Origin: Thermodesulfobacteriota bacterium | GTDB taxonomy: Bacteria > Desulfobacterota > Desulfobacteria > Desulfobacterales > UBA11574 | NCBI GenBank assembly: GCA_042573625.1 | Contig: JBHPCZ010000003.1 | Span: forward strand, 3,154-67,153 | Direction of reading: 5' to 3' | Length of the DNA stretch: 64,000 bases | Shown here: piece by piece, positions 1 through 64,000 of the stretch | Layout of the letters: every line of letters begins with the position of its first letter | How positions within the stretch are numbered: position 1 is the first letter of the stretch | The notes under the pieces: generated by a model | What the model was told of the DNA's origin: nothing | The model's database searches: none | What the model saw: the letters and a program-made list of their open reading frames with translations, nothing else | Translations under genes and position numbers: made by a program

Positions 1-289
1 TTTCTTCAGGTGTGGCAGCATCAAAGGAAGCATTGTAAAACGTGAAAAAATGAAGCTCATCAGGATTGATTCGACCGGTCTTGCTTGATCCAATTAAGAT
101 GGCATCATGATTAAAAAAGATAATTTGATTTTTAATATCTCTATCAAGTGAATGAAAAAGACCAATTCTATTGTTTCCCATTCTGTTATACGGATCAATC
201 ATATAGTTTATGGTTGCCACCGAAAACAATAAACTGACGGCAACTATTAAAGACGTATTAAGATAAATTTTATAACTACATTTTAACAT
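1..289 (-). CDS. hypothetical membrane-anchored protein, 3' end outside the window (possible DltD/AlgJ-like partner of the MBOAT gene)
   Basis: Absent from the ORF track because it runs off the window. ATG at 287-289 (minus), frame open to position 1. Translation MLKCSYKIYLNTSLIVAVSLLFSVATINYMIDPYNRMGNN... has an N-terminal hydrophobic anchor. It starts 8 nt after the MBOAT stop on the same strand. The function is a positional guess. Confidence 0.4.
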   Translation of the reverse strand, partial: MLKCSYKIYLNTSLIVAVSLLFSVATINYMIDPYNRMGNNRIGLFHSLDRDIKNQIIFFNHDAILIGSSKTGRINPDELHFFTFYNASFDAATPEE

Positions 290-297
290 AATATCTC

Positions 298-1845
298 TCA
301 AAATTGAAAGTACAGGAATTCACTGGCTTTGCTCAAAGAAAGGATCGATGCCACCATAATTATAATGATTGTTGCTGCCCAATGATAGGCGGGTTGCCAT
401 TGTAACCATTTGTAACTACATGGTTTAATATCACTTCTATAGGTATCAATCGCTGGGGAATATTGCCCCATGATCTGGTGCGTGTTGGGTGCAAACCAGA
501 CTATCAGAAACAGTATAAACAAAAAAACAGCCTCGTTGCTTCCCTTGAAATAGATCAGGTCACGAAACGGCACTCCCCATTCTGAAAGTTTGGGAGCAAA
601 CAAGCTAAATTTGCTCAGATATTTTCTAGGCAAAGCAAAACCATTGATTCCTATCATCGATTTTAATATGCTCGATGCCCCACTAAAAGTTTCCGCCCGA
701 AAGAACACCCAGGCTACCGTTACGGAGAGAAAGGTCAATAATCGAGAAAAGTGGATTTTAAACATTCTGTTTTTGAAATCGTAATCGAATATTTTAAATA
801 GTGCCTGCCAGGCGTAATTGACAATTAAATATAAACCATGCAAAGCGCCCCAAGCCACAAAAGTCCAGGCTGCTCCGTGCCATAAACCACCGAGCAGCAT
901 TGTAACCATTAGATTAATGTAGCGGCGAGATTGGCCTTTGCGGTTACCTCCTAATGGAATATAAAGATAATGTAAAAGAAACCTGGATAGCGTCATATGC
1001 CAGCGCCGCCAAAAATCAATAATGTTGACGGCTTGGTACGGCGAATGAAAATTCAGGGGGATTTGTATACCAAATAAGAATGCCAACCCTATAGCCATAT
1101 CTGAATAGCCTGAAAAGTCAAAATATATCTGAAATGTATAGGCCAAAACACCTTCCCAGGCCTCTAAAAATGTAAGCAGGCAATGCTGTTCCGCTGCTTT
1201 AAATACTGGTGCGGCATATACAGACAGATTGTCTGCTATTAAAGCTTTCTTAGCCAAACCTATAAAAAATATTGTCAACCCGATAGCCAAATTGCCTGTT
1301 TTAACGCGACAAATTTCCCTATCAGAGAATTGGGGCAGCATTTCTTTGTGATTGACAATGGGCCCGGCAATGAGTTGGGGGAAAAAGCTAACAAACAAAC
1401 AATACTGTAAAAAATTGTATTCGCATGTCTCGCCTCGATATGTATCAACTATATATGCGATTTGCTGAAAGGTGAAAAAAGAAATGGCCAAGGGTAGAAC
1501 AATGGGAGAAAGATGAATTTTGTTATCTATAAACCAAACAAAATTGTCCATAAAAAAGTTGGCATATTTAAAGTACCCTAGCAAGCCAAGATTGGCCGTT
1601 ACACCAACGACCAATAGCCATCTGTCTGGTCTGCGCCTTAGTGTTGTCCCTACAGAATAATTAAATAAAATCGATGCCAATATGAGAACAAGGTACGGTG
1701 GATTCCACCATGCATAAAAAAAGAGTGATGCACAAACCATCCACCCTACGGAGCTTAAATAATTTCCCTTCAGACCAATCAAATAGAACACAAAAATTGT
1801 TATGGGAATAAACAGAAAAATAAATACATAAGAGTTAAATAGCAT
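298..1845 (-). CDS. MBOAT-family membrane-bound O-acyltransferase (AlgI/DltB-like)
   Basis: 515-aa polytopic protein. N-terminus MLFNSYVFIFLF..., conserved FWRRWHMTLSRFL histidine motif and GGLWHGAAWTF are typical of AlgI/DltB MBOAT proteins. Confidence 0.9.
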   Translation of the reverse strand: MLFNSYVFIFLFIPITIFVFYLIGLKGNYLSSVGWMVCASLFFYAWWNPPYLVLILASILFNYSVGTTLRRRPDRWLLVVGVTANLGLLGYFKYANFFMDNFVWFIDNKIHLSPIVLPLAISFFTFQQIAYIVDTYRGETCEYNFLQYCLFVSFFPQLIAGPIVNHKEMLPQFSDREICRVKTGNLAIGLTIFFIGLAKKALIADNLSVYAAPVFKAAEQHCLLTFLEAWEGVLAYTFQIYFDFSGYSDMAIGLAFLFGIQIPLNFHSPYQAVNIIDFWRRWHMTLSRFLLHYLYIPLGGNRKGQSRRYINLMVTMLLGGLWHGAAWTFVAWGALHGLYLIVNYAWQALFKIFDYDFKNRMFKIHFSRLLTFLSVTVAWVFFRAETFSGASSILKSMIGINGFALPRKYLSKFSLFAPKLSEWGVPFRDLIYFKGSNEAVFLFILFLIVWFAPNTHQIMGQYSPAIDTYRSDIKPCSYKWLQWQPAYHWAATIIIIMVASILSLSKASEFLYFQF

Positions 1846-2045
1846 TGGAGGTTAATACTCTTCTACCATTGATGCTTTAGGTGTGATTTTTAAAGTTTTC
1901 TTTGGGTCATATCTTCATCAAACGACTTTTATTATATTACAGGCCTGCTCTAATCTTGTTTTCGTTTTACTGTGGTTCTAAATTATCATATGCGGGTAAT
2001 AGCGAATATATCTTTCAACTTGTGCCTTTAACAATTTCAAACTAT

Positions 2046-3209
2046 TCAATCAACTTTCTTATTGACAATTTCGAATATCTTTTCCCCGATTTTAATACCT
2101 GTGTATGGACCGATGTGCCCAAGATCAAAAAAATCATTTCTTTGACTGTCATTAAAAATATCCGACAGATCATAAAAATCATCGTTATTTTTCATTCTTT
2201 CTCTAACCATTTCATAAAACTTTTTCATGAACTTAATTGTTCCTATGTTTGATTTGGTAATAAATTTTTGTTCAAACTCGGTAAGTTTGGCTTTGGTGAA
2301 AAGCATCGGCTGTAAAATAAAGAAAGGTTTAATATCAAACTCCTTACAAATGCCTCTGACCATCCTTGTATTCGATTCATATATATCCACGGCTTTGAGG
2401 AGATTTTCAGAATTATTCTTTATTAAATCTTGCCCAAACAGGATTTTTGTACTGAATTTGTAAGACAGGCGATCACGCCAATAATGAGATATTTTACCTA
2501 AGAGATTCGACAGAGAGTATATCAACAATTTTCCGTGGTAACCATTAACCAATGCCTCCATCTTTTTTGACAGATCTTCCTGCAAGCTTCCGGCCTCAAA
2601 TACAAAGGCAGTACCTGCATCGTTGAATCCGTCATAGAAAATAACACCATCGGGACGCTCTTTTTTATTAACCTTCCGTAGCAATTCCTGGAATTTTATA
2701 CTTTCCAGGGTCGATTGAAAAGCTCCCATTCCGAAGTTAACAACTGTTGCTTTGATTCCGCTCTTTTTTAAATTGACAGCCAATTGGTTTGCAATTGTTA
2801 ACTCGTCGATCGTTTCCGCATTTTGCATCGTTGAACCACCAAAGAGCCATATGGTTATATCTCCTTTGCCAATCGGATAACTGCCGGGCACATTTCTTGA
2901 AGCTGACACGTTGCTTCTTGAGGGATAATATGAAACATAATTTATTGTTTTAGAGGAAGATTGTCCTGGAGAAAAAATATAATAATCATAATAACCTGAT
3001 CGTCGTTTTCTACCTTGCCTTTTGACTTCTTGCCGATCAGAAAGAACCTGCTTAACCTGATCAAATTTTTCTTTATATAATATTTCCACATGTCTACCAC
3101 TTTCGTGTTTGTCTCTATATCTTGCATAAACTTCTAAACAGATTGCCAGTAAAAAAAGAGTGATCAAACATGGCAGAATATACTTTTTCAGGATGTTCTT
3201 AATTTTCAT
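2046..3209 (-). CDS. SGNH/GDSL-type hydrolase-acyltransferase accessory protein (DltD/AlgJ-like role inferred)
   Basis: N-terminal TM anchor followed by SGNH-like blocks: WLFGGSTMQN (block I), NFGMGAF (II), FYDGFNDA (III), FFDLGHIGP (V, DxxH). Lies directly upstream of the MBOAT gene on the same strand. Confidence 0.7.
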   Translation of the reverse strand: MKIKNILKKYILPCLITLFLLAICLEVYARYRDKHESGRHVEILYKEKFDQVKQVLSDRQEVKRQGRKRRSGYYDYYIFSPGQSSSKTINYVSYYPSRSNVSASRNVPGSYPIGKGDITIWLFGGSTMQNAETIDELTIANQLAVNLKKSGIKATVVNFGMGAFQSTLESIKFQELLRKVNKKERPDGVIFYDGFNDAGTAFVFEAGSLQEDLSKKMEALVNGYHGKLLIYSLSNLLGKISHYWRDRLSYKFSTKILFGQDLIKNNSENLLKAVDIYESNTRMVRGICKEFDIKPFFILQPMLFTKAKLTEFEQKFITKSNIGTIKFMKKFYEMVRERMKNNDDFYDLSDIFNDSQRNDFFDLGHIGPYTGIKIGEKIFEIVNKKVD

Positions 3210-3288
3210 ATCGATTTCCCACTGTAGTTAATTTAGAGGAAGATATTCATCAATGGACACAAACATTTACTGCAAAATCCAGGACAGA

Positions 3289-4041
3289 CTAAGCTTTTGC
3301 TGTTTTGGTCAATTCTAAAATAGCGCATCCATAATCGCATGAATAATTGTTTTCAATTTCCTTCGTATCTAAAATTACATTTTTAAACAAATCTCCTTCA
3401 TCATCGACATAAGAAAAAGAATCTATTCTGTATCGCTTTTCAATTATCCCGATGAGATATTTGACAGAAAAAACTCGATGTGCATTAAATTCTATCCTCT
3501 GCCGACCAATAGGGGCAGAGAAATAAAACTTCCCTCCATCTTTTAACATTTTATAAATGTTATCCAGACCTTTTATATGGCCATTATAATCCAGTTCGTC
3601 GCCATATCTTCCAAGGCCAAAATGTTCTATCGCATGCAGTGAAGAAATTGAATCACAATACTGTCTCAAACCGAACTCAGGATTCATAAGATCGGCCTGC
3701 CGAAATATGATGTTATGAATTGTGTTACTTAATGGTCGCACATCAAAAACCTCGATTTCCCTGAAAGAGGCAACATGAGCTGCAAAACCATCGATTCTAG
3801 ATCCAACATCAACATGTTTTTCTGGATTATTGACAAATATTCTGTTTGCGACAAGCAGGTCTTGATGAAAATAATGTCCATACGCCGAACCACTTGTATC
3901 GAATCGATCATCCAAACATGGATAAAGCTTCCCAAATGGAAACTCGTTATGAAACTTCCTTGCTTGTCCCTTAAATTCAACATATTCCTTTAAAAAAAGA
4001 AAATACCGAATTAAACGCATTGCCCCTCTCTCCAAGACCAC
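3289..4041 (-). CDS. SAM-dependent methyltransferase (DUF268-like)
   Basis: 250 aa. VDVGSRIDGF glycine-rich motif and HAIEHFGLGRYGD...LKDGGKFYFSAPIG resemble the DUF268 class-I methyltransferase family. Confidence 0.65.
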   Translation of the reverse strand: MVLERGAMRLIRYFLFLKEYVEFKGQARKFHNEFPFGKLYPCLDDRFDTSGSAYGHYFHQDLLVANRIFVNNPEKHVDVGSRIDGFAAHVASFREIEVFDVRPLSNTIHNIIFRQADLMNPEFGLRQYCDSISSLHAIEHFGLGRYGDELDYNGHIKGLDNIYKMLKDGGKFYFSAPIGRQRIEFNAHRVFSVKYLIGIIEKRYRIDSFSYVDDEGDLFKNVILDTKEIENNYSCDYGCAILELTKTAKA

Positions 4042-4124
4042 GTTTCAACCAATCAAACTGTCTATAATGTCAAAACTTTCAGTCTCATTGTTTTATCTAA
4101 ACAACACAAGTATTCAAAATTTAA

Positions 4125-4733
4125 TTATTTTCTATGTGCCAGGATAATATCATCTTTCACTTCAACGATAAAATTGTGATATCTGCTCAATATTTGATCA
4201 TTTAATTCTTCTAACGTTGGATAGTCATTCTTTCCTGTAAAAAGTCTGGCATCATCAATAAGGATGACGGGGTCTTCAACTGAGTGTTTGGAGATATGGT
4301 TTATTTCTTCCTTTATCGGCGTCTCTTTTTCTCCTCTGGCGGTAATGCCCTCTGAATAGTGCGCATCAAACCAGAACAGGCAGGGTTCATCTATTTTATT
4401 AAGAATATGTGGCAATAGTTTTGAACTATCGCCATGAAGTATAGAAATGTGCTTATACTTTGAAAATTTATTGACCGCCTTCTCATACAATTCAGTGCTC
4501 AATTCGATGGAAATCACTTTATTGAAAACATCTTTTACCGCAAATACCATCTCTCCCAGGTAAGTCCCGGTTTCAATAAAAACAGGTGTCCCGTATCTGG
4601 CGGCATATTCTTTGACCACCATCTGTTTAACAATATGCGGCGCTGGAATCGGTTTGCCCGAGGACAACCATTTTTTATAATCTTTTCTGTGCTGGAAACC
4701 CCGAATAATATCTTTGATTTTTTGCTTCAACAT
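4125..4733 (-). CDS. class-I SAM-dependent methyltransferase (small, CmcI/TylF-like fold)
   Basis: 202 aa. VFIETGTYLGEMV (motif I-like), ISILHGDS, LFWFDAHY and ILIDDARLF are typical of small sugar O-methyltransferases found in polysaccharide loci. Confidence 0.6.
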   Translation of the reverse strand: MLKQKIKDIIRGFQHRKDYKKWLSSGKPIPAPHIVKQMVVKEYAARYGTPVFIETGTYLGEMVFAVKDVFNKVISIELSTELYEKAVNKFSKYKHISILHGDSSKLLPHILNKIDEPCLFWFDAHYSEGITARGEKETPIKEEINHISKHSVEDPVILIDDARLFTGKNDYPTLEELNDQILSRYHNFIVEVKDDIILAHRK

Positions 4734-4768
4734 GCGATTCTTTCATTCATAAAACGCCTATCTGATTG

Positions 4769-5148
4769 CTATGATATGTTGTCTAAAATATCCTGGCCGT
4801 CAAAGGTGACCATTTTGTTGATACAGACAACCCGTTTATTTCCAGAATAAGTTTGGCATAAGGCTCTGAATTTATCCTTATCCGCTTCAATCAAAACACC
4901 TGAACATCCTTTTTCCGATAAATGAAAATGGGTGTTGCTCAGATGCTTACCGTCCCATGCGCCAAACGCGACACACTATTCACAACGATGAGGCAAAATG
5001 GAAAATATTTTTCAATGATCCCGTCTTTTCCAAACTGTGAGAAAATATTCTTTGCGTATATATACAGCCAGTTGCCCGTATTATATTTATATTTGTTTGA
5101 TTCTAAATCTTGACTTTTCATAAGCCGGCCTCTTTTGCCCGCCATCAA
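4769..5148 (-). pseudogene. disrupted methyltransferase-like gene (frameshift, in-frame TAG, 3' truncation)
   Basis: On the minus strand, frame A reads ...GNWLYIYAKNIFSQFGKDGIIEKYF. After a frame change near 4990-5000 and a TAG at 4976-4978, frame B reads CVAFGAWDGKHLSNTHFHLSEKGCSGVLIEADKDKFRALCQTYSGNKRVVCINKMVTFDGQDILDNIS and stops at 4769-4771. The SQxGxDGIIEKxF ... FGAWDG ... LIEAD pattern recalls FkbM/class-I methyltransferases of glycan loci. Confidence 0.5.
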
Positions 5149-5335
5149 TTTGTTCCCGCCTTGATACCACCAGAATGGGATTAAGTCAAAGTTGCATTAA
5201 GCAAGTTCCAAAACACTTGACATCATGGATCATGCATGGCATTTTTGGCCGGTTTTATAATTTTCATCCTTCTGTTTAGAAAACACATATCTCCAAAACT
5301 GGAGAAACCAACTATGATAGGAGGTCAATCCAAAA

Positions 5336-6241
5336 TTGTCACCTAATGAATGCCCAAAAATATCGATTATCAGCTTCTGTTTGAATAGCGGACAATTCTT
5401 AAGAGACACTGTCGAATCTGTGCTGAACCAGTCATACACAAATTTTGAACATATTATCATAGATGGGGGCTCAACCGACGACACGATTAAAATATTAAAA
5501 GATTACCCACATCTGAGATGGATATCGGAAAAAGAAGAAGGCGATAATACCATATTAGATGCTATATGGAAGGGTGTTAACATGGCCAGAGGAGAATACC
5601 TTGGTCTTTTGGCTATTTCCGATGGTATTTATGACAAGGATTGGTTTAAAAGATCCGTTGAAGTTCTTGATACGGATAATCAGCTATCTGCCGTATGGGG
5701 CCTTAGTCAGGTTATTTCGGAAGAAGGGCATCTTGGAAAGGTTTTTTTCCCGGAATATCTCGAAAGCCATCCGCCACAAAAAATGGATTTTTTATCCCTA
5801 TGGCTCTCAAACGGACATGGATTGGAATGTAATGCTGTTTATCGTCGAAATGTTTTTGATATCTGTTTTCCCAAAAACCATCCAGACGAACCGTATAGAT
5901 TTCACCCCACTCTGGGATTTAACTACCAGCTTAATACCAGGGGCTATCTGCCTTATTTTATTCCAATAATCTCCTTTTGTGGCCGCACTCACAAAAGTCA
6001 AATACAGGAAGTGTTGTATGATTTGGTGGACTCAACAACCAAAAAATATGATAATGATGTTAAATTATATCGAAAAAAATTTCTATCTGGGAAAGTTAGT
6101 CATTGCTTCAGAGACGGCTCTTCGGAGATCATTAAAGAGATAACTCTGGATGAATTAAGTTACTATAAAAAGCAAGTTTGGAGATATCGTATAAAAGGTA
6201 AGATAAACAGGAATGTAAAAAAGCTGCTTGAGCACATATGA
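5336..6241 (+). CDS. glycosyltransferase family 2
   Basis: ISIISFCLNSGQFLRDTVESVLNQSYTNFEHIIIDGGSTDDT is a classical GT2 N-terminal signature. TTG start at 5336. It is the only plus-strand gene in the left 52 kb. Confidence 0.85.
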   Translation: MSPNECPKISIISFCLNSGQFLRDTVESVLNQSYTNFEHIIIDGGSTDDTIKILKDYPHLRWISEKEEGDNTILDAIWKGVNMARGEYLGLLAISDGIYDKDWFKRSVEVLDTDNQLSAVWGLSQVISEEGHLGKVFFPEYLESHPPQKMDFLSLWLSNGHGLECNAVYRRNVFDICFPKNHPDEPYRFHPTLGFNYQLNTRGYLPYFIPIISFCGRTHKSQIQEVLYDLVDSTTKKYDNDVKLYRKKFLSGKVSHCFRDGSSEIIKEITLDELSYYKKQVWRYRIKGKINRNVKKLLEHI

Positions 6242-6319
6242 CAATTATATGCTTTTAGTTTTTAAGTCCCAGTTCGAGGATTTAGGTATATTAAAATCCT
6301 AAAACAATCAGTTACACTG

Positions 6320-7339
6320 TCAAATATCCAGATCAAACTGATACAGCGACAGATCAAAATGTGCTAAGCGTTGTTCTATTTCCTTAAGCACCTCATCATT
6401 GAAGTGTTCACGCCATTTGCCGGTACGGCTATCACGGATGTGTCTATGGGTGGGATCTTGATCGTCGCTCAGGCTGCGACCCATTTTACCTTCAATATTT
6501 TTCATTGAATCACGGCTGGCGAGCTGCAGAGCTTCATTAAAATATGTGCCGCTTTCCAGAGTGTCCGGATCATGCCCGAAGTATTTGAGCATCTTCCCAA
6601 AATGATCTTTAGGATTCCGCATTAGGGCTTCATAGGTTAACATAAAAATGTTGTCAGGAAATAGTGACTTAATGGCGTAAAAGGTGAAAAACTGTTTGAT
6701 GTAAGCATCAAGACCTGCAGCCAAAAAGTAGTCCTTGACAGAGGAGGAGGAAAAGGAAAATTCGTTGCCAAGAGCGTCAGTATAGTATTTAATATTGCGT
6801 TGATTTTGAGTATGGTGAAAAAATGAGACCGCCTGATCCAGTGGATTTCGGTAAATGTACACAATCCGACTCTGAGGATTATGGGATGGATCGACCATAA
6901 CTTCGTTGCTCTTGATAAGTCCGCCACCAATATCGAAGCCTGACTTCTCACCTCCCCAATCATTCAGGGCTTTCCAAGGTTTAAGATGCTTGCCTTTATA
7001 GCTATTAAAGGCCGGGCAATTGAAGTGTGTTAGAGTAAACGCATCAATACCTATTGTAGCTCCATAATCGTTAATTGAATTCGTTGGAAATGAGTTGGTT
7101 AAAATTTCTTCGACAATCTCTTTGCTATTTCGGCCGAGCAGCAACTGATCGTAAAAGTGAAAGAAGTATTTATTGTACACAGTTCCAGAGCGAGGCATGG
7201 TGCTTACTACTCCCACGCGGGCTCTTGGATGGATTTTCCTTTTCCTGAATTTCCCTGATATTAAAAAGCGCAATTTATAGATTATACTTCGAATCATGCT
7301 CAATTCCTTTACATTTCTTTTTAGTTTTGTTCGCTTCAT
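6320..7339 (-). CDS. PAPS-dependent sulfotransferase-domain protein
   Basis: MPRSGTVYNKYF matches the 5'-phosphosulfate-binding loop (PxxGT). IVYIYRNPLDQAVSFF matches the 3'-phosphate-binding RNPxDxxVS motif of sulfotransferases. The start may be the internal M15. Confidence 0.8.
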   Translation of the reverse strand: MKRTKLKRNVKELSMIRSIIYKLRFLISGKFRKRKIHPRARVGVVSTMPRSGTVYNKYFFHFYDQLLLGRNSKEIVEEILTNSFPTNSINDYGATIGIDAFTLTHFNCPAFNSYKGKHLKPWKALNDWGGEKSGFDIGGGLIKSNEVMVDPSHNPQSRIVYIYRNPLDQAVSFFHHTQNQRNIKYYTDALGNEFSFSSSSVKDYFLAAGLDAYIKQFFTFYAIKSLFPDNIFMLTYEALMRNPKDHFGKMLKYFGHDPDTLESGTYFNEALQLASRDSMKNIEGKMGRSLSDDQDPTHRHIRDSRTGKWREHFNDEVLKEIEQRLAHFDLSLYQFDLDI

Positions 7340-7344
7340 TCATA

Positions 7345-8079
7345 TCATAAAGCCAACCTGAAAAAAAAATCTTCAGCTGATGCATAGGATTCAGGTGTTC
7401 CAATATCGATAAATACGCCCTTACTTTGGAATCCATACAAGCCGTTGCCAACCAGACTCGGAAAAAAGTCCCGTTCCAGAGAAAAAGGCTTATCCAAAGG
7501 AATAGATTCAAAAAGGTCTCTATTGAAAATGTAAACTCCTGCATTGATCCATCCCGGACCACGGCTTGTACTTTTTTCATCAAATTTTACAATTTGTCCT
7601 TGCTTGTCAATCTCAACGCTTCCATATCGGCTGGTGTCTGAAACGTAAGTTAAAAGGAGGGATGCCTGTAAATCTTTATCAAAATACCAGTCAAGATAAT
7701 CTGACAGATTGCAATTTACATACGAGTCTCCATTGGTGACAAATACCGAATCGGTGGCGGCTAGCGGCAATCCAAAACGTAATGAACCGCCGGTACCAAG
7801 GGGTTCGTGTTCCTGAGAATACCGGATAATAATTTCACGATATTTGTCACCAAAAGCCTCTCTGATCTGTTTTCCTTTGTATCCGACACACAAAATCACA
7901 TGGCGGAACCCTGTTGAAATTAATTGATCTAGAAGATAAGAGAGGAAGGGGCGGCCTGCAACCGGAGCAAGTACTTTAGGCCGGTCAGGCAAAGCGTGTT
8001 GTAAGCGGGTGCCCAAACCGCCGGATAGTATCAAAGCAGTGAATTTTTTATCCAGGTTATGTGGAATAGAATATGACAT
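7345..8079 (-). CDS. hddC: sugar-1-phosphate nucleotidyltransferase, D-glycero-alpha-D-manno-heptose-1-phosphate guanylyltransferase-like
   Basis: ALILSGGLGTRL (GxGTR nucleotide-binding loop). ~240-aa size. Overlaps the upstream GHMP kinase gene, the usual HddA/HddC pairing. Confidence 0.7.
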   Translation of the reverse strand: MSYSIPHNLDKKFTALILSGGLGTRLQHALPDRPKVLAPVAGRPFLSYLLDQLISTGFRHVILCVGYKGKQIREAFGDKYREIIIRYSQEHEPLGTGGSLRFGLPLAATDSVFVTNGDSYVNCNLSDYLDWYFDKDLQASLLLTYVSDTSRYGSVEIDKQGQIVKFDEKSTSRGPGWINAGVYIFNRDLFESIPLDKPFSLERDFFPSLVGNGLYGFQSKGVFIDIGTPESYASAEDFFFRLAL

Positions 8080-9043
8080 GGGAGCCTATGTTTTCAAAAC
8101 GAAATGGCACATTTAATAGTCCTTTTAAACGTTTTTTTACTTTATCCTGTCTTCCTGGCGAGACATATAGTAAAATAAAACCGCCACCACCTGCTCCGCA
8201 AAGCTTTCCTCCCAGAGCACCTGCATTCATTGCTTCATCATAAATTCCATCAATTTCTTTTGTTGATATTTTTTCCGTTAGTCCTTTTTTCTGCATCCAT
8301 GATTCATGTAAGAGCCGCCCAAAATCATCCAAATTCTCATCCCTGCTATTTAATATTGACAGCGCTTCATCAACCCTTGTGTACATCTCTCCCAATTCTT
8401 TACTTATTTGAGGAGTTTTTCTTATTTGTTCTTTTGCGATATCTGAACCGATTCGAGATAAACCTGTAAAATATAGTAAAAACCGGGATTGTAATTCATC
8501 AAGCTTTTCAGAATTCAAAGTTACAGGCGTTACCCACAATTTTCTGGTGGTATCAAATTCAATTTTATTAAATCCACCAAATGCTGCTGCTACCTGATCT
8601 TGTGATCCAACATTTTCCTTTATCATTTCTTGTTCAACATGGATCGCGTCATATGCAAGCTGGCGTTTGGTTACCATCATTCCCTGTAAAGCATATAAAG
8701 CGTGAAGAAAGCCGACTGTGAATGCTGAACTTGAACCAATCCCTGATCGAGCAGGAATGTCACCGGTATGGGCCATTTCAATGTTTTTTTCAATATTCAA
8801 ATAGCGAAGGCACTCTCGAACAGAAGGGTGTTTCACATCATCAAGAAAATTTGTTGTTTCAAATTTTGAATACCGTATATGATATTTGAAGTCAAAAAAG
8901 GGTGGTAGTTCCCTACAGTTAATATAACAGTATTTATTTATAGTTGTACTAAGAACTGCTCCTCCATACTCATTGTAATATTTAGGATAATCTGTCCCCC
9001 CTCCAAAAAAAGAAATTCTATATGGTGTTCTTGTAATTATCAT
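8057..9043 (-). CDS. hddA: GHMP-family sugar kinase, D-glycero-alpha-D-manno-heptose-7-phosphate kinase-like
   Basis: N-terminus MIITRTPYRISFFGGGTDYP, GHMP motif DIPARSGIGSSSAF and C-terminal GGKLCGAGGGGF. Paired with the nucleotidyltransferase. Confidence 0.7.
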   Translation of the reverse strand: MIITRTPYRISFFGGGTDYPKYYNEYGGAVLSTTINKYCYINCRELPPFFDFKYHIRYSKFETTNFLDDVKHPSVRECLRYLNIEKNIEMAHTGDIPARSGIGSSSAFTVGFLHALYALQGMMVTKRQLAYDAIHVEQEMIKENVGSQDQVAAAFGGFNKIEFDTTRKLWVTPVTLNSEKLDELQSRFLLYFTGLSRIGSDIAKEQIRKTPQISKELGEMYTRVDEALSILNSRDENLDDFGRLLHESWMQKKGLTEKISTKEIDGIYDEAMNAGALGGKLCGAGGGGFILLYVSPGRQDKVKKRLKGLLNVPFRFENIGSHVIFYST

Positions 9044-9251
9044 TTACTAATTCCCCCAATCGAAAGTTGCCTTGAAAGATTTTTTTCCTTTGATTAAATA
9101 TTATTCTTATTAAAACAATCATCCCCTTGATCAACATAATAATCAACCTAGGGTTAAATGCTGCATCTTTTAACTTTCCCAAAATAATCCTTGGACGAAA
9201 ATAGAAAGATCGTAAAATAGTTAACAACAAAAATATTGGAATCGCGATCTA

Positions 9252-10466
9252 TCATTGATGCTCTCTCTCATAAATGAAATTTCTCAGGCAACTGAGAAAC
9301 CAGTCTATATCTTTTTCATTAATTTCGTGATGAACACCGATATGGATGCCATTGGTGCCTATATATTCTGCATTCGGAAAATCACCGATTTTGTAGCCAA
9401 GAAATTCATAACCGCCGCATTGAGTGGGAATGGATGAGAAGAGCGACCGACTATCGATACCCTGGTGTTCCAAATAGAGCATCAATTCATCCCGTGTGAA
9501 TGGCGCCCCTTTCTTGACAAGAAACGGAAAGGCATGGGGACCGATCCGCTCGAATGATTCTTCTTTAAATGTCCATAGATATGTAGAAAATTCCTCGAAT
9601 TGTTCCATGATGGATCGCAGATTGTGATATCGTTTCCCAAGAATTTCGCCGTAAAGATCAAGATTTCCGAGGCCTAGTGCGGCCTCAAGTTCGTTCATTT
9701 TGCATGAATACCCGATACGCTCGAACTGAAAGCGGATATCCCCTCTTTCTTTATTACTGAAGCGCTTCTCGCAAAATCCTGACGTTGTATTCAATATGCA
9801 CTGTCTGCATTTGCAGGCCCTACCATGTGCCCTTAGAGAACGCAGGATCTCCGCAAATTGAGTGTTATCAGTTACGATGACCCCCCCCTCGCCCGTAGTA
9901 ATAATATGGGCCACGTAAAGGCTGAAAGCCCCCATGTCACCGAGAGTCCCGATATTCTTTCCTCGATATCTGGCCCCGTAAGCTTCGGCGGCATCTTCAA
10001 CCACAACCAGGTTATGTTTTTGGGCAATAGCGATAATCTGGTCCATTGCCGCAGGCTTACCCATAAGATGGGTTGGAATGATAGCGCGGGTGCGACCGGT
10101 GATGGCCGTTTCAATCATTTCCGGTTTGATATTCAATGTTTCCGGATCGATATCAACAAAAACCGGAGTGAAGCCTGCGTGAAGGATTGAATTCCCTGTG
10201 GCCACAAAGGATAAGGCAGGTGCGATCACCTCGTCGCCGCGCTGTCCTCCAATGTCATGTAAAACCGCCAGAGCCAGAGTATCAGCGTCCGTTCCGCTGC
10301 TAACAGCCACCGCCTCTTTCACCCCGACTATATCAGCGAATCGCTCCTCAAATTCACGGACATATTTTCCACCAGAAATGCGCCCCTTCTCCAAACAATC
10401 AAGGATCAGCTTCTTCGATTTGTCAGTAATTGTTATTGTTCCAAACGGAATTCTCATTTTCCGCAT
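9252..10466 (-). CDS. DegT/DnrJ/EryC1-family PLP/PMP enzyme, probably a sugar 3-dehydratase (RfbH-E1/ColD-like) rather than an aminotransferase
   Basis: DegT-family N-terminus (GKYVREFEERFADIVGVKEAVAVSSGTDA). The segment FSLYVAHIITTGEGG carries His where aminotransferases have the Schiff-base Lys. A Cys cluster GRACKCRQCILNTTSGFCEKRF follows, recalling the RfbH/E1 Fe-S region. Confidence 0.8.
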   Translation of the reverse strand: MRKMRIPFGTITITDKSKKLILDCLEKGRISGGKYVREFEERFADIVGVKEAVAVSSGTDADTLALAVLHDIGGQRGDEVIAPALSFVATGNSILHAGFTPVFVDIDPETLNIKPEMIETAITGRTRAIIPTHLMGKPAAMDQIIAIAQKHNLVVVEDAAEAYGARYRGKNIGTLGDMGAFSLYVAHIITTGEGGVIVTDNTQFAEILRSLRAHGRACKCRQCILNTTSGFCEKRFSNKERGDIRFQFERIGYSCKMNELEAALGLGNLDLYGEILGKRYHNLRSIMEQFEEFSTYLWTFKEESFERIGPHAFPFLVKKGAPFTRDELMLYLEHQGIDSRSLFSSIPTQCGGYEFLGYKIGDFPNAEYIGTNGIHIGVHHEINEKDIDWFLSCLRNFIYEREHQ

Positions 10467-10514
10467 TAATGTATGCTCCTCAAAGGTTTATTTGTCTCAA
10501 TCCTGTTCCTTGTT

Positions 10515-11540
10515 TCAAGCAGTGTCAAGATTGTATGCCCTGTCCCCGCCTCCAGCGACAGCGGCAAATCTGCCGAGACACATCTCAACAAGCGTATCAA
10601 AGGAGTGGGTCGCTTCCGTGTTCTTCACGAAAACCCTCGGGATACCATAAAAGTCATAGCGGTTCTGTAGTTTTAACCGAGCTACCTCTATAAACCCCAT
10701 TTTCTTAAGCGTTTCATCATAGTCAACAGTGTGCATGCCTGGTTTAAGAATAGCACTGTCACGGATGTAGAAATAACCACCCCTGCGTAGGACACGCGAA
10801 CCTTCTGCCAGAAGCCACAATAAACCAGCGTAGTTGAGCTCGTTCAGAACGTAGCACGCTGTCAGCAAATCCATACTGCCTGCCTTTAAAAGCGGGAATC
10901 TCCAAGACGGAACATGCTTGATTGCGTATCTATTGTTATCAAGCTCAGCCTTGATCCGCTCAACCGGAAACTGGAAGTTCTCGCACTCGATAAGATCAAA
11001 ATATGCCCCTGGTTCTGGCGACAAAAAACGGAAATAGTGCCGCTGAACTCCGTAACTCATGGGACTGGCCTCAAGGGCATAGAATGAAGCATTAAGGAAC
11101 CTCAGGCTGTATAAAGCCGAACTCCCGAGACCGGGACCTATGTCAACATGATTCGGGTGTTCGGGCAAACTAGTGCAGTGACGTTTGATAAAACTGTAAT
11201 CCTGGGTTCGTGTTAGAGCTTGGCTCCGCACATTGTGGGCCCATGTTTTAGATTTAGCAAGAAAAGGAAAGAAATGGAGGAAGGCCTTCGCCATTTCTTT
11301 CTCGCAGCACTGCTTGACCTCCTCGTAATCGGGCACCATCATCTCCTGAGGCGTATCCTTCTGGACGTAGAACATAGAGAAATAGAATGCCACTGCATAC
11401 ATATTTTCAAGATCGAGTATATTTGCTTTGTGCATATTTTCAGTCCACTCAAATGGTGAACCGAGACGTGCCACCCTGTCGCCGAATATCCATTCTTGTT
11501 CAACCAGGGCTCTTTTAAGTGATTCTCTAACGTCCTGCAT
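10515..11540 (-). CDS. putative class-I SAM-dependent methyltransferase
   Basis: VDIGPGLGSSALYS (motif I-like) and LRRGGYFYIRDS (post-motif II). The start is placed at MQDVRESL (11540), which follows a GGGGGT Shine-Dalgarno and avoids overlap with the upstream FkbM gene. The longest ORF would start at 11639. Confidence 0.55.
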   Translation of the reverse strand: MQDVRESLKRALVEQEWIFGDRVARLGSPFEWTENMHKANILDLENMYAVAFYFSMFYVQKDTPQEMMVPDYEEVKQCCEKEMAKAFLHFFPFLAKSKTWAHNVRSQALTRTQDYSFIKRHCTSLPEHPNHVDIGPGLGSSALYSLRFLNASFYALEASPMSYGVQRHYFRFLSPEPGAYFDLIECENFQFPVERIKAELDNNRYAIKHVPSWRFPLLKAGSMDLLTACYVLNELNYAGLLWLLAEGSRVLRRGGYFYIRDSAILKPGMHTVDYDETLKKMGFIEVARLKLQNRYDFYGIPRVFVKNTEATHSFDTLVEMCLGRFAAVAGGGDRAYNLDTA

Positions 11541-11562
11541 TTTAAAGTGTACCCCCTTTTTT

Positions 11563-12618
11563 TTATCTTTGTCTATAGGGCGGCACATCGTCGTAGTCAT
11601 TGATATGTCGCCGCTCATCCACAAAACGCCCCACTTCAAAATTGCTACTCTCTGGAAAGGCTTTTACTCTATCAAACAAGTTTAATAATTTTTGATACGT
11701 CTCAGCTGGATCAAGATGAGCAACGCGATGAACGAGTTGTTCTATTCGCCTGGCTTCTTCCCCCTGTGCCCATGTTTTTAACGCCACTTCCAGGGCAAAA
11801 TCATAATAGCCGGTCAAGAGTGCACAGGCAAACAGGACATAATTACTCCGATCTGAGAGGGGCTTCTGGCGAACATCATTAGCCAGGGGGTCTTTAAAAA
11901 AGACCGCATCAGCCCAGAAAACGCGTTCTCTCCCTGCCTCAACCATTTTATTTAAACGTTTACACGATCTATAATGCAAACCCTGAAAGCCATAAAAATA
12001 AAAACCACGTTCGCGTAGAAACATCTCAATTTCTGAAAAAAGCTTCTGATCCGAATAAAAAGGAACGAAATTTACTTCCACAAGAATAGCGACTGTGCGC
12101 CCCCATAATGTCTTTTCAGCGCCATTTAAGACCTCCCATTCAACACCCTGTGCATCCAGTTTAATAAATTCGCCACAGGTGTCCACCAGATCCTTCCGTT
12201 CAAATAACACCTTGTCAAGTGTTGTGGTTCGAATGGAAGTAGTCCCTTTTCTCTGGAGACTATTTATATTATAGCGCTGAACGATGGCCGGGTTTTCAGG
12301 TCTAAGTGAGTCAGTTACCGGGGCGGAAAAACGGTGCAGGGTACCCGGTCCTTCTTGGCCAGCCAGCGCCAAAGGGAGTATCTGGATCACTGAATACGGT
12401 GATTGGCGGTGGCAACTATTTCTTAAACGTGTGCATTCGGCCTCGTCAAGATCAAAGGCCAGCACTGCCGTATTTTCAGCCAGCGGTTCGACGAGAGGGT
12501 GAATGCCCCCACGAGCACCAATGTCTATAAAGCCGAGCGGATTGGCGCGCAACTCGGAACCTACTGCACTACCCATAAAAAGCGGTTCAGAGGTTAAACA
12601 ATTAATGCCTTTTAACAT
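11563..12618 (-). CDS. FkbM-family methyltransferase
   Basis: FIDIGARGGIH (SAM motif) and FIKLDAQGVEWEVLNGA are hallmarks of Methyltransf_21/FkbM proteins. Confidence 0.8.
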   Translation of the reverse strand: MLKGINCLTSEPLFMGSAVGSELRANPLGFIDIGARGGIHPLVEPLAENTAVLAFDLDEAECTRLRNSCHRQSPYSVIQILPLALAGQEGPGTLHRFSAPVTDSLRPENPAIVQRYNINSLQRKGTTSIRTTTLDKVLFERKDLVDTCGEFIKLDAQGVEWEVLNGAEKTLWGRTVAILVEVNFVPFYSDQKLFSEIEMFLRERGFYFYGFQGLHYRSCKRLNKMVEAGRERVFWADAVFFKDPLANDVRQKPLSDRSNYVLFACALLTGYYDFALEVALKTWAQGEEARRIEQLVHRVAHLDPAETYQKLLNLFDRVKAFPESSNFEVGRFVDERRHINDYDDVPPYRQR

Positions 12619-12672
12619 CTAAAATACCTCCTGATCAAGTGTCGCCTTTGTCTGGAAAGATGGAGTGTGCTT

Positions 12673-14154
12673 CTACTCACTTAAAATCTTCCTTTTCAGC
12701 TTGATTTTAGTCATGCCTTGGATGTGTTCTCTGGATTCTCTTCCGAACTTTTTTTCTATTAAATTCAAATAATCCTGATTGGTAAAATACGTATTAAACA
12801 CATGATCGCGGAATCTAAGAATCTCCGCAGATGACAATGACTCAGTGGGGAGCGGGAGAAAATCGTATCCCTGTGAGGCGTAACCCAACCACGATTCAGG
12901 CAAAGGAGTATTATTTTTGAGTGCTTTACGGTAAAGGTCGGAACCGGGAATTGCCATGGTGCAAAAAAAGCTGGGGAAAGCGCACTTTAGTTCCAAAGCA
13001 AATTCGAGATTTTCCTGCATTGTTTCGAGAGTGTCGCCGGGAAGTCCGAACATGAAGTTGGCACAAAGGTCTATTCCAGCACCATGTACTTTCTTTACAA
13101 CTCTCCGGATGATGTCCTTGGTGAAATTTCCTTTTTTGCTACGCTTGATTATTTCTACATTGCAGGACTCGATTCCGAGCTTAAACCAATTGAACCCGGC
13201 CTTTTTAAGAAAGGTAAGTTCTTCCATAGACGTTTTGTCTAAAATATCCACTCTTGCAAAGGAAGCGATATTGAGGTCATATTTGCGTTTCAGAATTTCT
13301 TTCGCAATAGGGTGGTAATGACTGTGCTTGAAGATAAACAGTTCGTCATGCAGATTAATATTCTTAACGTTGTATTTGTTCACCAGCAGATCAAATTGAC
13401 CTATCACCCATTCTGGATTCCAGGTTCTTAATTTGTGTTCTCCATAGGTTGCATGAATCGCACAGAAGTTGCATCGGAAAGGACAGCCGAGACTGGTGAA
13501 CAAAGACACAAACCTATTTCTCGAATTCAAATCACCCAAACACATCCAGTTAAATGCCCTATACCTGTTCTCATTCATCGGCAGCAGATCCCAGGCTACC
13601 TCGGGCAACTCCCGGGTGAGATCGGCAATATTTTCTGCACGACGGTTGCTTTTAATTTCTCCGTTCTCTTCCCACCATAGGCCACGAACCTCGCGGTAAT
13701 TTTTCCCGGAGAGCAGATCCTTCAGTGAATAAAAGCCTTCTCCTTGGATTACGAAGTCACAGGCTTCTTCCAGGAGGGTTCTCTCTGGCAATGCGGAAGG
13801 ATGCCATCCTGTAAGGATAAGGTTTTTTTCGGGAATCTTTTCTTTAATCTTGCGGCATAATTCACCTACACCGACCATTATGGGGGTAGAAACATTTGCC
13901 TGCTGACTGTAACAGATAATCGCAATGTACTTTGGGGCATCCCGCTGAATCCGTTCAACGGTTTCATCATAATCGATGTTTTCCGCGTTTGCGTCTAACA
14001 CTCCAACACTGAAACCCTCTTTGCGCAAATATCCGGCAGTAAGAATTGCCCAAAAAGGCGTATCAACTGCTGAATAATCCTTACTCAATTCCTGATAGAT
14101 ACGTTTCCGGGAACCGCCTGGGTTAATCAATAGAATGTCAGGGTTCAAAGTCAC
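12673..14154 (-). CDS. B12-binding-domain radical SAM enzyme (class B)
   Basis: N-terminal Rossmann-like B12 domain (ILLINPG..., AIICYSQQA). CxxxCxxC cluster motif SLGCPFRCNFCAI. 493 aa. Confidence 0.9.
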   Translation of the reverse strand: MTLNPDILLINPGGSRKRIYQELSKDYSAVDTPFWAILTAGYLRKEGFSVGVLDANAENIDYDETVERIQRDAPKYIAIICYSQQANVSTPIMVGVGELCRKIKEKIPEKNLILTGWHPSALPERTLLEEACDFVIQGEGFYSLKDLLSGKNYREVRGLWWEENGEIKSNRRAENIADLTRELPEVAWDLLPMNENRYRAFNWMCLGDLNSRNRFVSLFTSLGCPFRCNFCAIHATYGEHKLRTWNPEWVIGQFDLLVNKYNVKNINLHDELFIFKHSHYHPIAKEILKRKYDLNIASFARVDILDKTSMEELTFLKKAGFNWFKLGIESCNVEIIKRSKKGNFTKDIIRRVVKKVHGAGIDLCANFMFGLPGDTLETMQENLEFALELKCAFPSFFCTMAIPGSDLYRKALKNNTPLPESWLGYASQGYDFLPLPTESLSSAEILRFRDHVFNTYFTNQDYLNLIEKKFGRESREHIQGMTKIKLKRKILSE

Positions 14155-15070
14155 TCCTTGTGCTCATTTGCAGTAGAAAACTCTTCAGGGAATCTCCGTC
14201 AATGCCTATTCTGCGTCTCAGTTCTTCACGTCCGGGATTGCCGAGTATAAATGCTTCTGGTGGGCCTCTCCGAACTATTTTCAAATGGCTATTTGTTTCT
14301 GATTTCCAAGCACAGATTTCATGATAAAGCCCTCCCTGTGGAATACTCTCCTCAGTGATAATTGCAATGGCATATCTGTCTGCAATTTCGGCAAAGCACT
14401 CTCTGTCCACAGGTTTTACTGTGTGAAAATGATAAAGCGCTGGATTTATTTTGCTCCCTTCTAATTCCCGCATCTTCGGGTAAATGTCGGAAACTATGTC
14501 ACCCGAGGTGAGTACCGCCACCTTCTCGCCATCGATCAATTTCCTGGCCTTCCCCAAGCTAATTGAAGAATCGTGTCCAACTTCCGATTCGCCAAATTTT
14601 CCAACGCGCAGATATGATGGCCCCTTAAGCTTCAGCATCTGCGGCATTAATTCCCGGAGTTCATCAGGGCCGCCGGGGGTAACAATGCTCATGTTTGGTA
14701 GAGCTCCCATCAGAACCAGATCATCGGCAGCATGGTGAGTAACCCCAGCCTGGGCATACGTGAAGCCGCCGCCAGCCCCGACGACCATTACCGGCAAATT
14801 ATGGTAGGCTATCCCGAAGCGAATCTGTTCGAACGGTCTGGCCGTAACAAACGACCCGATGGAATAGGCAATCGGCCGCCAGCCCTCCAGAGCCAAACCC
14901 ACGGCGGTGTTTATCAACTGCGCTTCGGCGACGCCGACATTCACATATCTTGTTGGAAATTGTACGATGAATTCATCGAAGACTTGGAACCCCAGATCCC
15001 CCGTCAGAAAAATTATTCTCGGATTTTCTTTCGCTACATTGACTAGCATGTCTGAAAATGCTTTTCTCAT
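14138..15070 (-). CDS. transketolase, C-terminal (pyrimidine-binding) subunit
   Basis: MRKAFSDMLVNVAKEN..., FLTGDLG, VNVGVAEAQLI, AADDLVLM. The start at 15070 follows a GAGGT SD. The longest ORF would start at 15112. Confidence 0.85.
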   Translation of the reverse strand: MRKAFSDMLVNVAKENPRIIFLTGDLGFQVFDEFIVQFPTRYVNVGVAEAQLINTAVGLALEGWRPIAYSIGSFVTARPFEQIRFGIAYHNLPVMVVGAGGGFTYAQAGVTHHAADDLVLMGALPNMSIVTPGGPDELRELMPQMLKLKGPSYLRVGKFGESEVGHDSSISLGKARKLIDGEKVAVLTSGDIVSDIYPKMRELEGSKINPALYHFHTVKPVDRECFAEIADRYAIAIITEESIPQGGLYHEICAWKSETNSHLKIVRRGPPEAFILGNPGREELRRRIGIDGDSLKSFLLQMSTRSDFEP

Positions 15071-15083
15071 TGAAGCAACCTCA

Positions 15084-15932
15084 TTAATAAAAGGGTTCCT
15101 CTTCGATTTCAACGAGAGCCCTGTCTAAGTCGTGCTTGGACGGGCTTCGATAGAACCAAACCTGATCTTTTTCCATAAAGCTGACTCCGGCTCCGCTGAC
15201 GGTATTTGCGATTATCACAGAAGGTTTTTCCGGTGAAAAAGGAAATTTATTAAGTGCGTCAACGAGAACACTAATATTATTGCCGTTTACAGAGATTGCT
15301 TCCCATCCGAAACTGCGAAACTTCTCTTCGAGCGAGGTAAAGCCCATGAGTGCATCGCTCCGGCCAACAGCCTGTGAACCGTTGCAGTCAACAATAGCCA
15401 AAACGTTGGTAAGTTTCTGCGCTGCCGCGAACATGGAGGCTTCCCAGACGCTTCCTTCGTTACATTCGCCGTCACTCATGAGCACAACCGCCCTGCTTGT
15501 CAAGTTCTGGTCAAGTCGTAGACCATAAAGAATGCCCCCGGCGATGCCTAAACCATGCCCAAGACTGCCGGAAGAAATTTCCAGATGCGGCAGCGCATAT
15601 TTACAGGGATGATTCGGCAACAACGAATCGGTTTGCGCATATTCCTTGAGTACCTCCCGGGGAATGATACTAAATGCGGCCATGGTAGCGTAAAGCGCCG
15701 AGCACCCGTGGCCTTTGCTCATGATAAAACGGTCCCGTTCCAATTTACAACTCTTTCCACCATCACAGTAATTGAGGAATCCTCCGAACAAAACCGTCAG
15801 TATATCAACACAGCTCAATGCGGAACTTACATGAGTCTCCCCGGCGTTAAATGCCATTTTTACGCATGTAGCGCGAATCCGCCCAGCCATCTTTTCCAGT
15901 TCCTTTGTTTCAAACATTGCCATTTCCCTCAT
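15084..15932 (-). CDS. transketolase, N-terminal (ThDP-binding) subunit
   Basis: SKGHGCSALYA, GSLGHGLGIAGG and the ThDP motif VLMSDGECNEGSVWEA. Confidence 0.9.
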   Translation of the reverse strand: MREMAMFETKELEKMAGRIRATCVKMAFNAGETHVSSALSCVDILTVLFGGFLNYCDGGKSCKLERDRFIMSKGHGCSALYATMAAFSIIPREVLKEYAQTDSLLPNHPCKYALPHLEISSGSLGHGLGIAGGILYGLRLDQNLTSRAVVLMSDGECNEGSVWEASMFAAAQKLTNVLAIVDCNGSQAVGRSDALMGFTSLEEKFRSFGWEAISVNGNNISVLVDALNKFPFSPEKPSVIIANTVSGAGVSFMEKDQVWFYRSPSKHDLDRALVEIEEEPFY

Positions 15933-15933
15933 T

Positions 15934-17235
15934 TCAAAAATTTATGTGCCTTTCCCTCAGGTAAGTCTGAACGGTTTCGTGGTTTTCGACAATCTCATCC
16001 ATACTCATGCTTTCACCGAAAGGCGTAACTTTATCATACTCAAAGAAGTGGGGGGCCTTTTCATCATCGTCGAAACGGCCAAAAGCGAATAGGTATTTAT
16101 CGAACGGCACGTTTGGATTTATCTTCATTCCAAAGCGTTGTGGATTATTCCATATTTCTGAGCCCGGAATGGGACACAAGATTGAAAGTGATACGTTCGA
16201 GGGCTGGACCTCCTCAATGAAATCGATCGTCTGCTGCGCAATGTTCCGCGGTTCCCCTGGAAGCCCCAAAATCAGAAGCAGTTTGATGTCGAGCCCTTCC
16301 TGCCGTAGAACCCTGAAGTATTCTTTTGCTTTCACGAGATCAATTTTTTTGTTCATGATGTCAAGCGCGCGTTGAGAAACACTCTCGATTGCCACGGCGA
16401 TCTCGACACAACCGGTTTCCTTTGCCAGTCTTACTGTATCGGAATGAACCCCGTTAGCCCTGGACTGTCCCCTCCATAAGATGTTCGCCTTTCCGATCGC
16501 TTCGAGCATACTGCGGGCACCTTTCCTGTTGGTATGAATGCCTTGGTCATCTTTTAAAAGGATTGATTGGACTTGATATTCGCGCTTGAGATATTCTATC
16601 TCTTTCACGATCCATTCTGGTGAGCGTACCCGGATGGGACCTTTGTACTGGTTTGAGCAGAAGTGGCAGTCGAATGGGCAGCCTCTCGAGAATAGCACAG
16701 AGGTCCCAAGCAGGTCGTAATACTTCTGGCTCAGCATGCCGACATCCACAATAGCAGATTTTGGCAGATACTTCCGGAGCGGAAACGGGTAATTGTTGAT
16801 GTCAATTGTGCCGGTCTGACGGTATATTTTCTTGAGTTTCTTATTGAAAATGTCTTGTATCATCTGTTTGATGATCTCTTCACCTTCCCCTATACAGATC
16901 GCATCAAAGGTATTTAGACTCTCCTCGGGAAAGATGTTCGCATGCGGGCCACCGGCAAGGTGAAGGGCTTTAGGATAGAAGCGCCTAACCGCCGCAATGA
17001 TTCTCTGGATCTCGGCAATCTCGGGGGTGGTCACGTAGTGAAGGTAGACTTCCAGTTCCGGGATGTGATAGATCATCGAATCTTCATCAATCCCCCGCAG
17101 GTCGGTGTAGCTTAGACTCAGCCGATCGCCGAATTCCTCTTCCAATATTGTTAAGAGGTATAATGGGCCGAGCGGATCGATCCTAAACGGTTTCTCGTTC
17201 TGTTTCCCACTGGTGTTTAGGAATCCAACTCTCAT
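15934..17235 (-). CDS. B12-binding-domain radical SAM enzyme (class B), second paralog
   Basis: N-terminal B12-like domain followed by the SRGCPFDCHFCSN CxxxCxxC motif. 433 aa. Its stop lies 1 nt before the transketolase-N start. Confidence 0.9.
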   Translation of the reverse strand: MRVGFLNTSGKQNEKPFRIDPLGPLYLLTILEEEFGDRLSLSYTDLRGIDEDSMIYHIPELEVYLHYVTTPEIAEIQRIIAAVRRFYPKALHLAGGPHANIFPEESLNTFDAICIGEGEEIIKQMIQDIFNKKLKKIYRQTGTIDINNYPFPLRKYLPKSAIVDVGMLSQKYYDLLGTSVLFSRGCPFDCHFCSNQYKGPIRVRSPEWIVKEIEYLKREYQVQSILLKDDQGIHTNRKGARSMLEAIGKANILWRGQSRANGVHSDTVRLAKETGCVEIAVAIESVSQRALDIMNKKIDLVKAKEYFRVLRQEGLDIKLLLILGLPGEPRNIAQQTIDFIEEVQPSNVSLSILCPIPGSEIWNNPQRFGMKINPNVPFDKYLFAFGRFDDDEKAPHFFEYDKVTPFGESMSMDEIVENHETVQTYLRERHINF

Positions 17236-17285
17236 GAAGGCCTCCTTCAGAAATTAAGTTTCCGTTCCCGCATAACGGCCTGAAG

Positions 17286-17530
17286 CTACATATAGATGTT
17301 AATTATCTGATCGGGAGCCATCGCACGACCCCATGGCGTCTCGCGATCATACTCGAAGACCAGGTGCGGTTTCTCGCTCTCCTCAAAGCGCCCAAGTGCA
17401 GACTGATACTTGTCGAAACCAACGCCGGATGGTCCTTTGCCAAGTAATCATCAACTCCCGTGACCGCTCGCCTATCAGACCAGGTATATTGATCAAAGAA
17501 TATCGAATTTCGTTCATCCGCTTCGATGTC
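17286..17530 (-). pseudogene. 3' remnant of a radical-SAM paralog (frameshifted fragment)
   Basis: The minus-strand translation GVGFDKYQSALGRFEESEKPHLVFEYDRETPWGRAMAPDQIINIYM* aligns with the C-terminus of the adjacent rSAM (NVPFDKYLFAFGRFDDDEKAPHFFEYDKVTPFGESMSMDEIVEN). Upstream pieces (DIEADERNSIFF / INIPG) lie in other frames. There is no start codon and no N-terminal domains. Confidence 0.6.
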
Positions 17531-18115
17531 CTATATGATCGATCTATCAATAAATGTTTTCAGCAGAAAACGTGATATTATTGCGGCAGGAGAGCTCAAA
17601 TATATTTCGCCACTGACCAGCCTCTGTGCAGCGTCTGTAAAAGATATTGCTTCAACGGAGACGATCTCATTGTCATGTCTTGAGCGGGAAACGAACTCAG
17701 ACTGACTCACATCCACACTGAAAACGCTCAGAAGGACTGGTATTCTGCCAGGCAGCTCGGAGACAGGCAGCTCAGGGACAAAGCGACGGGGGTCAGTTAT
17801 ACCTATACCTGTTTCTTCCATGAACTCCCGCATGGCAGCCGTCCTCGGGGTTTCTCCAACCTGCGAATCACCAGCTGGGAGTTCTAAGGGACAGTCATCA
17901 ATCAATGGGCGCTTCACACGAATCATGACGATGAAATCTCTCTCCAAGACAGGAAGTATCACAACCTGAGATCGCTTATATTCCATAGTGTAGTAGGTTC
18001 CTCTCGCCATCACCTGAAACCAAGGGTTTTCGTGCGCGAGGGAGACCGGTTGTAATTCAGGACACAACAGTGGAGAGGGGCTGTCTGGATCGCATGGAAG
18101 CACTTTTCTTGTCAT
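17531..18115 (-). CDS. Nudix hydrolase (nucleotide-sugar hydrolase role inferred from context)
   Basis: Nudix box GDSQVGETPRTAAMREFMEETG (Gx5Ex7REUxEExGU). The start overlaps the upstream dehydratase stop as ATGA. Confidence 0.85.
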   Translation of the reverse strand: MTRKVLPCDPDSPSPLLCPELQPVSLAHENPWFQVMARGTYYTMEYKRSQVVILPVLERDFIVMIRVKRPLIDDCPLELPAGDSQVGETPRTAAMREFMEETGIGITDPRRFVPELPVSELPGRIPVLLSVFSVDVSQSEFVSRSRHDNEIVSVEAISFTDAAQRLVSGEIYLSSPAAIISRFLLKTFIDRSII

Positions 18116-19128
18116 CTGGACAAAACCTTCCTTCCAAACCTGATTCTATCACGCCAATATTCAAGCAAATCTTGCATAGTTTTTTCAAATGGTATTCTTG
18201 GCTCCCATCCGGTATGTTCCTTAAATTTTGAGGTGTCTGGAACCTGAAGGTCGGCATCTAGAGCGCGTAGCCGGGATTTCTCCGTTTCTACCTTGATGTC
18301 ATTAATGGAGGAGAGAGACAGCAGATAATCCAGCATTTCTCCGACAGTGCAAGAAAATGCCCCACCGATGTTATAGTACTCCCCAGGGATGGGTTTGATC
18401 GTTACCAGCATGAAATATGCCTTCACGGCATCACGTACATCTGACCAAGTGCGCAGAGAATTCAAATTGCCGGTTTTAACAATTGGTGGAATTAATTTTT
18501 GTTCGATCATTGCGATCTGCTTTGCAAAACTGGATTCCGCAAAGACATCGCCCCGCCTGGGACCCGTATGAGTAAACATCCGGGTCACAACAACCCGTTG
18601 ACCGTAAGCCTCAGCATGGAATCGCCCTAGAAGGTCGGTACCAATCTTGGAGATGGCATAAGGAGACGCCGGGTGGAATGAACATTCCTCATGAATCGGA
18701 AGCTGGTCACGCGGCACACGGCCGAACACTTCCGAAGACGAGCACACGTGAATAACTGGATCAATACCTTTGCATTTTCTCAAGGCTTCGAGCAGCTTTT
18801 CCGTGCCCTGAACATTTGTGTCCAGAGTTTGTATCGGAGAGGTGAAACTCGTTTCAGGATAGCTCTGGGCTGCAAGGTGAAAAACATAATCAGGGCTGCT
18901 TTCCTCCACCGCATTTTGCAAAGAAATATAGTCGTTGAGATCTCCATTAATAAAATACAGCCTATCTTTCTTGTTAGCCCTGTCCAACAGATGCTCAACA
19001 TTATCCAGCGGACTCCGCCAGCGGCACATGCCATAGATATCCCAATCGGTCTTTTCCAATAAAAAGTCAGACAGATGGGAACCGACCATGCCGGTTATGC
19101 CTGTTATAAGTGCTCTGTTCTTTCTCAT
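18112..19128 (-). CDS. NAD(P)-dependent SDR epimerase/dehydratase, GDP-sugar 4,6-dehydratase (Gmd)-like
   Basis: ALITGITGMVGSHLSDFLL (GxxGxxG Rossmann loop), SSSEVFG and the YAISK catalytic YxxxK. 338 aa. Confidence 0.8.
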   Translation of the reverse strand: MRKNRALITGITGMVGSHLSDFLLEKTDWDIYGMCRWRSPLDNVEHLLDRANKKDRLYFINGDLNDYISLQNAVEESSPDYVFHLAAQSYPETSFTSPIQTLDTNVQGTEKLLEALRKCKGIDPVIHVCSSSEVFGRVPRDQLPIHEECSFHPASPYAISKIGTDLLGRFHAEAYGQRVVVTRMFTHTGPRRGDVFAESSFAKQIAMIEQKLIPPIVKTGNLNSLRTWSDVRDAVKAYFMLVTIKPIPGEYYNIGGAFSCTVGEMLDYLLSLSSINDIKVETEKSRLRALDADLQVPDTSKFKEHTGWEPRIPFEKTMQDLLEYWRDRIRFGRKVLSR

Positions 19129-19327
19129 TTCAATACGCTTTATTCATAGATACGGCTTCTTTAGCTTTTAACATACTTGAATTCTAAGCAAACTGCAGGA
19201 TGCTATATTCCAATTAACAAAACCTGTCAAGGTAATGCGGCTATCTTTGGTAAATCAGGCAGGGCAAATTGTCTATTTGTTGTTTCACTACTTAGTCCTG
19301 TGATTATTGATTTTCACAATACTTATT

Positions 19328-19410
19328 TACATCCATAAAATCAAATGGTTTTAAAGCAGATGCCCACGGGCGGAAGCCCGTGGGCATCTGCTAATTTTGA
19401 TAGGGATGTA
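19328..19410. repeat. long imperfect palindrome with a perfect 15-bp GC-rich core stem (19356-19370 / 19377-19391)
   Basis: gcagatgcccacggg-cggaag-cccgtgggcatctgc read directly. The flanks tacatcc...atcaaa and tttgat...ggatgta extend the symmetry. T/A-rich runs on both sides make it a possible bidirectional terminator or a REP-like element. Confidence 0.7.
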
Positions 19411-20021
19411 AATGCTGACAATGCTATATAAAGTGAAAACAAGACGATTTTAAGACAAAAAGCGGGAAAAATTGCCCTTATCTAAAAAAGATCGAAATAG
19501 CCTTACAATTTTAATATAATATTATCATACAAAGTCTGCACATATAACAGCCTCACACCACAGAAAGTTTCGGGTGTAGAGAGTCTTCACTGAAACACGG
19601 ATGTGCTTATCAGATGCAAGCCGTTTGTTGTAACAACCCTGTGTGAGTTGAAACGCATACAAGCTTTTTTTAGCCTCACGCAAGTATGTGAAAGAGGTAA
19701 GTCCATCAACATTGGGCTACGCCTCTTTTGTATGTTTCCGATGGGACTTTTTGGAGATTAACTAAGAAAAAGGAGTTGAAAAATGAAGCTTTATTCAACA
19801 AGGCAGGATATAGCGTTAAGTCACGAGAGAAAGCAAGCCTCATTACGGGAAGGATGAAACAGGGTGTCGGTCGTTGGCAGTACGGTCGCCAACAAATCGA
19901 AAGATGGCATACTCCCAATATAGATATGATCCTGTTCAAGGTGGAGCCACAGTGGATAACACTAACAGAAATGGTCTTAACCAATTTCAGAATGTTTCTC
20001 ATACTTTTTGGTCTACTTTCT

Positions 20022-21086
20022 TCATCTCAACTTCTGTAGAGTACGCTTAACTCTCCATTGGAGCCATGTGCGGGGGGTTTTTAGAACACTTGGCCGATAA
20101 TTTGCTACGATCTTCACTTTTGAAAGCGTTTCTTCATTCTTTGCCCATATCCTATTATTTTTGTTGTTTTTGTGAAATTCTATGCATTTAAACCGCTTAC
20201 CAAATATATTTATGATAGGGACCATATCGCTGTCTCCGTTATCCTCATAAATAATACCGTCCTCAGCAAGTATGTCCTCAATAACGTCAACGTATTGGAC
20301 AACTTGGTCCTTGGTCATCTCTCCGAAGGAGCCGGTGTTGATGACAAGATCGAATTTGTCGGTATTACTCAGATCATTGATTAAAAAGTTTGGCAGAAAA
20401 ACGAAACCATTTTTTGGAGCGTTGAGCAAATCGGACTTACTTCCGTCATAGACAACTCCGCTTGCACCGTCCAGCCCTCCAGTTAAGGTAAGATAAACCG
20501 AAGAGAATGCCAGAGATTCAGGAAGGTCAACTAGATAGTATCCAGAAGGTTTAAGTATCTTCCAAAGAAAATAGGCAAGACCGCCATAACCAGAACCGAT
20601 TTCTAGGACACGATTTGAGTCTTTCGAGCGAACATAATCCAGCACCCTAGAGAAATATAAGTTTCCTATGTGATTCTGGCACATTAGGACATCTTTATTT
20701 ACCACACCTCCATTTATTTCCCAGCCAATTTCACCGAGCATGCGTGGTGGTCGAGCAATCATCTCCGAAGGCAAGCCTGCCGTCAACTGATGATACTCCT
20801 CCTTAAGAGAGTCAGGAAGTGGATTAAATATATGGGGAGCCGCACCTCCGAGGTAGTGTCCTGTAAACATAAAGGTATGCAACCGCCAAGTGTTTACGAT
20901 GTCGTAACTAGGATTAAGAACATAGCTGTAAAGTTTAATTAGCTTCCACATAGGGCTAGGAAGCGAGAGCTCTTCTTGAATATCGCCTTGCTCTATTAAA
21001 CATTCCCGAATATCTAAAAGACCACGAATTTTATTTAAAGTTTCTAAGGCTAACATGAATTCATTCTGATTAATTGGTACAAACAC
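20022..21086 (-). CDS. putative class-I SAM-dependent methyltransferase
   Basis: VLEIGSGYGGLAYFL (motif I) followed by YYLVDLPE (acidic motif II) and VINTGSFGEM. 354 aa. Confidence 0.55.
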   Translation of the reverse strand: MFVPINQNEFMLALETLNKIRGLLDIRECLIEQGDIQEELSLPSPMWKLIKLYSYVLNPSYDIVNTWRLHTFMFTGHYLGGAAPHIFNPLPDSLKEEYHQLTAGLPSEMIARPPRMLGEIGWEINGGVVNKDVLMCQNHIGNLYFSRVLDYVRSKDSNRVLEIGSGYGGLAYFLWKILKPSGYYLVDLPESLAFSSVYLTLTGGLDGASGVVYDGSKSDLLNAPKNGFVFLPNFLINDLSNTDKFDLVINTGSFGEMTKDQVVQYVDVIEDILAEDGIIYEDNGDSDMVPIINIFGKRFKCIEFHKNNKNNRIWAKNEETLSKVKIVANYRPSVLKTPRTWLQWRVKRTLQKLR

Positions 21087-21139
21087 ACTTACACCTCCTA
21101 ACCTGCATATTTCATGATGGTTTAAATATAAATGATTTT

Positions 21140-21262
21140 TTACTTTCCAAACGTAACAGTGGCGGCGATACGCTTGGCTAACTGTAATCGACGGTCTACT
21201 TTTCGTAAAAGCATAACACCGCCATCGGAAGTAATGTCGCCACTTTTAAATTCGGTTTGCAC
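21140..21262 (-). mobile_element. remnant of an IS1380-like DDE transposase N-terminus (41 codons, then stop)
   Basis: The minus-strand translation VQTEFKSGDITSDGGVMLLRKVDRRLQLAKRIAATVTFGK* matches the conserved N-terminal ...TSDGGLLLLRELDRRLGL... segment I recall for IS1380-family transposases. No catalytic domain follows. Confidence 0.5.
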
Positions 21263-21269
21263 TTTGTGT

Positions 21270-22376
21270 CTATCGCACTAAATGTTTGGTTTTTAGCAAT
21301 AAGGATTCTATTTGCTCCTTTACAACAGGAATGACTTCATCAATTGTCAATTCTTCAAGGCAGCGGCTAGTTTCGTCGCCCTCACATCCTTTTTCGTTAC
21401 AAGGCACACATGGAAGTTCTTTTTGAACAACGCAATGCCCGTCACCTTTAGGAGCCAAGGCAAAAGCTGACGAAGGTCCGAAAATACTTACCGTGGGTGT
21501 GCCAACCGCTGCCGCAATATGCATTCCTGAACTGTCTCCGCCAACGAACAAATCACATGCCTTTAATAAAGCGGTAAACGCCCCGATGGACGTTTTCCCG
21601 GCAAAATTAAATACATTTCCACCGCACCTTTTCCTTATCTGATCCGCTCGTGTTCTTTCCTCAGGTGATCCTGTAATAATTACAGAGAGTTCGTATTCTG
21701 TGTTTATCCATTTAATCAACTGAATATATTTATCAATACCCCATTCCTTATACGACCAAAGAGAAAATGGCTGCACGGCAATAACCGGGTGGTCTATTGG
21801 TATGCCTTCCTTTCTAAATAGTTCTGAAACGCACTGTTGCCTGTAAAGGGGAACATCAAGTTCTGGCCAAATATTTTCTATTGTCAGATTAAAGACTTTC
21901 AGAATGTCTTGATAGTATTCCACAAAATGCCATCCCCCAATTTTTATCCCAAGTTTATGTAGATGGGTATAAACTTTGTTCCGCCATAGCTTTCCATCTA
22001 GTGAATAAAAACCAATTCGTAGACGTGCGCCTGAAAGTAAAACCAGAATTGCGTCGCGGGTTCCTGTTCTCAAATCAATTGCCACATCAAAATTATATTT
22101 TCTTAACCGTAAAAAAAAATTTTTTTGATAGACGATTTCCTGATACAATTTTCTTTTTTTCTTATTAACAGAAATTACATCTGTGGCCCATGGGCAGTCT
22201 TCTATCAATTCCTTGGCCTTTTCCCTCACTGCAACAATCAAGCTCGAATGTGGGAAATTTTTCCGCAATGCCCTGATAATGGGAAAAGAAAGAACCACGT
22301 CTCCGATGTCACCCAGCTGAATTAATAAAATGTTTCGAACATCTTTTTTTATTAAATTATTTCCCTTGCTCAACAT
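21270..22376 (-). CDS. glycosyltransferase family 9 (heptosyltransferase-like)
   Basis: ILLIQLGDIGDVVLSFPIIRAL N-terminal GT9 signature and C-terminal GGDSGMHIAAAVGTP. Confidence 0.85.
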   Translation of the reverse strand: MLSKGNNLIKKDVRNILLIQLGDIGDVVLSFPIIRALRKNFPHSSLIVAVREKAKELIEDCPWATDVISVNKKKRKLYQEIVYQKNFFLRLRKYNFDVAIDLRTGTRDAILVLLSGARLRIGFYSLDGKLWRNKVYTHLHKLGIKIGGWHFVEYYQDILKVFNLTIENIWPELDVPLYRQQCVSELFRKEGIPIDHPVIAVQPFSLWSYKEWGIDKYIQLIKWINTEYELSVIITGSPEERTRADQIRKRCGGNVFNFAGKTSIGAFTALLKACDLFVGGDSSGMHIAAAVGTPTVSIFGPSSAFALAPKGDGHCVVQKELPCVPCNEKGCEGDETSRCLEELTIDEVIPVVKEQIESLLLKTKHLVR

Positions 22377-23308
22377 AACTTATAAAACCTATCTACTTCA
22401 GGACATCCGTCTATATGCCAACGTATCAATCGGACATAAATTCTCAATTTATTTCTTATATTTCTTTGCATACCCAAAGTACCGACAACGCCGATAAGAT
22501 TTAGGCCCGCATTTATCAGCAGTCGAAAAAAAATGACCAAACGTATCAAATGATAAGAATGTCCATGCCATTTTTTAAAAAAAATATATCGGGATCGATA
22601 AAACAAGATCCTTGATCTTACGTTGTGCCCCACGCTCTGACCCTGAAAATGATATATTTTTGCAGATGGCACAAAGCACACTTTCCAGCCAGCCTGATTC
22701 ATTCTGTATGCCCAGTCTGTCTCTTCAAAGAAAAAGAAATAGTCTTCATCAAAAATCCCGACCGCTTCCATGGCTTTCTTTCTGACCATCAGACAAGCGC
22801 CGATACATGAATCCACCTCAATCGGCGCTGAATATTCTTTTCTTTTACCGGGGTATTTTTTTGGAAACAGTATCTGTAAAAGTGATTCATTGCATATCAG
22901 GTAAATCAAAGTGGGAAAGTTAGCAATAGAATTCTGTTTGGATCCATCCTGGCTGAGGAGTTGACCGCATGCCATGCCCGCTTCAGGACGATTCTCCATA
23001 AAGTTGTAAATCGTTTCAACAGCTCCTTGCGTCAAGGCTGTATCCGTGTTGAGCAGTAAAGCATAACGCCCCTGCATACGCTTAAAGGCCTGATTGTTTG
23101 CCGCAGCAAAGCCCATATTCACTTTGTTTCGGATAACCTTGACATCCGGATAAGCGTGCTTCACAGCTTCCGCGCTCCCATCGGTGGAGGCATTGTCCAC
23201 CAGCCATATCTCAATGGACATATTTTTAACCGTTTCAAAGATTGATTCAAGACAATCAAGTAACAGCTTTTTTGTATTCCAATTAACAATAATAATGGAC
23301 AGGTCCAT
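22370..23308 (-). CDS. glycosyltransferase family 2
   Basis: MDLSIIIVNWNTKKLLLDCLESI, LVDNASTDGS and FFFFEETDWAYR are typical of the GT2 (rhamnosyltransferase-type) family. Confidence 0.85.
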   Translation of the reverse strand: MDLSIIIVNWNTKKLLLDCLESIFETVKNMSIEIWLVDNASTDGSAEAVKHAYPDVKVIRNKVNMGFAAANNQAFKRMQGRYALLLNTDTALTQGAVETIYNFMENRPEAGMACGQLLSQDGSKQNSIANFPTLIYLICNESLLQILFPKKYPGKRKEYSAPIEVDSCIGACLMVRKKAMEAVGIFDEDYFFFFEETDWAYRMNQAGWKVCFVPSAKIYHFQGQSVGHNVRSRILFYRSRYIFFKKWHGHSYHLIRLVIFFRLLINAGLNLIGVVGTLGMQRNIRNKLRIYVRLIRWHIDGCPEVDRFYKLC

Positions 23309-23337
23309 ACAATTGCCTATATTTTTTGTAATGGTTC

Positions 23338-24310
23338 AGCCACAAAGGCACGAAGACACTAAAATTATAATATAATTCTTTGGGTAAAGTCCGACAATCC
23401 GGACCTAATTTACTACCTTATATACTTCTTTAACAATTTTATTAAGTAGTTTTCTTGCTCTTTTAAATCTAGATGACGGTAGTTATATCGCCAGACATAT
23501 TCTCCGAGATACAAATGCAATCGTGACTGCCTGATACCACCCTTTGCAGCCAGTTTACGTTTCAGGTAACCCCAAAAGCCTTCAAGGCCGTTGATGTGGT
23601 TTCCGTTAGTTACATAGTTATCTCTACTATGCTTAACCAAGCGATGTACATAACCTTTAGCAGCAATGCCAGTGTATCCTCGCCAGGTATCTGATAAAAC
23701 AGTCGAGCCTTTTTTGACCTGTTTGAAAATCCTTGGCTGTAGCTGTTTGGCTTCAACCCCGTCTATAAAATCGGCCCAGACCTTGCCTTTGCGGCAAAGA
23801 ATGCCGAAAACAGCCTGTTTATTCGTGCCTCTGCCGCGTTTGGCTTTTGGCAAATTACGTTTAACAGAAAGGCGCTTGTTTTTCCATTGGCCACCGAGAT
23901 AGGTTTCATCCACCTCAACGGTGCCTTCGAAGATTTCAGGAAGATCCTGAGTCATAGCAACCCTCAACAGAGTCAAAACTTTCAGTAACATGTACTTTGA
24001 TATGTCAACTCTGCTGAGGATGATATTGGTTGAATGATCAAGCAAAAACTCCTGTATAACGGTTCTTAATTTGGCCGGGGAAATACTAATTTTCCTTCTA
24101 TGATCACTAAATGTTTTCCTACATTTAGCACATCGGAAACGGCCATCTTTAAGTGACCATAATTTGTTATTTGAGCATTCTGGGCAAATCCGCTTCATAC
24201 CTGAATCTTTTAGCATTACAGGTACGAATTTTCAAACTTTACCCTTTATTTTTATGCCATTTTTAATAAAAAGTTTATAATTCATACCCCTTCTTTGTGT
24301 CTTAGTGGCT
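23338..24310 (-). mobile_element. IS1595-family insertion sequence (~0.97 kb) with imperfect terminal inverted repeats
   Basis: A single transposase ORF flanked by agccacaaaggcacgaagacac...aattataa (23338-23370) and its approximate reverse complement ttataatt...ctttgtgtcttagtggct (24275-24310). The outer 19 nt match at 16 positions by eye. No target-site duplication was recognised. Confidence 0.6.
23413..24216 (-). CDS. IS1595-family transposase (ISXO2-like DDE domain with N-terminal zinc ribbon)
   Basis: CPECSNNKLWSLKDGRFRCAKCRKTFS zinc ribbon, VEVDETYLGG and GKVWADFIDG...TVLSDTWRGY are typical of IS1595 transposases. The start may be M7 (24198). Confidence 0.85.
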   Translation of the reverse strand: MLKDSGMKRICPECSNNKLWSLKDGRFRCAKCRKTFSDHRRKISISPAKLRTVIQEFLLDHSTNIILSRVDISKYMLLKVLTLLRVAMTQDLPEIFEGTVEVDETYLGGQWKNKRLSVKRNLPKAKRGRGTNKQAVFGILCRKGKVWADFIDGVEAKQLQPRIFKQVKKGSTVLSDTWRGYTGIAAKGYVHRLVKHSRDNYVTNGNHINGLEGFWGYLKRKLAAKGGIRQSRLHLYLGEYVWRYNYRHLDLKEQENYLIKLLKKYIR

Positions 24311-24313
24311 AAT

Positions 24314-25366
24314 TTAATACTCTTTTTTAATTATCTTCACAGCTGAGTCCAATACCTGATCTACAGAAATCTCTTTCATGCAAACAGTTGTTTCGCATTC
24401 TCTTTTAAAGCAGGGGCGGCATTCCAATTCTGCCTGTACGATTTGATGGCCGATACCAAACGGACCTGTTCTCCATGAAGCTGTCGGTCCGAAAATCGCG
24501 ACAACCGGCGTGTTCACGGCCGCAGCCAGATGCATGGGACCGGTATCGGTTGAAACGAGAAAATCTGCTTTCTCATATATCGCAGCCAAAGTTTTTAAAT
24601 TCGTCTCCCCGGCAAGGTTCGCAGCTTTAAATTTCATACCGTCCATTATATCCTGTATCGTTCCGCGATCCGCCAGGCTCCCTGTAAAAACCACCCCGGC
24701 ATCGTACCGATCAATGAGCGTGTCTGCCAACTCTCGGAACTTACTGTTGTGCCAGAGTTTCGTATGCCATTTAGCCAAAGGGTTTATCGCCACAAGCAGC
24801 TTTGATTCCTTCATACCGTGCTGATCTATGAGATCGTCGGCCCGTGCCCGATCCCGATCAAAAACCGGGAGATTGAAAACAATCTCTTTGGAATTTATCC
24901 CCACGGATTCAAGCAACATCATATTCCTTATAATAGCATGGTTATCCATATCCACCGGCGGGACCCGCTCATTCAGAAACAGGTAACTGTGTTCCATGTG
25001 TTCCATGCCTCTGTCAAATCCAATTTTTCTCTTTCCTCTGGACAATCCGATTAAAACACCGCTTTTGAGCAAAGCCTGGAAATCGATTATCAAATCATAC
25101 TCCGTATCCCGAAGTTCCTTTATGAATTGATACGCTTCTTTAATACTATTTGTCAGCGATAAATTTCGAAGGTTTGTTAACCATTGTTTTCTTTTGGAAA
25201 CAAGAATACGATCCAGAGCCGCATGACCTTCAATCAAACCATAAGCATCCTCTTCCACCAACCATGTAATGTGGGCATGAGGATAATACTCTCTGATGGC
25301 ATTCAGGGCGGGAAGGGTATGGATTACGTCTCCAATGGCACTCAATTTCACAATGAGTATCTTCAC
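24314..25366 (-). CDS. waaC: glycosyltransferase family 9, LPS heptosyltransferase I-like
   Basis: MKILIVKLSAIGDVIHTLPALNAI and DTGPMHLAAAVNTP. Overlaps the waaF-like gene upstream. Confidence 0.75.
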   Translation of the reverse strand: MKILIVKLSAIGDVIHTLPALNAIREYYPHAHITWLVEEDAYGLIEGHAALDRILVSKRKQWLTNLRNLSLTNSIKEAYQFIKELRDTEYDLIIDFQALLKSGVLIGLSRGKRKIGFDRGMEHMEHSYLFLNERVPPVDMDNHAIIRNMMLLESVGINSKEIVFNLPVFDRDRARADDLIDQHGMKESKLLVAINPLAKWHTKLWHNSKFRELADTLIDRYDAGVVFTGSLADRGTIQDIMDGMKFKAANLAGETNLKTLAAIYEKADFLVSTDTGPMHLAAAVNTPVVAIFGPTASWRTGPFGIGHQIVQAELECRPCFKRECETTVCMKEISVDQVLDSAVKIIKKEY

Positions 25367-26403
25367 AACATTTCCTTGACAGCCTCAAAAACTTTGTCGA
25401 CACCTATTCGATCCATGCAACTCAAGTGTTCTTCGGGGCATTCCGGTTTCAGGCACGGGCTGCACTCGATAGGAACCCGGACAATCCTGCTTCTTGAACT
25501 CCATGGCCCCGTGGTTACAGGGTTGGTCGACCCAAAAATGGAAATTAAAGGCACATCAAGTGCCGCAGCCACATGCATTAAGCCTGAATCATTGGTGATA
25601 AAAAGATTACATTGCTGAATCAAAGCCATGGCTTCCCCAAGATCGGTCTTTCCACAGAGATCAATGGGTGGATGTCGCGTTATTTGTGAAATGATTTTTC
25701 CGAGCACTTGGTCTTCAGGGCCGCCGAAAAAAATGACGCGAGCGCCAAAAACCTCCTGTATTTTATCTGACAATCGGGCATATCGGTCTGAAAACCACTG
25801 TTTGGCAGGCCCAAAAGTGGCACTCGGATTGATCCCTACCAATCTATCTGATTTTGATATGCCAAGCTGATCGAAGATTTCCAGGGCGCGTTGCTTGTAT
25901 TCCTCATTTACCACAAGGTCCAGGTCCTGACCATCGGTACCCAGCCCCACTCCTTCTATAATACTCAAATAATACTGGGTCTGGTGCACGCTTTTGATCT
26001 CAAATCCACATGGAACAGGATGGGATAAAAGTAAACCTCTGGCATCGGTATTGAATCCGATTCTGCATGGAATTCCGGATAGAAAAGCAATCAGGGCGGC
26101 TTCAAAAGCGTTTTGTAACAGAATTGCTGCATCAAACGTGTATTGCCTGAGATCTCTTGCAAGCCGAAATTTCCCAATAAGCCCTTTGTGCCTGCTCTCC
26201 GAGTTGTACAATATCAGACGATCTATGTGAGGGTTGTTCTCAAAAACAGGGGAAACCCACGGTTTGACAAGAATGCTGATCTCAGAATGAGGAAAGTTTT
26301 TCCGGATCGCTCGAATGGCCGGCGTGGTCATTACAGCATCCCCGATCCAGTTTGTAGAACGGATAAGGATGCTTTTTATCTTATCTATATAAAGTCTTTT
26401 CAT
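25363..26403 (-). CDS. waaF: glycosyltransferase family 9, LPS heptosyltransferase II-like
   Basis: ILIRSTNWIGDAVMTTPAIRAI (the NWxGD signature of WaaF) and NDSGLMHVAAALDVP. Confidence 0.8.
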   Translation of the reverse strand: MKRLYIDKIKSILIRSTNWIGDAVMTTPAIRAIRKNFPHSEISILVKPWVSPVFENNPHIDRLILYNSESRHKGLIGKFRLARDLRQYTFDAAILLQNAFEAALIAFLSGIPCRIGFNTDARGLLLSHPVPCGFEIKSVHQTQYYLSIIEGVGLGTDGQDLDLVVNEEYKQRALEIFDQLGISKSDRLVGINPSATFGPAKQWFSDRYARLSDKIQEVFGARVIFFGGPEDQVLGKIISQITRHPPIDLCGKTDLGEAMALIQQCNLFITNDSGLMHVAAALDVPLISIFGSTNPVTTGPWSSRSRIVRVPIECSPCLKPECPEEHLSCMDRIGVDKVFEAVKEML

Positions 26404-26455
26404 TTATTAACTAGAATTTTTCCTCCAAATCAGATGGGTTTGGGCTATCGCCATT

Positions 26456-27361
26456 CTACTTTTTTTGGGGCCACGGATAATGCGGTCGGGTTTTCCATCT
26501 TTGATGCACCCAGAACCATTGCTCAGGATAACGACAGATAAAATCTTCTATTATTCTGTTATATTGTCGAGTAGTTTCTTCAACATCCTTTGTCAGGTCT
26601 CCGGTTTCTATCAAAGGGATTTCCGGTCCAAATTCCGCCATAAAGCCTCTTTGTTCACGAACTAAGAAAACCGGAACCACGGGTGTCCGTGTTCTCAAAG
26701 CCAAAAAAGCCATACCTTTATTGGTACAGGCCCGCTTACCAAAAAAATCGACAAAAACCCCTTCATACCAATCCACATTCTGATCCATCAACATGGTGAC
26801 CGCTTCACCTTTCTTTAAACGTCGTAGAATCGAAAGTGCCGCTCGGGTATTGGGAATCATTTTCATTCCAAATCGACTTCTGGTCTTTATAAAAAAATGA
26901 TCCAGCGGTGAAAAATCGAGCGGCCTGTAAAGTGTGCTGGCAGGATAACCGGTCAGGACCGGAAGAACCGGCAGCAGTTCCCAATTCCCCATATGGGCGG
27001 TAAGGCCCAGAACACCTTTGCCTTTCTCGAATGCAGCTTCAAGGTTGTGCAAACCTTGAATTCGAAAATGCTTGTGAAAATCTTTTGGTCTCAGTCTTAA
27101 AAACCATCCGATTTCAAACAAGATTTGTCCAAGATTTTTGAAAACCTTCCTGGCAAGCATTTTAATCTCATATGGATTTTTTTCATGACCAAAAGCCTGG
27201 GTTAAGTTATTCAGTGTAATCTGCCGGTGCTTCCCGGCAGCCAGAAACAGGACCTCTCCAATAAAATTGCCCAATCTAACAGCCCATGGTCGCGGTATAA
27301 GGCCTAATAGATTGAGCGATGTTTCAATGATTTTTAGTGCAATTTTTTCCAAGTGTGACAT
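26456..27361 (-). CDS. lipid A biosynthesis late acyltransferase (LpxL/HtrB family)
   Basis: TAHMGNWELL (HX4D/E acyltransferase motif), MLMDQN. ~300 aa with an N-terminal anchor. Confidence 0.8.
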   Translation of the reverse strand: MSHLEKIALKIIETSLNLLGLIPRPWAVRLGNFIGEVLFLAAGKHRQITLNNLTQAFGHEKNPYEIKMLARKVFKNLGQILFEIGWFLRLRPKDFHKHFRIQGLHNLEAAFEKGKGVLGLTAHMGNWELLPVLPVLTGYPASTLYRPLDFSPLDHFFIKTRSRFGMKMIPNTRAALSILRRLKKGEAVTMLMDQNVDWYEGVFVDFFGKRACTNKGMAFLALRTRTPVVPVFLVREQRGFMAEFGPEIPLIETGDLTKDVEETTRQYNRIIEDFICRYPEQWFWVHQRWKTRPHYPWPQKK

Positions 27362-27391
27362 GGCGTAGGCGGTTAAGATTTCATTAGAGGT

Positions 27392-27538
27392 GGTTTCAAA
27401 ACCTCAAAGTGGCGCCTTTTGACAATTTTGCGGAGCTCGCCCTGTGGAATTTCGCTTTGCGAACCCCTTCGGGGATTCCACAGGGCAGGCTTAGAACTTG
27501 TCAAAATTGTCAAACCAGCGAAAGGGAGGTTTTGAAAC
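27392..27538. repeat. palindromic intergenic element, copy 1 (MITE/REP-like or structured RNA)
   Basis: Outer arms ggtttcaaaacctc / gaggttttgaaac and inner arms ttttgacaattttg / caaaattgtcaaa are mutually complementary. The core ccctgtggaat...attccacaggg encloses two mini-hairpins (ttcgc-ttt-gcgaa and cccc-ttcg-gggg). The arms are near-identical to copy 2 at 51817-51983. Confidence 0.8.
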
Positions 27539-27606
27539 TGCTTCTATCAATAGAGACTTGTTCGTTTCAACCTACCCTATTTCAAGGTAAATATCTTATC
27601 ATTTAT

Positions 27607-28359
27607 TTAACGCCAGGCCGATAACATATGTTTTGAATAACGACGCGTCTTAAAACCATTCGATGTTAAATAATCGATTAAAAACTCCATATCCTGGTTG
27701 GGTGCCGTTCCCTTGTGAACTTCTATGGCCATCTGCGAAACTCGAAGCAGGTCATTTTGGGGACAACTGTATAATATGTCATACTCTGCGCCTTCACAAT
27801 CCATTTTCAACAGATCGCAACGTTCAATATGATGCTCATCAAATATCTCTGACAAAGTGACACAGGGAACTCGGATCGTTTCACTCTGAAAGCCCGGTGT
27901 TTCAAAAATACTAGCAGATGTAGTAAAAATATCACTGGGATCAAAGCTTAACGAAATTTCACCTGAATTGCTATGTACAGCCTTAGGAAAACAAAATATC
28001 TGAGCATCCCTATTTAATCTCTTATTGCGTTGGAGCTGTCTAAAGTTATTAGGGATCGGCTCGTAAGAGAAAATTTTCGCATCTGGAAAACGCGATGCTG
28101 CGAATACCGAAAAAAAGCCTGCATTGGCACCGATATCGATGATTGTGGGTTGATCGGGAACGGCTATCCCCAATCCGCTCGTATAGCATTCCTCCATGAA
28201 AATCTCTTTGAATTCATGAAGGAGCCTTCTGGGCACCTCGAGGATGATGTTATTCCGTGCTTTAAACTTCAGAGGATCGGCCTGGGTCAACCCTAGTTTG
28301 ACTGCAAAATGAACCCACCAGTTAGATATGTTTTTAATAAGACGGATATATCGCATCAT
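27607..28359 (-). CDS. FkbM-family methyltransferase
   Basis: IIDIGANAGFFSVFAA and LLKMDCEGAEYDIL. The start is placed at MMRYIRL (28359), just after the upstream stop. The longest ORF reaches 28431. Confidence 0.8.
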   Translation of the reverse strand: MMRYIRLIKNISNWWVHFAVKLGLTQADPLKFKARNNIILEVPRRLLHEFKEIFMEECYTSGLGIAVPDQPTIIDIGANAGFFSVFAASRFPDAKIFSYEPIPNNFRQLQRNKRLNRDAQIFCFPKAVHSNSGEISLSFDPSDIFTTSASIFETPGFQSETIRVPCVTLSEIFDEHHIERCDLLKMDCEGAEYDILYSCPQNDLLRVSQMAIEVHKGTAPNQDMEFLIDYLTSNGFKTRRYSKHMLSAWR

Positions 28360-28363
28360 TTGT

Positions 28364-29191
28364 TTAATGTTCAACCTCAGCAACCATGGCAACACTATGA
28401 CCGGAATATATCCTTGCGATGAGGCGTGCAAAAATACTGACGCCTGGAAAACGTTTTAAGTTCTGTTTGACCGTTTCCGAATGATAGTTCTTGGTCTTTA
28501 CAACACGGAAGCCGCAGGCTCCCAGCATCGCTTTCAACGTTCTTGGCGTAAAATGATAAAAGTGATACGGCAGACTCCATCCGATCCAGTCATTCCAAGT
28601 CTTCATTGCGTCAGTTCCTTCATGATTTGGCACATCGACAATCAGGAGACCGTCTTTCTTCAACCATTCTTTTGCCTTAATAATCGCCTGTTTTGGATCC
28701 GGGGTGTGTTCAAGAGAATGCCACATCGTAATGACATCAAAGCTGTGCGCTGATAATTCAACTTCATTCAATTCTCCAACGGTAATCGGCAGGCTTAAAT
28801 GGTTCACGGCATGTTGCACAGCGTAGTCCGAAAAATCCAGACCATGAACATCGTAGCCACGCTCGCGACATGCTGCTAAAAAATATCCATAACCACAACC
28901 GATATCCAAAACATGCCCTTTTTTTTTCATTCCTTTAAAAAATCGTATTCGTGAGGATTCAAGACTCAACCTTTTTTTGAATTCTGGTGTTCCGGGGTTG
29001 CCCCCTTTTTCAAAATATTCTTCACAATATTCTTCACTGTAAAGCTTTGCCAGTTCGGTTTTTGAAGGTCTTGGATCCAGGAACCCCAAACCGCATGAAA
29101 CACATCGATAGACATTCCATGGTTCTTTCACTATTAGGAGATCCCTATTAGCATCACCACATAAAATACAATGTTCAGGAGCCCGATCCAT
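28364..29191 (-). CDS. class-I SAM-dependent methyltransferase with N-terminal zinc-ribbon
   Basis: CILCGD...CVSCGLGFL Cys pairs. VLDIGCGYGYFL motif I. FDVITMWHSLEH and LKKDGLLIVDVPN. Confidence 0.8.
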   Translation of the reverse strand: MDRAPEHCILCGDANRDLLIVKEPWNVYRCVSCGLGFLDPRPSKTELAKLYSEEYCEEYFEKGGNPGTPEFKKRLSLESSRIRFFKGMKKKGHVLDIGCGYGYFLAACRERGYDVHGLDFSDYAVQHAVNHLSLPITVGELNEVELSAHSFDVITMWHSLEHTPDPKQAIIKAKEWLKKDGLLIVDVPNHEGTDAMKTWNDWIGWSLPYHFYHFTPRTLKAMLGACGFRVVKTKNYHSETVKQNLKRFPGVSIFARLIARIYSGHSVAMVAEVEH

Positions 29192-29215
29192 TAGAAAAAC
29201 CCCATTTTCTGCTGA

Positions 29216-30418
29216 TTAATAATTGTCCTGTTTTTCTGATATATCGTGAAATATTTGTAGCATGACTTCATGATTTTTTTCAGTGGAATAGCGTTTGCCC
29301 ACCTCTGCGGCGAGTTGAGACATTTTTCGGCGTTTGTTACGATCCATTAACGACTTCATCTTAGCCGCCAGTTCAGTTGGATCCGGAGGATGCGATATAA
29401 CATACCCGTCCCTATTATTGGTTATTATCCCCGCGGCTCCGTTATAAATTGTAGTAATTGGAGGCAGGCCACAGGCCATCGCTTCAATCACTACCAGTGA
29501 GCAAGCATCGTAATATGTGGGAAGCACCAACACGTCGCTGTTTGCATAGTATTCTTCGGTGGAACGACTTTTCCCCGTGAATATAATCTTATCATTAAGC
29601 CCCAAACTTGATATACGCTTAGATAATGAAGGATAGGGAGACCCTCCCAAAACAACAATCCTGAATTGACCCTCATGCAAATGATTTAATAATTCGACAG
29701 CGTCCACAAGGGGAACTATTCCCTTTTTCTTCAGATCATAGGATACAAAAAGAAAAATCACTTCATCCTTGTTAATTCCGAGCTGCTGTCGTAATGGCCC
29801 TCTTAAATGCTCTCGCAAGCCGACGTTGTATTTTGTCGTATCGACCCCATTGTACACTATTTCGATTTCTTCGGGATTTACATTAAAGAATAATTCCATA
29901 TCTTCTTTTATCATTTGTGAGATCGCCACGATCTTTGGTCTTTTTTTTTGTTTGAATGCGGTTGACTCAATCCAGTTCCTCATCCATTGCTTTAATGAAA
30001 TTGCAATGATTACGCGCTTAATTGCACGTCGAATTTTATTGTTCTCCGCGTATACCTTTCGGGCGGTAGAATATCGATGGACACCGCCGTGACTCTGGTA
30101 AACATTCATGTACACTGTGTTTCCGAATCCAACAATCACATCAATGTTCTGTTCCCGGACCATTTTGCGATGGCGCAAAGCAAATAGTAGCATTTTTGCC
30201 CAGGCCGGAAGAAATCTTGGAATTGTTATTTTGTGGAAAATGGCGGTCTCTGGTTCACCGTCCCAGTTTTGTCCGAACAGATGCACCTCCCACCCGTCCG
30301 TAACAAGTGCTTTCGATAAAGAAACTGCATAGGTTTCTGCACCCCCGGCAAAGCGGCTGAAATTTTCAATTGCAAGTGCTATCTTCTTCACGGTTATATG
30401 ATTCCCATGCTTTTGCAT
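29216..30418 (-). CDS. glycosyltransferase family 4 (GT-B, group 1)
   Basis: SDVLVLPTYYDACSLVVIEAMACGLPPITT (EX7E motif region) and N-terminal FAGGAETY. Confidence 0.85.
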   Translation of the reverse strand: MQKHGNHITVKKIALAIENFSRFAGGAETYAVSLSKALVTDGWEVHLFGQNWDGEPETAIFHKITIPRFLPAWAKMLLFALRHRKMVREQNIDVIVGFGNTVYMNVYQSHGGVHRYSTARKVYAENNKIRRAIKRVIIAISLKQWMRNWIESTAFKQKKRPKIVAISQMIKEDMELFFNVNPEEIEIVYNGVDTTKYNVGLREHLRGPLRQQLGINKDEVIFLFVSYDLKKKGIVPLVDAVELLNHLHEGQFRIVVLGGSPYPSLSKRISSLGLNDKIIFTGKSRSTEEYYANSDVLVLPTYYDACSLVVIEAMACGLPPITTIYNGAAGIITNNRDGYVISHPPDPTELAAKMKSLMDRNKRRKMSQLAAEVGKRYSTEKNHEVMLQIFHDISEKQDNY

Positions 30419-31139
30419 GTTTTAAAAATACATACCAGGCTGAATTCATGGCGATAATAAGGCCGGGAATCCCATCAAGCAGGCCCAGTTTCCATACATA
30501 ACACTCCAAAAATTTGCCAAAAGCGTGCGCGACGCCTGCCAGAACAAACCACCCTTGTTTCGGTCCGCTATGTTCAACATAAAGATCTGAGAACTTGTTC
30601 ATCGTTGTCAGCTGATCTGAAATTCCACGATAAACATAATGAATAATCGGTCCTGACAATCGCTCGATGTCACCCTCCACTGCGAGCTGTTCGTGCAAGC
30701 CATCACCTTTCCATGTCCCTCTCCCCTTTCGAACCAGCCGCACTTTACGATCAGGATACCATCCGCCATGCTTTATCCAACGGCCCAGATATCTTGACAA
30801 TCTGGGCATGGAAAAAGCATTCACACTTGGCGCGGCATTTTTAACTGCTTCCTGTATTTCTAAAGAAAGTTGTTCTGATATGGCTTCATCTGCGTCCAGA
30901 TTAAGAATCCATTCCGAATTCGTGCTTTCCATGGCAAACTGTTTCTGAGCCGCATACCCTGACCATTCGTGATGCACAACGCTCGCCCCCATTTGTTGAC
31001 AGAGGTCCTGGGTTCCATCCGTGCTTCCGGAATCCACAACAACCACCTCAGTCGCAAATGCGGCACTTTTCAACAACTGTCCTATTCGGTCCACTTCGTT
31101 TTTGGCAATCACGGCGATGCTGAGATTTGTATCCATCAT
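30366..31139 (-). CDS. glycosyltransferase family 2 (LPS core WaaE/KdtX-like)
   Basis: LSIAVIAKNEVDRIGQLLKSAAFATEVVVVDSGSTDGT and LNLDADE (DxD). Confidence 0.8.
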   Translation of the reverse strand: MMDTNLSIAVIAKNEVDRIGQLLKSAAFATEVVVVDSGSTDGTQDLCQQMGASVVHHEWSGYAAQKQFAMESTNSEWILNLDADEAISEQLSLEIQEAVKNAAPSVNAFSMPRLSRYLGRWIKHGGWYPDRKVRLVRKGRGTWKGDGLHEQLAVEGDIERLSGPIIHYVYRGISDQLTTMNKFSDLYVEHSGPKQGWFVLAGVAHAFGKFLECYVWKLGLLDGIPGLIIAMNSAWYVFLKHAKAWESYNREEDSTCN

Positions 31140-31164
31140 ATGTTAAATAGATTTTGAAATGCGG

Positions 31165-32130
31165 TTATGAAAACAGTTTGGAGTAATATTTTTTTGATTT
31201 GCCGAATTTAGTTTTCCAGTTCTTCTCTCTCTCTTTGTCCCATTTCCGTCCGTCAAAATTGGGTCCCTGCCGGGTGCTGCACCAGTTGTGATGCACGATG
31301 CTCTTGCCGCAAAAACCGCTTTTCCATTTTTTGTCTACAGGATATATTTCCTCGGTTAACCCGTTTGGAACAAGAAGTCGCTCCATCCTCAGAAAGTACT
31401 CGAGATCTTCCGCAATTCCGACCGGAGCGAAATCTTCATCAAAAAACCCAATCTGCCTGATCATCGCGGGTTTAACCATAAAACACACCGCAGAGCGGCC
31501 CTCCTTTCGATAGGGGATAAAAATGGGCAACTCCTTTTTTTTGACCTGTTGACAGAACAACTTATGACCACCCCATTTGTTATAAATTTTTTCTTTACTC
31601 TCATTGATGTCGGCAGTGGTATACGTCTTGCTCGGATCAATTCGATATTTTTTAGATAAAGAATGGGCTTCGATGAGTTCATCCAGGACCGGAGAACCGT
31701 TTTCCATGCTTGAAACCCAACCGATCCGGTGGTCACTCTCCATCGCTTCCACAAGGGGCTGCAGCCAGTCTTCTCCAAAGAGGGCATCGTTGTTTGATAT
31801 GATATAGTAATCGTAGTAAAAGGATTGTCCGCTTATTTTCTCTGGAGAGAACTTTAAAATTTGATTCCATGCAATGGCCACGCCCAAATTTTGGGAATTT
31901 CTCAGATAGTACGTCGAAAATTCGGGATTTTGGAAATCTATTTTGAGAAGACCTTCGATATCTTCACTTGAGCCATTATCAACAATAAGGACATTTACCT
32001 TCAAATTTAACCTTTTGGTTTCAGTATATCTGTACAGATGTTGCAAACAAGCTCGGGTCATCTCTTTGTTGTCTAACACAGGTATGCCGATTAGAATTTT
32101 GTTCATATTCTTTTTTGTTTTCGCATTCAT
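31165..32130 (-). CDS. glycosyltransferase family 2
   Basis: ILIGIPVLDNKEMTRACLQHL...VLIVDNGSSED and the IISNND region. 321 aa. Confidence 0.7.
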   Translation of the reverse strand: MNAKTKKNMNKILIGIPVLDNKEMTRACLQHLYRYTETKRLNLKVNVLIVDNGSSEDIEGLLKIDFQNPEFSTYYLRNSQNLGVAIAWNQILKFSPEKISGQSFYYDYYIISNNDALFGEDWLQPLVEAMESDHRIGWVSSMENGSPVLDELIEAHSLSKKYRIDPSKTYTTADINESKEKIYNKWGGHKLFCQQVKKKELPIFIPYRKEGRSAVCFMVKPAMIRQIGFFDEDFAPVGIAEDLEYFLRMERLLVPNGLTEEIYPVDKKWKSGFCGKSIVHHNWCSTRQGPNFDGRKWDKEREKNWKTKFGKSKKYYSKLFS

Positions 32131-32297
32131 AATTATGACTCAAATAAATAATAACCCATAAAAAACAGGACACTTTTTTGAGTGCAACAAATACACAAAT
32201 CATATTTCGATGTCAATTTGTAACCATCTAAAAGTGATATTCGAAATAATTAAGCGGGGTCCATGCCGGCGATATATTCATGAAATTGCCCTCTTTT

Positions 32298-33431
32298 CTA
32301 CTGGATGCTTTTCAGGCGGCTTCTAATCACTGCATTAAAAGAATCTTCTTCATCCTCAAAAGTAACATCAATGCCGATAACGACAAGATCAATAGGCCAT
32401 ATGATTCTGTGGGCGATTCGGACATAGTCCTTTTCTGTTGTTACCAGACAGTCAACATTGGTATCCTTTGCCAAGCGAAATATTTTTTCAAGATCCGTGT
32501 CCGAGTAACAGTAATGATCTGGAAATTCCAGCATCCCCAACATGTTACACTTAAGGCTTTTAATCGTCCGATGAAAATCTTGATTATTGGCCAATCCGGA
32601 AAAAGCAAATACATTACGGTCTTTTATCAAATCAAGATCATGAGAAATAATACTTTCTGGTTCTGCGACACGCGTTGAGTTTCTTCCCATTCGCACCGTA
32701 CAGATATTCGGAACATGAGAAGATCGAAATATGGGCTTTCCCCGCCCAAATTGCTCAAATTTTGATAACGACGGCGATTTTTCTAAATCAGATCTTGTTA
32801 AAATAAACATATCACCCCGTGCGAGTGCTGAAAGCGGCTCTCTCAGGGTACCCAATGGAAATAAGTGGCCATTGCCAAAGGGTAGAGAATTATCCAAAAG
32901 TACGATATCAAGATCCCTTTCAAGCTTTCGGTGCTGAAAAGCATCGTCTAACACGAGCACATCCGGCTCAAACGCCTTTACTCCTAACATCCCGGCTTCA
33001 TATCGATTCTTTCCTACAATTACCGGAACGTTTTTCAGTTTGGATGCTATCATAAATGGTTCGTCGCCAGCCTTGCCAGGCCCCATCAGGATTGATTGCC
33101 CGTCACTGACAATTCCTCCGGTTCTTTCCGCCTTTCCCTTATATCCTCTGCTAATAACAGCTGTTTTATAGCCAAGGTTCTGAATCAGTCTCGCCAAATG
33201 AATCGTCATCGGTGTCTTCCCCGTACCTCCCACTGTGAGGTTCCCGACGGAAATAACCTTACAAGGAAGTCTCTTTGACCGAAAAATTTTCTTTTGATAA
33301 AGACTTTCTCTCCATCTCACGATATAGCCATATAATATCGAGATTATGAACAGGACGGGTTCCAATAGTAGAAATCGCGCCTCTCCTCTATGGGTTATGG
33401 CAGTTCCATTTTTTCTGGAATGGTTAATCAT
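32298..33431 (-). CDS. lpxK: tetraacyldisaccharide 4'-kinase
   Basis: P-loop VISVGNLTVGGTGKTP, RGY, DDAFQH, and TTEKD near the C-terminus. The start is placed at MINHSRK (33431), which gives a normal N-terminal length and avoids overlap. The longest ORF reaches 33542. Confidence 0.85.
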   Translation of the reverse strand: MINHSRKNGTAITHRGEARFLLLEPVLFIISILYGYIVRWRESLYQKKIFRSKRLPCKVISVGNLTVGGTGKTPMTIHLARLIQNLGYKTAVISRGYKGKAERTGGIVSDGQSILMGPGKAGDEPFMIASKLKNVPVIVGKNRYEAGMLGVKAFEPDVLVLDDAFQHRKLERDLDIVLLDNSLPFGNGHLFPLGTLREPLSALARGDMFILTRSDLEKSPSLSKFEQFGRGKPIFRSSHVPNICTVRMGRNSTRVAEPESIISHDLDLIKDRNVFAFSGLANNQDFHRTIKSLKCNMLGMLEFPDHYCYSDTDLEKIFRLAKDTNVDCLVTTEKDYVRIAHRIIWPIDLVVIGIDVTFEDEEDSFNAVIRSRLKSIQ

Positions 33432-33478
33432 GTTTGGTATGTATTTTCTTTTTCTCTTCTTTAATTTAGGAAATACGC

Positions 33479-34303
33479 TCACTCCTTTTGCCAAAAAACA
33501 CCCGTCCAATCTATCTTTACCAGTGGAATATCGATATTCCATCTGGACCGATAGTCATCAACGGCCTTTTTGCAGCTGGGAATTTCATAGTCATCAATTA
33601 TGCAAAACCCTCCCTTTGACAGCTTTGGGTAAAGATTAACCAGCGCATCCATCGTTGATTCATACATATCACCATCAAGCCTGAGTATGGACAGTTTTTC
33701 AATTGGTGCATTGGGCAAAGCGTCTTTAAACCACCCTTTTAAAAAGATGACCTGGTCGTCTAATAGCCCATATTTCTTGAAATTAGCTTCGACTTCTTCC
33801 TTTGAAACTTTAAGAAATGATTGCGTATAGTTCCGGTCTCCTTTATCTTGGGGATATCGGGTCTCATCCGGCACTGGAAGCCCCTCAAACGAGTCAGCAA
33901 CGAAAACACACCGGTCTTTAATTCCGTATGCAGCCAATACGGCTCGCATAAAAATAGTTGCCCCTCCTCTCCAAACACCTGTTTCAATAAGGTCGCCTTC
34001 AATATCATTTTGGATGATGCTTTCAACACAAAACTGAACGTTATCCAATCGCTTCAATCCGATCATCGTCTCAGCATATCTTGGCCATACCATACCTTCT
34101 CTTCTGCTTTTGTCCTCGAAATTGGATTGTTTTACAGCCTGTAAATCGAAAAGCCGAAGTGCATATGAAAATAGTCGGTAAACTATACGCTTGGGCAACG
34201 AACATCTATAGATAAATAACTCTAAAGGAACTTCGGGTTCATCCCATAATGTAAAAGATAGTGTTTTTTTCATCAAATCTAAAAACAACAACTCAGGTCT
34301 CAT
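33479..34303 (-). CDS. TylF/macrocin-type O-methyltransferase family protein
   Basis: GDLIETGVWRGGATIFMRAVL, LRLDGDMYESTMDAL and GGFCIIDDY are TylF-family hallmarks. Confidence 0.8.
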   Translation of the reverse strand: MRPELLFLDLMKKTLSFTLWDEPEVPLELFIYRCSLPKRIVYRLFSYALRLFDLQAVKQSNFEDKSRREGMVWPRYAETMIGLKRLDNVQFCVESIIQNDIEGDLIETGVWRGGATIFMRAVLAAYGIKDRCVFVADSFEGLPVPDETRYPQDKGDRNYTQSFLKVSKEEVEANFKKYGLLDDQVIFLKGWFKDALPNAPIEKLSILRLDGDMYESTMDALVNLYPKLSKGGFCIIDDYEIPSCKKAVDDYRSRWNIDIPLVKIDWTGVFWQKE

Positions 34304-34355
34304 CTTCTTTGATTTCTCCTTTATTCACTTCAAAATTGCATAACTCCTCATTGTG

Positions 34356-35660
34356 CTATAGGCAATCTTCTATTACTGCTAATGTCTTTCCAACAGCACC
34401 TTTATTGGTAAAAAAAATTTTAAACGCATTCTCTCCCATCTTTTTGGCTCTTTCTTTGCTTGAGATGAGCATTGCCACGGATTGATAAATACTATCAGCA
34501 TCCTGAACCAACACAGCCCCCCCTGATTCCAAGAGCATTTCTGATATATCTGCAAAATCGCTCATGTCACTCCCAAATATTATCGGCTTGGAAAACATAG
34601 CGGGTTCAACTGGGTTATGTCCTCCGCACTTAACGAGACTCCCCCCCACAAAGGCAACATCTGCCAAAACATAAAGCCTCTTTAAGATTCCGATAGTGTC
34701 AACAACGATGACATCTGATTGCATCCCCCAATCTTCCCTTTCCAAATCTTTCATGACAGCCGTTGAGAAACCGGCCGATTTGAACATACGGGAGACAGAC
34801 CTGGCGCGTTCAGGATTTCTAGGAGCGACAACAAGTAGAAGATCGACAAACTCTCTATTTAGTTTTGAAAAAGCGTCGAGAAGTATCGTTTCCTCTCCTT
34901 TATGCGTGCTTCCGGCTAAAAAAAGTTTTTGATACGGTTTTAAATTGATTGACCGTCTCAGGCTTTCTATCTCTCCGGAAGGTATGGAATCACATTCTTG
35001 GTCAAATTTAAAATTTCCCGCTACTGAAATCATATTTGGCGGGACCCCGAGACGCTTAAAACGCTGTGCATCCGCAATGGACTGGGTGCAAATTTTTGAA
35101 AATGATAGAAATACATGTTTCATAAAAAAATTAAAACGTTTATATCCGGAAAATGATTTTTCTGACAGCCTGGCATTGGCAAAGATCACGGGAACATTCC
35201 GTTTTTTCATCTCTAGAAGAAAATTTGGCCAGATATCAGACTCGACAATAATAACGATAACAGGATTTACGCTTTCGGTAACATACTTTACAGAAAATGG
35301 CAGATCGTAAGGATAAAAAAAGATAGAACTTGCGCTTTCTTTAAAATATTTGTTCGCCATTTCAAACCCGGTTTTAGTAGAAACTGAAACAACAATATCA
35401 TAATGTCTGAAACGATTCTTTAAACCTTCAACCAGAGGCACAGCAGAGAGAACCTCACCCACCGAAAGCGCATGTACCCATATGGGTCTGTTTTCAGAAT
35501 GTCGAAGTCTGCCTTGTCTTAATTTTGCTGTTTTCGATACAAGTCCAAGTCTTTGAAAAACGGTTTTTCGCCGCTTATCCGATAAAATTACAATCGGAAT
35601 TATCACGGGGAAACAGACAGTAACTGCGATAAAAAGCAGCATATTATATAAAAGAATCAC
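34356..35660 (-). CDS. waaA: 3-deoxy-D-manno-octulosonic acid (Kdo) transferase
   Basis: PIWVHALSVGEVLSAVPLV signature and GGSLVKCGGHNPVEPA near the C-terminus. 434 aa. Confidence 0.9.
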   Translation of the reverse strand: MILLYNMLLFIAVTVCFPVIIPIVILSDKRRKTVFQRLGLVSKTAKLRQGRLRHSENRPIWVHALSVGEVLSAVPLVEGLKNRFRHYDIVVSVSTKTGFEMANKYFKESASSIFFYPYDLPFSVKYVTESVNPVIVIIVESDIWPNFLLEMKKRNVPVIFANARLSEKSFSGYKRFNFFMKHVFLSFSKICTQSIADAQRFKRLGVPPNMISVAGNFKFDQECDSIPSGEIESLRRSINLKPYQKLFLAGSTHKGEETILLDAFSKLNREFVDLLLVVAPRNPERARSVSRMFKSAGFSTAVMKDLEREDWGMQSDVIVVDTIGILKRLYVLADVAFVGGSLVKCGGHNPVEPAMFSKPIIFGSDMSDFADISEMLLESGGAVLVQDADSIYQSVAMLISSKERAKKMGENAFKIFFTNKGAVGKTLAVIEDCL

Positions 35661-35724
35661 GCAAAAAGCCCTTATTCGAACTCAGAGTCAAAGATTTACT
35701 TGGATAAAGATGCATCAATCACCA

Positions 35725-36801
35725 CTACTCTGCATTCATCAAAGTAAGCACCCCTAAACAGAAAAAAACAAGGTTTGACGTCCACGCAGCAATTATTGGA
35801 TGAAGCATTTCACCGTATCCAAGAGATAGGCAGAAACTATAAAAAATCCAGTACAAAAACGCTATTCCGATACCGTACGCAATGCTGACAGGCAAACCAT
35901 CCTTTGCCTTTCCTCTAACACCGATACCTGTACCTACAATACACATAATGATGCAAATAAAAGGGAATGCGATTTTTGCATAAAAGTCGACCTTGTAAAT
36001 CGTCGCATCATAACCTTCTGATTCAACCTTCTTTATGAATCCAAAAAGTTCCTTTAAACTCATCTCTCCAGATAATTTCATAACCCGTTTTAGATCATCT
36101 GCCAAAAAGCCTAATTGTTCAACTCGATTTTCATAGAACACAACGCCGCTGGTTCCATCTTTGTTAACAAAATTCTGCTCTACGAGGTCATGCAGTATCC
36201 ATTTCCCTTCTTTAAAAACACCCTTGCGTGCATCAATTCTTCGGATTAACCTGAAATTTTCATCAAATGTGTTCTGGCTGACACCCAAAATGGTCTTGTT
36301 TGAAGAATTATAATACTTAATATGCGTTATAGAACGATTACCCTTGATCCAGATATTCTTTTCACTTGAGATAACGGCGTGTTCTTTTCTGACCTCCCTT
36401 AACCATATTCTATTTGACTTTCCTATGGTTATGGGAACGATCACCTCGGAAAGAAAAAAAAGCAAAATCCCGCATATAAGACCTGCTGCAAAAACCGGCC
36501 TTAAAAGATAATAGATACTAACGCCGCTGCTTTTTAAAGCGACGATTTCATAGTTTCGTGTCATGAGGCCAAAGACGATAAGAACAGACAGAAGGATGCA
36601 TACCGGCATGACCTGGGAGATGATCAAGGGGATCTTAAAAAGAAAAAAAGTCAAGGCTTTTGAAAATGGAAGACCTGCTTCGATAAAATCATCTATCTTC
36701 TCAAAAAAATCTACGGCAATATATACACTGACAACAAACGTCAATAACATACCGAAATATTTTAAAGTCTCTAAAGTCAAATACTTATGAATAATAGACA
36801 T
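35725..36801 (-). CDS. lptG: LPS export ABC transporter permease LptG
   Basis: YjgP/YjgQ-type topology (three TM, a periplasmic beta-jellyroll region, three TM). It is the second of two tandem paralogs downstream of msbA. Confidence 0.8.
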   Translation of the reverse strand: MSIIHKYLTLETLKYFGMLLTFVVSVYIAVDFFEKIDDFIEAGLPFSKALTFFLFKIPLIISQVMPVCILLSVLIVFGLMTRNYEIVALKSSGVSIYYLLRPVFAAGLICGILLFFLSEVIVPITIGKSNRIWLREVRKEHAVISSEKNIWIKGNRSITHIKYYNSSNKTILGVSQNTFDENFRLIRRIDARKGVFKEGKWILHDLVEQNFVNKDGTSGVVFYENRVEQLGFLADDLKRVMKLSGEMSLKELFGFIKKVESEGYDATIYKVDFYAKIAFPFICIIMCIVGTGIGVRGKAKDGLPVSIAYGIGIAFLYWIFYSFCLSLGYGEMLHPIIAAWTSNLVFFCLGVLTLMNAE

Positions 36802-36902
36802 AATATTTCAATTATCCAAACCTTGAAATCTGTAATACAGAACCTTATAAGATTCATTGATCACTCCGACCATTTTGTGGCCAAGCCTTGTTCGGTCAAG
36901 GT

Positions 36903-38102
36903 TTACCCGGAAAAACGGGACAATACCCTTCGGACTAAATCCGCTAAAAAATCAACCTTCAACGGCCGGTCATCAGCTGTTCTGACAAGAAGGAATAATC
37001 CCAACCCGCCTATAACAAAATTTGGAACCCACATCCCGATTACCGGCGGATAGATACCTGCTTCACCAAAAACCCATCCTGCAGAAAGAAGCAGATAATA
37101 AATCAGAAAAAAAATGAGACCCAGACCCAAACCCCTTGATCGCTTTGTAGGTCCCGACTGAATCCCCAGAGGAATAGCCAGAAGTCCTAACGCAAAACAT
37201 GCAAAAGGGATTGAAAATTTCTTGTGAAATACTACCAGGGCGCCAAAGTAGTTTGCATCGGTTTTTTTTGCAGTCTTTAAATACTGGCTCAGCTCAGCAA
37301 GCGCCATTTCCTTTTCGTTTTTCGGAACTTTTTTCCCTCTTGCATAATTTTTTCCTCTTGCATAATTTAAGAGGCCGGTTGTAAGATCAAGGCTTACGTC
37401 ATAAGTGTCAAAACTGATCGAATTTACTGCCCTGCTCTCTTGATCAACTCGATTGATGGTTCCATTATACAATCGCAAGTGATAATCCAGCTTTTCGGGA
37501 TTTTTAAAGAGTTCACCTCTTGGCGCAACGATTGTGCTCACAATTTTTTTATTTCTTTGATCTTCAATAAAAACATCTATCAAATCCTTATTTTTCAAAT
37601 CGATTTTACTGATGTAAAGCATCACGTCCCTGAAGCTATCATTGAAAGTCCTTTCTTTCAGCCCGATGTTGAGATGGGATGCAGCGATTTTAATTGACAG
37701 GTTCTTAAACGATAGCCTTCCCCACGGTAATCCATATATGGCTATAAAACTCGTAAGCAGGCAGCCCACCAAGCAAAACGCCATTACCGGTGGCACTAAA
37801 CCATAAATGCTGACACCTCCGGTTTTAAAGGCCACGATTTCATTGTCGTTTGATAATCTGAGAAAAGTAAAAAGCACGGCCATCATTATCGATATGGGTA
37901 TTACAAATTCGAGGAAATGGGGCATGGAATAGAGAAGCATCAAGAGAACCGTTGTTAAGCTGATTCTGTAATTGACAATAAAGTTTGTAATATCAAGTAT
38001 CTTTGCCATCAGAAAAATAAATGTAAAAAAGATCAGGGTGACGACAAAAGGAGGGATCATCTCTCTAAAGATATACCTATTTACAATTGAGTTGAGTTTC
38101 AT
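36903..38102 (-). CDS. lptF: LPS export ABC transporter permease LptF
   Basis: N-terminus MKLNSIVNRYIFREMIPPFVV is typical of the YjgP/YjgQ family. First of the tandem pair. Contains an in-frame NYARGK-NYARGK duplication. Confidence 0.8.
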   Translation of the reverse strand: MKLNSIVNRYIFREMIPPFVVTLIFFTFIFLMAKILDITNFIVNYRISLTTVLLMLLYSMPHFLEFVIPISIMMAVLFTFLRLSNDNEIVAFKTGGVSIYGLVPPVMAFCLVGCLLTSFIAIYGLPWGRLSFKNLSIKIAASHLNIGLKERTFNDSFRDVMLYISKIDLKNKDLIDVFIEDQRNKKIVSTIVAPRGELFKNPEKLDYHLRLYNGTINRVDQESRAVNSISFDTYDVSLDLTTGLLNYARGKNYARGKKVPKNEKEMALAELSQYLKTAKKTDANYFGALVVFHKKFSIPFACFALGLLAIPLGIQSGPTKRSRGLGLGLIFFLIYYLLLSAGWVFGEAGIYPPVIGMWVPNFVIGGLGLFLLVRTADDRPLKVDFLADLVRRVLSRFSG

Positions 38103-38568
38103 AAAGTTTAGTAATACGGGCCGGATATAAAGATAGGTCCTTCTTTTAAATAGAAGCGTAAATTCATTTGTGCTGTGTCGATTTTATCTTATTGATCTTC
38201 TTAAGTTAAGTCAATAAAACATTGATAAGTTTAAGATTTCTAGAAAAATGCAAACCTGATGGGCAAGCAATCTCAAGGAATTCTGGGCGGGCTCTGTTTG
38301 AAAAATTATGGCATATGACGCGGAATTGCTCTTTAAGTTTTATTTGACGGTTAGGTTCAAAATTATCTTAGAGCTAAAATCCCTTTATAGGTCTCTAATT
38401 GAGCGAATAATACTACAATATGAGAGTTGTCTGTTATCTGTTATTCGTCAATAGAATGTTGTTCAGCCGGGATTCTGGCATCTCTGCTATAGGTGAGATG
38501 TAATTTTGTCCATTGATCTTTCAAAACTGTTAACTGATAACCAACCACTGATAACACCGAATCGAGTT

Positions 38569-40374
38569 TTAACTCGATTCGGGTAAATCTTTAGCGCTGT
38601 TATTGAATTGCATCTGATAAAGTTTGTAAAATTCTCCCTTTTTGGCCAGCAGGTTATCCTTTGTTCCCTCTTCTACGATCTGACCATTCACAATAACAAC
38701 AATCCGGTTCGCATAATCGATGGTTGAAAGCCGGTGCGCGATAACAAAAGTGGTCCGCCCCTTCATCAGGTTTTCCAGGGCCTTCTGAACCAGCATCTCA
38801 GACTCTGTATCAAGTGAAGATGTTGCCTCGTCAAGGATCAATATGGGCGCATCCTTCAGCAAGGCACGGGCGACACATATCCTTTGCTTTTCCCCCCCGG
38901 AAAGGCGTCCTCCCAGTTCTCCGATATTGGTATCAAATTTGCCCGGAAAACCCTGGATAAAATTGTATGCGTAAGCCGCCTTTGCTGCGTTTTCAATTTC
39001 TTCATCTGTTGCATTTTTATTGCCGTAAGCAATGTTGTTTCTTACCGTATCATTAAAAAGTATCGGCTCTTGCGTAACAATTGCAATCTGATCGCGAAGG
39101 GATGATATCGAAACTTTCCGGATATCAATATCATCGATCTGGATCGTTCCGTTGCTTATATCATAGAACCTCGGTATCAGATTGACCAAAGATGTTTTCC
39201 CGCCACCGCTCATACCGGCCAGTGCCAGAATTTCGCCTGCCCTGACATTCAGGTTAATATCTTTTAGAACCATAACATCATCGTACTTAAAAAACACATT
39301 TTCAAAGACTACCTGGTGAGGGTTTCGCTCAATTTTTACAGGATTCTCACACTCCTTAATGTCCGACTCCAGCTCAATAACATCAAAAACCCTGTCAGTG
39401 GCCGCAAGTCCTTGCTGAACGGCATTGTTAAGATGGCTTAATTTCTTTACAGGATCGTAAAGCATCAGAACGGCCGCCAGGAAGGATGAAAATGTTCCAA
39501 GGGTGGAGGTGCCTGCAATGACTTTGGAACCGCCATACCAGATAACAAATGCGATACCAATCCCCCCGAGGAATTCCATAATTGGGGAAGACAACGAACG
39601 AATGACCACCAAATTCATATCAATTTTAAAAAGGTCAAGCGTCCGATCAAAGAAACGTTTCTTCTCATACGACTCCATTCCGAACGCCTTGACGATTTTG
39701 TTCCCCGCAAATGTTTCATGCAGAAAAGAACTCAGATCAGCCGATGTTTCCTGAAACGTGGTAGTCATGCGGCGCACCCGCCTCCCCAATTCCATAACTG
39801 GAAGGAATGCTATCGGTAGAACAATGAATGCAAAAATCGCCATTTTCCAGTCTCGATAAAAAATAACGATGGTCAAGCCCACGATGGTAAAAAAATCTTT
39901 TAAAAACGCTGTCACCGCCGTCGAAACCATTATCTTGACAATAGCAACATCAGAGAGTACCCGTGACATCAACCCACCGGTTTTTTCTTTATGAAAAAAA
40001 GCTAGCGGAAGACTCTGAATCTTGTTATAAAGATCGTTTCTAAGTTGCATTACGATGTTCCCGCCCACGTAATTCATATAATACTCCTGGCCAAACATGC
40101 CGAGACCGCGAACCAAAAAAACGACGATTGCAAAAATCGGAATCCACGTCAGCGCCTTCACATCTTTGTTAATAAAGACATCATCCAGTACGGGTTTGAC
40201 CAGAAGGGGTATGGCAGCAGTTGTTGCGGCGATAATAAGGTTGCAGCTCATCGCAAAGAGAAACTTAAACTTGTTTTCCCTTATAAGCTCAAGCAAGCGC
40301 TTATGTCTGGGCTTTAATTTATCTGCAAATCGTTTCTTCATGATCCCATATGAATCAACGCCTGTTTCAGGCAT
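38569..40374 (-). CDS. msbA: lipid A export ABC transporter (fused permease/ATPase)
   Basis: Six-TM exporter domain, Walker A GMSGGGKTS, signature LSGGEKQR and Walker B ILILDEATSSLD. Sits between lpxB and lptF. An alternative start is M12 (40341). Confidence 0.85.
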   Translation of the reverse strand: MPETGVDSYGIMKKRFADKLKPRHKRLLELIRENKFKFLFAMSCNLIIAATTAAIPLLVKPVLDDVFINKDVKALTWIPIFAIVVFLVRGLGMFGQEYYMNYVGGNIVMQLRNDLYNKIQSLPLAFFHKEKTGGLMSRVLSDVAIVKIMVSTAVTAFLKDFFTIVGLTIVIFYRDWKMAIFAFIVLPIAFLPVMELGRRVRRMTTTFQETSADLSSFLHETFAGNKIVKAFGMESYEKKRFFDRTLDLFKIDMNLVVIRSLSSPIMEFLGGIGIAFVIWYGGSKVIAGTSTLGTFSSFLAAVLMLYDPVKKLSHLNNAVQQGLAATDRVFDVIELESDIKECENPVKIERNPHQVVFENVFFKYDDVMVLKDINLNVRAGEILALAGMSGGGKTSLVNLIPRFYDISNGTIQIDDIDIRKVSISSLRDQIAIVTQEPILFNDTVRNNIAYGNKNATDEEIENAAKAAYAYNFIQGFPGKFDTNIGELGGRLSGGEKQRICVARALLKDAPILILDEATSSLDTESEMLVQKALENLMKGRTTFVIAHRLSTIDYANRIVVIVNGQIVEEGTKDNLLAKKGEFYKLYQMQFNNSAKDLPESS

Positions 40375-40448
40375 CGCAAATCATGTTTCATTCGCACATT
40401 GAAATAAAAAATCCATACCTGTCCAAATGTCAACACTCTGATATCAGA

Positions 40449-41576
40449 CTACAACATATTTATGGCGATATTGGCAACCCGTTTCGAAGCACCTGGCCCT
40501 CCCAGCAAATCTCGGGTATCCAGGAGTTCGTTTCTCAATCTTTCAAGGCCGGCAGCATCGTTTAACATACTGTATACGGTATCCGCTATATTTTCTGGCG
40601 ATGCTTTATCCTGCAGCAGTTCAGGAACAACCTCTTTCCCTGCAATAAGGTTCACGAGTCCCACATGCTTAACACGTATCAATGCCCTGCCCACCCAAGC
40701 GGATACAGGGGAAACCTTGTAAATGATAACCATCGGCGTACCGGAAATCGCGGATTCCAGGGTAACCGTACCCGAAGAAGCAATAACAAATGTGCATTGA
40801 TTGAAAATTTTTTGCACATTTTCAGTTGTTAAAGTAAAATTTACCAACCCTTGGTAATTGATAGTGACCGCTTCCACATACTTTCTCTCCACAGAAGGTG
40901 CGATCGACACGACAAACCTTACGTTTTTGATCCGCTTCGACAGAATCATGGCTGCATCGAGCATCACCGGAAGATGCCTTGCAATTTCTCTGTCACGGGA
41001 CCCGGGCAGCAAACCGATGACCGGCACATCATCAGAAGTCTTTTCAAGTCCTTTTCCTATTGGCTCCTGATACGTGTCGAGCAAAGGGTGCCCTACAAAT
41101 GTCACAGGAATGTTATATCCTTTGTAAAAGTCTTCTTCAAAGGGCAGTATAACCGCCACATGATCTGCCCGCTCCCCGATTTTTTTGATACGCCCGGTCC
41201 TCCATGCCCAAATCTGCGGGCTGATATAATAAAGTACAGGGATATTAAGCTTCTTTGCCGTACATGCAACATGGAGGTTAAAATCAGGAAAATCGATCAG
41301 TATGAGCAAATCCGGATGCAGTTTTTTCAGGCTCTTTTTAGCAAGAGCGGCCCCCCTAAAAAGGCTGGGTATCTTGGAAAAAACTTCGGTTATTCCTACA
41401 ACGGATATGTCGGATGCATCAGCCAGGATTCTGACGCCTGCATCCTTTAACGCCTGCCCGCCGATACCGATGAAGGAAATGCCATCGTTCTTTTCTTGCA
41501 TGGCTTTTACAAGATTTGAACCATGCAGGTCTCCGGAATCTTCACCGGCTATGATCATAACAGATTTCTTTTTCAT
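40449..41576 (-). CDS. lpxB: lipid-A-disaccharide synthase
   Basis: VMIIAGEDSGDLHGSNLVKAM (AGExSGD signature), LYYISPQIWAWR and ASGTVTLE. Confidence 0.9.
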   Translation of the reverse strand: MKKKSVMIIAGEDSGDLHGSNLVKAMQEKNDGISFIGIGGQALKDAGVRILADASDISVVGITEVFSKIPSLFRGAALAKKSLKKLHPDLLILIDFPDFNLHVACTAKKLNIPVLYYISPQIWAWRTGRIKKIGERADHVAVILPFEEDFYKGYNIPVTFVGHPLLDTYQEPIGKGLEKTSDDVPVIGLLPGSRDREIARHLPVMLDAAMILSKRIKNVRFVVSIAPSVERKYVEAVTINYQGLVNFTLTTENVQKIFNQCTFVIASSGTVTLESAISGTPMVIIYKVSPVSAWVGRALIRVKHVGLVNLIAGKEVVPELLQDKASPENIADTVYSMLNDAAGLERLRNELLDTRDLLGGPGASKRVANIAINML

Positions 41577-41662
41577 AATCCGTCATTACTTTAACGATCA
41601 TGCTACCGTCGTCAAAAATTGTCACGATCCAACTATATGTTTGAAAAGGCTCCGAACTCAAA

Positions 41663-42622
41663 TTAACTCGCCAAAAAACGGCTGCTCGTCTCTCTAATCT
41701 GTCCCATGATCTCCAAAGCGATCCGCAAGGCATCACGCCCCACCCGGCCCGTTACCTCCGGGGTTTCACGATGAATAACTGCTTTTACAAAAGCCTTTAA
41801 CTCGTCATTCAGCGCATCACCCTTTGAAAAACTAAACTGCTTGATGCCCATACCGGGAATCAGACCCCCTTCGCTGTCCCCATCTTGGCTGACAACAGTT
41901 GCCTCATGATTTGCGAAGTCTACAGATAGATAAGCATCTCTTTGAAACAGTCTGATTTTACGTTCATCTCTGGTCGATATTCTGCTCGCCGTCATATTGG
42001 CAACACATCCGTTCTCAAATTCAAGGCGCGCGTTTGCAATATCAACATGCTCTGAAATTACGGGAATCCCTGCCGCGTGAATGCTTTTTACTTCAGATTT
42101 CACAAAGCTCAAGACTATATCGATATCATGTATCATAAGGTCAAGCACCACACTTACGTCCGTACCCCGCTCCTTATAAATACTCAAGCGATCCGACTCG
42201 ATAAACATCGGCTTTTTGACAAAATCCTTCAAAGCGATAACCGCCGGATTAAACCGTTCAAGGTGGCCGACCTGGATAATTACACTCCGTGATGCTGCAA
42301 TCCGTATCAACTCATCAGCCTCTTCTGTAGTGGTTGTCATCGGCTTTTCAATAAGGACGTCAACATCATTTTCCAGAAAGTCTTTGCTAATTGCAAAATG
42401 GGCAGGCGTCGGTACGACGATGCTGACGGCATCCACCTTGCCCATAAGGTCTCTATAGTCCTGGTATGGGATCGTAGATAACTTTGCCGCAACCTTCTCG
42501 GTCTGGCGTCTGTTTATATCAACAACGCCCACAAGGTCTACTTCTTCCATTTCTGCATACTTTTGAGCATGAAATGTGCCGAGATAACCCACACCGATAA
42601 CACCAACACGAATCTTCTTCAC
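41663..42622 (-). CDS. Gfo/Idh/MocA-family NAD(P)-dependent oxidoreductase
   Basis: KIRVGVIGVGYLGTFHAQKY Rossmann N-terminus and EKPMTTT. Embedded between lpxI and lpxB. Confidence 0.85.
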   Translation of the reverse strand: MKKIRVGVIGVGYLGTFHAQKYAEMEEVDLVGVVDINRRQTEKVAAKLSTIPYQDYRDLMGKVDAVSIVVPTPAHFAISKDFLENDVDVLIEKPMTTTTEEADELIRIAASRSVIIQVGHLERFNPAVIALKDFVKKPMFIESDRLSIYKERGTDVSVVLDLMIHDIDIVLSFVKSEVKSIHAAGIPVISEHVDIANARLEFENGCVANMTASRISTRDERKIRLFQRDAYLSVDFANHEATVVSQDGDSEGGLIPGMGIKQFSFSKGDALNDELKAFVKAVIHRETPEVTGRVGRDALRIALEIMGQIRETSSRFLAS

Positions 42623-42791
42623 GGTTATTTTAAATTCCTATTATTAAAGTTATATGAAGTGGCGGGGTGTTTCTAGTATAAAGCCTTATTGCCGGCAAAG
42701 CATTTAACAGAAAAAACTCTCTGACCCCTCAGTTATATGTAAGAATTTATAATTCCATTCAAAGTGGACCTTATTTGATTAACATCCGGCT

Positions 42792-43607
42792 TCAAACTGT
42801 TTCTTCTTTATCCATCGCAACAATGGTAATCTTGAATTTGTTTGCAAGGGCAATCATTTCATCTCTGTCAAAGACGACCGATCTCCCTGATTCAATGGCA
42901 AGCACTGTCGCACCTGCCTCATGCATCGTCTTTATTGTTTGCATCCCAACAGCAGGGATATCGAACCGTATATCCTGATCTGGCTTACACACTTTGATGA
43001 CCACCGCATCCTTTTTGCCCAGTTTTCCACCTCTCAATATGGTGGCATCTGTTCCATCGATGGCTTCAACAGCCAAAACCGACCCGCCCCCAACCACAAC
43101 GCATTGACCGATATCCAGACGGCCGATCTGTTTCGCCAGGTTCCATCCCATTGCAATATCCGCCTTTTCAGACCGGGTCGGTTTTCGCTTTGTCCAGCAC
43201 CCTTCCGGCGCCAGTAGCTCAGGAAGTAAAAATGTCGAGGCCTGTATCTTGACACCCTCTTCCTCCAGCAAGTCGGCAAAAGCCCTTAAGATCCCATCAT
43301 CATGTGTATGTTCCAGCCGGGCAATAAGTGAAATAATTTTGGTGTCCATTTTTACATCTTTAAACATTCGGGTCTTTGTTATAGCACCCATCATCACAGC
43401 CTCTCTGATACTGTTTCGTTTGAAAAACCGAAGAAGGCGCTTAATCTGTCCGAGATGGACCCATTCAATTTCCGCAGAAAGGCCTTCCAATGCAGGATCC
43501 GCTTCATTTACATAAGCAACGGTATAAATGGCATATCCTTTTGATTTGGCCGCTTTTGAAAAAATTATGGGGAACTGGCCGCCCCCCGCAATGAGTCCTA
43601 TCTTCAT
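42792..43607 (-). CDS. lpxI: UDP-2,3-diacylglucosamine diphosphatase LpxI (DUF1009)
   Basis: MKIGLIAGGGQFPIIFSKAAK..., the DIGQCVVV...AVEAIDGTD segment and a ~270-aa size match the LpxI family. Positioned between lpxA and lpxB. Confidence 0.8.
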   Translation of the reverse strand: MKIGLIAGGGQFPIIFSKAAKSKGYAIYTVAYVNEADPALEGLSAEIEWVHLGQIKRLLRFFKRNSIREAVMMGAITKTRMFKDVKMDTKIISLIARLEHTHDDGILRAFADLLEEEGVKIQASTFLLPELLAPEGCWTKRKPTRSEKADIAMGWNLAKQIGRLDIGQCVVVGGGSVLAVEAIDGTDATILRGGKLGKKDAVVIKVCKPDQDIRFDIPAVGMQTIKTMHEAGATVLAIESGRSVVFDRDEMIALANKFKITIVAMDKEETV

Positions 43608-43769
43608 AGTTTGTAATTCTGTAAATGCCTTATTTCTCTGATACGAATCCTAAAACATCGAATACCGCGATGGTATCTGTTTTTGTTAAAAATTTCAGCT
43701 CAGCACGTCATGAATAAAAAATTCACGCCAAGCGGACGTGGTTTTCTAAGCTGAATTACAGATCAATAT

Positions 43770-44540
43770 TCACCTTGTAATCCCTCTTTGAGAAGATTTA
43801 ATAAAATCGATGAAATGAACAACATCCGGCACCTGCTCTACTTCAGCAGTCACCCTTTCGATCGCCTCATTCATCGTAAGGCCGATACGAAATATAATCC
43901 TGTAAGCTTTCTTCAGTGATAATAATGTGCTCTGTGAGAAACCGTGTCGTTTGAGGCCCACACTGTTTAATCCGTGGAGCTGGGCCCGGGGTCCCGAAGC
44001 TATCACATAGGGTGGGATATCTTTTACAATTCCGGTGTGTCCCCCCACAAATGCGTAGTCACCGATCCTTACAAACTGGTGAATTGCCACAAGCCCGCCC
44101 ACGGTCGCATAATCTCCGATGGTTATATGTCCGCCAAGGGTCGCATTGTTCGCAAGAACAACTTTCCGTCCTGTTATACAGTCATGGGCGATATGAACGT
44201 AGGCCATCAGAAAGTTTTCTTCACCGATTTCTGTAATTCCACCACCAAATTTTGTACCTCTGTGAATCGTAACAAACTCTCGCACAATGCTGCCGCGTCC
44301 GATCTTTACGTAGGTTTCTTCACCTTCAAATTTCATGGACTGAGGAACAGCTCCTATGGCAGCGTACTGAAATATTTTGCAATCCGGCCCGATGGTTACA
44401 AAAGATTCTATGACAACATGAGAGCCAATAACGGTTCCGGACCCGATAAAAACATTCTCCTTGATAATCGAATAAGGTCCGATTTCGACATTAGAATCTA
44501 TCTCGGCTTTAGGATCGACAATTGCCGTTGGATGTATCAT
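43770..44540 (-). CDS. lpxA: acyl-ACP--UDP-N-acetylglucosamine O-acyltransferase
   Basis: MIHPTAIVDPKAEI start, hexapeptide repeats and a C-terminal helical domain. Overlaps the fabZ stop. Confidence 0.9.
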   Translation of the reverse strand: MIHPTAIVDPKAEIDSNVEIGPYSIIKENVFIGSGTVIGSHVVIESFVTIGPDCKIFQYAAIGAVPQSMKFEGEETYVKIGRGSIVREFVTIHRGTKFGGGITEIGEENFLMAYVHIAHDCITGRKVVLANNATLGGHITIGDYATVGGLVAIHQFVRIGDYAFVGGHTGIVKDIPPYVIASGPRAQLHGLNSVGLKRHGFSQSTLLSLKKAYRIIFRIGLTMNEAIERVTAEVEQVPDVVHFIDFIKSSQRGITR

Positions 44541-44989
44541 GGTTTCTCTCCAAATGTCGCCATGAGTTCTGCTTCGGCCACAAGCGTTTTATCCACTTTT
44601 GCTGTTGCCGACATTTTGAACACTTTTAGCCTCTGTTTTAACGGTTTGAGCTCAATAATAAGCTGGTCTCCGGGAACAACCGGTTTTCTAAATTTGACCT
44701 TGTCCATTCCCATGAAAAATACAACCCCATCCGATTCTTCGTGGGACAGGGATGCATAAGCCAGCACGGCTCCGGCCTGCGCCATGGCTTCTACAATAAG
44801 CACGCCGGGCATTACCGGAGTTCCCGGAAAATGTCCTTGGAAAAAAGGCTCGTTTATGGTTACGTTTTTCAGGGCGACAACCTTTTCACCGGGTATGAGT
44901 TCGAGTATCCGATCAACCAAAATAAACGGATATCGGTGAGGTAATACATTCATGATTTCCTGGATATCATACATTTTCTCCATTTTCAT
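44537..44989 (-). CDS. fabZ: 3-hydroxyacyl-ACP dehydratase
   Basis: LPHRYPFILVDRI and FFQGHFPGTPVMPGVLIVEAMAQ are canonical FabZ motifs. Confidence 0.95.
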   Translation of the reverse strand: MKMEKMYDIQEIMNVLPHRYPFILVDRILELIPGEKVVALKNVTINEPFFQGHFPGTPVMPGVLIVEAMAQAGAVLAYASLSHEESDGVVFFMGMDKVKFRKPVVPGDQLIIELKPLKQRLKVFKMSATAKVDKTLVAEAELMATFGEKP

Positions 44990-45487
44990 TCTCCAAACGC
45001 CCTTGATTTCCGGGTTGCAGTTTCCAAATTAATATTACAGTACATAAATGCCTAAATTGACTTAAAGTCTGAAGTGCCTAAAGTTGAGTTATCGCTTCAT
45101 TCCAACTATTTGTATAAAATTGACAGAATATCTTAACCTTGGCTCACTTTAAACCCTGGCCCAAATCGACCACCAATGCGTTTTACAAAAAAGACAGGTT
45201 TTGAATGATGCATGTGTTATCCCAATATATGAACGAGTCACACCAGGGTGGGCTTTAGCTCACTTCAAACTCTTTCAGCGTTTCTTGAGGCAGAACCGGA
45301 TATCTCTGACCTGGCCCAAAAAACCAGGTTTTCAAGGACTAAATATATTTGAAACCCGTTGACGCAGCCGTTTGACCATTTTTCAAAAAGTTCTCAGTGA
45401 TCGAAGTGGATAGAAAAGAGGTGTTAAGATAGCGTGCAGCAACAAAATCGGCATTTCAACCTGTCAACTTATTTGTTCCTGGAACAG

Positions 45488-46519
45488 CTAAATGTCTTGT
45501 TTTTCCTCCATTTTTCTTAATCGCTTTTCGACTTCCAAAAGCCTTTTTTTAAGCTCGGGAAGCCTCGGTATTATTCTATGAACTCTAAGCCACAACCTGT
45601 GTGGCATCTCTGGAGATCCGGAAACAACTTCGCCATCTGGAATTGATTTTACAACTCCGGCCTTGGGGCCAATGACCACATTATCCCCTATGGTAAGGTG
45701 CCCGGAAAGCCCTGCCTGCCCAGCCAAAACAGCGTTCCGCCCTATGGTTGTGCTCCCTGAAATCCCAACCTGAGAAATCAGAATTGTGTTTTCCCCTACC
45801 GTCACATTATGGCCAATCATAACCAGGTTGTCTGTTTTAGTACCGGACTTTATCCAGGTTTTTCCGAAAGTGGCCCTGTCAATGGTGTTACATGCCCCGA
45901 TCTCTACATCATCATCGATCTGGACAATGCCGGTCTGCGGAATTTTGTAATACTTTTCCCCATCAGGGGCAAACCCAAAACCGTCGCTGCCAATGACCGT
46001 CCCGGCGTTAATGGTTACTCTGTTACCTATCCTGCAACGGTCCAGAATCGTAACGTTCGGGTAGATCTCAACATCATTGCCAATGACGACATCGTCTCCA
46101 ATAACAACGCCGGGATGAAGCGTAACCCGGTCACCCATCGCAACATTGTCCCGGATAACAACAAAAGGAGCGATAGAGATATCTTTGCCGCAAGCAAAAC
46201 GGTGTCCAATGTGAGCATTTTTATTTATGCCGACTTCCCGTTTGGAAGGTGGATGAAAAAGATTCAATGCTCTGGCAAAAGCAAGCTGAGGGTTTTCCAC
46301 CCGTACGATGTTTTTTGATGACCCCTGAAAATCCATGGGGACGATAACCGCACCCGCGTCGGTTGTATCGATCCGTTTTAGATAACTGACTTTACCGGCA
46401 AGTGTAATGTCATCCCCGGCGGCATCATCAAAAGGGGCCACGCCTCTTATCTTTTTTTTCAAATCACCTGTAACTTCACCTCCAACAAGCTTCGCTAATT
46501 TTGCGAGTGAAACTTCCAT
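45488..46519 (-). CDS. lpxD: UDP-3-O-acylglucosamine N-acyltransferase
   Basis: LAKLVGGEVTGD N-terminal domain and a long hexapeptide-repeat left-handed beta-helix region. 343 aa. Follows skp. Confidence 0.9.
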   Translation of the reverse strand: MEVSLAKLAKLVGGEVTGDLKKKIRGVAPFDDAAGDDITLAGKVSYLKRIDTTDAGAVIVPMDFQGSSKNIVRVENPQLAFARALNLFHPPSKREVGINKNAHIGHRFACGKDISIAPFVVIRDNVAMGDRVTLHPGVVIGDDVVIGNDVEIYPNVTILDRCRIGNRVTINAGTVIGSDGFGFAPDGEKYYKIPQTGIVQIDDDVEIGACNTIDRATFGKTWIKSGTKTDNLVMIGHNVTVGENTILISQVGISGSTTIGRNAVLAGQAGLSGHLTIGDNVVIGPKAGVVKSIPDGEVVSGSPEMPHRLWLRVHRIIPRLPELKKRLLEVEKRLRKMEEKQDI

Positions 46520-46522
46520 AAT

Positions 46523-47080
46523 CTATTTTTTCTTTGTTGTAGGTTTCTTCTTGGATTTCTGGGTAAAATCCGTATTATACGCCTGTATTATTCTGTCTGT
46601 TATATCTATTGAATTTGGAAAATAGACGATACCACCCTCCATTCTTTCCAGGATAAGAAGAAAGCCTTCCTTTTTCCCTACCTCATTTACAAGTTTGAAA
46701 ACATCCTTCTGTATCTGCGAGACGAGCCTGGCATTTAATGTCCTTAAATCATTTGAATATTTTTTTTCAAGGGTTTTAAAATCATTCAACTTGATTCTAA
46801 AGTCGCGTCCTTTCTGCTCACGCATCTCCTTGCTCATCACCAAGGCTTCGCGATCGAATTTTTTTTTCAGTTCTTCGATTTCACTGCCGCGTTTTTTAAG
46901 GTCAGCCTCCATTCCCGTGCCCTTTTTATTAATCTCGGCCATCGCTTTTTTCCCGGCACTCGAAGTCTTCACTATTCGCTCAAAATCGATAATGCCGATT
47001 TTGGCAACATCAGCGCCAAATGAAGGAATAACAAATAAAAAAAAGAAAATTGTCGAAAAAAATAGTGTTATAGCTCTCAT
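46523..47080 (-). CDS. skp: OmpH/Skp periplasmic chaperone
   Basis: Signal peptide, then a Lys/Glu-rich coiled-coil protein of 185 aa. Canonical bamA-skp-lpxD position. Confidence 0.8.
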   Translation of the reverse strand: MRAITLFFSTIFFFLFVIPSFGADVAKIGIIDFERIVKTSSAGKKAMAEINKKGTGMEADLKKRGSEIEELKKKFDREALVMSKEMREQKGRDFRIKLNDFKTLEKKYSNDLRTLNARLVSQIQKDVFKLVNEVGKKEGFLLILERMEGGIVYFPNSIDITDRIIQAYNTDFTQKSKKKPTTKKK

Positions 47081-47121
47081 TTTGCCCCCTAAATCTGGGT
47101 TTAAGGTTTTCGTTCAATTGA

Positions 47122-49773
47122 TTAAAACGTACCGCCCATTGAAAACTCCCATGTTCCTTTTGTGCTCTCACCCGGCTCAGGATCAAGTATATACCCTTGC
47201 TCAAGACGCAAAGGGCCCATGGGTGAATACCACCTGATTCCCCATCCCGCACCTTGTCTCAAATCGCCCACGTCTACATTTTGTCCGGGACCGGTTCCCC
47301 ATACATTTCCTGTATCAAAAAAGGCAACCAAAACAATACCGACCTTTTTGAGTAAAGGTATTATGTATTCAACATTAAAAAATACCATCTTTTCTCCGCC
47401 GACTTTTTTACCTTCTTCATCATATGCGCTGATATCCCGCCAATCAAAGCCGCGCACTGTATGCATGCCTCCCAGGTAAAATTTCTCGTAATCTGGAAGC
47501 GTCTTCTCGGAATTCCGGGTAACAAACCCTGCTGCGCCATGCAGGAACCCCACCGTTTCCCAAAACAGAGGGATATAGACGCCAGCGGCTCCCATAGCTT
47601 TGGTAAAACCGATAGTTCCCCCAAGACCGGCATATTGTAGTGATAATTCGTGTTTCTGTCCTTTTGTTGGATTAAAGGCCCTGTCCCTCGAGTCGTAACG
47701 TATGGCTGTCATAACACTGCTGGTTCTGTTTGTTCCTTCGATGTCCTTTATGAGATCAGAGGCATTTGGATCGATATCAGTAATCTCAGAATCATCATAT
47801 AAATAGCCAATGGATGCACGCGTATAATTAAAAATCGGGTAGCCGAATCTTATGCTACCGCCCACGCTTTCTTTTTCGTATATATCGTAATCCCTGTCCC
47901 AATTGTAAACACTGATAGTTCCTGCCAACGGGATATCAAAAAGCCATGGTTCCGTGAAGCTTATTGTATATCTGTTCGACACGCTGCCGAGCTGGGCTCT
48001 CAACCCAAGGATCTGCCCACGCCCGAAAAGGTTTCTCTGTTGAACAGAGGCTACGAAAAAAGCCTCGTCAACGGAGCTGAAACCGCCGCCAAAGGTAAAT
48101 GTGCCTGTGGGCTTTTCAGTAACATCGACCTTTAATATCATTTTGTCGTCTGAGCTCCCCTTTTCAGTATTTACTTTAATATCCTCGAAATAATCTGTTC
48201 GGTAAAGGTTGTTTATGCCACGCTTTAACCGCTTCCCGCTGTATACTTCCTGTTCATATACCCTGAGTTGACGGCGAATCACCTTGTCTCTTGTCTTCGT
48301 ATTTCCACCGATGATAATTTTTTCAAAATAGACCTGTTTACCTTTCTCAACAACATAGGTAATATTGACCTTCAAATTATCGGAATCCGTTTCAATACGA
48401 GGAGCGATATCTGCGTATGCATAACCTTCATCAGAATAAAGGTCGGTGAGGACGAGCACATCGTCCCGTAAAGTTTCACGATTGTAGTAGGTTTCCTTTG
48501 TAATTTTTACCTTCTCCAGCAATGCTTCCTTGGGCAAAACAAGGTCACCCGCTATCTCCACTGTTCCGACCTTGAACTGAGATCCTTCATCAATTTTGAT
48601 TGTGATATCTATCTGTTTATCCTTAAATTCGATTTGAGGTTCCCCGACCCTGGCCTTGACATATCCGTTATTGTGATAAAAAGCAGAAAGCCTGGCCATA
48701 TCCTGCTCCAGATTGTCTCTGTTCAGGTCTCCGGATGAGGTGGCCCACGAAAAGAAACCTTTTTCCGAGGTCTTCATAATCTTTTTCAGCCGCTTGTCGG
48801 TATATGCACTGTTGCCTTGAAAAATTATCTTTTGTATTAAGAGCTTTTTCCCCTCATTAATAATAAACTCAAGATCCGCCTGGTTTTGCTCACGCTCATG
48901 GATCTTGTGTGTCACTTGGACATTATGATAGTTTTTATCTTTGTATAGCTCCTCTATTCGTTTAACGTTTCTGTTTATCCTGAAAATGTTTAGAATCGAC
49001 CCGCGCGTTATGTCTATATTCTCCATGATCTTTTCTGCTTCATAGATCCTGTTGCCTGTTACACTGATTCTCCTAATGGTCGATTTTTCCGTGACTTTGA
49101 ATATAATCGTCCTTCCTTCAGGGCCGCTCTCAGACTCAATGCGAACATCTTCAAAATATCCCATTGCATAAACAGCCTTGAGATCTTTAGAAAGGTTTTT
49201 TGCGAGGTAGATATCATCCGGCTCAGTTTTGATAACCCTTTTTATGGCGTCAGATTCTATGCGCTCGTTGCCGGTCACAAGGATTTCGGCAACCCTTTCC
49301 CGTTTGAAAAGTTTTATGCCAAGATTCTGTGAGAGTTCCTTCACAGTTCCAAGAAGATTCTCTACATCTTCACCTTCCACAAAAAAAACTTTTGGAGGCC
49401 CCTCACCAAAAGGTTCAATCATCTTTGCATCCAGACTGTATTTTTTACCAATCCAAGTCAAACTTCCCCAAACAACATAATCCGCACCATTCTGAATACC
49501 TATATTGCGGATGTCATCGATACTTTCGGCCGTTTCTTCCCAAGAAAATTCAGATACGATGTCTGGGTCTATTACAGTGGCACCCTCCATTTTCAGGTGT
49601 TTCCTGATTAACTGTGGAATTTCGGCTTCCATATAAGAAAAATCTTCCTGGGCGTGGACTTTAAAAGGCAATACGATAACTCGCGCAGTTTCCTGTGAAT
49701 TTACCGTATTCGGAAGTAAAACCATTGTTACGATTAGGAGCAGGGTCAAATATCTCAACATAAAACACCTCAA
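47122..49773 (-). CDS. bamA: outer membrane protein assembly factor BamA
   Basis: 883 aa. Signal peptide, repeated POTRA-like modules, and a C-terminal beta-barrel ending in ...WEFSMGGTF (terminal aromatic). Confidence 0.95.
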   Translation of the reverse strand: MRCFMLRYLTLLLIVTMVLLPNTVNSQETARVIVLPFKVHAQEDFSYMEAEIPQLIRKHLKMEGATVIDPDIVSEFSWEETAESIDDIRNIGIQNGADYVVWGSLTWIGKKYSLDAKMIEPFGEGPPKVFFVEGEDVENLLGTVKELSQNLGIKLFKRERVAEILVTGNERIESDAIKRVIKTEPDDIYLAKNLSKDLKAVYAMGYFEDVRIESESGPEGRTIIFKVTEKSTIRRISVTGNRIYEAEKIMENIDITRGSILNIFRINRNVKRIEELYKDKNYHNVQVTHKIHEREQNQADLEFIINEGKKLLIQKIIFQGNSAYTDKRLKKIMKTSEKGFFSWATSSGDLNRDNLEQDMARLSAFYHNNGYVKARVGEPQIEFKDKQIDITIKIDEGSQFKVGTVEIAGDLVLPKEALLEKVKITKETYYNRETLRDDVLVLTDLYSDEGYAYADIAPRIETDSDNLKVNITYVVEKGKQVYFEKIIIGGNTKTRDKVIRRQLRVYEQEVYSGKRLKRGINNLYRTDYFEDIKVNTEKGSSDDKMILKVDVTEKPTGTFTFGGGFSSVDEAFFVASVQQRNLFGRGQILGLRAQLGSVSNRYTISFTEPWLFDIPLAGTISVYNWDRDYDIYEKESVGGSIRFGYPIFNYTRASIGYLYDDSEITDIDPNASDLIKDIEGTNRTSSVMTAIRYDSRDRAFNPTKGQKHELSLQYAGLGGTIGFTKAMGAAGVYIPLFWETVGFLHGAAGFVTRNSEKTLPDYEKFYLGGMHTVRGFDWRDISAYDEEGKKVGGEKMVFFNVEYIIPLLKKVGIVLVAFFDTGNVWGTGPGQNVDVGDLRQGAGWGIRWYSPMGPLRLEQGYILDPEPGESTKGTWEFSMGGTF

Positions 49774-50468
49774 TTTATCTCCGTCAGTTGTCCGTTTGAA
49801 ATCGTCATACTTCGTGACAGGTACGATGCAAGTTCCATATTGTGCGTCACCACAACCATTGCCATATGAAACTCGCGATTCAACTCCAGAAGCAGGCCTT
49901 GAACCTGCTTGCCGGTTTTCTTGTCGAGATTGCCGGTGGGCTCGTCTGCCAGAAGAACTAATGGTTTGAGGATCAAGGCCCTTGCCACAGCAACCCGTTG
50001 CTGCTCACCGCCGGAAAGCCTGTCGGCCCGATGATGCAGCCGATCTTTAAGTCCAACTCTGACAAGGATTTCCTCCGCAGCTTCTCCGGCGCTTTTCTTG
50101 CTAAACCCTCTTATCAGCGCAGGCATCATCGCATTTTCTACAGCAGAAAACTCCGGCATGAGATGATGAAACTGGAAAACAAACCCAATGGATTCATTTC
50201 GAAATTTTGCCAACTTTGCTTGATCAAAAAGTAAAACATTCTCACCCCGGAACCAGAGTTCCCCATTGTCCGGTTGGTCGAGGGTCCCCAATATATGCAG
50301 CAGCGTAGATTTGCCGATTCCGGAGGCGCCAACAATGGCAACGGTCTCTCCTTCATTTAAATCAATGTCAATCCCCTTTAAGATCTCGATCGGAGCACCA
50401 GTTGTATTAAAACTCTTTAAGAGTCCCCTGCCTGAAATGAAACAGTCTGAAATTAACTCCTTCTGCAT
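49770..50468 (-). CDS. lolD: lipoprotein-releasing system ATP-binding protein
   Basis: Walker [10 protein letters not shown], signature LSGGEQQR and Walker [12 protein letters not shown]. Adjacent to a MacB/LolC-type permease. Confidence 0.85.
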
Positions 50469-50521
50469 TTATTTTTCAACGCTCCCGGTAATCACGGCCT
50501 GTGGATCCTGAACCCAAATCG

Positions 50522-51760
50522 TTATCCACCATAACGAATTGCATCAACAGGATTGAGTCTTGACGCCTGCCGTGCAGGATATAGCGTCGCTAAAAAACTG
50601 ATCCCCATGGCAGCGGCAGCTATCAATAAAACATCTAAACTTTCGAGTTTCACAGGGAGAGTTGTTATATAATATACATCTCCCGGAAGTTCAATGAACT
50701 TGTACTTTCCCAGAATCGTACACAACAGAAATCCCAAACAGACGCCGATAACCGTTCCTATAGAACCGATGACCATTCCTTTAAAAACAAAAATCTTTCC
50801 AATGCTTTTATCTGTGGCCCCCATGGCCTTTAAAATGGCGATATCCCGGGTCTTGCCCATCACCATCATGATCAATGTGCCTGCTATGTTAAATGCTGCA
50901 ACCAGAACAATAAGTGTCAAAATAATAAACATCGCCGTCTTTTCCAGCTTAAGTGCAAAAAACAAATTTCGATTCATCTGCATCCAGTCCAGTGCCCAGT
51001 AGGGGAACCCCAGATGCTTGACAACCTCTTCAGCAATCTTATTGGCACTGTAAATATCATTGACCCGCACTTCAATACCGGTAACGGAATCTCCCATTCG
51101 CAGCATTCGTTGAGCATCTTTAATATGTACATAAGCAAGAGATCCGTCATATTCATACATTCCGGACTCAAAAAGATCCGAGACCTTGAATCGCTTCATG
51201 GCTGGCAAGTGCCCTATGGGAGATATAATCCCCCGGGGGGATATCAGGGAAACGTCATCCCCTTTAACAACGCCCAGATTTCTGGCAAGTTCTTTGCCTA
51301 AAATGATCATAGGCGTGAAAGCAGCAGACTTTTTTCCCTGGCTCTTCTTTTCGAGACTTGGCAAGGAGTCGCCGTTGAAAATGGTTATCACCTGGCCCGC
51401 GGATTCCGGGTCTATTCCCCTGAGAACAGCACCGGACACTCCGGACGATGACCGTATCATTGTTTGTGTATAAACAAAAGGCGTTGCCGATTCAATTCCA
51501 TCAACTTTTTTCAAATAGTCAAGTATTCTTGTATAGTCAGAGAATGGACCGCCATGGCGTCTTAAAATCATGTGTGACTCAACACCGAGGATTCTGGACT
51601 TGAGATCAGATTCAAAACCGGCCATAACAGCAATAACCACGATCAGGGCCATTACCCCTATCGTAATCCCTGCAACGGAAAGGACGGTAATCAATGAAAC
51701 GAAAGCCTGTTTCTGTTTGACCCTGAGATAGCGACCGCCTATGAAGTATTCAAATGACAT
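50522..51760 (-). CDS. lipoprotein-releasing system permease (LolC/LolE family)
   Basis: MSFEYFIGGRYL start, a large periplasmic domain and a C-terminal FtsX-like 4-TM region ending ...PARQASRLNPVDAIRYG. The longest ORF starts at 51802. Confidence 0.85.
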   Translation of the reverse strand: MSFEYFIGGRYLRVKQKQAFVSLITVLSVAGITIGVMALIVVIAVMAGFESDLKSRILGVESHMILRRHGGPFSDYTRILDYLKKVDGIESATPFVYTQTMIRSSSGVSGAVLRGIDPESAGQVITIFNGDSLPSLEKKSQGKKSAAFTPMIILGKELARNLGVVKGDDVSLISPRGIISPIGHLPAMKRFKVSDLFESGMYEYDGSLAYVHIKDAQRMLRMGDSVTGIEVRVNDIYSANKIAEEVVKHLGFPYWALDWMQMNRNLFFALKLEKTAMFIILTLIVLVAAFNIAGTLIMMVMGKTRDIAILKAMGATDKSIGKIFVFKGMVIGSIGTVIGVCLGFLLCTILGKYKFIELPGDVYYITTLPVKLESLDVLLIAAAAMGISFLATLYPARQASRLNPVDAIRYGG

Positions 51761-51816
51761 AAATAATTTTGGTCTTAAGTCACATGTTGTCGTTTCCGGC
51801 AAAATTTCGTAGAACT

Positions 51817-51983
51817 GGTTTCAAAACCTCATAGTGAAGCCTTTTGACAATTTTGCGAAAAAGCTCTTGGCGAAGCGTAAAATTCGTTACTGTTTGAGGG
51901 CGATAGCCCGAGTTTTACGAATTTAGCGGAGTGAGCTTAGAACTTATCAAAATTATCAAACCAGCGAACGGGAGATTTTGAAA
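51817..51983. repeat. palindromic intergenic element, copy 2
   Basis: The left arm (ggtttcaaaacctcatagtgaagccttttgacaattttgcg) and right arm (gcttagaacttatcaaaattatcaaaccagcgaacgggagattttgaaac) are near-identical to copy 1. The core differs but is again self-complementary (cgtaaaattcg...cgagttttacg enclosing gggc-gata-gccc). Confidence 0.8.
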
Positions 51984-52056
51984 CAGCTTGTAACAAAATG
52001 CCACATATAAAAAATCAAACTGAACTTAGTAACCTATTTGCAGATAGCTGTCAAGA

Positions 52057-53358
52057 TCAAGCTGGCGAATCCATACGCTTTAACTTCAGAAAAAAAGTCG
52101 TGCCCTCGTCGACTTTGCTTTCAATATCAAGCCGATTGTCATACGGCTCAAGGATACTGTGAACGATCGAAAGGCCGAGACCGGTCCCGCTTTGCTTTGT
52201 TGTAAAAAAAGGATCGAAAATGGACTTGATCAACTCCCGGGACATGCCACAACCATCATCGGCAATCTCGATACAAACCTGTTTATTCTTTATAGGATAC
52301 ATTGAAATTTCGATAAATCCTGTGCCAGATATGGCTTCTGCAGCGTTCAAAAGAAGGTTCCACAAAACCTGTCGAAAATGAACCGAATCCATTTCAATCC
52401 AGATGTCGGAAGCAAAATTACTCTTTATTACCACCCTCCCTTTGCAAGTGATGTCGTTTTTAAAAAGCTCCACCGTATCCTTCAATGCTTTGTCCAGTCT
52501 TATTGCCTCAACGTTCGCAGCGGGTGGCTTTGCAAACAGAAGAAAATTGTTCACAAGGGCGCTTAGCCGGTCTGTTTCGCGCAGTACGATCTGCATAAGC
52601 TTGTCACGATCAGGGTTATATTGGAGGTCTTCCCTTAACAACTGTATTGATCCTGATAGGGAAGCCAGCGGATTTTTTATTTCATGGGCCATGCCTGCCG
52701 CCATCTCGCCCATATAAGCCATTTTCTCAACACGCTTTACATGATCCTCCAGAGCGGTGAGATCTTTCTTTGTCTTTTTCGCCTGTTCCGATAAAGTTCC
52801 ACTTAAGAAAGCAACGGCAAAACACGCCACCATGGTAATCATTATCTTGTAAAGCACATGGCTCCATGGATAATTAACAGCAGCAAGATTCCCCTCTAAA
52901 ACTAAAGGCTTTAGAAAACCATAATATTCAAGGTCAATCATGACGCCGTATTGTATGCTGCAAAGCACAGCCATGATGATGCTTCCCCTTTTGAAAAGGA
53001 GCATGCTCGAATAGATAATTACGACGAGATAGAGAAACGAAAAAATGCTTGAATAACTGCCCGTCACAAAAATGATCAGTGTGACGACAAAAGTGTCTAT
53101 ACCGGTCTGGACGTATGCAAAGAGATGCTCCTGCTTACCGCTTTGAAGAATCAAGGCATAGATGAATGAAAGTAGAAAAATGCCGCCAATTAATCCATAC
53201 AGAACCAATAGCGGTTTCGCTAGGGGGGAAGGGCTTTCACCGAGCTGTAGAATAATGGTTGATCCCAGCAACAGGGAGGAAAATAGGACCCGAAAGAACA
53301 TGAGCCATTTAAGCTTATGTTGTAAATCGCTTTCGGGCTTTATCAATGAACTCTTCAT
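52057..53358 (-). CDS. sensor histidine kinase, PilS-like (multi-TM N-terminus)
   Basis: About six N-terminal TM helices, H-box MAHEIKNPLASL, N-box LLLNAAEA, DDGCGM and GTGLGLSIV. Lies near pilC. Confidence 0.8.
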   Translation of the reverse strand: MKSSLIKPESDLQHKLKWLMFFRVLFSSLLLGSTIILQLGESPSPLAKPLLVLYGLIGGIFLLSFIYALILQSGKQEHLFAYVQTGIDTFVVTLIIFVTGSYSSIFSFLYLVVIIYSSMLLFKRGSIIMAVLCSIQYGVMIDLEYYGFLKPLVLEGNLAAVNYPWSHVLYKIMITMVACFAVAFLSGTLSEQAKKTKKDLTALEDHVKRVEKMAYMGEMAAGMAHEIKNPLASLSGSIQLLREDLQYNPDRDKLMQIVLRETDRLSALVNNFLLFAKPPAANVEAIRLDKALKDTVELFKNDITCKGRVVIKSNFASDIWIEMDSVHFRQVLWNLLLNAAEAISGTGFIEISMYPIKNKQVCIEIADDGCGMSRELIKSIFDPFFTTKQSGTGLGLSIVHSILEPYDNRLDIESKVDEGTTFFLKLKRMDSPA

Positions 53359-54047
53359 TGCGAAGAAAAGACCATCTGTGATGGTAACATCTCGCTACCA
53401 TATTAGTGGGAAATATGTTTCAGGCATTCACCTAACCCGTATTTTCACGCGCCTGATGCGTTCATTTGCAAGGCACTCAGGGGCGCCGCCGTAGCATTCT
53501 ACTGCAACCCCCTGATAATGCATGCAGGCCGCCGCAGGAGTCAAGCCGAAGGCTATGGGCGCGTCAGGCAGCGCCCACAGGGTGAAAATATTTCAGCTTA
53601 AGTAGAAAAAAGTTCGGGGTACAAAGTGTGACAGGGAAGTTGGCACTATTATACACTATAACTTAATAATTTTATTATATAAAAAAGTTTGCTGAAAAAT
53701 TTTCATGAAAAATCTGGTCAAAATCTCTCATTCCGCTTGGCGCGGGTTTCAGTTACAAGTCCTTAAGGTCACAGAATGGATTGTTTTCTTTATTAGTTGA
53801 ATAATCGGTCAACATCCTAAAAGAAAAATTCAGGCGAAGTACATGGCGGGGTTTAAGCACTTTAAGCCTGTAAACCCGGGCCTTGCAAGACCTATGCAAA
53901 ACGCCCCCTTTCGTCAAATCCCTGTGCCTGCCCCGTAGGTCCGGCAGATCGTGCTGGGGTGGTTAAAGTTTTCATCTTCCTTGAACTTGAACGAAATTAA
54001 ACATTTTTCAAAGGTCTCCTTGCAGTGCTGATATGGTTTTTGATTCA

Positions 54048-55262
54048 TCAACCCATCGCAGCTGCCATCTTGAAGATGGGGAGGTACATAGAAACCACCA
54101 GGCCACCGATGACGACACCCAGGAACACCAGCATAAAAGGCTCTATTAACGCGGTCATGTTTTCCACCGCCTGGTCGACTTCTTCGTCATAAAAGTCAGC
54201 GATTTTACCCAACATTGCGTCAAGGGCGCCGGTGGACTCTCCCACCGAAATCATCTGGCATACCATTGAGGGGAAAACACCGGTTTCAGCAAGGGGATCG
54301 GCCATTGTACGGCCCTCGGCAATGCCGGAACGGACGCTGTAGATAGCCGATTCAATTGTTTTATTCCCTGCGGTCTTCGCAACAATTTCCAGTGCGTCCA
54401 AAATGGATACACCGCTGGAAAGCATGGTGCCCATGGTTCGCGAAAATTTGGCCACCGCCGCTTTGCGAAGTAGAGTGCCGAACACGGGCAACTTCAAGAC
54501 CCATTTGTCAATAAAAATCTTTCCTTTTACGGTCTTGTTCACCCTCTTGAAAGCATAAAAAGACAAGCCGAGGCCAATGATCATCCAGTGTATATTTCCT
54601 TTTGTAAAACGGCTCATCTTAACAACGATCTGGGTTGGGGCCGGGAGCGCTCCACCAAAACCGGCAAACATCTCCTCAAAGACCGGAATAACAAAAACCA
54701 TAATCACGGTAACCACGATGGCAGCGATAATTATGGTAACGGCAGGATAGACCATGGCGCCTTTTATCTGGCCTCTCAGTTTTGCCGCTTTCTCCATGTA
54801 GGCCGAAAGGCGCCGCAAAATCGTATCAAGGATACCACCGACTTCACCTGCGGCAACCATATTCACGAAAAGCTCATCAAACTCATTCGGGTGTTTTTTC
54901 AGGGCTTCGGCAAAGGTTTGCCCGCTCTCTACGTTATCCTTTATCTCTTTTAATTTCTTTTTAAATGATGGGTTTTCCTGCTGGGTCATAAGTATATCGA
55001 GGCATTGGATGATGGGAAGACCCGCATCGATCATCGTAGAAAATTGTCGGCAGAAAAGGATTACATCGTCCAGCTTTACTTTTGGCTGCATAAACGCAAC
55101 ATTTGCAAAAAGATCTTTGGGCTTTTCCTTAACTTTGGTCGGAGTAATCTTACGCCTCGCTAAATCAGCACGAACAGCATCTTCGCTCCGGGCTTCTACT
55201 TCCCCTTTCACGACTTCATTCTTTCTGTTCTTGCCCTTCCACAGATAAACCGGCATAATCAA
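54048..55262 (-). CDS. pilC: type IV pilus assembly platform protein PilC (GspF family)
   Basis: 404 aa with two GspF-type repeats (FCRQFSTMIDAGLPI... and FSRTMGTMLSSGVSILDAL...) and three TM segments. Confidence 0.9.
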   Translation of the reverse strand: MIMPVYLWKGKNRKNEVVKGEVEARSEDAVRADLARRKITPTKVKEKPKDLFANVAFMQPKVKLDDVILFCRQFSTMIDAGLPIIQCLDILMTQQENPSFKKKLKEIKDNVESGQTFAEALKKHPNEFDELFVNMVAAGEVGGILDTILRRLSAYMEKAAKLRGQIKGAMVYPAVTIIIAAIVVTVIMVFVIPVFEEMFAGFGGALPAPTQIVVKMSRFTKGNIHWMIIGLGLSFYAFKRVNKTVKGKIFIDKWVLKLPVFGTLLRKAAVAKFSRTMGTMLSSGVSILDALEIVAKTAGNKTIESAIYSVRSGIAEGRTMADPLAETGVFPSMVCQMISVGESTGALDAMLGKIADFYDEEVDQAVENMTALIEPFMLVFLGVVIGGLVVSMYLPIFKMAAAMG

Positions 55263-55905
55263 TCCCCCTTTTCTGATTGTGACAACACTAAGGTCATATT
55301 ATACTGTCACGTCAGGGTTTGAAAAAAGTGTTCCATTTGCAAACTGGGAATTCCTCTACTAAGGAACTCCGAATCATGTCCAACGGTTCATCTCGCCTTT
55401 GATGCCGAGAAGTGTCGGTTTCGAATAAACTTGAAAGTAATTCTATTGATATGCTCTTTATCATAAACTGAGCTAAACAACAATAGCTTTGCGAAATTTA
55501 TTGTAAAATCGTCCATTGAGTCGTTTAACTAGTGTCCATCCAGAAATGAGGATTTTTGTTCTATATCAAGGCATGTGAAAAAAATAACCGCAGGTGCCCC
55601 GCAGGAAATGCCCTTAGGGTGCATATGTGTAATATTCCGAGGATTATTTTTTGAGCATAACGCAGAGATTGGGCAAAAAGACCATTTATAGATGGATACT
55701 AACTAATCCTGTGCTCGTCTTTTTCAAGATGCAAAGACGCCTTTGTGTACCATACAATTTTTACGTTTGGGTTGGGAAGGCCGGAGAACCCGATCCGAAA
55801 TTTCCTATAAAGAATTTCAACGGGTTTAACGGCGTTTAACTTGAGCTTGATAATCCCGCTCATATATGCAAATGTTCAAGTCCGGCATTAAAGCCCTGAT
55901 AGCAC

Positions 55906-58626
55906 ATGATTTTCTTTGGGCATAACCGTTTCAAACAGGACATTTCGACAACCATGGCAATACCAGACAACAAACATCTTACTGTTATTACAACCCATAT
56001 TAACGCCGACTATGACGCACTGGCTTCCATGCTGGCAGCTCAGAAGCTATATCCTGACTCTCTTGTGGTATTCCCGGGTTCCCAAGAGAGAAATCTTAGA
56101 AATTTCTTCATCGACTCGATGGTGTATCTTTTTAACATGGCAAGCATCAAGGATATCGACTTTTCAAAGATCAAAAGGCTGGTTCTGGTGGACACCAGAA
56201 ACCCAGACCGGATCGGAAAACTCTCAGCGCTTTTAGACGTGCCTGAACTCGAGATACACATCTACGACCATCACCCTTCCATGAGCAATGATATCAGGGG
56301 AAATTACGAGGTCCTTGAGCAAACCGGAGCGACGGTGTCCATTCTTGCGGAAATTATTCGTGAAAAAGGCATCGCCATTTCTTCGGATGAGGCAACCATC
56401 ATGTGTCTCGGCATTTATGAAGATACGGGATCTTTTACTTTCCCGTCAACAACCCAAAAAGATTTTCAGGCCGCTGCCTTTCTCCTTTCAAAGGAGGCGA
56501 ATCTGAACGTTGTTTCAAATCTCATCGCCAGAGAGATCAGCCCGGAGCAGGTCGGACTGCTGAATGATATTATCCAAGCAGCAACCCATTACAACATTAA
56601 CGGTGTTGATGTTGTGATTACCAGTGTGTCATCAGAGAATTATGTGCCCGATTTCGCGTTTATTGTCCATAAAATGGTCAAAATGGAAAACCTTGATGCC
56701 ATTTTCGCCATTGCACGTATGGGAAGCAAAATTTACATTGTGGCGCGAAGTAGAATTCCCGAAGTCGACGTGGGGGCTATTTTGACACCCCTCGGTGGCG
56801 GTGGTCACGCCTATGCCGCTGCTGCAACCATTAGGGAAAAGACGCTGGTCCAGACCGAGCACCAGTTGATCGAAATCCTGAATAAAAAAATAGAATCTAG
56901 AAACATGGCAAAAGACCTGATGTCCTCGCCGCCAATAACGGTTGCCGCCGATGTTTCCTGCCGGGATGCCGGCAACCTGATGACCCGGTACAATATCAAC
57001 GCACTGCTGGTTACAGCAGGACCGGATGAACTCGATAAAGACAGACTTGTCGGCATTATTTCGCGTCAGATTATTGAAAAAGCGCTTTTCCATAACCTCG
57101 ATCATCTTCCGGTACGAGAATATATGACCTCCGAGTTTTCTTCAGTCAGCCCGGGTTCAGACCTCTCGGAAATTCAAAACAAAATCATTGAAAGCAAGCA
57201 GCGCATTCTGCCGGTTGTCGATAAGGGTATGATCACAGGTGTTGTGACCCGCACCGATCTGCTTAAAGTTTTGGTTAGACAATCCAAAGAGTCCTTCGGA
57301 AATTTACGCGACCCTCATCAGGAAGCGGTTCACGCCAGGGTCAGGAACATCGTAAAATTCATGAAAGAGCGTCTTTCAACAAAGATCGTCGACACCTTGA
57401 CAACCATTGGCGAGGTCGCCGAAGCGCTCGGTTATGGCGCTTATGTTGTGGGCGGATTTGTTCGCGACCTGTTTTTGTATAGACCCAATGAAGATCTCGA
57501 TATCGTCCTGGAAGGCAATGGAATTGAATTCGCAAAAAAATACGCGGAAATTTCCGGTGCCCGCATCCATTCCTATGAAAAATTCGGGACAGCAGTTATT
57601 ATCTTTCCTGACGGATTCAAAATTGATGTGGCTTCAGCCAGGCTGGAATATTACAAATTCCCTGCTGCCCTTCCGACGGTTGAAATGAGTTCCATAAAAC
57701 TGGATCTCTTCAGGAGAGATTTTACGATCAACACCCTGGCAATTCATTTAAACCCCGAAAAATTCGGAACATTAATCGATTTTTTTACAGCACAAAAGGA
57801 CATCAAGGAAAAGGTTGTCAGGGTACTGCACAATCTCAGCTTTGTTGAAGATCCCACACGTGTTTTTCGCGCCATACGATTCGAACAGCGTTTCGGTTTT
57901 TCCATCGGAAAACTGACCGCAAGTCTTATTGAAAATGCGGTAAAAATGCATTTTCTCAAACAGCTCAGCGGTCGACGGGTATTTTCCGAGCTACGGCAGA
58001 TTCTTGAAGAAGACAACCCGACGCCTGCCCTGATAAAGCTTCACGATTATGGTCTTTTAGAGGAAGTCCATCCCCTGCTGAAGATGGAGAACGATATTGC
58101 TTCACTGCTCGTTTCTTTCAAAAGGGTATTGGACTGGCATGATTTGCTTTTTCTGGAAGAATCCTATATGAAGTGGTCCGTCTATTTTATGGCCTTGATC
58201 AGGCATTGCGATAAAAAAGCATCAGCGGAAATCTGTGAACGGCTGGAACTTGCCTTACGTTACAGAAAATTATTCTGTGCCGATCGTTTCGAAGCTGACA
58301 CGCGCCTTTACTGGCTGGAACGAAACCTGCCGGCTAAAAACAGCACCCTATACAAACAGCTTTCCAACCTGAATACCGAACTGATCCTGTATATGATGGC
58401 GGCCACACGACATGAAGGGGTAAAGCGATCCATATCTCGATATTTTACCCGCCTGAGACAGGCCAAGATAATGTTAAGAGGAAAAGATTTGATAAAGATG
58501 GGGATCGAACCCGGACCGATCTACAAGGAAATCCTGCAGGCTGTTCTGGATGCAAAACTCAACGGCCGGGTTAAGTCCAGAAACGACGAACTCAATTTCG
58601 TGCGCGATTATGTTTCATCATTTTGA
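55906..58626 (+). CDS. multidomain DHH/DHHA1 phosphoesterase - CBS pair - CCA-adding/poly(A) polymerase-family nucleotidyltransferase
   Basis: TTHINADYDALAS, the DHH motif (IYDHHPS) and GGGHAYAAA (DHHA1). A tandem CBS region follows. Then VVGGFVRDLFL...DLDIV (GGxVRD...DxD head domain) and an RF-type helical body. An alternative start is MAIPDNK at 55954. Confidence 0.8.
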   Translation: MIFFGHNRFKQDISTTMAIPDNKHLTVITTHINADYDALASMLAAQKLYPDSLVVFPGSQERNLRNFFIDSMVYLFNMASIKDIDFSKIKRLVLVDTRNPDRIGKLSALLDVPELEIHIYDHHPSMSNDIRGNYEVLEQTGATVSILAEIIREKGIAISSDEATIMCLGIYEDTGSFTFPSTTQKDFQAAAFLLSKEANLNVVSNLIAREISPEQVGLLNDIIQAATHYNINGVDVVITSVSSENYVPDFAFIVHKMVKMENLDAIFAIARMGSKIYIVARSRIPEVDVGAILTPLGGGGHAYAAAATIREKTLVQTEHQLIEILNKKIESRNMAKDLMSSPPITVAADVSCRDAGNLMTRYNINALLVTAGPDELDKDRLVGIISRQIIEKALFHNLDHLPVREYMTSEFSSVSPGSDLSEIQNKIIESKQRILPVVDKGMITGVVTRTDLLKVLVRQSKESFGNLRDPHQEAVHARVRNIVKFMKERLSTKIVDTLTTIGEVAEALGYGAYVVGGFVRDLFLYRPNEDLDIVLEGNGIEFAKKYAEISGARIHSYEKFGTAVIIFPDGFKIDVASARLEYYKFPAALPTVEMSSIKLDLFRRDFTINTLAIHLNPEKFGTLIDFFTAQKDIKEKVVRVLHNLSFVEDPTRVFRAIRFEQRFGFSIGKLTASLIENAVKMHFLKQLSGRRVFSELRQILEEDNPTPALIKLHDYGLLEEVHPLLKMENDIASLLVSFKRVLDWHDLLFLEESYMKWSVYFMALIRHCDKKASAEICERLELALRYRKLFCADRFEADTRLYWLERNLPAKNSTLYKQLSNLNTELILYMMAATRHEGVKRSISRYFTRLRQAKIMLRGKDLIKMGIEPGPIYKEILQAVLDAKLNGRVKSRNDELNFVRDYVSSF

Positions 58627-59272
58627 CATCAATCAACTGATCGCAATGATGATGGCGCTGCTTGTCGCCGTTACCATCCACGAGGTTGCCCACGGCTATG
58701 TTGCTTTCAGGATGGGGGACAATACCGCCAAACTGGCGGGAAGGCTGACATTGAATCCGATAAAACATCTGGATTTTATCGGTTCATTTCTCCTGCCCAT
58801 AATATTAAAACTGTCCGGTTCTCCCATTATTTTCGGATATGCCAAACCGGTCCCGGTCAATTTTGCCAATTTTCGGAATTACCGCACGGGCACCCTTTGC
58901 GTCGCCTCTGCCGGTGCATTGGCCAATCTTTTACTTGCAGCCATCTCCGGGTGGCTCTTTCAGCTGATGCTTTACACTGAATCTTGGTGGGTTATGTCTA
59001 TCTTCAAGCCCATCGTCGTCGATTTCGTAAATCTGCTATTTTTTAGCGTGGTGATCAACTCTGTTCTGGCTGTTTTCAACCTGATACCGGTCCCCCCCCT
59101 GGACGGGGGGCGAATACTGGCCATGTTACTGCCGGCGCAGCTAAGGACGCAATTCTTACAAATTGAGCGATTCGGCATGATAATAATCATCTTTCTGCTT
59201 CTCACAAATACGATCGGCGGAATTTTTTCATTGCTTTTAACCCCATTAATCAACATCTTTCTCGGAAGATAG
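58610..59272 (+). CDS. site-2 protease family (peptidase M50) membrane metalloprotease
   Basis: HEVAHGYVA (HExxH) in TM1 and NLIPVPPLDGGR (NxxPxxxLDG). The start is placed at MFHHFD. The longest ORF starts at 58550, inside the upstream gene. Confidence 0.8.
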   Translation: MFHHFDINQLIAMMMALLVAVTIHEVAHGYVAFRMGDNTAKLAGRLTLNPIKHLDFIGSFLLPIILKLSGSPIIFGYAKPVPVNFANFRNYRTGTLCVASAGALANLLLAAISGWLFQLMLYTESWWVMSIFKPIVVDFVNLLFFSVVINSVLAVFNLIPVPPLDGGRILAMLLPAQLRTQFLQIERFGMIIIIFLLLTNTIGGIFSLLLTPLINIFLGR

Positions 59273-59282
59273 GAGATTCTGA

Positions 59283-60269
59283 ATGACCAGGAAACAACGG
59301 ATATTAAGCGGTATGCGGCCGACAGGCCCCCTTCACCTTGGCAATCTGCATGGTGCTCTCGCAAACTGGGTCAATATGCAGGAAGAATATGACTGTTTCT
59401 TTTTTATTGCGGACTGGCATGCGCTAACCAGCGACTATGAAGATACACGTTTTATTTCAAATTTTATCAGAGAGATGATGATAGACTGGCTAAGCACTGG
59501 ACTTTCAAATGAAAAAAGCACCCTTTTTGTCCAGTCACAGATCAAGGAGCACGCTGAACTCTTTCTTATTCTTTCCATGATAACGCCTGTGCCATGGCTC
59601 GAACGCAACCCCACGTTCAAAGACCAGGTCGTGCAGATGAGCAACAAGGATCTGTCCACCTTCGGTTTTCTGGGCTACCCTGTTCTCCAGGCCGCAGATA
59701 TCATTATGTACAAGGCAGAAGGTGTTCCCGTCGGCGTGGATCAGGTCCCTCATGTTGAAATTACACGGGAAATCGCCAGAAGGTTCAATCACTTTTATGG
59801 AAAAGTATTCCCGGAACCTGAAGCGTTTTTGACCGAAACGCCTAAAATCCTCGGTACGGATCGTCGTAAAATGAGCAAAAGCTATGACAATGCCATATAT
59901 TTGTCAGACAGTCCCGATGTTATCGCCTCAAAGGTTGCCGGGATGTTCACCGACCCCCAGAGGCTGAGGAAAACCGATCCCGGCGATCCGGATGTATGTA
60001 ATGTTTTTGAGTTCCACAAGATATACAGCGACAGCGAAACCGTGAACACGACAAACCATGACTGCCGGAACGCTAAGCTGGGATGCGTGGAATGCAAAAA
60101 AATAATGGCCCAAAATCTTATCAAGGGTCTTGATCCGATTCGCGAAAAAAGGGCATATTACGAAACAAGGGCCCAGCTTGTTGACGACATCATCTCAGAC
60201 GGATGCAATAAAGCCAGGAAAGTGGCCAGGATGACCATGGAAGAGGTCAGATCGGCAGCAAAATTGTAA
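59283..60269 (+). CDS. trpS: tryptophan--tRNA ligase
   Basis: SGMRPTGPLHLGNLHGAL (HIGH-type), GVDQVPHVE and KMSKS. 328 aa. Confidence 0.95.
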   Translation: MTRKQRILSGMRPTGPLHLGNLHGALANWVNMQEEYDCFFFIADWHALTSDYEDTRFISNFIREMMIDWLSTGLSNEKSTLFVQSQIKEHAELFLILSMITPVPWLERNPTFKDQVVQMSNKDLSTFGFLGYPVLQAADIIMYKAEGVPVGVDQVPHVEITREIARRFNHFYGKVFPEPEAFLTETPKILGTDRRKMSKSYDNAIYLSDSPDVIASKVAGMFTDPQRLRKTDPGDPDVCNVFEFHKIYSDSETVNTTNHDCRNAKLGCVECKKIMAQNLIKGLDPIREKRAYYETRAQLVDDIISDGCNKARKVARMTMEEVRSAAKL

Positions 60270-60985
60270 TGATGTTAGACGAAATCTATAAAGTAAAACT
60301 GGACGATATTTTTGAAGGCCCCATGGACCTCCTTGTTCACCTTATCAAAAAAAATGAGGTGGATATTTATGATATCCCCATTGCTCAGATAACAGATCAA
60401 TATCTCGGCTATATCGAGTGGATTAAGTTCATGAATATTGATTTTGCCGGAGATTTTATTGTTCTGGCGGCAACCCTGGCCCAGATAAAGTCAAGGATGC
60501 TTATTCCGATACATGACGGTGAAGAAGAGGGAGAAGATCCCCGCCTGGAGATCGCCGGATCCCTGATGGAATATCTTCAGATAAAGTCGGCGGCCGAACA
60601 ATTGGCCGGCAGAAGCCTTCTGGGCGAAGACACTTTTATCAGAAGTCCAAGCAAGGAAGAGCGCCTGATGTATTCGGAAGGTGAAATGGTAAAGGTCGGT
60701 CTCTTTGAACTGATTGACGCATTTCAAAAAATACTTGAAAACATATCCCCGGATCAGCGGGTGGACATAACACCCGACAGGGTATCCGTCAGGGACAGAA
60801 TAACAGAAATCGTCGATATTCTGGAAGCAGAAGAATCAACAACCTTTGATGCATTGTTTTCTAAAAATGTGGACAAAAGTGAAGTTATCATCACTTTTCT
60901 TGCCATATTGGAAATGGTCAAGCTTAACCTGGTCCGGATTGCCCAGCATGTCCAAACCGGGATTATCAGGCTTTTCTATCTATAG
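60269..60985 (+). CDS. scpA: segregation and condensation protein A
   Basis: FEGPMDLLVHLIKKNEVDIYDIPIAQITDQYL is the typical ScpA N-terminus. Precedes scpB. Confidence 0.85.
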   Translation: MMLDEIYKVKLDDIFEGPMDLLVHLIKKNEVDIYDIPIAQITDQYLGYIEWIKFMNIDFAGDFIVLAATLAQIKSRMLIPIHDGEEEGEDPRLEIAGSLMEYLQIKSAAEQLAGRSLLGEDTFIRSPSKEERLMYSEGEMVKVGLFELIDAFQKILENISPDQRVDITPDRVSVRDRITEIVDILEAEESTTFDALFSKNVDKSEVIITFLAILEMVKLNLVRIAQHVQTGIIRLFYL

Positions 60986-61097
60986 CGCATCCGGCGCGTG
61001 AAATATCCGGGTTGGGTTAAAGAAAAGCCGCTGATAAATTAACCCCATATACGATTTTCCCATTTTGTTTACGATCATTTAGGGTAGCAATTACATT

Positions 61098-61697
61098 ATG
61101 GAAGATATCAAAAACATCATTGAAAGCTTGCTGTTTGTCGCCGAGGCTCCGCTGAAGATAGACCGTATCAAGAACGTGCTCGCCGTTTCAGATACAAAAG
61201 AGATCCGAAAGGTCCTTTCAGAACTCTCGGATGAATATGAAGCCCGAAAGGGCGGTTTTTTGTTACGTGAGGTGGCGGGTGGATACCAGATACGCACCCG
61301 CCCCGAATATACGGAATGGATCAAGCGCCTGCTCCAGCCGAATCCGCTCCGCATGAGCAAAGCCGCCCTGGAAACACTGGCCATTGTCGCTTACAAGCAG
61401 CCGGTCCTGCGCAGCGATATCGAACATGTCCGAAGGGTGGACTGCGGAGGTGTCCTCAGAATGCTGCTGGAACGAAAACTCATCCGGGTTCTGGGGCGGA
61501 AGGAAATCCCGGGTCGCCCTTTGATTTATGCAACCACCAAACAATTTCTTGAAATATTTGATTTGAAGGATCTAAAAGACCTGCCCACATTAAAAGAAAT
61601 AGAAGCACTGGGAGGACACCAGGGCGATTCAACGGATCAGACAGCTTTTGACGGTACTGAAAAAGAAACCGTCCAGGATAATGGAAAAAATGCTTGA
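61098..61697 (+). CDS. scpB: segregation and condensation protein B
   Basis: IESLLFVAEAPL, GGYQIRTRPEY, LETLAIVAYKQPV and GRPLIYATTKQFLE. Confidence 0.85.
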   Translation: MEDIKNIIESLLFVAEAPLKIDRIKNVLAVSDTKEIRKVLSELSDEYEARKGGFLLREVAGGYQIRTRPEYTEWIKRLLQPNPLRMSKAALETLAIVAYKQPVLRSDIEHVRRVDCGGVLRMLLERKLIRVLGRKEIPGRPLIYATTKQFLEIFDLKDLKDLPTLKEIEALGGHQGDSTDQTAFDGTEKETVQDNGKNA

Positions 61698-61798
61698 CTT
61701 AAAAGTCATCAAGCCAATATAGATACACAATACCAGATTGGAGTGTGCCGGTAAAAAATACGCCGCTCAAGGTTTTATATTTTCGTTAAGGAGGCTTC

Positions 61799-62080
61799 AT
61801 GAACCGTTCGGACTTGATTAATGTATTTAAGGAGGAAACAACGCTAAGCAGAAAGGATGCTGAAAAGGTTGTTGATACCTTCTTTGGCTCAATCACAGAA
61901 GCACTGGCAAGCAATGAGCGTGTCGAAATCAGAGGATTTGGCAGCTTTACCGTGAAGCAGTACAAGCCTTACACCGGCCGAAACCCCAAAACCGGCGTAC
62001 AGATCAAAGTATCATCCAAAAAACTCCCCTTCTTTAAAGTCGGCAAAGAACTTAAAAATATGGTCGACAACAAAACCTAA
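61799..62080 (+). CDS. ihfB: integration host factor beta-like / HU-family DNA-binding protein
   Basis: ERVEIRGFGSFTVKQYKPYTGRNPKTG is an IHF-type arm motif. 93 aa. An AGGAGG SD lies upstream. Confidence 0.8.
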   Translation: MNRSDLINVFKEETTLSRKDAEKVVDTFFGSITEALASNERVEIRGFGSFTVKQYKPYTGRNPKTGVQIKVSSKKLPFFKVGKELKNMVDNKT

Positions 62081-62081
62081 A

Positions 62082-62156
62082 GGGCGGTTAACTCAGCGGG
62101 AGAGTGCCACCTTCACACGGTGGAAGCCACTGGTTCAATCCCAGTACCGCCCACCA
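62082..62156 (+). tRNA. tRNA-Val (anticodon CAC), CCA encoded
   Basis: Manual cloverleaf: acceptor GGGCGGT/ACCGCCC, D stem ACTC/GAGT, anticodon stem CCACC/GGTGG with loop TTCACAC, T stem ACTGG/CCAGT with loop TTCAATC, discriminator A and 3' CCA. Confidence 0.93.
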
Positions 62157-62174
62157 TAATATTTTCAATATGTT

Positions 62175-62208
62175 AGGCCAATTTGTAGAATTGGCCTTTT
62201 TGTGTTTT
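62175..62208 (+). terminator. rho-independent terminator after tRNA-Val
   Basis: A 9-bp stem aggccaatt / aattggcct with a 5-nt loop, followed by ttttgtgtttt. Confidence 0.7.
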
Positions 62209-62597
62209 GAGTCATACCATCGTATGACCCAAAATATAGGGGGGGGGGCAAATGGTATAAAATTTTGATTTTATTACATCGGAGGAGACTTTTGATAGAC
62301 GATACAGGGTGTTATGGCGACGATGTGGCGGGATTCATGTCGCGAGGGAGGTTTGAGAAAAACGGAAGAATCTGGGCAATTTTTTGCAAATGGTTTGAGA
62401 AAAATTAATCTATGATAATCATAATCTCTAAGTATGATATCATAACTATTTTAAGCTCTCAAAAACCTGTCATATATTGCAGGTATCACAAGTTCGGCAG
62501 AATTGTGGAAACTCAATATATGGGATTAATAGGAAATCAATGATAAAAGGTATATATTGGCTTTCCCTGCGCTTCATTCTTTTTGAGTGATTTATAG

Positions 62598-62939
62598 TTA
62601 TTTATTAACCGACCGAACCGCTCTGACATGATTATCAGGTCGCCTGCGATACCCCCCGCCGCTAGGGCTTTCACTCCATTGTGCATCTTGAATATTGCCA
62701 GTCACAAAATTTGCGATCCAACCGCCTTCGTAAATTAAGCTCCCTTGAATCCTTGACACTGCGAAATGCGACATCTCTGTATCGTTTGTGGTACGAGTTG
62801 TCACGACCGGGACCGTCGTAGACAACCCCGCCAAGTTGCCTCGCTTACCCCCCGCGTTGCGGATCGACGAAAGGGTTTGCAGGTTTATTGTGGCACCCCG
62901 AAACCGCCGTTCCCCGGCAGGTGTTGCGCTGAGTCTCAC
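62598..62939 (-). CDS. hypothetical protein with DUF1566/Lcl-C-terminal-like features
   Basis: The GTG start overlaps the upstream glycosyltransferase stop (GTGA). FRGATINLQTL resembles WRLPTIxELQSL. GWIANFVTGNIQ...NHVRAVRS resembles the AWxVxFxxG...YVRCVR end of DUF1566. The similarity is weak and judged by eye. Confidence 0.35.
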   Translation of the reverse strand: MRLSATPAGERRFRGATINLQTLSSIRNAGGKRGNLAGLSTTVPVVTTRTTNDTEMSHFAVSRIQGSLIYEGGWIANFVTGNIQDAQWSESPSGGGYRRRPDNHVRAVRSVNK

Positions 62940-64000
62940 GCGTCGACGCGTTCCTCGCGATGCACCGGTTGGCCGGTGGTCAGTGCCCGTTCCGCGATTT
63001 CCGCCGCGCGCTGCACTCCGCCCGCATTCGCAATCGCCTGCTTCATTTGTGTCGCCTGAGTTCGAAAAGTTTCCTCCGCCAGCACTCGCTTGATCATCCG
63101 TCGGATCTGTTCGGGCGTGGACTTCTGAAACGATCCTTTCAACCCCACCCCGGCATACTGGACGCGAGCTGCCATGCCGGGCTGATCGGCGCCCTGCGGC
63201 AGGGCGACCATGGGAACTTCGCGGGCCAGCGCTTCCATGACGGTGTTGATTCCGGCGTGCGTGATCAACAGGTCAGCCCTGTCCAACAGGGCCAGCTGCG
63301 GAGCGAAATCGACCAGGATCGTATCGCCGGGCACCGGGCCCAAAGCTTCCCGCGTACCTTGTTCGTCTTGTTTGGCCCACTTGCCGCGCGTCATGACCAA
63401 TTGCGCATCGAGGTCGGTGCAGGCAGCGAGAATTCGCTGCAGTACCGGAAAGTTGAAGCCCCGGGCCCGGGCGACCGTGCCCATGGAGGCGAAGATGAGC
63501 GGGCGGCCGTTGAGCCGGGCCCATGGAAACTCGATGTCGTCAGCCGGGCGGAACGCCCCCAGGGGCCCCACATAATGGAAAACGCCGGGCATTTCCCGTC
63601 GAAGGAAATCCATCTCGGGGCACAACTGACACAGTTGTGCCAACGAAGAGTAGGTTTCATCCACGTGTTTCACAGGCGGCAGGTTCCACCCCTGTCGGTA
63701 GCGGTTTATCCTCTTGAGGACAGGGCGTACGAGCCAGTTCCTCGCGGCATATCCCAGCCGATTTTGCCACCTCGCTCGGCGACCTGGAGCAAATTCCCAG
63801 TCCGTATGGGGCGGCGGTACACCGTCTTCCTGATTCCACGGCAAGGCCGAACAGACGGTCACAAAAGGTATGTTAAGATGCTCCGCGACGGTTCCCGCGG
63901 CCAGCAGGATTTGGTCGGTCACCAGACCGTCCACCTGCAGGTCTTCGAGGGTGGTCGGCAGCAATCGGAGCAAGACCTCGTTCCGCCACCCAAACCAACA
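62936..64000 (-). CDS. UDP-glycosyltransferase (GT1, MGT/CrtX-like), N-terminus outside the window
   Basis: UGT signature region ITHAGINTVMEALAREVPMVALPQGADQP. The frame stays open to position 64000; the M at 63973 in the ORF track is an internal TTG. The DNA is very GC-rich compared with the rest of the window. Confidence 0.8.
   Translation of the reverse strand, partial: CWFGWRNEVLLRLLPTTLEDLQVDGLVTDQILLAAGTVAEHLNIPFVTVCSALPWNQEDGVPPPHTDWEFAPGRRARWQNRLGYAARNWLVRPVLKRINRYRQGWNLPPVKHVDETYSSLAQLCQLCPEMDFLRREMPGVFHYVGPLGAFRPADDIEFPWARLNGRPLIFASMGTVARARGFNFPVLQRILAACTDLDAQLVMTRGKWAKQDEQGTREALGPVPGDTILVDFAPQLALLDRADLLITHAGINTVMEALAREVPMVALPQGADQPGMAARVQYAGVGLKGSFQKSTPEQIRRMIKRVLAEETFRTQATQMKQAIANAGGVQRAAEIAERALTTGQPVHREERVDA

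Follow-up and report, generated by a model that had tools for sequence, protein, structure and literature searches.

Which sugar would be made by an operon that combines genes of heptose activation with a split transketolase and two radical SAM enzymes? We analysed this question in a 64-kb stretch of DNA (the window) of a Thermodesulfobacteriota MAG, an uncultured relative of sulfate reducers, where the operon is set in a lipid A/core LPS supercluster. Its product is probably a seven-carbon sugar that is heavily modified and destined for the cell surface. Many uncultured anaerobes share the combination of a transketolase-like enzyme with two radical SAM enzymes, which corresponds to no characterised pathway.

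Layout of the operon

The operon consists of 12 tightly packed genes on the minus strand and spans ∼12.8 kb, from position 19128 down to 6320 (Table 1). All the ORFs named in an initial annotation of this DNA were found on this strand, where it had placed them and with the Pfam domains it had given. They form a single run, but the operon had been closed too early, at the nucleotidyltransferase gene: 5 nt after its stop codon comes the ATG of a sulfotransferase gene, which is probably the operon's last. The reported ATGA overlap of the SDR and Nudix genes is real, and the last 17 nt of the transketolase C half are shared with the start of the gene for the 493-aa radical SAM enzyme. The start assigned to this C half, the ATG at 15070, is right, as it gives the family N-terminus (MRKAF), and a longer ORF beginning with a TTG at 15112 was rejected. 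The hairpin upstream of the SDR gene probably marks the boundary of the transcription unit; no Rfam families, riboswitches included, were detected in this gap.

Table 1. Features of the operon and its upstream region, in the order of the minus strand
Feature	Position	Strand	Evidence
Hairpin	19355..19392		Perfect 17-bp stem; non-coding gap of 0.9 kb before the SDR gene
GDP-D-glycero-D-manno-heptose 4,6-dehydratase-like extended SDR, first operon gene	18112..19128	-	Pfam GDP_Man_Dehyd, 236 bits (GDP_Man_Dehyd/Epimerase SDR)
Nudix hydrolase, NDP-sugar/ADP-ribose pyrophosphatase type	17531..18115	-	Pfam NUDIX; translationally coupled to SDR
Radical SAM enzyme, 433 aa	15934..17235	-	Pfam Radical_SAM, 64 bits; Rossmann-like N-terminal domain and CPFDCHFC
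Transketolase-like ThDP enzyme, N-terminal (PP-domain) subunit	15084..15932	-	Pfam Transketolase_N
Transketolase-like ThDP enzyme, C-terminal (Pyr and C domain) subunit	14138..15070	-	Pfam Transket_pyr and Transketolase_C
Radical SAM enzyme, 493 aa, B12-binding-type N-terminal domain	12673..14154	-	Pfam B12-binding, 44.7 bits; Radical_SAM, 63 bits
FkbM-family methyltransferase	11563..12618	-	Pfam Methyltransf_21, 53 bits; TIGR01444, 50.5 bits (over cut-off of 37.7)
Conserved protein with class-I SAM-methyltransferase motif	10515..11540	-	VDIGPGLGSS motif
DegT-family PMP-dependent 3-dehydrase, E1/ColD type	9252..10466	-	Pfam DegT, 317 bits
HddA-like GHMP sugar kinase	8057..9043	-	Pfam GHMP_kinases_N/C
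HddC-like sugar-1-phosphate guanylyltransferase	7345..8079	-	Pfam NTP_transferase
Sulfotransferase	6320..7339	-	Pfam Sulfotransfer_1, 55 bits

The predicted heptose scaffold and its modification

The first gene had been read as a Gmd-like dehydratase. Its product is indeed of the GDP-sugar 4,6-dehydratase type and retains the SSSE and YxxxK motifs, but it is not Gmd, as it scored 155 bits against a Gmd cut-off of 415. It resembles instead, over its full length and with 53% identity (370 bits, E 9e-110), the GDP-heptose 4,6-dehydratase of C. jejuni (PDB 7US5), an enzyme of known structure and biochemistry. Because of this similarity, the scaffold is, on sequence grounds, a heptose.

The top NCBIfam match of the kinase was HddA (163 bits, not reaching the cut-off of 600), and its best PDB matches were the heptose kinases 3K85, 4N3O and 4USK/WcbL. 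The nucleotidyltransferase matched HddC of the Yersinia 6-deoxy-manno-heptose pathway (PDB 6JQ8/5XHW) with 131 bits; in NCBIfam it scored 164 bits for HddC (cut-off 300) and 166 bits for mannose-1-P guanylyltransferase. Neither GmhA nor GmhB is encoded in the 64-kb window; a GmhB-like phosphatase in the related cassette L010, and GmhA with an NT-GmhB fusion in L075, were counted in favour of the heptose scaffold. Given that L075 has two HddA-like kinases, the window kinase might not perform the HddA step. The best PDB matches of the Nudix protein were ADP-ribose/ADP-sugar pyrophosphatases, though weak (31–35 bits), and a Gmm-like reading was rejected, the best matches being NudF/NudK-like and NDP-sugar-pyrophosphatase-like. 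The Nudix gene of the relatives L071 and L072 carries NDPSase_N and NUDIX domains, and the SDR–NUDIX pair recurs in 17–18 of 38 related loci.

The dehydratase-type features that had been noted in the DegT enzyme were borne out. His replaces the catalytic Lys ('YVAHIITT') in this protein and in all of its 17 orthologues (18/18), and an invariant C-x-C-x2-C-x9-C motif stands 32–47 residues downstream of the His, in an E1-like position; the top NCBIfam match was RfbH (E1; 264 bits, cut-off 423). For the GDP-heptose of C. jejuni, the successive action of a 4,6-dehydratase and a PLP C3-dehydratase has been demonstrated in vitro (PMC10440746). We consider both 4,6-dehydration and ColD/E1-type 3-deoxygenation to be well supported. 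Together with the heptose scaffold, they support the cautious inference of the initial annotation, namely a C-methylated and/or C2-branched or chain-extended deoxy-heptose of no characterised pathway.

Its second methyltransferase, assigned to class I, was sustained only by the motif listed in Table 1, as all Pfam methyltransferase matches of this ORF were sub-threshold (Methyltransf_11, 19.4 bits against a cut-off of 21.2). Orthologues with 60% identity, which begin at about residue 34 of the long ORF, occupy the same position in L071 and L072, and counterparts are also present in L012 and L014. The protein is a probable methyltransferase, not a confirmed one.

The transketolase-like pair and the radical SAM enzymes

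The two transketolase halves matched the split transketolase structures 6YAK (N half, 187 bits) and 6YAJ (C half, 133 bits), and the pair missed the NCBIfam transketolase cut-offs widely (224 bits against 488 for the N half). The N half retains the equivalents of His26, His66, His100, the GDG motif and Asn185, with Phe at the position of His261, and the C half retains those of Glu411, His473 and Arg358, with the changes His461→Gly, Asp469→Ala and Arg520→Lys. Canonical transketolase binds its phosphorylated alpha-hydroxy-aldehyde acceptor via His461, Asp469 and Arg520, whereas the window pair has lost these. Among the phosphate ligands, the family as a whole lacks His461 and Arg520, and the Arg358 equivalent is conserved in all members. 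Judged by its residues, the pair is non-canonical: those for ThDP, metal and core catalysis are all kept, and those for sugar-phosphate binding are lost.

Both radical SAM proteins had been called B12-radical-SAM enzymes, with the expectation that class-B enzymes typically methylate. The B12-binding domain of the 493-aa enzyme was upheld; the match of the 433-aa paralogue (22% identical) was only borderline (31.5 bits against a cut-off of 32.1), though its architecture is class-B-like. The nearest solved sequence for both is AprD4, a cobalamin-free sugar diol dehydratase, at low similarity (42–53 bits, 19% identity; 6FD2, at 53 bits, is the best PDB match of the 433-aa enzyme). The 493-aa enzyme is one of a ∼491-aa family with very strong conservation (>120 clusters at ≥59% identity), and its best NCBIfam match was HpnJ (160 bits against a cut-off of 578). 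The 433-aa family comprises 299 proteins at E≤1e-30, with orthologues of 77–83% identity in L022, L026, L071 and L072. In the AlphaFold model of the 493-aa enzyme (pLDDT 87.6), the best fold match was AprD4 (TM 0.71–0.78), followed by MgmA, TsrM, OxsB, CysS and TokK, so that the predicted fold matches AprD4 and cobalamin methylases alike. Because this modelled fold is closest to a sugar diol dehydratase, methylation by the 493-aa enzyme is not established and is not a safe default.

The search for the same gene set in other genomes, which the initial annotation had proposed, was productive. Among 38 species-level loci of 493-aa radical SAM orthologues, all from MAGs and covering at least 8 phyla, the split transketolase lies within 10 kb in 35, and in 26 of the 31 whose flanks are long enough the two are immediate neighbours on one strand. 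Kinases of the GHMP type occur in 29/38 of these loci and nucleotidyltransferases in 28/38. Because these genes recur together, the grouping is not a matter of chance; across the loci it is the 493-aa radical SAM enzyme that the transketolase tracks, rather than the kinase and the nucleotidyltransferase. The close relatives L071 and L072 have a collinear cassette (42–86% identity) in a different genomic context. In an Omnitrophota cassette, L074, we observed orthologues of the SDR (52%), kinase (59%), DegT enzyme (63%), 433-aa radical SAM enzyme (51%), nucleotidyltransferase (42%) and Nudix enzyme, and there the ThDP role is filled by a PDH-E1-like alpha/beta pair of the AviB1/AviB2 type, to which the window pair is only 21–22% identical. 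Two findings had been named that would refute the inference, and neither was made: no locus with a defined glycan was found among 66 related loci from species-representative genomes, all MAGs, and the radical SAM and transketolase genes form glycan-locus-specific families, not housekeeping ones. A literature search did not find a published description of this gene set.

Possible routes to the product

The best explanation, which we hold tentatively and would not yet call probable, is that the operon makes a deoxy-heptose activated with GDP and decorates it for use in LPS or a surface glycan, with a ThDP-dependent C2 branch at the C4 ketone. Genes for GmhA and GmhB would lie in another part of the genome. 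The SDR would yield GDP-6-deoxy-4-keto-D-lyxo-heptose by 4,6-dehydration, and the His-type, Cys-rich DegT enzyme would strip the C3 hydroxyl to give GDP-3,6-dideoxy-4-keto-heptose. A 4-ketoreductase is missing from the cassette, and we infer that the C4 ketone accepts a two-carbon unit bound to ThDP on the two-subunit transketolase-like enzyme (a glycolaldehyde unit donated by a ketose or by hydroxypyruvate, or a hydroxyethyl unit donated by pyruvate), resulting in a tertiary alcohol with a C2 branch and a nine-carbon skeleton. 3,6-Dideoxy-4-keto sugars are established acceptors of sugar-branching ThDP enzymes (PMC9306805; PMC4425429). Also counted in favour of this step were the residues that the transketolase pair keeps and has lost, the lack of a reductase in the operon, and the PDH-E1-like pair in the ThDP role of L074. 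The 493-aa radical SAM enzyme may prepare or remodel the carbonyl or the branch, by AprD4-like radical dehydration or rearrangement, or may C-methylate, with the 433-aa paralogue supplying a second radical step. O-methylation by the FkbM and class-I-like methyltransferases and sulfation would follow from the remaining genes, and the Nudix enzyme may cleave the GDP-sugar, either controlling flux or clearing off-pathway intermediates.

The C4-branching role is a best guess by analogy, without biochemical data for these transketolase-like and radical SAM families. Many related loci have the transketolase and 493-aa radical SAM genes without a 7US5-like SDR (type 2), and many type 1 loci have them without a His-type DegT gene; therefore the pair is not strictly dependent on a 3,6-dideoxy-4-keto acceptor. 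We counted this against C4 branching, together with the failure to find an E3-like reductase partner for the E1-type dehydrase in the 64-kb window and, for the transketolase pair, the low identity to the PDH-like pair of L074 and an architecture unrelated to YerE. The GmhA and GmhB genes missing from the window, the kinase pair of L075 and the ambiguous radical SAM fold also weigh against the explanation as a whole.

Loci without the SDR or DegT gene, and the near-obligate adjacency of the 493-aa radical SAM and transketolase genes, would be accounted for by chain extension. A radical SAM enzyme acting on GDP-heptose as an AprD4-like 1,2-diol dehydratase (e.g. at the exocyclic C6–C7 glycol) would create an aldehyde or ketone, and addition of a two-carbon ketol by the transketolase would lead to a linear deoxy-nonose derivative. 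Among solved structures, AprD4 comes nearest to both radical SAM enzymes in sequence and fold, and aldehydes are the natural acceptors of transketolases. The loss of Asp469, the ligand of the acceptor alpha-hydroxyl, and of the phosphate ligands suits a non-phosphorylated alpha-deoxy aldehyde; E. coli transketolases engineered to take such substrates are altered at the same positions. We nevertheless regard this route as unlikely. The similarity to AprD4 is low, cobalamin-dependent methylases match almost equally well, and the N-terminal domain of the 493-aa enzyme is over the Pfam B12-binding cut-off. Moreover, the 4,6-dehydratase of the window would already have removed the C6 hydroxyl, so no C6–C7 diol would be left, and domain and family profile searches found no reductase in the operon that could finish the ketol product.

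It is less likely still that the split transketolase acts before activation, supplying sedoheptulose-7-phosphate or a higher ketose phosphate for the kinase and nucleotidyltransferase, as in the LmbR/LmbN/LmbP/LmbK/LmbO logic of GDP-octose synthesis. Sedoheptulose-7-P is the start of the heptose pathway, in some loci (L004/L029, L060) the genes for the nucleotidyltransferase and kinase are immediately followed by those for the transketolase, and the conserved Arg358 equivalent is a phosphate ligand. However, the family-wide loss of the other two phosphate ligands, the wide miss of the transketolase cut-offs and the tracking of the radical SAM enzyme described above all speak against such a role; a GmhA-type isomerase is missing from the cassettes with the transketolase-like pair, and the exchange for a PDH-E1-like pair in L074 would make no sense for this supply.

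Removal of GMP from the modified GDP-heptose by the Nudix enzyme, followed either by a two-carbon extension of the freed reducing end by the transketolase (nonulosonic-acid logic) or by re-activation of the sugar-1-P with another nucleotide by a second nucleotidyltransferase, has in its favour that the Nudix gene is conserved and coupled to the dehydratase gene, that its product resembles NDP-sugar pyrophosphatases, and that some loci have two nucleotidyltransferases (L003, L010) or two HddA-like kinases (L075), but it is very improbable, as the window has a single kinase and a single nucleotidyltransferase, the Nudix product would be a sugar-1-phosphate whereas a transketolase requires a free aldehyde, the cassette has no phosphatase, and the Nudix enzymes of GDP-sugar loci are usually regulatory, e.g. 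Gmm in colanic acid synthesis.

The reading of the operon as an undescribed variant of nucleotide-sugar tailoring stands, with ThDP and radical SAM steps that lack a characterised counterpart. Its early steps map onto the known 3,6-dideoxyheptose route of C. jejuni. Branching at the C4 ketone, the explanation that we prefer, would follow the same logic as YerE in yersiniose and AviB1/AviB2 in eurekanate synthesis, whereas the ThDP enzyme of the window is from a different family, its transketolase pair being unrelated in architecture to YerE.

Gene layout and genomic surroundings of the operon

The genes named in the initial annotation were all found on the minus strand with the domains ascribed to them, and the tight packing described there was seen as short or overlapping gene junctions. 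An ATGA is common to the SDR stop and the Nudix start, one nucleotide separates the stop of rSAM433 (a 433-aa radical SAM enzyme) from the start of TKN (the N half of a transketolase-like enzyme), rSAM493 (the 493-aa paralogue) starts with a GTG preceded by AAGGAG and overlaps the end of TKC (the C half) by 17 nt, and the sulfotransferase ATG lies 5 nt past the nucleotidyltransferase stop. From these junctions we therefore defined a transcription unit of 12 genes, reading from 19128 to 6320. The TKC start annotated initially, ATG 15070, yields the family-wide N-terminus MRKAF, and for the ORF at 10515–11639 the true start is near 11540. The window proteins correspond, by exact sequence match, to NCBI MFC1811230–MFC1811242.

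Features of the operon and its surroundings
Feature	Position	Strand	Remark
SDR	18112-19128	-	
Nudix	17531-18115	-	
rSAM433	15934-17235	-	
TKN	15084-15932	-	
TKC	14138-15070	-	
rSAM493	12673-14154	-	
Class-I methyltransferase-type ORF	10515-11540	-	
DegT	9252-10466	-	
Kinase	8057-9043	-	
Nucleotidyltransferase	7345-8079	-	
Sulfotransferase	6320-7339	-	
Upstream gap (0.9 kb)	19129-20021		
Perfect palindromic hairpin	19355-19392		17-bp stem; within the upstream gap
IS1595-family transposase	23413-24216	-	DDE_Tnp_IS1595 + Zn ribbon; GT2/GT9 core-glycosyltransferase genes on either side; 4 kb upstream of the cassette
TylF-family gene	33479-34303	-	Macrocin O-methyltransferase family, 349 bits; between LpxK and WaaA
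Lipid A genes	41663-43607	-	LpxI, not LpxH
Operon flanks	298-6241 and 20022-21086		MBOAT O-acyltransferase, DUF268 methyltransferase, GT2
Two flank proteins	4125-4733 and 20022-21086		Weak class-I methyltransferase signatures

The gap upstream of the operon contains no recognisable gene, and its two overlapping ORFs of ~100 aa on opposite strands have no Pfam match. No Rfam family or riboswitch was detected in this leader, the sole Rfam match in the window being a tRNA; a cobalamin riboswitch, had one been present, would have been an argument for B12 dependence. Promoter and terminator scans did not rise above the shuffled expectation, one strong hairpin excepted.

The window covers a chromosomal supercluster for outer-membrane biogenesis, comprising BamA, Skp, LpxD, LpxA, LpxI, LpxB, an MsbA-like ABC exporter, LptF/G, WaaA, LpxK, an LpxL-like acyltransferase, three genes of the GT9 heptosyltransferase family, several GT2/GT4 genes, methyltransferases and the IS1595 transposase. 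As the operon lies at the distal end of this supercluster, its context is LPS core or outer-core synthesis. The G+C content is 45–48% at 10–18 kb vs 35–40% at 1–10 kb; together with the transposase, this suggests that the central part of the cassette is a mosaic or was acquired horizontally. The flanks add further decorating enzymes, and the finished glycan probably bears acyl, methyl and sulfate groups.

Two further features of the supercluster were noted. A GFO/IDH/MocA oxidoreductase gene adjoins LpxI and LpxB; its product is reminiscent of GnnA from lipid A pathways of the GlcN3N type. The TylF-family gene occupies an unusual site for a sugar O-methyltransferase and may serve Kdo or inner-core modification.

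Probable heptose scaffold and its predicted deoxygenation

None of the operon's proteins reached an NCBIfam equivalog cut-off, so the operon holds no trivially annotated enzyme. The SDR matched 7US5, the structure of the C. jejuni GDP-D-glycero-D-manno-heptose 4,6-dehydratase, end to end with 370 bits and 53% identity over 337 aligned residues, and the next-best matches were Rmd (187 bits) and Gmd (about 134 bits). Its catalytic motifs, csSSEvfg and spYaisK, line up with their counterparts in 7US5, with SSSE and YxxxK kept. The earlier description of this SDR as "Gmd-like" could not be upheld: it scores 155 bits against the Gmd model (TIGR01472), whose equivalog cut-off is 415, and the 7US5 match is far stronger. 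As judged from these alignments, the SDR is an orthologue of the heptose dehydratase, with dehydration of GDP-heptose as its predicted activity.

A colanic-acid-like GDP-mannose module composed of Gmd and Gmm was considered and rejected, the SDR falling under the Gmd cut-off and the Nudix protein being like ADP-ribose/NDP-sugar pyrophosphatases. The Nudix protein resembles ADP-ribose/ADP-sugar pyrophosphatases, and the gene of close relatives has an NDPSase_N domain.

The HddA-type and HddC-type assignments of the kinase and the nucleotidyltransferase stood insofar as their best matches are heptose enzymes, but the curated cut-offs were missed. The kinase scored 163 bits against HddA (NF049969; cut-off 600), which was nonetheless the top-scoring family, and its best PDB matches are the heptose kinases HddA/WcbL. 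The nucleotidyltransferase scored 164 bits against HddC (NF049965; cut-off 300), tied with mannose-1-P guanylyltransferase at 166 bits, and Yersinia HddC is its best PDB match. An archaeal relative, locus L075 from a Thermoplasmatales archaeon MAG, has two HddA-like kinase paralogues, both at ~145–165 bits against the HddA model; the NCBIfam model thus did not discriminate a true HddA between them. One of the two is 62% identical to the window's kinase and lies beside DegT, and the other is 39% identical and lies beside GmhA and an NT-GmhB-kinase fusion. These two kinases leave the possibility that the window-type kinase does not perform the canonical HddA step. GmhA and the fusion are heptose genes missing from the window, and a GmhB-like phosphatase is found in another related cassette (locus L010). 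The L075 glycan locus (4846–15843) also encodes an rSAM433 homologue of 50% identity.

DegT has the DegT/AAT type I fold (Pfam score 317 bits), and in the window protein and its 17 orthologues (18/18) a His aligns with the Schiff-base Lys of perosamine synthase. At +32 to +47 from this His (residues ~218–235) there is an invariant C-x-C-x2-C-x9-C motif, within GRACKCxxCxxNxxxxxCxKRF. Its position resembles that of the [2Fe-2S] ligand site of E1, with a different spacing. The perosamine synthase reference aligned only as far as the Cys motif and cannot show it; the lower-identity DegT paralogues that we inspected lack the motif, one of them having a different, E1-like Cys cluster. The motif suggests a putative metal or Fe-S site with a spacing distinct from that of classical E1. 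DegT scored 264 bits against the RfbH model (cut-off 423), and no gene for an E3-like reductase was found in the window. On its predicted active site, DegT is a 3-dehydrase of the E1/ColD type, probably with a metal or Fe-S site.

Regarding the methyltransferases, profile search confirmed the FkbM assignment, while for the second class-I methyltransferase (the ORF starting near 11540) the class-I SAM motif was present but the Pfam matches were sub-threshold.

The transketolase-like pair, its radical SAM partners and related loci

Both halves of the transketolase-like pair had the split transketolase of C. hydrogenoformans as their closest structure (TKN 187 bits, TKC 133 bits), and both missed the NCBIfam transketolase cut-off of 488 (224 and 132 bits). 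We aligned 40 cassette-associated transketolase sequences per half and compared their residues, using E. coli transketolase numbering, mapped through the 6YAK/6YAJ alignment. The canonical ligands of the sugar phosphate/acceptor are Arg358, Ser385, His461, Asp469 and Arg520, and that of the donor is His261. The ThDP/Mg motif (GDG...N, with GDG reading SDG), the cofactor-activating Glu and the equivalents of His26, His66, His100 and His473 are all in the window pair. Nearly all aligned sequences keep the ThDP, metal and catalytic residues, two TKN-type sequences being without the His26 and His100 equivalents. Among the ligands, the Arg358 equivalent is retained in the window pair. The residues that would bind a phosphorylated alpha-hydroxy-aldehyde acceptor are not conserved: His461 is replaced by Gly throughout the aligned cassette transketolases, Asp469 by Ala/Ser in the window's subtype (Ala in the window), and Arg520 is Lys or absent (Lys in the window). 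His261 has also given way to Phe, both in the window and in three relatives.

The ThDP domains of the pair are only Transketolase_N and Transket_pyr/Transketolase_C, on two polypeptides. TPP_enzyme_N/M/C, the single-chain architecture of the YerE type, was not found in the pair; YerE, ErwE and MMAR_2332 have this acetolactate-synthase-like architecture. When tested against the AviB1/AviB2 type, TKC matched the beta architecture, and the alpha-type subunit is Transketolase_N, not E1_dh. The pair thus fails, as far as sequence can tell, to fit canonical transketolase (ligands, cut-offs), YerE (architecture) or AviB1/AviB2 (alpha domain, and 21–22% identity to the PDH-like pair of the Omnitrophota locus L074). 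It may nonetheless work like YerE or AviB1/AviB2.

The two radical SAM enzymes are distant paralogues (22% identity) with CPFxCxFC motifs, and neither reached a curated family cut-off; HpnJ (TIGR03471; cut-off 577.6) was the best curated match of rSAM493 (160 bits) and rSAM433 (104.5 bits). The B12-binding domain of rSAM493, which precedes Radical_SAM, scored 44.7 bits and that of rSAM433 31.5 bits, slightly under the cut-off of 32.1. For both, AprD4 is the closest solved structure. An AlphaFold model of rSAM493 (pLDDT 87.6) gave AprD4 as the best Foldseek match (TM 0.71–0.78), with the cobalamin enzymes MgmA, TsrM, OxsB, CysS and TokK close behind; this result is ambiguous between methylase and dehydratase. 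The initial expectation of class-B methylases has a B12-binding domain before the CxxxCxxC core in its favour, and the fold search puts the cobalamin-free AprD4 first. Methylation is therefore possible and not established, and so are cobalamin binding and methyl transfer. The rSAM493 family (~491 aa) is strikingly well conserved and has no known function, and it counts more than 120 clusters at ≥59% identity in at least eight phyla.

A scan of species-representative genomes gave 66 related loci, all in MAGs, from Lentisphaerota/Victivallales, Planctomycetota, Elusimicrobiota, Omnitrophota, Kiritimatiellae/Verrucomicrobiota, Nitrospiraceae, Syntrophorhabdus and several Desulfobacterota orders including Geobacteraceae. 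The gene set, which we sought in synteny, does recur: among the 38 loci of the orthologous rSAM493 clade, a split transketolase lies within 10 kb of rSAM493 in 35, and it is directly beside rSAM493 on the same strand in 26 of the 31 loci with enough flank. A GHMP kinase is present in 29/38, a nucleotidyltransferase in 28/38, a 7US5-like SDR in 18/38 and Nudix in 17/38. Two layouts are recurrent: SDR-Nudix-rSAM-TKN-TKC, with a transketolase of another subtype (~30% identity to the window's), and TKN-TKC-rSAM, with transketolases 45–70% identical to it. In a more distant rSAM clade (~40% identity; Desulfovibrionales and others) the kinase, nucleotidyltransferase and a His-type DegT are retained, and a transketolase occurs in only 2/28 loci. 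Neither a locus with a defined glycan, among the 66, nor a description of this gene set, in full-text searches of the literature, was found.

The closest relatives, L071 and L072, have a collinear cassette, with identities to the window of 80–81% (SDR), 82–83% (rSAM433), 78–81% (TKN), 78–82% (TKC), 84–86% (rSAM493), 60% (the 10515 homologue), 63% (DegT), 53% (kinase) and 42–44% (nucleotidyltransferase); Nudix and an extra 740-aa radical SAM enzyme are also present. Their genomic context is different, with GGDEF and TPR genes flanking and a giant multidomain glycosyltransferase after the cassette, and therefore the cassette moves and is selected as a unit. The giant protein (3219–4639 aa; L071 16689–21482, L072 16699–21476) has GT2, GT9, B12-binding/radical SAM and methyltransferase domains. 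In some other cassettes (L005 12688–13890, L004 13783–14982), a different second radical SAM enzyme of ~400 aa, with a UPF0004/MiaB-like N-terminal domain and Radical_SAM, stands in place of rSAM433; this type is 25% identical to rSAM433, in the core only.

Orthologues of the SDR, kinase, DegT, rSAM433, Nudix and nucleotidyltransferase genes occur in L074, where a PDH-E1-like alpha/beta ThDP pair (12–2015) with extra SDRs replaces the transketolase pair and rSAM493. Another PDH-E1-like pair occurs in L073 (15731–17335), which shares DegT and rSAM433 and whose SDR matches at only ~21–23%. These AviB1/AviB2-like pairs (E1_dh plus Transket_pyr/Transketolase_C) appear to be non-orthologous stand-ins for the ThDP component.

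Proposed chemistry and comparison with known systems

4,6-Dehydration followed by C3-dehydration of GDP-heptose has been demonstrated for C. jejuni HS:5/HS:11 (PMC10440746), and the established acceptors of the sugar-branching ThDP enzymes YerE, ErwE and MMAR_2332 are 3,6-dideoxy-4-keto sugars (PMC9306805). Only one other enzyme type and mechanism has been described for two-carbon branches, that of the PDH-E1-like AviB1/AviB2 pairs (PMC4425429). We propose that the transketolase-like heterodimer would attach a C2 unit, carried on ThDP, at the C4 ketone of the deoxygenated GDP-heptose, that the carbonyl or branch would be prepared, remodelled or C-methylated by the radical SAM enzymes, and that O-methylation and sulfation would come afterwards. 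This proposal was made because the operon is without epimerase and C4-reductase, because the known ThDP acceptors are of that kind, and because the AviB1/AviB2 enzyme type occurs in L074. Its main weakness is that many loci with the transketolase and rSAM493 lack the SDR or a His-type DegT, and therefore the acceptor of the pair is not always a 3,6-dideoxy-4-keto sugar. We consider the part comprising the heptose scaffold, 4,6-dehydration and 3-deoxygenation to be quite probable; the whole chain, with the C2 addition, radical SAM, O-methylation and sulfation steps, is tentative.

A chain extension, in which an AprD4-like radical dehydration would yield an aldehyde or ketone that the transketolase then extends, would also fit both the missing Asp469 and phosphate ligands and the tight coupling of rSAM and transketolase. 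Two points weaken this alternative: similarity to AprD4 is low, and in this operon the C6 hydroxyl would already have been removed. There is a hint, in loci having two nucleotidyltransferases or two kinases, of de-activation and re-activation, whereby Nudix would remove GMP before reducing-end extension or a nucleotide swap, but the operon has a single kinase/nucleotidyltransferase pair and no phosphatase. Precursor supply, with the pair making octulose phosphate or, like a housekeeping transketolase, sedoheptulose-7-P, is less likely in view of the altered residues, the synteny and the exchange of the pair for a PDH-like one.

If C4-branching is true, a third branching type would be represented by a transketolase-family enzyme with a GDP-keto-heptose as its substrate; this enzyme would be a natural transketolase accepting non-phosphorylated, non-alpha-hydroxylated carbonyls, a trait that enzyme engineers had to evolve. 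The pairing of a ThDP enzyme with a radical SAM enzyme in nucleotide-sugar tailoring is unprecedented, with its chemistry inferred and all carriers found uncultured, and the cassette is widespread and strongly conserved. A more doubtful generalization is that a split transketolase-like enzyme with an obligate rSAM partner would constitute a third, undescribed mechanism of C–C bond formation on nucleotide-activated sugars, after YerE and AviB1/AviB2. Its products, in uncultured anaerobes across many phyla, would be higher-carbon sugars made from GDP-heptose that carry a branch or an extended chain, methyl groups and, here, sulfate as well. Were the function of rSAM493 worked out, thousands of metagenomic genes would gain an annotation, and a class of surface sugars characteristic of uncultured anaerobes such as Desulfobacterota, Planctomycetota, Elusimicrobiota, Omnitrophota and Lentisphaerota would come to light. 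GDP-heptose and the C. jejuni enzymes are already available, so the first steps could be reconstituted and the question lends itself directly to tests in vitro.

The early steps are those of the GDP-deoxyheptose pathways, of which the operon is a new member. It shares with the C. jejuni GDP-3,6-dideoxy-heptose pathway (HS:5/HS:11; Ghosh, Xiang & Raushel 2023, PMC10440746) an orthologous 4,6-dehydratase (7US5) and, as the next step, a DegT-family PLP/PMP-dependent C3-dehydratase with His for Lys. However, the C. jejuni C3-dehydratase is a close ColD relative (62–67% identity), whereas the window DegT matches ColD/E1 remotely (~170–190 bits) and has the four-Cys motif. The C. jejuni pathway ends with a cupin epimerase and a C4-reductase, both missing here, and unlike it the operon has the transketolase-like ThDP enzyme, two radical SAM enzymes, Nudix, methyltransferases and a sulfotransferase.

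The predicted order nucleotidyltransferase, 4,6-dehydratase, E1-type 3-dehydrase and ThDP enzyme on a 3,6-dideoxy-4-keto sugar is that of the yersiniose and acyl-branched pathways (DdhA-D, YerE-family carboligase, YerF; PMC9306805), which also have a Cys-rich dehydrase of the E1 kind that DegT resembles in the position, though not the spacing, of its Cys residues. But YerE, ErwE and MMAR_2332 are single-chain ThDP enzymes of another family, whereas the window has a two-subunit transketolase fold; those pathways use a CDP-hexose and the YerF reductase without radical SAM, and the operon GDP-heptose without a YerF-like reductase. Caryophyllose as a heptose-derived product was set aside in view of its published scheme, in which it is a C6-branched 3,6-dideoxyhexose made by a YerE homologue (PMC9306805). 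AviB1/AviB2 and Pau11/Pau12 (eurekanate and paulomycose, two-carbon branches; PMC4425429) are likewise two-subunit ThDP enzymes with a Transket_pyr plus Transketolase_C beta subunit and sit in deoxysugar clusters, but their alpha subunit is E1_dh instead of Transketolase_N, and they belong to actinomycete antibiotic pathways with dTDP- or oligosaccharide-bound sugars.

With AprD4 (6FD2, apramycin biosynthesis) and the class B methylases TsrM, TokK, CysS and MgmA, the radical SAM enzymes share a Rossmann-like N-terminal domain followed by a barrel with CxxxCxxC, at 15–19% identity to the best-matching solved member and up to 21% (OxsB); AprD4 itself does without cobalamin and is a radical SAM 1,2-diol dehydratase that converts an aminoglycoside sugar to a deoxy-keto product. 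Finally, the two-gene architecture, the fold, and the ThDP-binding and core catalytic residues are those of the Carboxydothermus hydrogenoformans split transketolase (6YAK/6YAJ), but the equivalents of the phosphate and acceptor ligands His461, Asp469 and Arg520 are replaced, and that of His261 too in the window; unlike that pentose-phosphate transketolase, the window genes lie in a glycan operon, welded to a radical SAM gene.

Follow-up and report, generated by a model that had tools for sequence, protein, structure and literature searches.

Gene organization of the locus

The window, a 64,000-nucleotide stretch of contig JBHPCZ010000003.1 from a Thermodesulfobacteriota bacterium, includes an LPS locus with genes for LpxK, WaaA, LptF/G, MsbA, LpxB, BamA and heptosyltransferases, inside which lies a ~12-kb run of minus-strand genes (about 19128 to 7345; Table 1). 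At the centre of this run, the ORF listing and translations place four genes in the order rSAM-2, tktN, tktC and rSAM-1, i.e. the two halves of a split transketolase-fold enzyme between two radical SAM enzymes. The same run also codes for a 4,6-dehydratase resembling GDP-mannose dehydratase, a Nudix hydrolase, an FkbM methyltransferase, an E1/RfbH-like 3-dehydratase, an HddA-like kinase and an HddC-like nucleotidyltransferase. GC content is uneven along the window, and an IS1595 transposase is encoded nearby.

Table 1. Genes and gene remnants of the minus-strand run, with domain matches in bits
Feature	Position	Strand	Matches and remarks
GDP-mannose-4,6-dehydratase-like SDR	18112..19128	minus	GDP_Man_Dehyd 236 (Pfam); gmd 155, cut-off 415 (NCBIfam)
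Nudix hydrolase	17531..18115	minus	NUDIX 40.9 (Pfam); 4-nt overlap with dehydratase gene
Third radical SAM remnant	17250..17429	minus	Dead; last 60 codons with in-frame stop
rSAM-2, radical SAM enzyme with short, weak B12-like N-terminal domain	15934..17235	minus	433 aa; CPFDCHFC; Radical_SAM 64, B12-binding 31.5
tktN, ThDP-binding half of split transketolase-fold enzyme	15084..15932	minus	Transketolase_N 99 (Pfam); first ATG 15932
tktC, pyrimidine-binding and C-terminal half	14138..15070	minus	Transket_pyr 92, Transketolase_C 44 (Pfam); ATG 15070
rSAM-1, radical SAM enzyme with B12-binding domain	12673..14154	minus	493 aa; CPFRCNFC; Radical_SAM 63, B12-binding 44.7 (Pfam)
FkbM-family SAM methyltransferase	11563..12618	minus	Methyltransf_21 53 (Pfam); TIGR01444 50 (NCBIfam)
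Conserved protein without assigned function	10515..11639	minus	Listed start TTG
DegT-family enzyme, E1/RfbH (3-dehydratase) type	9252..10466	minus	DegT_DnrJ_EryC1 317; RfbH 264, cut-off 423
GHMP anomeric sugar kinase, HddA-like	8057..9043	minus	GHMP_kinases_N and _C; HddA 163, cut-off 600
Sugar-1-phosphate nucleotidyltransferase, HddC/mannose-1-P guanylyltransferase-like	7345..8079	minus	NTP_transferase 101; HddC 164, cut-off 300; 23-nt overlap with kinase gene

Direct reading of the junctions bears out the very tight gene boundaries claimed in an earlier sequence-only reading of this DNA. The rSAM-2 stop codon (TGA, 15936-15934) is 1 nt from the first ATG of tktN, the tktN stop (TAA, 15086-15084) is followed by 13 nt containing a GAGG before the tktC ATG, and tktC (TGA, 14140-14138) overlaps the GTG start of rSAM-1 by 17 nt. 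The true start of tktN is more likely to be the ATG at 15917, because a GAGGGA precedes this codon by 7 nt and the homologues are annotated with a length of 277 aa; the gap from rSAM-2 would then be 16 nt. An alternative rSAM-1 start, the TTG at 14148, has better SD spacing and overlaps tktC by 11 nt. Between 12673 and 17235 the minus strand has no terminator-like site. The earlier view of the four genes as a functional unit in a glycan locus is supported. Elsewhere in the run, the true start of the gene without assigned function is probably further downstream than the listed TTG, because a start there gives a 77-nt overlap with the FkbM gene; its product has no match in Pfam or NCBIfam, and homologues with 54-57% identity are encoded in the cassettes of two related loci (L037 and L038).

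Conservation and core of the cassette

Across 233 rSAM-1 loci, drawn from a wide range of bacterial phyla and from DPANN archaea, a ThDP enzyme is encoded near rSAM-1 in 177 (119 of the 138 whose flanks each extend for 6 kb or more), indicating that the pairing of a ThDP enzyme with a B12-type radical SAM enzyme is not accidental. The ThDP enzyme occurs in three nearly exclusive forms, namely the split transketolase, a PDH-E1 alpha/beta-like pair (E1ab; 278 and 291 bits) and a miniature E1. In the first set of loci the transketolase is found in 44 and E1ab in 28, never both, with the miniature form besides, and two ThDP forms are found together in only 2 loci. The conserved unit, which recurs in three sets of loci, comprises rSAM-1, the ThDP enzyme, the HddA-like kinase, the nucleotidyltransferase, a His-type DegT dehydratase and SDRs. 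No neighbour of rSAM-1 is more constant than the kinase (172/233 loci, immediately adjoining in 81). The nucleotidyltransferase is present in 52/85, 43/76 and 41/79 related loci, and the GMD-like gene in 36/85. The Nudix gene is again found beside the dehydratase gene and rSAM-1 in related loci, its homologue in one relative (L114) having an NDPSase_N domain, and FkbM genes are repeatedly present. Many sister loci encode GmhA and GmhB; neither is encoded in the window.

Among the first set of 85 rSAM-1 loci none has rSAM-2, and its orthologues lie beside the transketolase genes in close relatives only, L116 (94% identical) and L114 (83% identical, with another radical SAM gene in between). Thus, the exact four-gene sandwich, proposed earlier as the core, is lineage-specific, and the core is instead rSAM-1, the ThDP enzyme and the heptose-activation genes. 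The arrangement is nonetheless conserved elsewhere, with the same four-gene order in L116 and L114 and transketolase-rSAM-1 adjacency in several phyla. In Elusimicrobia tktN-tktC-rSAM-1 is syntenic with the kinase, nucleotidyltransferase and RfbH-like genes, and the same gene set is found in Geobacteraceae, a 3.8-Mb genome and the S. magneticus plasmid pDMC1. The four-gene set is the form taken in one lineage by a cassette that is very widespread and that no paper found in the literature describes. That unrelated genes came together by chance in a variable O-antigen region, as the mosaic nature of O-antigen loci, the varying GC content and the nearby transposase might suggest, is scarcely credible: the transketolase-rSAM-1 pairing and its surrounding set occur in hundreds of genomes of different phyla with the order kept and start and stop codons overlapping, and these co-occurrence data already refute it.

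Certain rSAM-1 loci, such as that of Azospirillum lipoferum 4B, have the kinase and no ThDP enzyme in their flanks, which implies that rSAM-1 is not strictly dependent on the ThDP product. The rSAM-1 family also extends to DPANN archaea, Patescibacteria, Simkania and a 1-Mb Coxiella-like endosymbiont, reduced-genome lineages of a sort that rarely makes or uses B12. Most proteobacterial cassettes possess only rSAM-1, the kinase, E1ab, the His-type DegT, the nucleotidyltransferase, GmhA and one SDR of a non-dehydratase type.

The split transketolase

In the PDB, tktN best matches the N-chain of 6YAK, the split transketolase of C. hydrogenoformans (E 3e-54), and tktC best matches 6YAJ (E 3e-37) and then DXS. 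Residues were compared across 42 family members in E. coli numbering, with the true split transketolase 6YAJ/6YAK as the reference. The Asp, Glu and Asn of tktN that bind ThDP/Mg, Glu411 and His473 of tktC, and the phosphate ligand Arg358 are retained in all 42. In contrast to true transketolases, the cassette halves have lost the sugar-phosphate-binding residues, including His461, which is Gly in 42/42; Ser385 is Gly in 35/42, Arg520 is retained in just 2/42 (Lys in the window's tktC) and Asp469 in 11/42 (Ala in the window's tktC), while the equivalent of E. coli His261 is Phe in the window's tktN. Given that the cofactor residues are all kept and the sugar-phosphate and acceptor residues lost, the enzyme is almost certainly not a canonical, pentose-phosphate transketolase, and the halves lack the substrate-binding residues of a central-metabolism transketolase, which speaks against their being the organism's only one.

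These substitutions also bear on the idea that the split transketolase supplies the heptose-nucleotide pathway with sedoheptulose-7-phosphate or another ketose phosphate, with the radical SAM enzymes acting independently. Such a role would suit the HddA- and HddC-like enzymes of the locus, the GmhA and GmhB of sister loci, the genuine split transketolase as the closest solved structure and the invariant Arg358. It is made very unlikely by the loss of His461 throughout the family and of Arg520, Ser385 and Asp469 in 40, 35 and 31 of the 42 members, by the coupling of the transketolase genes in translation to the radical SAM genes rather than to the kinase, and by the PDH-E1-like or miniature E1 pairs that replace the transketolase elsewhere, which cannot make sedoheptulose-7-phosphate. 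The same interchangeability suggests that the enzyme attaches an acyl branch to a sugar nucleotide instead of moving ketol groups between sugar phosphates in the classical manner. Split-gene transketolases, as yet uncharacterised, have been proposed for miharamycin/amipurimycin and 13 Streptomyces clusters (PMC12247030, section 2.3).

A predicted pathway to a branched deoxysugar

The ~12-kb run most likely specifies a nucleotide-activated, heavily modified deoxysugar built from a heptose, and the cassette in general probably converts an activated seven-carbon sugar to a deoxy sugar with extra carbon. Our best reading, which we hold at a probability of about one half, is a yersiniose-like branched deoxysugar pathway on a GDP-heptose scaffold, in which the transketolase would extend a keto-sugar nucleotide by two carbons. 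As the kinase, nucleotidyltransferase, dehydratase and 3-dehydratase score far below their curated equivalog cut-offs, the scaffold sugar and nucleotide are inferred.

In the first step, judging from homology and the GmhA/GmhB of sister loci, the HddA-like kinase and HddC-like nucleotidyltransferase would generate an NDP-heptose, probably GDP-heptose; a GFS-like SDR (412 bits against GDP-fucose synthase) argues for GDP-sugar chemistry. The GMD-like SDR, which displays the motifs SSSEVFG and YAISK, is presumed to be an NDP-(heptose) 4,6-dehydratase making a 4-keto-6-deoxy intermediate. The window's DegT protein has four conserved Cys and a His in place of the catalytic Lys, as in ColD/E1; among 62 aligned cassette DegT proteins the His is present in 53 and the four Cys in 20, the window's among them. 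It might remove the 3-hydroxyl like E1/ColD, yielding a 3,6-dideoxy-4-keto sugar nucleotide. The split transketolase could then act as a ThDP carboligase, transferring acetyl from pyruvate, or hydroxyacetyl, to that carbonyl. It is likened here to YerE, which adds the two-carbon unit in yersiniose synthesis, and to E1 pairs of the AviB1/AviB2 type, which perform the same chemistry in antibiotic sugars; precedents are provided by YerE and the erwiniose/caryophyllose logic (PMC9306805) and by AviB1/B2 and Pau11/12 (PMC4753412). Thereafter rSAM-1 would alter an unactivated carbon of the sugar, with rSAM-2 doing likewise as a lineage-specific extra; cobalamin-dependent C-methylation is a committed guess for this, the least certain step. 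FkbM-type methylation, in which the enzyme is likely an O-methylase of the sugar, sulfation and transfer to LPS would complete the pathway.

Several observations count against this proposal. The window encodes no E3-type reductase to serve the E1-type dehydratase, no obvious ketoreductase for the branch and no GmhA/GmhB. Many sister cassettes are devoid of a recognisable 4,6-dehydratase, their sole SDR having T-N-S where dehydratases have T-D/S-E, and the proposal leaves the source of their acceptor carbonyl unexplained. The rSAM-1 loci without a ThDP enzyme and the presence of the family in lineages that rarely use B12 also weigh against it.

The radical SAM enzymes and their chemistry

Both radical SAM proteins match the Radical_SAM and B12-binding profiles, the B12-binding score of rSAM-1 being above the Pfam gathering score of 32.1 and that of rSAM-2 just under it. 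The two had been called paralogs, which is overstated: they share 22% identity across 337 residues and belong to different subfamilies, and are not recent paralogs. Within the cassette rSAM-1 is the radical partner that is conserved, and its family comprises >4900 database clusters and is found in at least 579 species-level genomes. rSAM-2 is a putative lineage-specific accessory tailoring enzyme from a small family (299 matches at E<=1e-30), whose more distant relatives are located in similar cassettes.

The candidate reactions are C-methylation, AprD4-like dehydration and cyclisation. The suggestion that both are class-B methylases is unproven: none of the curated methylase families of NCBIfam comes near its own cut-off with either protein, and among proteins of solved structure both come closest in sequence, and rSAM-1 also in fold, to AprD4, a sugar diol dehydratase that works without cobalamin (best PDB sequence match at E 3.5e-10 for rSAM-1 and E 2.3e-13 for rSAM-2, 6FD2; best fold match of rSAM-1 at TM 0.67/0.73). 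This raises the possible, if doubtful, alternative that within the same pathway frame both enzymes are AprD4/DesII-like radical dehydratases, perhaps cobalamin-free, with a net two-carbon chain extension and no ring branching. rSAM-1 would turn a vicinal diol of the sugar nucleotide, for which the 6,7-diol of the heptose side chain is a candidate, into a deoxy-carbonyl; the ThDP enzyme would attack that carbonyl, and the His-type DegT and SDR would deoxygenate and reduce the resulting alpha-hydroxyketone. AprD4 itself acts on a sugar with an SDR reductase as partner, aldehydes are natural acceptors of transketolases and E1 enzymes, every gene of most proteobacterial cassettes gains a role without a 4,6-dehydratase, and the family's presence in reduced genomes unlikely to have B12 is accommodated. 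Nevertheless, the curated AprD4 model gives no more than 57 and 64 bits (cut-off 500), below HpnJ, BchE and several methylase models, and rSAM-1 has a B12-binding domain above the Pfam threshold. Moreover, a carbonyl is already available from the window's classical 4,6-dehydratase and 3-dehydratase, serial methylation accounts better than serial dehydration for loci with three or four different B12-type radical SAM enzymes, and an exocyclic ketol as the substrate of a ColD/E1-type enzyme is without precedent.

Among curated families, rSAM-1 scores best against HpnJ (160 bits, over almost the full length) and BchE (111 bits), both non-methylating B12-type radical SAM enzymes that are ring-forming or ring-contracting and are listed under 'other transformations' (PMC12931638). 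By analogy, rSAM-1 might close a carbocycle by joining the side chain of the heptose to the two-carbon branch left by the ThDP enzyme through a C-C bond, giving a C9-C10 sugar like caryose or bradyrhizose. Caryose is a 4,8-cyclo-3,9-dideoxy-nonose, which matches heptose C7 plus C2 giving a 3-deoxy C9 sugar with a terminal methyl. The genes for bradyrhizose are unknown (PMC4743980). This alternative is unlikely, as the HpnJ score is far under its cut-off of 578, rSAM-1 also occurs without a ThDP enzyme, no carbocyclic sugar is known in any cassette-bearing organism, and neither Bradyrhizobium nor Trinickia/Burkholderia caryophylli is named among the best <=80 loci of each of four genome scans.

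Between the Nudix gene and rSAM-2 lies the remnant of a third radical SAM gene, which in tblastn shows 87% identity, with a stop inside, to residues 390-449 of a 449-aa radical SAM protein of L116. The intact L116 protein is 51% identical to rSAM-2 and is encoded directly upstream of the rSAM-2 orthologue.

Architecture and genomic setting of the split transketolase core

The core of the locus consists of a split transketolase (TK; genes tktN and tktC) lying between the genes for two radical SAM enzymes with a B12-binding-type N-terminal domain, rSAM-2 and rSAM-1. The four genes, the coordinates and the tight junctions reported by the sequence-only reading were borne out by ORF listing, translations and direct reading of the junctions. 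The rSAM-2 stop lies 1 nt from the first ATG of tktN; a tktN start at the ATG at 15917, which would leave a 16-nt gap, is likelier because of a GAGGGA 7 nt upstream and the agreement with 277-aa homologues. The spacer between tktN and tktC is 13 nt long and contains GAGG, and tktC runs 17 nt past the start of rSAM-1 if the GTG is taken, or 11 nt with an alternative TTG. The Transketolase_N, Transket_pyr and Transketolase_C domains of the two TK halves all exceed their Pfam thresholds. The architecture ascribed to both radical SAM enzymes, i.e. a CxxxCxxC motif combined with a B12-binding-type domain, is indeed common to them, with the PF02310 domain scoring 44.7 bits in rSAM-1, over the Pfam threshold of 32.1, and 31.5 bits in rSAM-2, just under it. 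The label of paralogs, in contrast, does not hold: pairwise alignment gives 22% identity, and the two enzymes therefore belong to different subfamilies rather than being recent paralogs.

Coordinates of the features of the locus within the window
Feature	Coordinates	Strand	Description
DltB-like MBOAT O-acyltransferase gene	298-1845	minus	edge of the glycan locus
387-aa protein gene	2046-3209	minus	unannotated; adjoins the MBOAT gene
Sulfotransferase gene	6320-7339	minus	adjoins the cassette
Co-directional gene run	~19128 to 7345		core genes in the middle
374-aa ORF	10515-11639	minus	no Pfam/NCBIfam match
rSAM-1	14154-12673	minus	493 aa; CPFRCNFC; Radical_SAM 63 bits
tktC	15070-14138	minus	Pfam Transket_pyr + Transketolase_C
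tktN	15932-15084	minus	Pfam Transketolase_N
rSAM-2	17235-15934	minus	433 aa; CPFDCHFC; Radical_SAM 64 bits
Remnant of a third rSAM gene	17250-17429	minus	last 60 codons, in-frame stop
Hairpin	19355-19392		perfect 17-bp stem, 12 G-C pairs
IS1595/ISXO2-type transposase gene	23413-24216	minus	DDE_Tnp_IS1595, 105 bits

The co-directional run opens with a GMD-like SDR (motifs SSSEVFG and YAISK) and a Nudix hydrolase, passes through the four core genes, and continues with an FkbM methyltransferase, a protein with no family match, a DegT-family protein (best match RfbH), an HddA-like GHMP kinase and an HddC-like nucleotidyltransferase (NTase). Besides methyltransferases, the window also encodes a sulfotransferase, glycosyltransferases, three heptosyltransferases, LpxK, WaaA, LptF/G, MsbA, LpxB and BamA, on account of which the locus is the LPS locus of a Gram-negative bacterium. 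A terminator scan of the window found no terminator-like sites on the minus strand inside the core. Promoter and terminator counts were the same as in shuffled sequence, the only strong feature being the hairpin upstream of the run, within the 578-nt gap preceding the dehydratase gene, which probably marks the upstream limit of the transcription unit or acts as a bidirectional terminator.

The 374-aa ORF has homologues that are 54-57% identical within the cassettes of two related loci from the genome and plasmid scans (L037 and L038; all L-numbers denote such loci) and is therefore a conserved cassette component; as listed, with its TTG start, it shares 77 nt with the upstream FkbM gene, and the true start is therefore probably later. 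The locus looks mosaic in G+C, which is 0.35-0.40 across window positions 1-10000 (methyltransferases, glycosyltransferase, sulfotransferase, kinase and NTase) and 0.45-0.48 across the rSAM/TK genes (10000-18000). The transposase gene is placed between LPS glycosyltransferase and heptosyltransferase genes, and the MBOAT gene at the locus edge suggests O-acylation of a surface polymer.

Phyletic spread and composition of the cassette

The rSAM-1 family is very large, with more than 4900 database clusters at E<=1e-20 and at least 579 loci in species-representative genomes. It is found in Desulfobacterota, Elusimicrobia, Planctomycetes (including Brocadia), Nitrospirae, Omnitrophota, Verrucomicrobia, cyanobacteria, Proteobacteria (Legionellales, Azospirillum, Herbaspirillum), Chlamydiae (Simkania), Patescibacteria and DPANN archaea. 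Clustering of all ORFs from a first set of 85 rSAM-1 loci, without prior assumptions, recovered a recurrent neighborhood comprising an HddA-like kinase (61/85), a DegT-family protein (56/85), an HddC-like NTase (52/85), a ~313-aa SDR (49/85), the split TK genes tktN and tktC (42/85 each; either half in 44/85), a GDP-fucose-synthase (GFS)-like SDR (38/85), a GMD-like dehydratase (36/85), PDH-E1 beta-like and alpha-like proteins (26/85 and 24/85), GmhA (12-15/85), GmhB (about 10-13/85), an RmlC-like cupin (12/85) and a Nudix protein (10/85). Genome scans took the best 80 loci per scan, and second and third sets, seeded with beta- and alpha-proteobacterial rSAM-1 homologues and comprising 76 and 79 loci, possess the same cassette, frequently in the order rSAM-kinase-E1a-E1b-DegT-NTase-GmhA-SDR.

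The position of the ThDP enzyme in this cassette is filled in three different ways. In the first set the split TK (44 loci) and the E1 pair (28 loci) never occur together, and in several of the remaining loci the slot is occupied by a mini-E1 alpha/beta pair (~200 + 190 aa). The counts of TK, PDH-E1-like and mini-E1 pairs are 44/28/5 of 85, 15/41/3 of 76 and 7/38/2 of 79, and across the three sets these pairs are nearly mutually exclusive at the same position. The mini-E1 pair, which is devoid of the usual C-terminal domain, stands in for the split TK or the full E1 pair in some cassettes of bacteria and of DPANN archaea (e.g. L100, positions 12585-13737; also L052, L054, L056, L058 and L067).

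When the loci are pooled, a ThDP enzyme is present within the flanks in 177 of 233, or 119 of the 138 with at least 6 kb on both sides, and the HddA-like kinase in 172 of 233; rSAM-1 has the kinase as its direct neighbor in 81 loci, and a ThDP enzyme in 51 loci. The TK/rSAM-1 adjacency is thus not a matter of chance, and for this pair both grounds on which the sequence-only reading might have fallen, namely chance adjacency and TK halves that are the organism's only central-metabolism transketolase, fall away. Cassettes with rSAM-1 and the kinase and no ThDP enzyme also occur, e.g. in Azospirillum lipoferum 4B, implying that the rSAM-1 reaction is not strictly dependent on the ThDP product. 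Literature searches for the combination of transketolase, radical SAM enzyme, kinase and heptose context recovered no papers on this cassette, and a plasmid search returned seven annotated carriers, all with generic names ('radical SAM protein', 'kinase') and no curated function.

The four-gene sandwich, on the other hand, is restricted to close relatives. In L116 the identities to the window proteins are 95% for rSAM-1, 94% for rSAM-2, 93% for tktN and 88% for tktC, while in L114 the rSAM-2 orthologue is 83% identical and another rSAM gene separates rSAM-2 from tktN. The first genome scan, with its 85 rSAM-1 loci, yielded no orthologue of rSAM-2, the extra rSAMs in these loci being at most 28% identical to it, and the rSAM-2 family as a whole is small (299 matches at E<=1e-30). 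Distant relatives of rSAM-2 do occur in similar cassettes: one beside TK and rSAM-1 in Elusimicrobia, two with PDH-E1-like pairs, and one as the sole rSAM of an Omnitrophota cassette. Of a third rSAM gene, the window retains only a dead 3' end just upstream of rSAM-2, with 87% identity to the C-terminus of a 449-aa rSAM. L116 still has the complete gene, a tandem paralog beside the rSAM-2 orthologue that shares 51% identity with rSAM-2. rSAM genes have thus been gained and lost recently in this locus. Thus, the module proposed from sequence is real and its TK/rSAM-1 pairing recurs, but the conserved unit is wider than four genes and excludes rSAM-2; the window module is one lineage's elaboration, with an extra rSAM-2 and a dead third rSAM, of a widespread uncharacterised sugar-nucleotide tailoring cassette.

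The active site of the split transketolase

Among solved structures, tktN and tktC come closest to the two chains of a genuine split transketolase, that of Carboxydothermus hydrogenoformans (6YAJ/6YAK), followed for the C-terminal half by DXS. The cassette TK shares with the C. hydrogenoformans enzyme the fold, the two-chain layout and the ThDP/Mg-binding and activating residues. In canonical transketolases the phosphate of the substrate is bound by His461, Arg520 and Ser385 and the C2 hydroxyl of the acceptor is recognised by Asp469, while the equivalent of His261 binds the donor terminal hydroxyl. An alignment of 42 cassette TKs with the C. hydrogenoformans split TK and human TK reveals departures from this pattern (see table below).

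Catalytic and substrate-binding positions in the cassette transketolases (E. coli numbering)
Position	42 cassette TKs	Window TK
ThDP/Mg motif (GDG...N; Asp, Glu, Asn), Glu411, His473	invariant, 42/42	kept
Arg358	kept, 42/42	kept
His461	Gly, 42/42	Gly
Arg520	kept, 2/42	Lys
Ser385	Gly, 35/42	Gly
Asp469	kept, 11/42	Ala
His261 (donor)	His 38, Phe 4 of 42	Phe

The reference split TK, an active enzyme, retains Arg358, Ser385, His461, Asp469, Arg520 and His261. In the cassette TKs the cofactor-binding residues of a canonical transketolase are thus all present, whereas its full sugar-phosphate and acceptor-binding set is not: His461, Arg520, Ser385 and Asp469 (and in the window also His261) are replaced, and the context is one of LPS rather than of the pentose-phosphate pathway. 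Consistent with this, the window halves score 224 and 132 bits against NCBIfam transketolase models with a cut-off of 488. Because the cofactor residues are invariant while those contacting the substrate have been replaced, the cassette TK is, as judged from its residues, a predicted ThDP carboligase with a remodelled substrate pocket and not a pentose-phosphate enzyme. The same replacements speak against the two halves being the organism's only central-metabolism transketolase. The E1 alpha/beta pairs of the sister loci score 278 and 291 bits to PDH E1 models, and their replacement of the TK elsewhere suggests that the two-carbon donor of the TK might be derived from pyruvate.

The acceptor sugar and the predicted two-carbon branching

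The DegT-family proteins provide a clue regarding the acceptor. A histidine occupies the position of the catalytic lysine in 53 of 62 cassette DegT proteins, a substitution by which the PMP-dependent 3-dehydratases ColD and E1/RfbH are recognised; 20 of these, including that of the window, have four conserved cysteines as in the E1 type, and the rest resemble ColD. As for the scaffold, the best NCBIfam matches of the window kinase and NTase are HddA (163 bits, cut-off 600) and HddC (164 bits, cut-off 300), and the GFS-like SDR of the sister loci scores 412 bits against a cut-off of 500 for GDP-fucose synthase. Neither GmhA nor GmhB is encoded in the 64-kb window; in the second and third sets GmhA is found in 15/76 and 7/79 loci and GmhB in 6/76 and 10/79. 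Given that the organism has heptosyltransferases, both may be encoded elsewhere in its genome. Taken together, the HddA- and HddC-like enzymes, the GmhA and GmhB of sister loci, the GFS-like SDR and the GMD-like dehydratase fit a GDP-heptose scaffold. The cassette family shares the kinase, NTase, GmhA, GmhB, GMD-like, RmlC-like cupin and GFS-like families with the synthesis and Campylobacter-type tailoring of GDP-D-glycero-alpha-D-manno-heptose, which employ GmhA, HddA, GmhB and HddC for synthesis and a DmhA-like dehydratase, cupin epimerases and GFS-like reductases for tailoring. All its heptose-pathway members fall under the curated equivalog cut-offs, and these assignments are therefore provisional. 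The known heptose-tailoring pathways of this type, moreover, lack a ThDP enzyme, a 3-dehydratase and a radical SAM enzyme.

The window run pairs the TK with genes for a deoxy-keto acceptor, namely the HddC-like NTase, the GMD-like dehydratase and the His-type E1/RfbH-like DegT protein, and the TK slot is filled elsewhere by E1 pairs, a ThDP superfamily with known sugar-branching members. The pathway would proceed through a 4-keto-6-deoxy intermediate to a 3,6-dideoxy-4-keto sugar nucleotide. The reading we favor, to which we would assign a probability of about one half, is that the split TK attaches two carbons to a keto-sugar nucleotide derived from GDP-heptose, and that the radical SAM enzymes tailor unactivated carbons.

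Three ThDP superfamilies are recognised in the literature for sugar branching, namely YerE-like decarboxylase-type enzymes, known from LPS clusters, the E1 alpha/beta (aKADH2) type, known from antibiotic clusters and represented by AviB1/B2, Pau11/12 and KbDH, and, as a proposal only, split-gene TKs (PMC9306805; PMC4753412; PMC12247030). The cassette has the logic of the first group in common, as seen in the pathways for yersiniose (DdhA-D with YerE/YerF), erwiniose, caryophyllose and gastriose (ErwE, MygE): an NTase, a 4,6-dehydratase, a His-for-Lys PMP-dependent 3-dehydratase and ThDP-dependent branching (PMC9306805). The YerE acceptor in yersiniose synthesis is a 3,6-dideoxy-4-keto sugar nucleotide (PMC9306805), and the destination is LPS O-antigen in both the yersiniose-type and the window pathways. 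However, the yersiniose type employs the YerE/acetolactate-synthase (decarboxylase) family, the window a split TK fold and the sister loci also PDH-E1-like pairs; the yersiniose scaffold is CDP-glucose, whereas that of the cassette is probably GDP-heptose-derived; and the cassette includes, as integral parts, one to four B12-type radical SAM enzymes, which yersiniose-type clusters lack. No equivalent of E3 or YerF was found in the window. Erwiniose, considered as a combination of heptose, radical SAM C-methyl and two-carbon branch, was rejected as a parallel, being explained by YerE-like enzymes with longer 2-oxoacid donors, as is caryophyllose (PMC9306805).

The E1 alpha/beta pairs of the sister cassettes are of the general type of AviB1/AviB2, which, like Pau11/Pau12 and KbDH-alpha/beta, is a two-subunit ThDP enzyme of deoxysugar clusters that uses pyruvate as two-carbon donor and places C-4 acetyl branches on antibiotic deoxysugars (PMC4753412; PMC12247030). 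The known aKADH2 pairs come from secondary-metabolite clusters of actinomycetes and lack a radical SAM partner, whereas the cassette resides in the LPS/glycan loci of Gram-negatives and in DPANN archaea, and the window uses a TK fold. The split-gene TKs have been proposed, and are uncharacterised in vitro, for miharamycin/amipurimycin and 13 Streptomyces clusters, likewise in sugar modification, with (hydroxy)acetyl transfer to a keto sugar as the proposed reaction (PMC12247030, section 2.3). As described, they all belong to Streptomycetes and nucleoside-antibiotic pathways (PMC12247030); the cassette TK family has a far wider distribution and travels with rSAM-1 and genes for heptose activation. 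Hence the window fits a known kind of pathway, with the TK fold in an LPS locus and the probable heptose scaffold as new elements. The enormous spread, and the B12-type radical SAM enzyme as a near-constant partner, further distinguish it from the known branching pathways.

The radical SAM step

The placement of the radical SAM enzymes relative to methylase families was judged by the scores of curated NCBIfam models. The best curated match of rSAM-1 is HpnJ (160 bits, cut-off 578), followed by BchE. Both of these are ring-forming or ring-contracting enzymes. The low score and the context, which has no hpn (hopanoid) genes and consists of LPS and sugar-nucleotide genes, place rSAM-1 outside the HpnJ family. 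Several P- and C-methylase models follow at 50-90 bits, and all methylase models are far under their cut-offs (PhpK 76-84 bits against 600, Sden_1168 72-90 against 575, HpnR 50-65 against 650, MgmA 46-54 against 360, TsrM 38 against 500), such that neither rSAM-1 nor rSAM-2 belongs to a curated methylase family. On the AprD4 model NF033070, which has a cut-off of 500, rSAM-1 scores 57 bits and rSAM-2 scores 64, and both therefore lie outside that family too.

AprD4, which with AprD3 effects the C3' deoxygenation of apramycin, is a sugar diol dehydratase working with an SDR reductase. It is nevertheless the best PDB sequence match of both rSAMs (18-19% identity), ahead of the methylase MgmA. 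The AlphaFold model of rSAM-1 (pLDDT 76, pTM 0.83) confirms a Rossmann + TIM architecture, with AprD4 as the best fold match (TM 0.67/0.73) and the B12-dependent radical SAM enzymes MgmA/QCMT, OxsB, TsrM, CysS and TokK, of the same two-domain build, as the next structural neighbors. The Rossmann-like N-terminal domain and the radical SAM core are common to AprD4 and both rSAMs; however, the Rossmann domain of AprD4 does not bind cobalamin (PMC12931638), rSAM-1 has a Pfam-significant B12-binding domain, and the AprD4 substrate is an aminoglycoside, that of the cassette enzymes presumably a sugar nucleotide.

These affinities are compatible with more than one reaction. We slightly favor the prediction that the rSAMs are cobalamin-dependent methylases, given the weight of precedent, the supra-threshold B12 domain of rSAM-1 and the presence of up to four different rSAMs per locus. 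An AprD4-like dehydration is slightly less favored. It would account for the similarity to AprD4 and for the many cassettes with no recognisable 4,6-dehydratase, the single SDR of which has T-N-S rather than T-D/S-E, and in which something else must therefore create the carbonyl. The occurrence of the family in reduced-genome lineages that are unlikely to have B12 also speaks for it. As regards a partner NAD(P)H ketoreductase of the AprD3 kind, rSAM-1 lies together with the ~313-aa and GFS-like SDRs in most sister loci, the window run having the GMD-like SDR only. Less probably, rSAM-1 would be an HpnJ/BchE-type cyclase giving caryose- or bradyrhizose-like sugars; against this, no link was found to organisms making either. 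Neither Bradyrhizobium nor Trinickia was among the best 80 loci of an Azospirillum-seeded scan, which returned Rhodospirillales, Acidobacteriota and others, and the bradyrhizose paper gives gene functions only for a dTDP-glucose dehydratase cluster (PMC4743980). A connection of the cassette to bradyrhizose or caryose is thus unsupported.

We regard it as unlikely that rSAM-1 is a radical dehydratase or cyclase, perhaps cobalamin-free, that together with the ThDP enzyme turns GDP-heptose into a chain-extended or carbocyclic C9-C10 sugar. In such a scheme rSAM-1 would first make a carbonyl from the heptose 6,7-diol, or close a ring, the ThDP enzyme would then add two carbons, and the new ketol would finally be deoxygenated by the ColD/E1-like enzyme. 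If true, it would constitute a previously unknown and phylogenetically very widespread route to 'higher sugars', which might account for orphan sugars such as caryose and bradyrhizose.

Implications and additional observations

Should two-carbon addition by the split TK prove correct, the transketolase superfamily, so far only suspected of sugar branching in a handful of Streptomyces antibiotic clusters, would be a third ThDP superfamily that branches sugar nucleotides, and would do so in cell-surface glycans. The occurrence of the cassette, always with a B12-type radical SAM partner, in hundreds of species, from Legionellales, Azospirillum, anammox bacteria, Nitrospira and Elusimicrobia to candidate-phyla bacteria and DPANN archaea, would in that case imply a common, undescribed surface sugar or sugar family, as well as a sugar-nucleotide reaction new to radical SAM enzymes. 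It would also mean that metabolic reconstructions of uncultured organisms should leave such 'transketolase subunits' out of the pentose-phosphate pathway. The question is directly testable in cultured carriers, namely A. lipoferum 4B with its plasmid AZO_p6, A. halopraeferens DSM 3675, Solidesulfovibrio magneticus RS-1 with pDMC1, and Herbaspirillum lusitanum.

Homologues of rSAM-1 are also present in Coxiellaceae and a Coxiella-like endosymbiont; papers on C. burnetii LPS describe a second heptose-nucleotide enzyme (CBU0678) and GmhA (CBU0674), and no radical SAM enzyme, transketolase or ThDP enzyme. Sulfation genes recur beside the cassette: in addition to the sulfotransferase gene of the window, CysN/C- and CysD-like sulfate-activation genes lie right beside it in L100 (5983-8705), and an adenylyl-sulfate kinase and a sulfotransferase in L117, on an A. 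lipoferum plasmid. Sulfation of the product, whether sugar or glycan, is therefore possible. Finally, an unidentified residue of 174.09 Da has been described from the S-layer O-glycan of Kuenenia stuttgartiensis, an anammox bacterium (PMC5088730); this is also the mass of a yersiniose-type C8H14O4 branched dideoxy sugar, and anammox relatives of Kuenenia (Brocadia, L079 and L108) carry the rSAM-1/E1 cassette.

Follow-up and report, generated by a model that had tools for sequence, protein, structure and literature searches.

Palindromic repeats in an uncultured Desulfobacterales genome are very probably MITEs bearing the ends of an IS5-family insertion sequence

Introduction

Two palindromic elements with nearly identical arms and different interiors lie within a 64,000-nucleotide stretch of Desulfobacterales DNA (contig JBHPCZ010000003.1, positions 3,154 to 67,153; the whole stretch is called the window below). 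What are they, and does the host keep them for a purpose of its own? A preliminary description, made from the letters of the window, offered three possibilities: that they are mobile repeats of the MITE or REP type, that they act as terminators or insulators, or that they form a family of structured leader RNAs. It proposed to choose among them by counting copies in the genome, by looking for compensatory changes, and by searching Rfam, and it held that the elements would be plain MITEs if their arms matched the ends of an insertion sequence (IS).

The evidence set out below makes it very probable that both elements are copies of a type II MITE (as defined in PMC10969869) of about 185 bp, which has the 21-bp ends of an IS5-family IS of the IS427-group type, is mobilised in trans, and duplicates TA on insertion.

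Results

Limits and setting of the two copies

The shared arms are as first described. In the same orientation, 48 nt on the left are 90% identical between the two copies and 62 nt on the right are 89% identical, and the complementary pairs ggtttcaaaacctc/gaggttttgaaac and ttttgacaattttg/caaaattgtcaaa are present. The limits, at first placed at 27392-27538 and 51817-51983, were drawn too short: when all copies in the genome are aligned, conservation reaches outward to TAGAAG...CTTCTA, giving lengths of 162 bp for copy 1 and 183 bp for copy 2, with TA at each end (Table 1). Both copies do sit between the stop codon of one minus-strand gene and the start codon of the next, copy 1 between genes encoding an FkbM-type methyltransferase and a lipid A acyltransferase (LpxL family), copy 2 between genes encoding a histidine kinase and an FtsX/MacB-type permease, all on the minus strand. 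Because the limits extend further out, the left end of copy 1 is 23 nt from the lpxL-family ATG at 27361, not the 31 nt originally given.

Neither copy contains a transposase gene, and the only coding content is a 71-aa chance ORF overlapping copy 1. The lengths of the two copies, like that of the canonical form (about 185 bp), are within the small size of MITEs (under about 200-800 bp), and all full copies have the terminal inverted repeats TAGAAsyGGTTTCAAAACCTC / GAGGTTTTGAAACwGCTTCTA. Elsewhere, the window contains a 26-nt direct repeat, AAAAAnGATCAGnGTGACGACAAAAG, whose two occurrences (38025-38050 and 53068-53093) are 92% identical.

Table 1. Positions of the two elements, their parts, and related features. 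Plain numbers are positions in the window; C numbers are contigs of the host genome, G000.
Feature	Position	Strand	Remarks
Copy 1, rearranged MITE variant	27385..27546	+	TA included; body 27387-27544; ends align with family consensus and IS ends
Copy 1 left terminus, TA + GAGGTGGTTTCAAAACCTC, terminal inverted repeat	27385..27405	+	
Copy 1 right terminus, minus-strand reading TA + GAAGCAGTTTCAAAACCTC	27526..27546	-	18/21 positions identical to G055 IS end
Copy 1 hairpin insert, 52 nt, TCGCCCTGTGGAAT...ATTCCACAGGGCAG	27437..27488	+	In place of canonical core
Copy 2, MITE of canonical architecture	51810..51992	+	TA included; body 51812-51990
Copy 2 left terminus, TA + GAACTGGTTTCAAAACCTC	51810..51830	+	
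Copy 2 right terminus, minus-strand reading TA + CAAGCTGTTTCAAAATCTC	51972..51992	-	
Conserved central core, CTGTTTGAGGGCGATAGCCCGAGTTTTACGAATTTAGC	51890..51927	+	Common to a second MITE family with different ends
Family with same ends and other interior	G000:C54:1146-1301, C220:1893-2025, C36:7993-8148, C143:35576-35743, C158:14460-14640		
Nested insertion	G000:C34:2981-3250		Copy of studied family interrupted at TA by a MITE of about 150 bp of the TAGAACCTATCTCAAAAAC family
TTGATnnnCTCGTAAAAAGTC...GACTTTTTACGAG family	G000:C196:15661-15774, C109:1783-1911, C184:58506-58623, C54:3937-4059, C148:22408-22510, C77:9557-9642		
Sister IS, left end TAGAAGCTATCTCAAAAAAAAA followed by DUF4096 ORF	C64:1-300		Contig end
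Sister IS, DDE C-terminus and right end	C28:1-205; C163, last ~205 nt		Contig ends
RAYT-like Y1 genes	G000:C217:16477-16800, C99:26403-26741, C99:5120-5455, C153:12900-13235, C153:18324-18647		~330 aa, DnaA-C-like tail

A dispersed intergenic family

The host of the window is an uncultured Desulfobacterales MAG, a 3.63-Mb draft in 228 contigs with 46% G+C. BLAST and an nhmmer profile, together with a pattern search that tolerates mismatches, yield about 34 loci of the family in this genome, far above the two copies first seen. Twelve have the canonical form (about 185 bp) and share 82-90% identity with copy 2. The rearranged ones comprise copy 1, one on C170 (with an extra 52-nt hairpin), two with internal deletions (C193 and C206), and one interrupted by a MITE (C34). 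The other loci include about a dozen fragments and five members of a sister subfamily whose ends have diverged. All of the copies examined for position (27/27) are intergenic. TA closes the conserved sequence at 13 of 15 left and 14 of 15 right ends; the base just outside it varies, so the duplication is exactly 2 bp.

The preliminary description pictured differing cores, each folding on itself. Both copies do fold (copy 2 less well), and the ccctgtggaat/attccacaggg stem and the CUUCGG-closed hairpin that had been picked out in copy 1 both appear in the computed fold, but the two cores did not originate independently: copy 1 is a rearranged version of the canonical plan. In copy 2 the core has the form canonical for the family, of which about 95 nt are missing from copy 1, lost apparently by deletion between short direct repeats (ATTTWGCG). 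The 52-nt hairpin insert of copy 1 is found also in G000:C170:10044-10282, at 93% identity, and there the canonical core has been retained. What had been called a "variable structured core" thus arose secondarily, by rearrangement. One segment of the insert, ATTCCACAGGGCAGGC, is also part of a different short dispersed repeat. A small hairpin repeat containing ...CCCCAGAGGAATAGGCTTCGCATTCCACAGGGCAGGC... was encountered dispersed over about 12 places in the genome (e.g., C66:7709, C89:95, C161:11458, C174, and C149), and its 3' part is common to the insert.

A candidate parent insertion sequence

The 21-bp ends of the MITE (TAGAAG..TTTCAAAACCT) match both ends of an IS5-family element in a related genome, G055, which is the outcome that the preliminary description had equated with a plain MITE. 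This IS, of which one copy was found, at G055:C96 (L291:757-1697), came to light by searching the bacterial family with a transposase protein fragment. It is a complete element of 941 bp with TA + GAAGCCATTTCAAAACCTA at both ends in inverted orientation. Its ORFs encode DUF4096 (E = 1.6e-28) and then, in a different frame, DDE_Tnp_1/DDE_Tnp_1_2 (E = 1.3e-14); the copy has extra frameshifts, with more than one frame break. The IS end is identical at 20 of 21 positions to the left end of the MITE of the type found in genome G013 (for the right end of copy 1, see Table 1). MITE and IS are alike over about 21 bp; beyond that no similarity remains. Since only the ends are common to the MITE and an IS427-group-like IS, the MITE is of type II. 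In genome G021 (C42), an identical end adjoins the same transposase gene at the end of the contig.

Members of the IS427 group of the IS5 family are 832-865 bp long, are mostly flanked by 2-bp direct repeats, and have two overlapping ORFs (PMC3281130). The G055 element, with its length of 941 bp, its 21-bp ends, and its TA, falls within the bounds of that group (about 800-1000 bp, 2-bp repeats, ends of 13-21 bp). It is like the IS427-group ISs of Paracoccus (IS1248, ISPaes1, ISPpa6; PMC3281130) in its 21-bp ends, its 2-bp TA, and its DUF4096 and DDE_Tnp_1_2 ORFs, but it is somewhat longer than they are, comes from uncultured Desulfobacterales, and matches no named IS. The product of ORF A is about 52-56% identical to its nearest annotated relatives, whose genes are labelled "IS5 family transposase".

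The host genome contains pieces of a sister IS, with termini TAGAAGCYATCTCAAAAAAA, at the ends of contigs C64, C28, and C163. The sequence common to C28 and C163 stops at ...GAGATGGCTTCTA (on the other strand, TAGAAGCCATCTC...), and the ends of this resident IS agree with those of the MITE at 15 of the first 17 bases. Probably the sister IS is multi-copy in this genome and breaks the assembly. A search of G000 and G013 for inverted ends at IS-like distances gave only MITEs, derivatives of these with deletions, and solo ends. An intact transposase gene with exactly the ends of the G000 subfamily is missing from the G000 assembly, and the search for a transposase source in G013 found only a decayed remnant; the active source in G013 is unassembled or lost. 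Genes of the IS4/IS5 type encoding 445-505 aa (DDE_Tnp_1) were considered as a parent and rejected; their ends differ.

Distribution and mobility

Of 24 genomes sampled from the same bacterial family, 14 contain matches to the element; other families of the order show only traces. A scan of 185,579 species genomes with an exact pattern returned 32 stretches in MAGs assigned to Desulfobacterales or to "delta proteobacterium", together with two apparent chance hits. One genus has a subfamily of its own, which shares about 75% identity with copy 2. Genome G013 has at least 9 copies that agree with one another at 96-100%, pointing to a recent burst. Another three copies of G013 sit inside a 1.8-kb block and may reflect segmental duplication or else strain or assembly redundancy of the MAG. 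The block occurs three times, at 98-99% identity (C4:30924-32724, C9:55176-56965, C35:46203-47628), and contains, besides a MITE copy, the terminal part of a patatin/Omp85-type gene and the beginning of an acyl-CoA ligase gene. In other Desulfobacterales MAGs, solo ends (nine or more) are all truncated copies beside ordinary genes.

Pairs of filled and empty sites, which belong to the sister subfamily in close relatives, show insertion at TA with a 2-bp duplication. The filled site G013:C20 reads GTGTT-TA-[GAAGCTG...GGCTTG]-TA-GAAATTT, and the orthologous empty site, G043:C271, reads GTGTT-TA-GAAATTT, with flanks 94-96% identical to those of the filled site. Because the target there reads TAGAA, this pair alone would be compatible with a duplication of 2-5 bp. 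A second empty site, G008:C180, has exactly 2 nt where G013:C12 is filled, and this, together with the variable bases outside TA, fixes the size at 2 bp. An empty site for copy 1 was sought at 80 metagenome loci with lpxL homologues, none of which was syntenic or had an FkbM-type gene upstream (the best protein was 67% identical).

Neither the arms nor the core were found on the viral contigs searched. A degenerate pattern of the ends gave 18 matches on viral contigs, nearly all of them chance occurrences inside phage genes, and one MITE-like end. On contig L252 (IMGVR_UViG_3300036987_000306), positions 12399-12449 form an end, TAGAAGTCATTTCAAAACCTCGTATCAGG..., that resembles the family with the same ends and another interior (Table 1) and runs up to the point where the stored stretch stops.

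Related families

A second family in the host genome has the same 21-bp ends and an unrelated interior, the latter resembling the interior of a TAGAACCTATCTC family. Identical ends with different interiors are to be expected if one transposase serves several MITEs. A third family, with ends TAGAACCTATCTCAAAAAC, has one copy inserted into a copy of the main family. There is also a palindromic MITE-like family of about 200 bp with ends TTGATnnnCTCGTAAAAAGTC...GACTTTTTACGAG. Its central core, about 58 nt long (…AAAATTTCAAACTGTTTGAGGGCGTTAGCCCGAGTTTTTGAAATTT…), recurs in the studied family, as do portions of its inner arms. It exceeds 40 copies per genome in one related genus and has many copies in G008, G013, G018, G022, and G031. 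To judge from these sequences, ends and interiors appear to have been mixed between MITE families.

Hairpin structure and selection

As RNA, copy 1 folds into a single, nearly perfect hairpin of 160 nt (-83.3 kcal/mol, z = -9.4, with 0 of 200 shuffles as good), and copy 2 folds more weakly (-47.8 kcal/mol, z = -2.2). When 30 copies from 8 genomes are aligned to a hairpin of five helices, 91.7% of the cells form a standard pair, as against 28-57% in controls with the 3' partners slid. The compensatory changes that the preliminary description had proposed to look for are present: 16 pairs are changed on both sides, and there are 92 double-change cells, compared with 36 +/- 4 in shuffles, none of which (0/500) reached as high a number. 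The double changes mostly separate the two main subfamilies; the inner stem adjoining the core shows compensated variation within G000 too. The long hairpin is thus one that has been kept by compensatory changes while the subfamilies diverged.

Once inserted, copies decay almost neutrally. Deviation from the consensus amounts to 6.8% where columns are paired and to 9.3-9.6% where they are not. Among the private stem mismatches of the G000 copies, G-T (9) and A-C (9) are equally frequent, and this equality argues that no strand-specific RNA constraint acts on inserted copies (the G013-type master has four fixed G-T pairs, too few for an argument). Since residents decay nearly neutrally, the constraint must fall on the copies that go on spreading and not on the resident ones. 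Template switching inside the palindrome could be an alternative means of restoring the symmetry. From genus to genus, the central core (about 58 nt) hardly varies, and the stems flanking it vary solely through compensated pairs. Perhaps hairpin and asymmetric core together form a selected module, serving transposition (by binding a host factor or through a hairpin intermediate) or serving as a host RNA-processing signal where the element is co-transcribed, although we consider this unlikely.

Discussion

How would such an element move? According to the explanation preferred here, that of a MITE with IS5-family ends, a transposase encoded by the IS and supplied in trans would recognise both ends of the MITE and move it. 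Insertion would take place at a TA dinucleotide, which would be duplicated in the process, and only intergenic insertions would survive. A copy that is co-transcribed would give rise to RNA with a long duplex. The mobilising enzyme is presumably the transposase of the matching IS, and the resemblance of the ends suggests that the resident sister IS may be able to move the MITE as well. The old copies in the window (82-90% identical to other copies) presumably inserted in the same way. Since the ends match an IS5-type IS, the elements are selfish DNA of an ordinary kind.

Could some other enzyme be responsible? REPIN- and TIRtron-type repeats are moved in the form of single-stranded hairpins by a RAYT-like Y1 (HUH) tyrosine transposase, and in such a case a TA on one side would be the target rather than a duplication. 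It speaks for a mover of this kind that the whole element is one long hairpin with compensatory changes, that solo left arms are common in G013-type genomes, and that G000 has five RAYT-like genes of about 330 aa. However, the 33 Y1 loci sampled across 27 genomes from the bacterial family, like the five in G000, have no arm of the element within 1.5-2.5 kb. The Y1 genes carry unrelated inverted repeats of their own, of the GGGGTCA... type (the class described in PMC3733652), and the ends of the MITE match a DDE-type IS instead. Movement by a Y1 transposase is therefore scarcely credible, and of the original suggestion of a MITE or REP-type repeat, the MITE survives (by its many copies, inverted repeats, TA duplication, burst, and IS ends) while the link to RAYT does not. 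The classic TA-duplicating family is IS630/Tc1-mariner. A transposase of that type has been proposed as the mover of the pneumococcal MITE RUP, and with TA as the target duplication here, RUP and IS630-Spn1 offer a precedent (PMC2229807). Nonetheless, the DDE_3 domain is absent from G000 and from the element-rich genomes G008, G018, and G022, the few DDE_3 genes of G004 and G013 lack TAGAAG..TTTCAAAACC ends, and it is on ISs of the IS5/IS427 type that matching ends are found. We give an IS630-type mover almost no credence.

One might also suppose that the host keeps the element as a structured RNA or DNA signal with a function, for instance as a promoter, as the leader of the operon that follows, or to terminate or insulate transcription. 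Both window copies lie just upstream of a start codon, inside tandem minus-strand pairs; the folds are strong; TTGACA boxes occur in both arms; and there is a skew of about 2:1 in orientation within tandem pairs (12 to 4 in G000, 12 to 6 elsewhere), albeit a weak one that includes orthologous duplicates and derives from crude ORF calls. A terminator or insulator, as once suggested, finds no support in the makeup of the copies: on neither strand does either copy have an intrinsic terminator, with its G+C-rich stem and the T run behind it, and the sigma-70 promoter consensus is absent from both. The proposal of a structured leader RNA likewise finds no support. Rfam 15 gives no match at gathering thresholds, and the sole match at permissive thresholds is a chance one, to an unrelated lncRNA model. 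Copies adjoin unrelated genes, in both orientations, whether the gene pair is tandem, convergent, or divergent. Among the 80 metagenome loci with lpxL homologues, not one has the element directly upstream (a partial match to the core lies about 900 nt away in one case). The balance of private G-T and A-C mismatches in G000 also weighs against a host-kept signal, which on the whole is highly improbable.

The MITE resembles several known repeats. It is like the Correia elements (CREE/NEMIS) of Neisseria in that these are about 100-200 bp long, flanked by TA, intergenic, and multi-copy, have variants with internal deletions, and form a long hairpin when transcribed (PMC2229807, PMC10969869). It is unlike them in that it inhabits a different phylum, shows no outward promoter consensus, and has had a candidate parent IS found for it here. 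An IHF-like site in the core of the MITE is only a partial match to WATCAANNNNTTR, judged by eye, and the sister family does not conserve it. There may be a loose resemblance between the Correia end TATAGTGGATTAACAAAAACC and the MITE end TAGAAGTGGTTTCAAAACC. The hallmark of a Correia element is a specific 26-bp inverted repeat in a Neisseria host. The element of this study, from a Desulfobacterales host, is not a Correia element, though by analogy it would work in a similar manner. RUP of Streptococcus pneumoniae (with IS630-Spn1; PMC2229807) is also a MITE whose ends match an IS, one resident in its case, and which inserts at TA; here, in contrast, the parent is of the IS5/IS427 type and not IS630. 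REPIN/REP-RAYT and TIRtron repeats are similarly dispersed, intergenic, hairpin-forming palindromes, but the present family has no association with Y1 genes and no GTAG or GGGGWSAS tag, and it duplicates TA at insertion.

The family is apparently an undescribed one, restricted to an uncultured Desulfobacterales lineage, with an identifiable parent of the IS5/IS427 type. The palindromes at some 34 loci here, and the hundreds in related Desulfobacterales MAGs, can be annotated as MITE copies and do not have to be pursued as riboswitches, terminators, or operators. The parent IS, found at contig ends, contributes to breaks in assembly. The recent burst in one relative provides natural presence/absence markers that could be of use in population studies. 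The family offers a clean case of compensatory stems in a selfish element and of ends and interiors mixed between MITE families; the general understanding of how MITEs work is unchanged.

A separate observation concerns the five Y1 genes of the host genome. Each is bracketed by GGGGTCA... inverted repeats, hence constituting a TIRtron, and solo copies of the repeat occur elsewhere in the genome.
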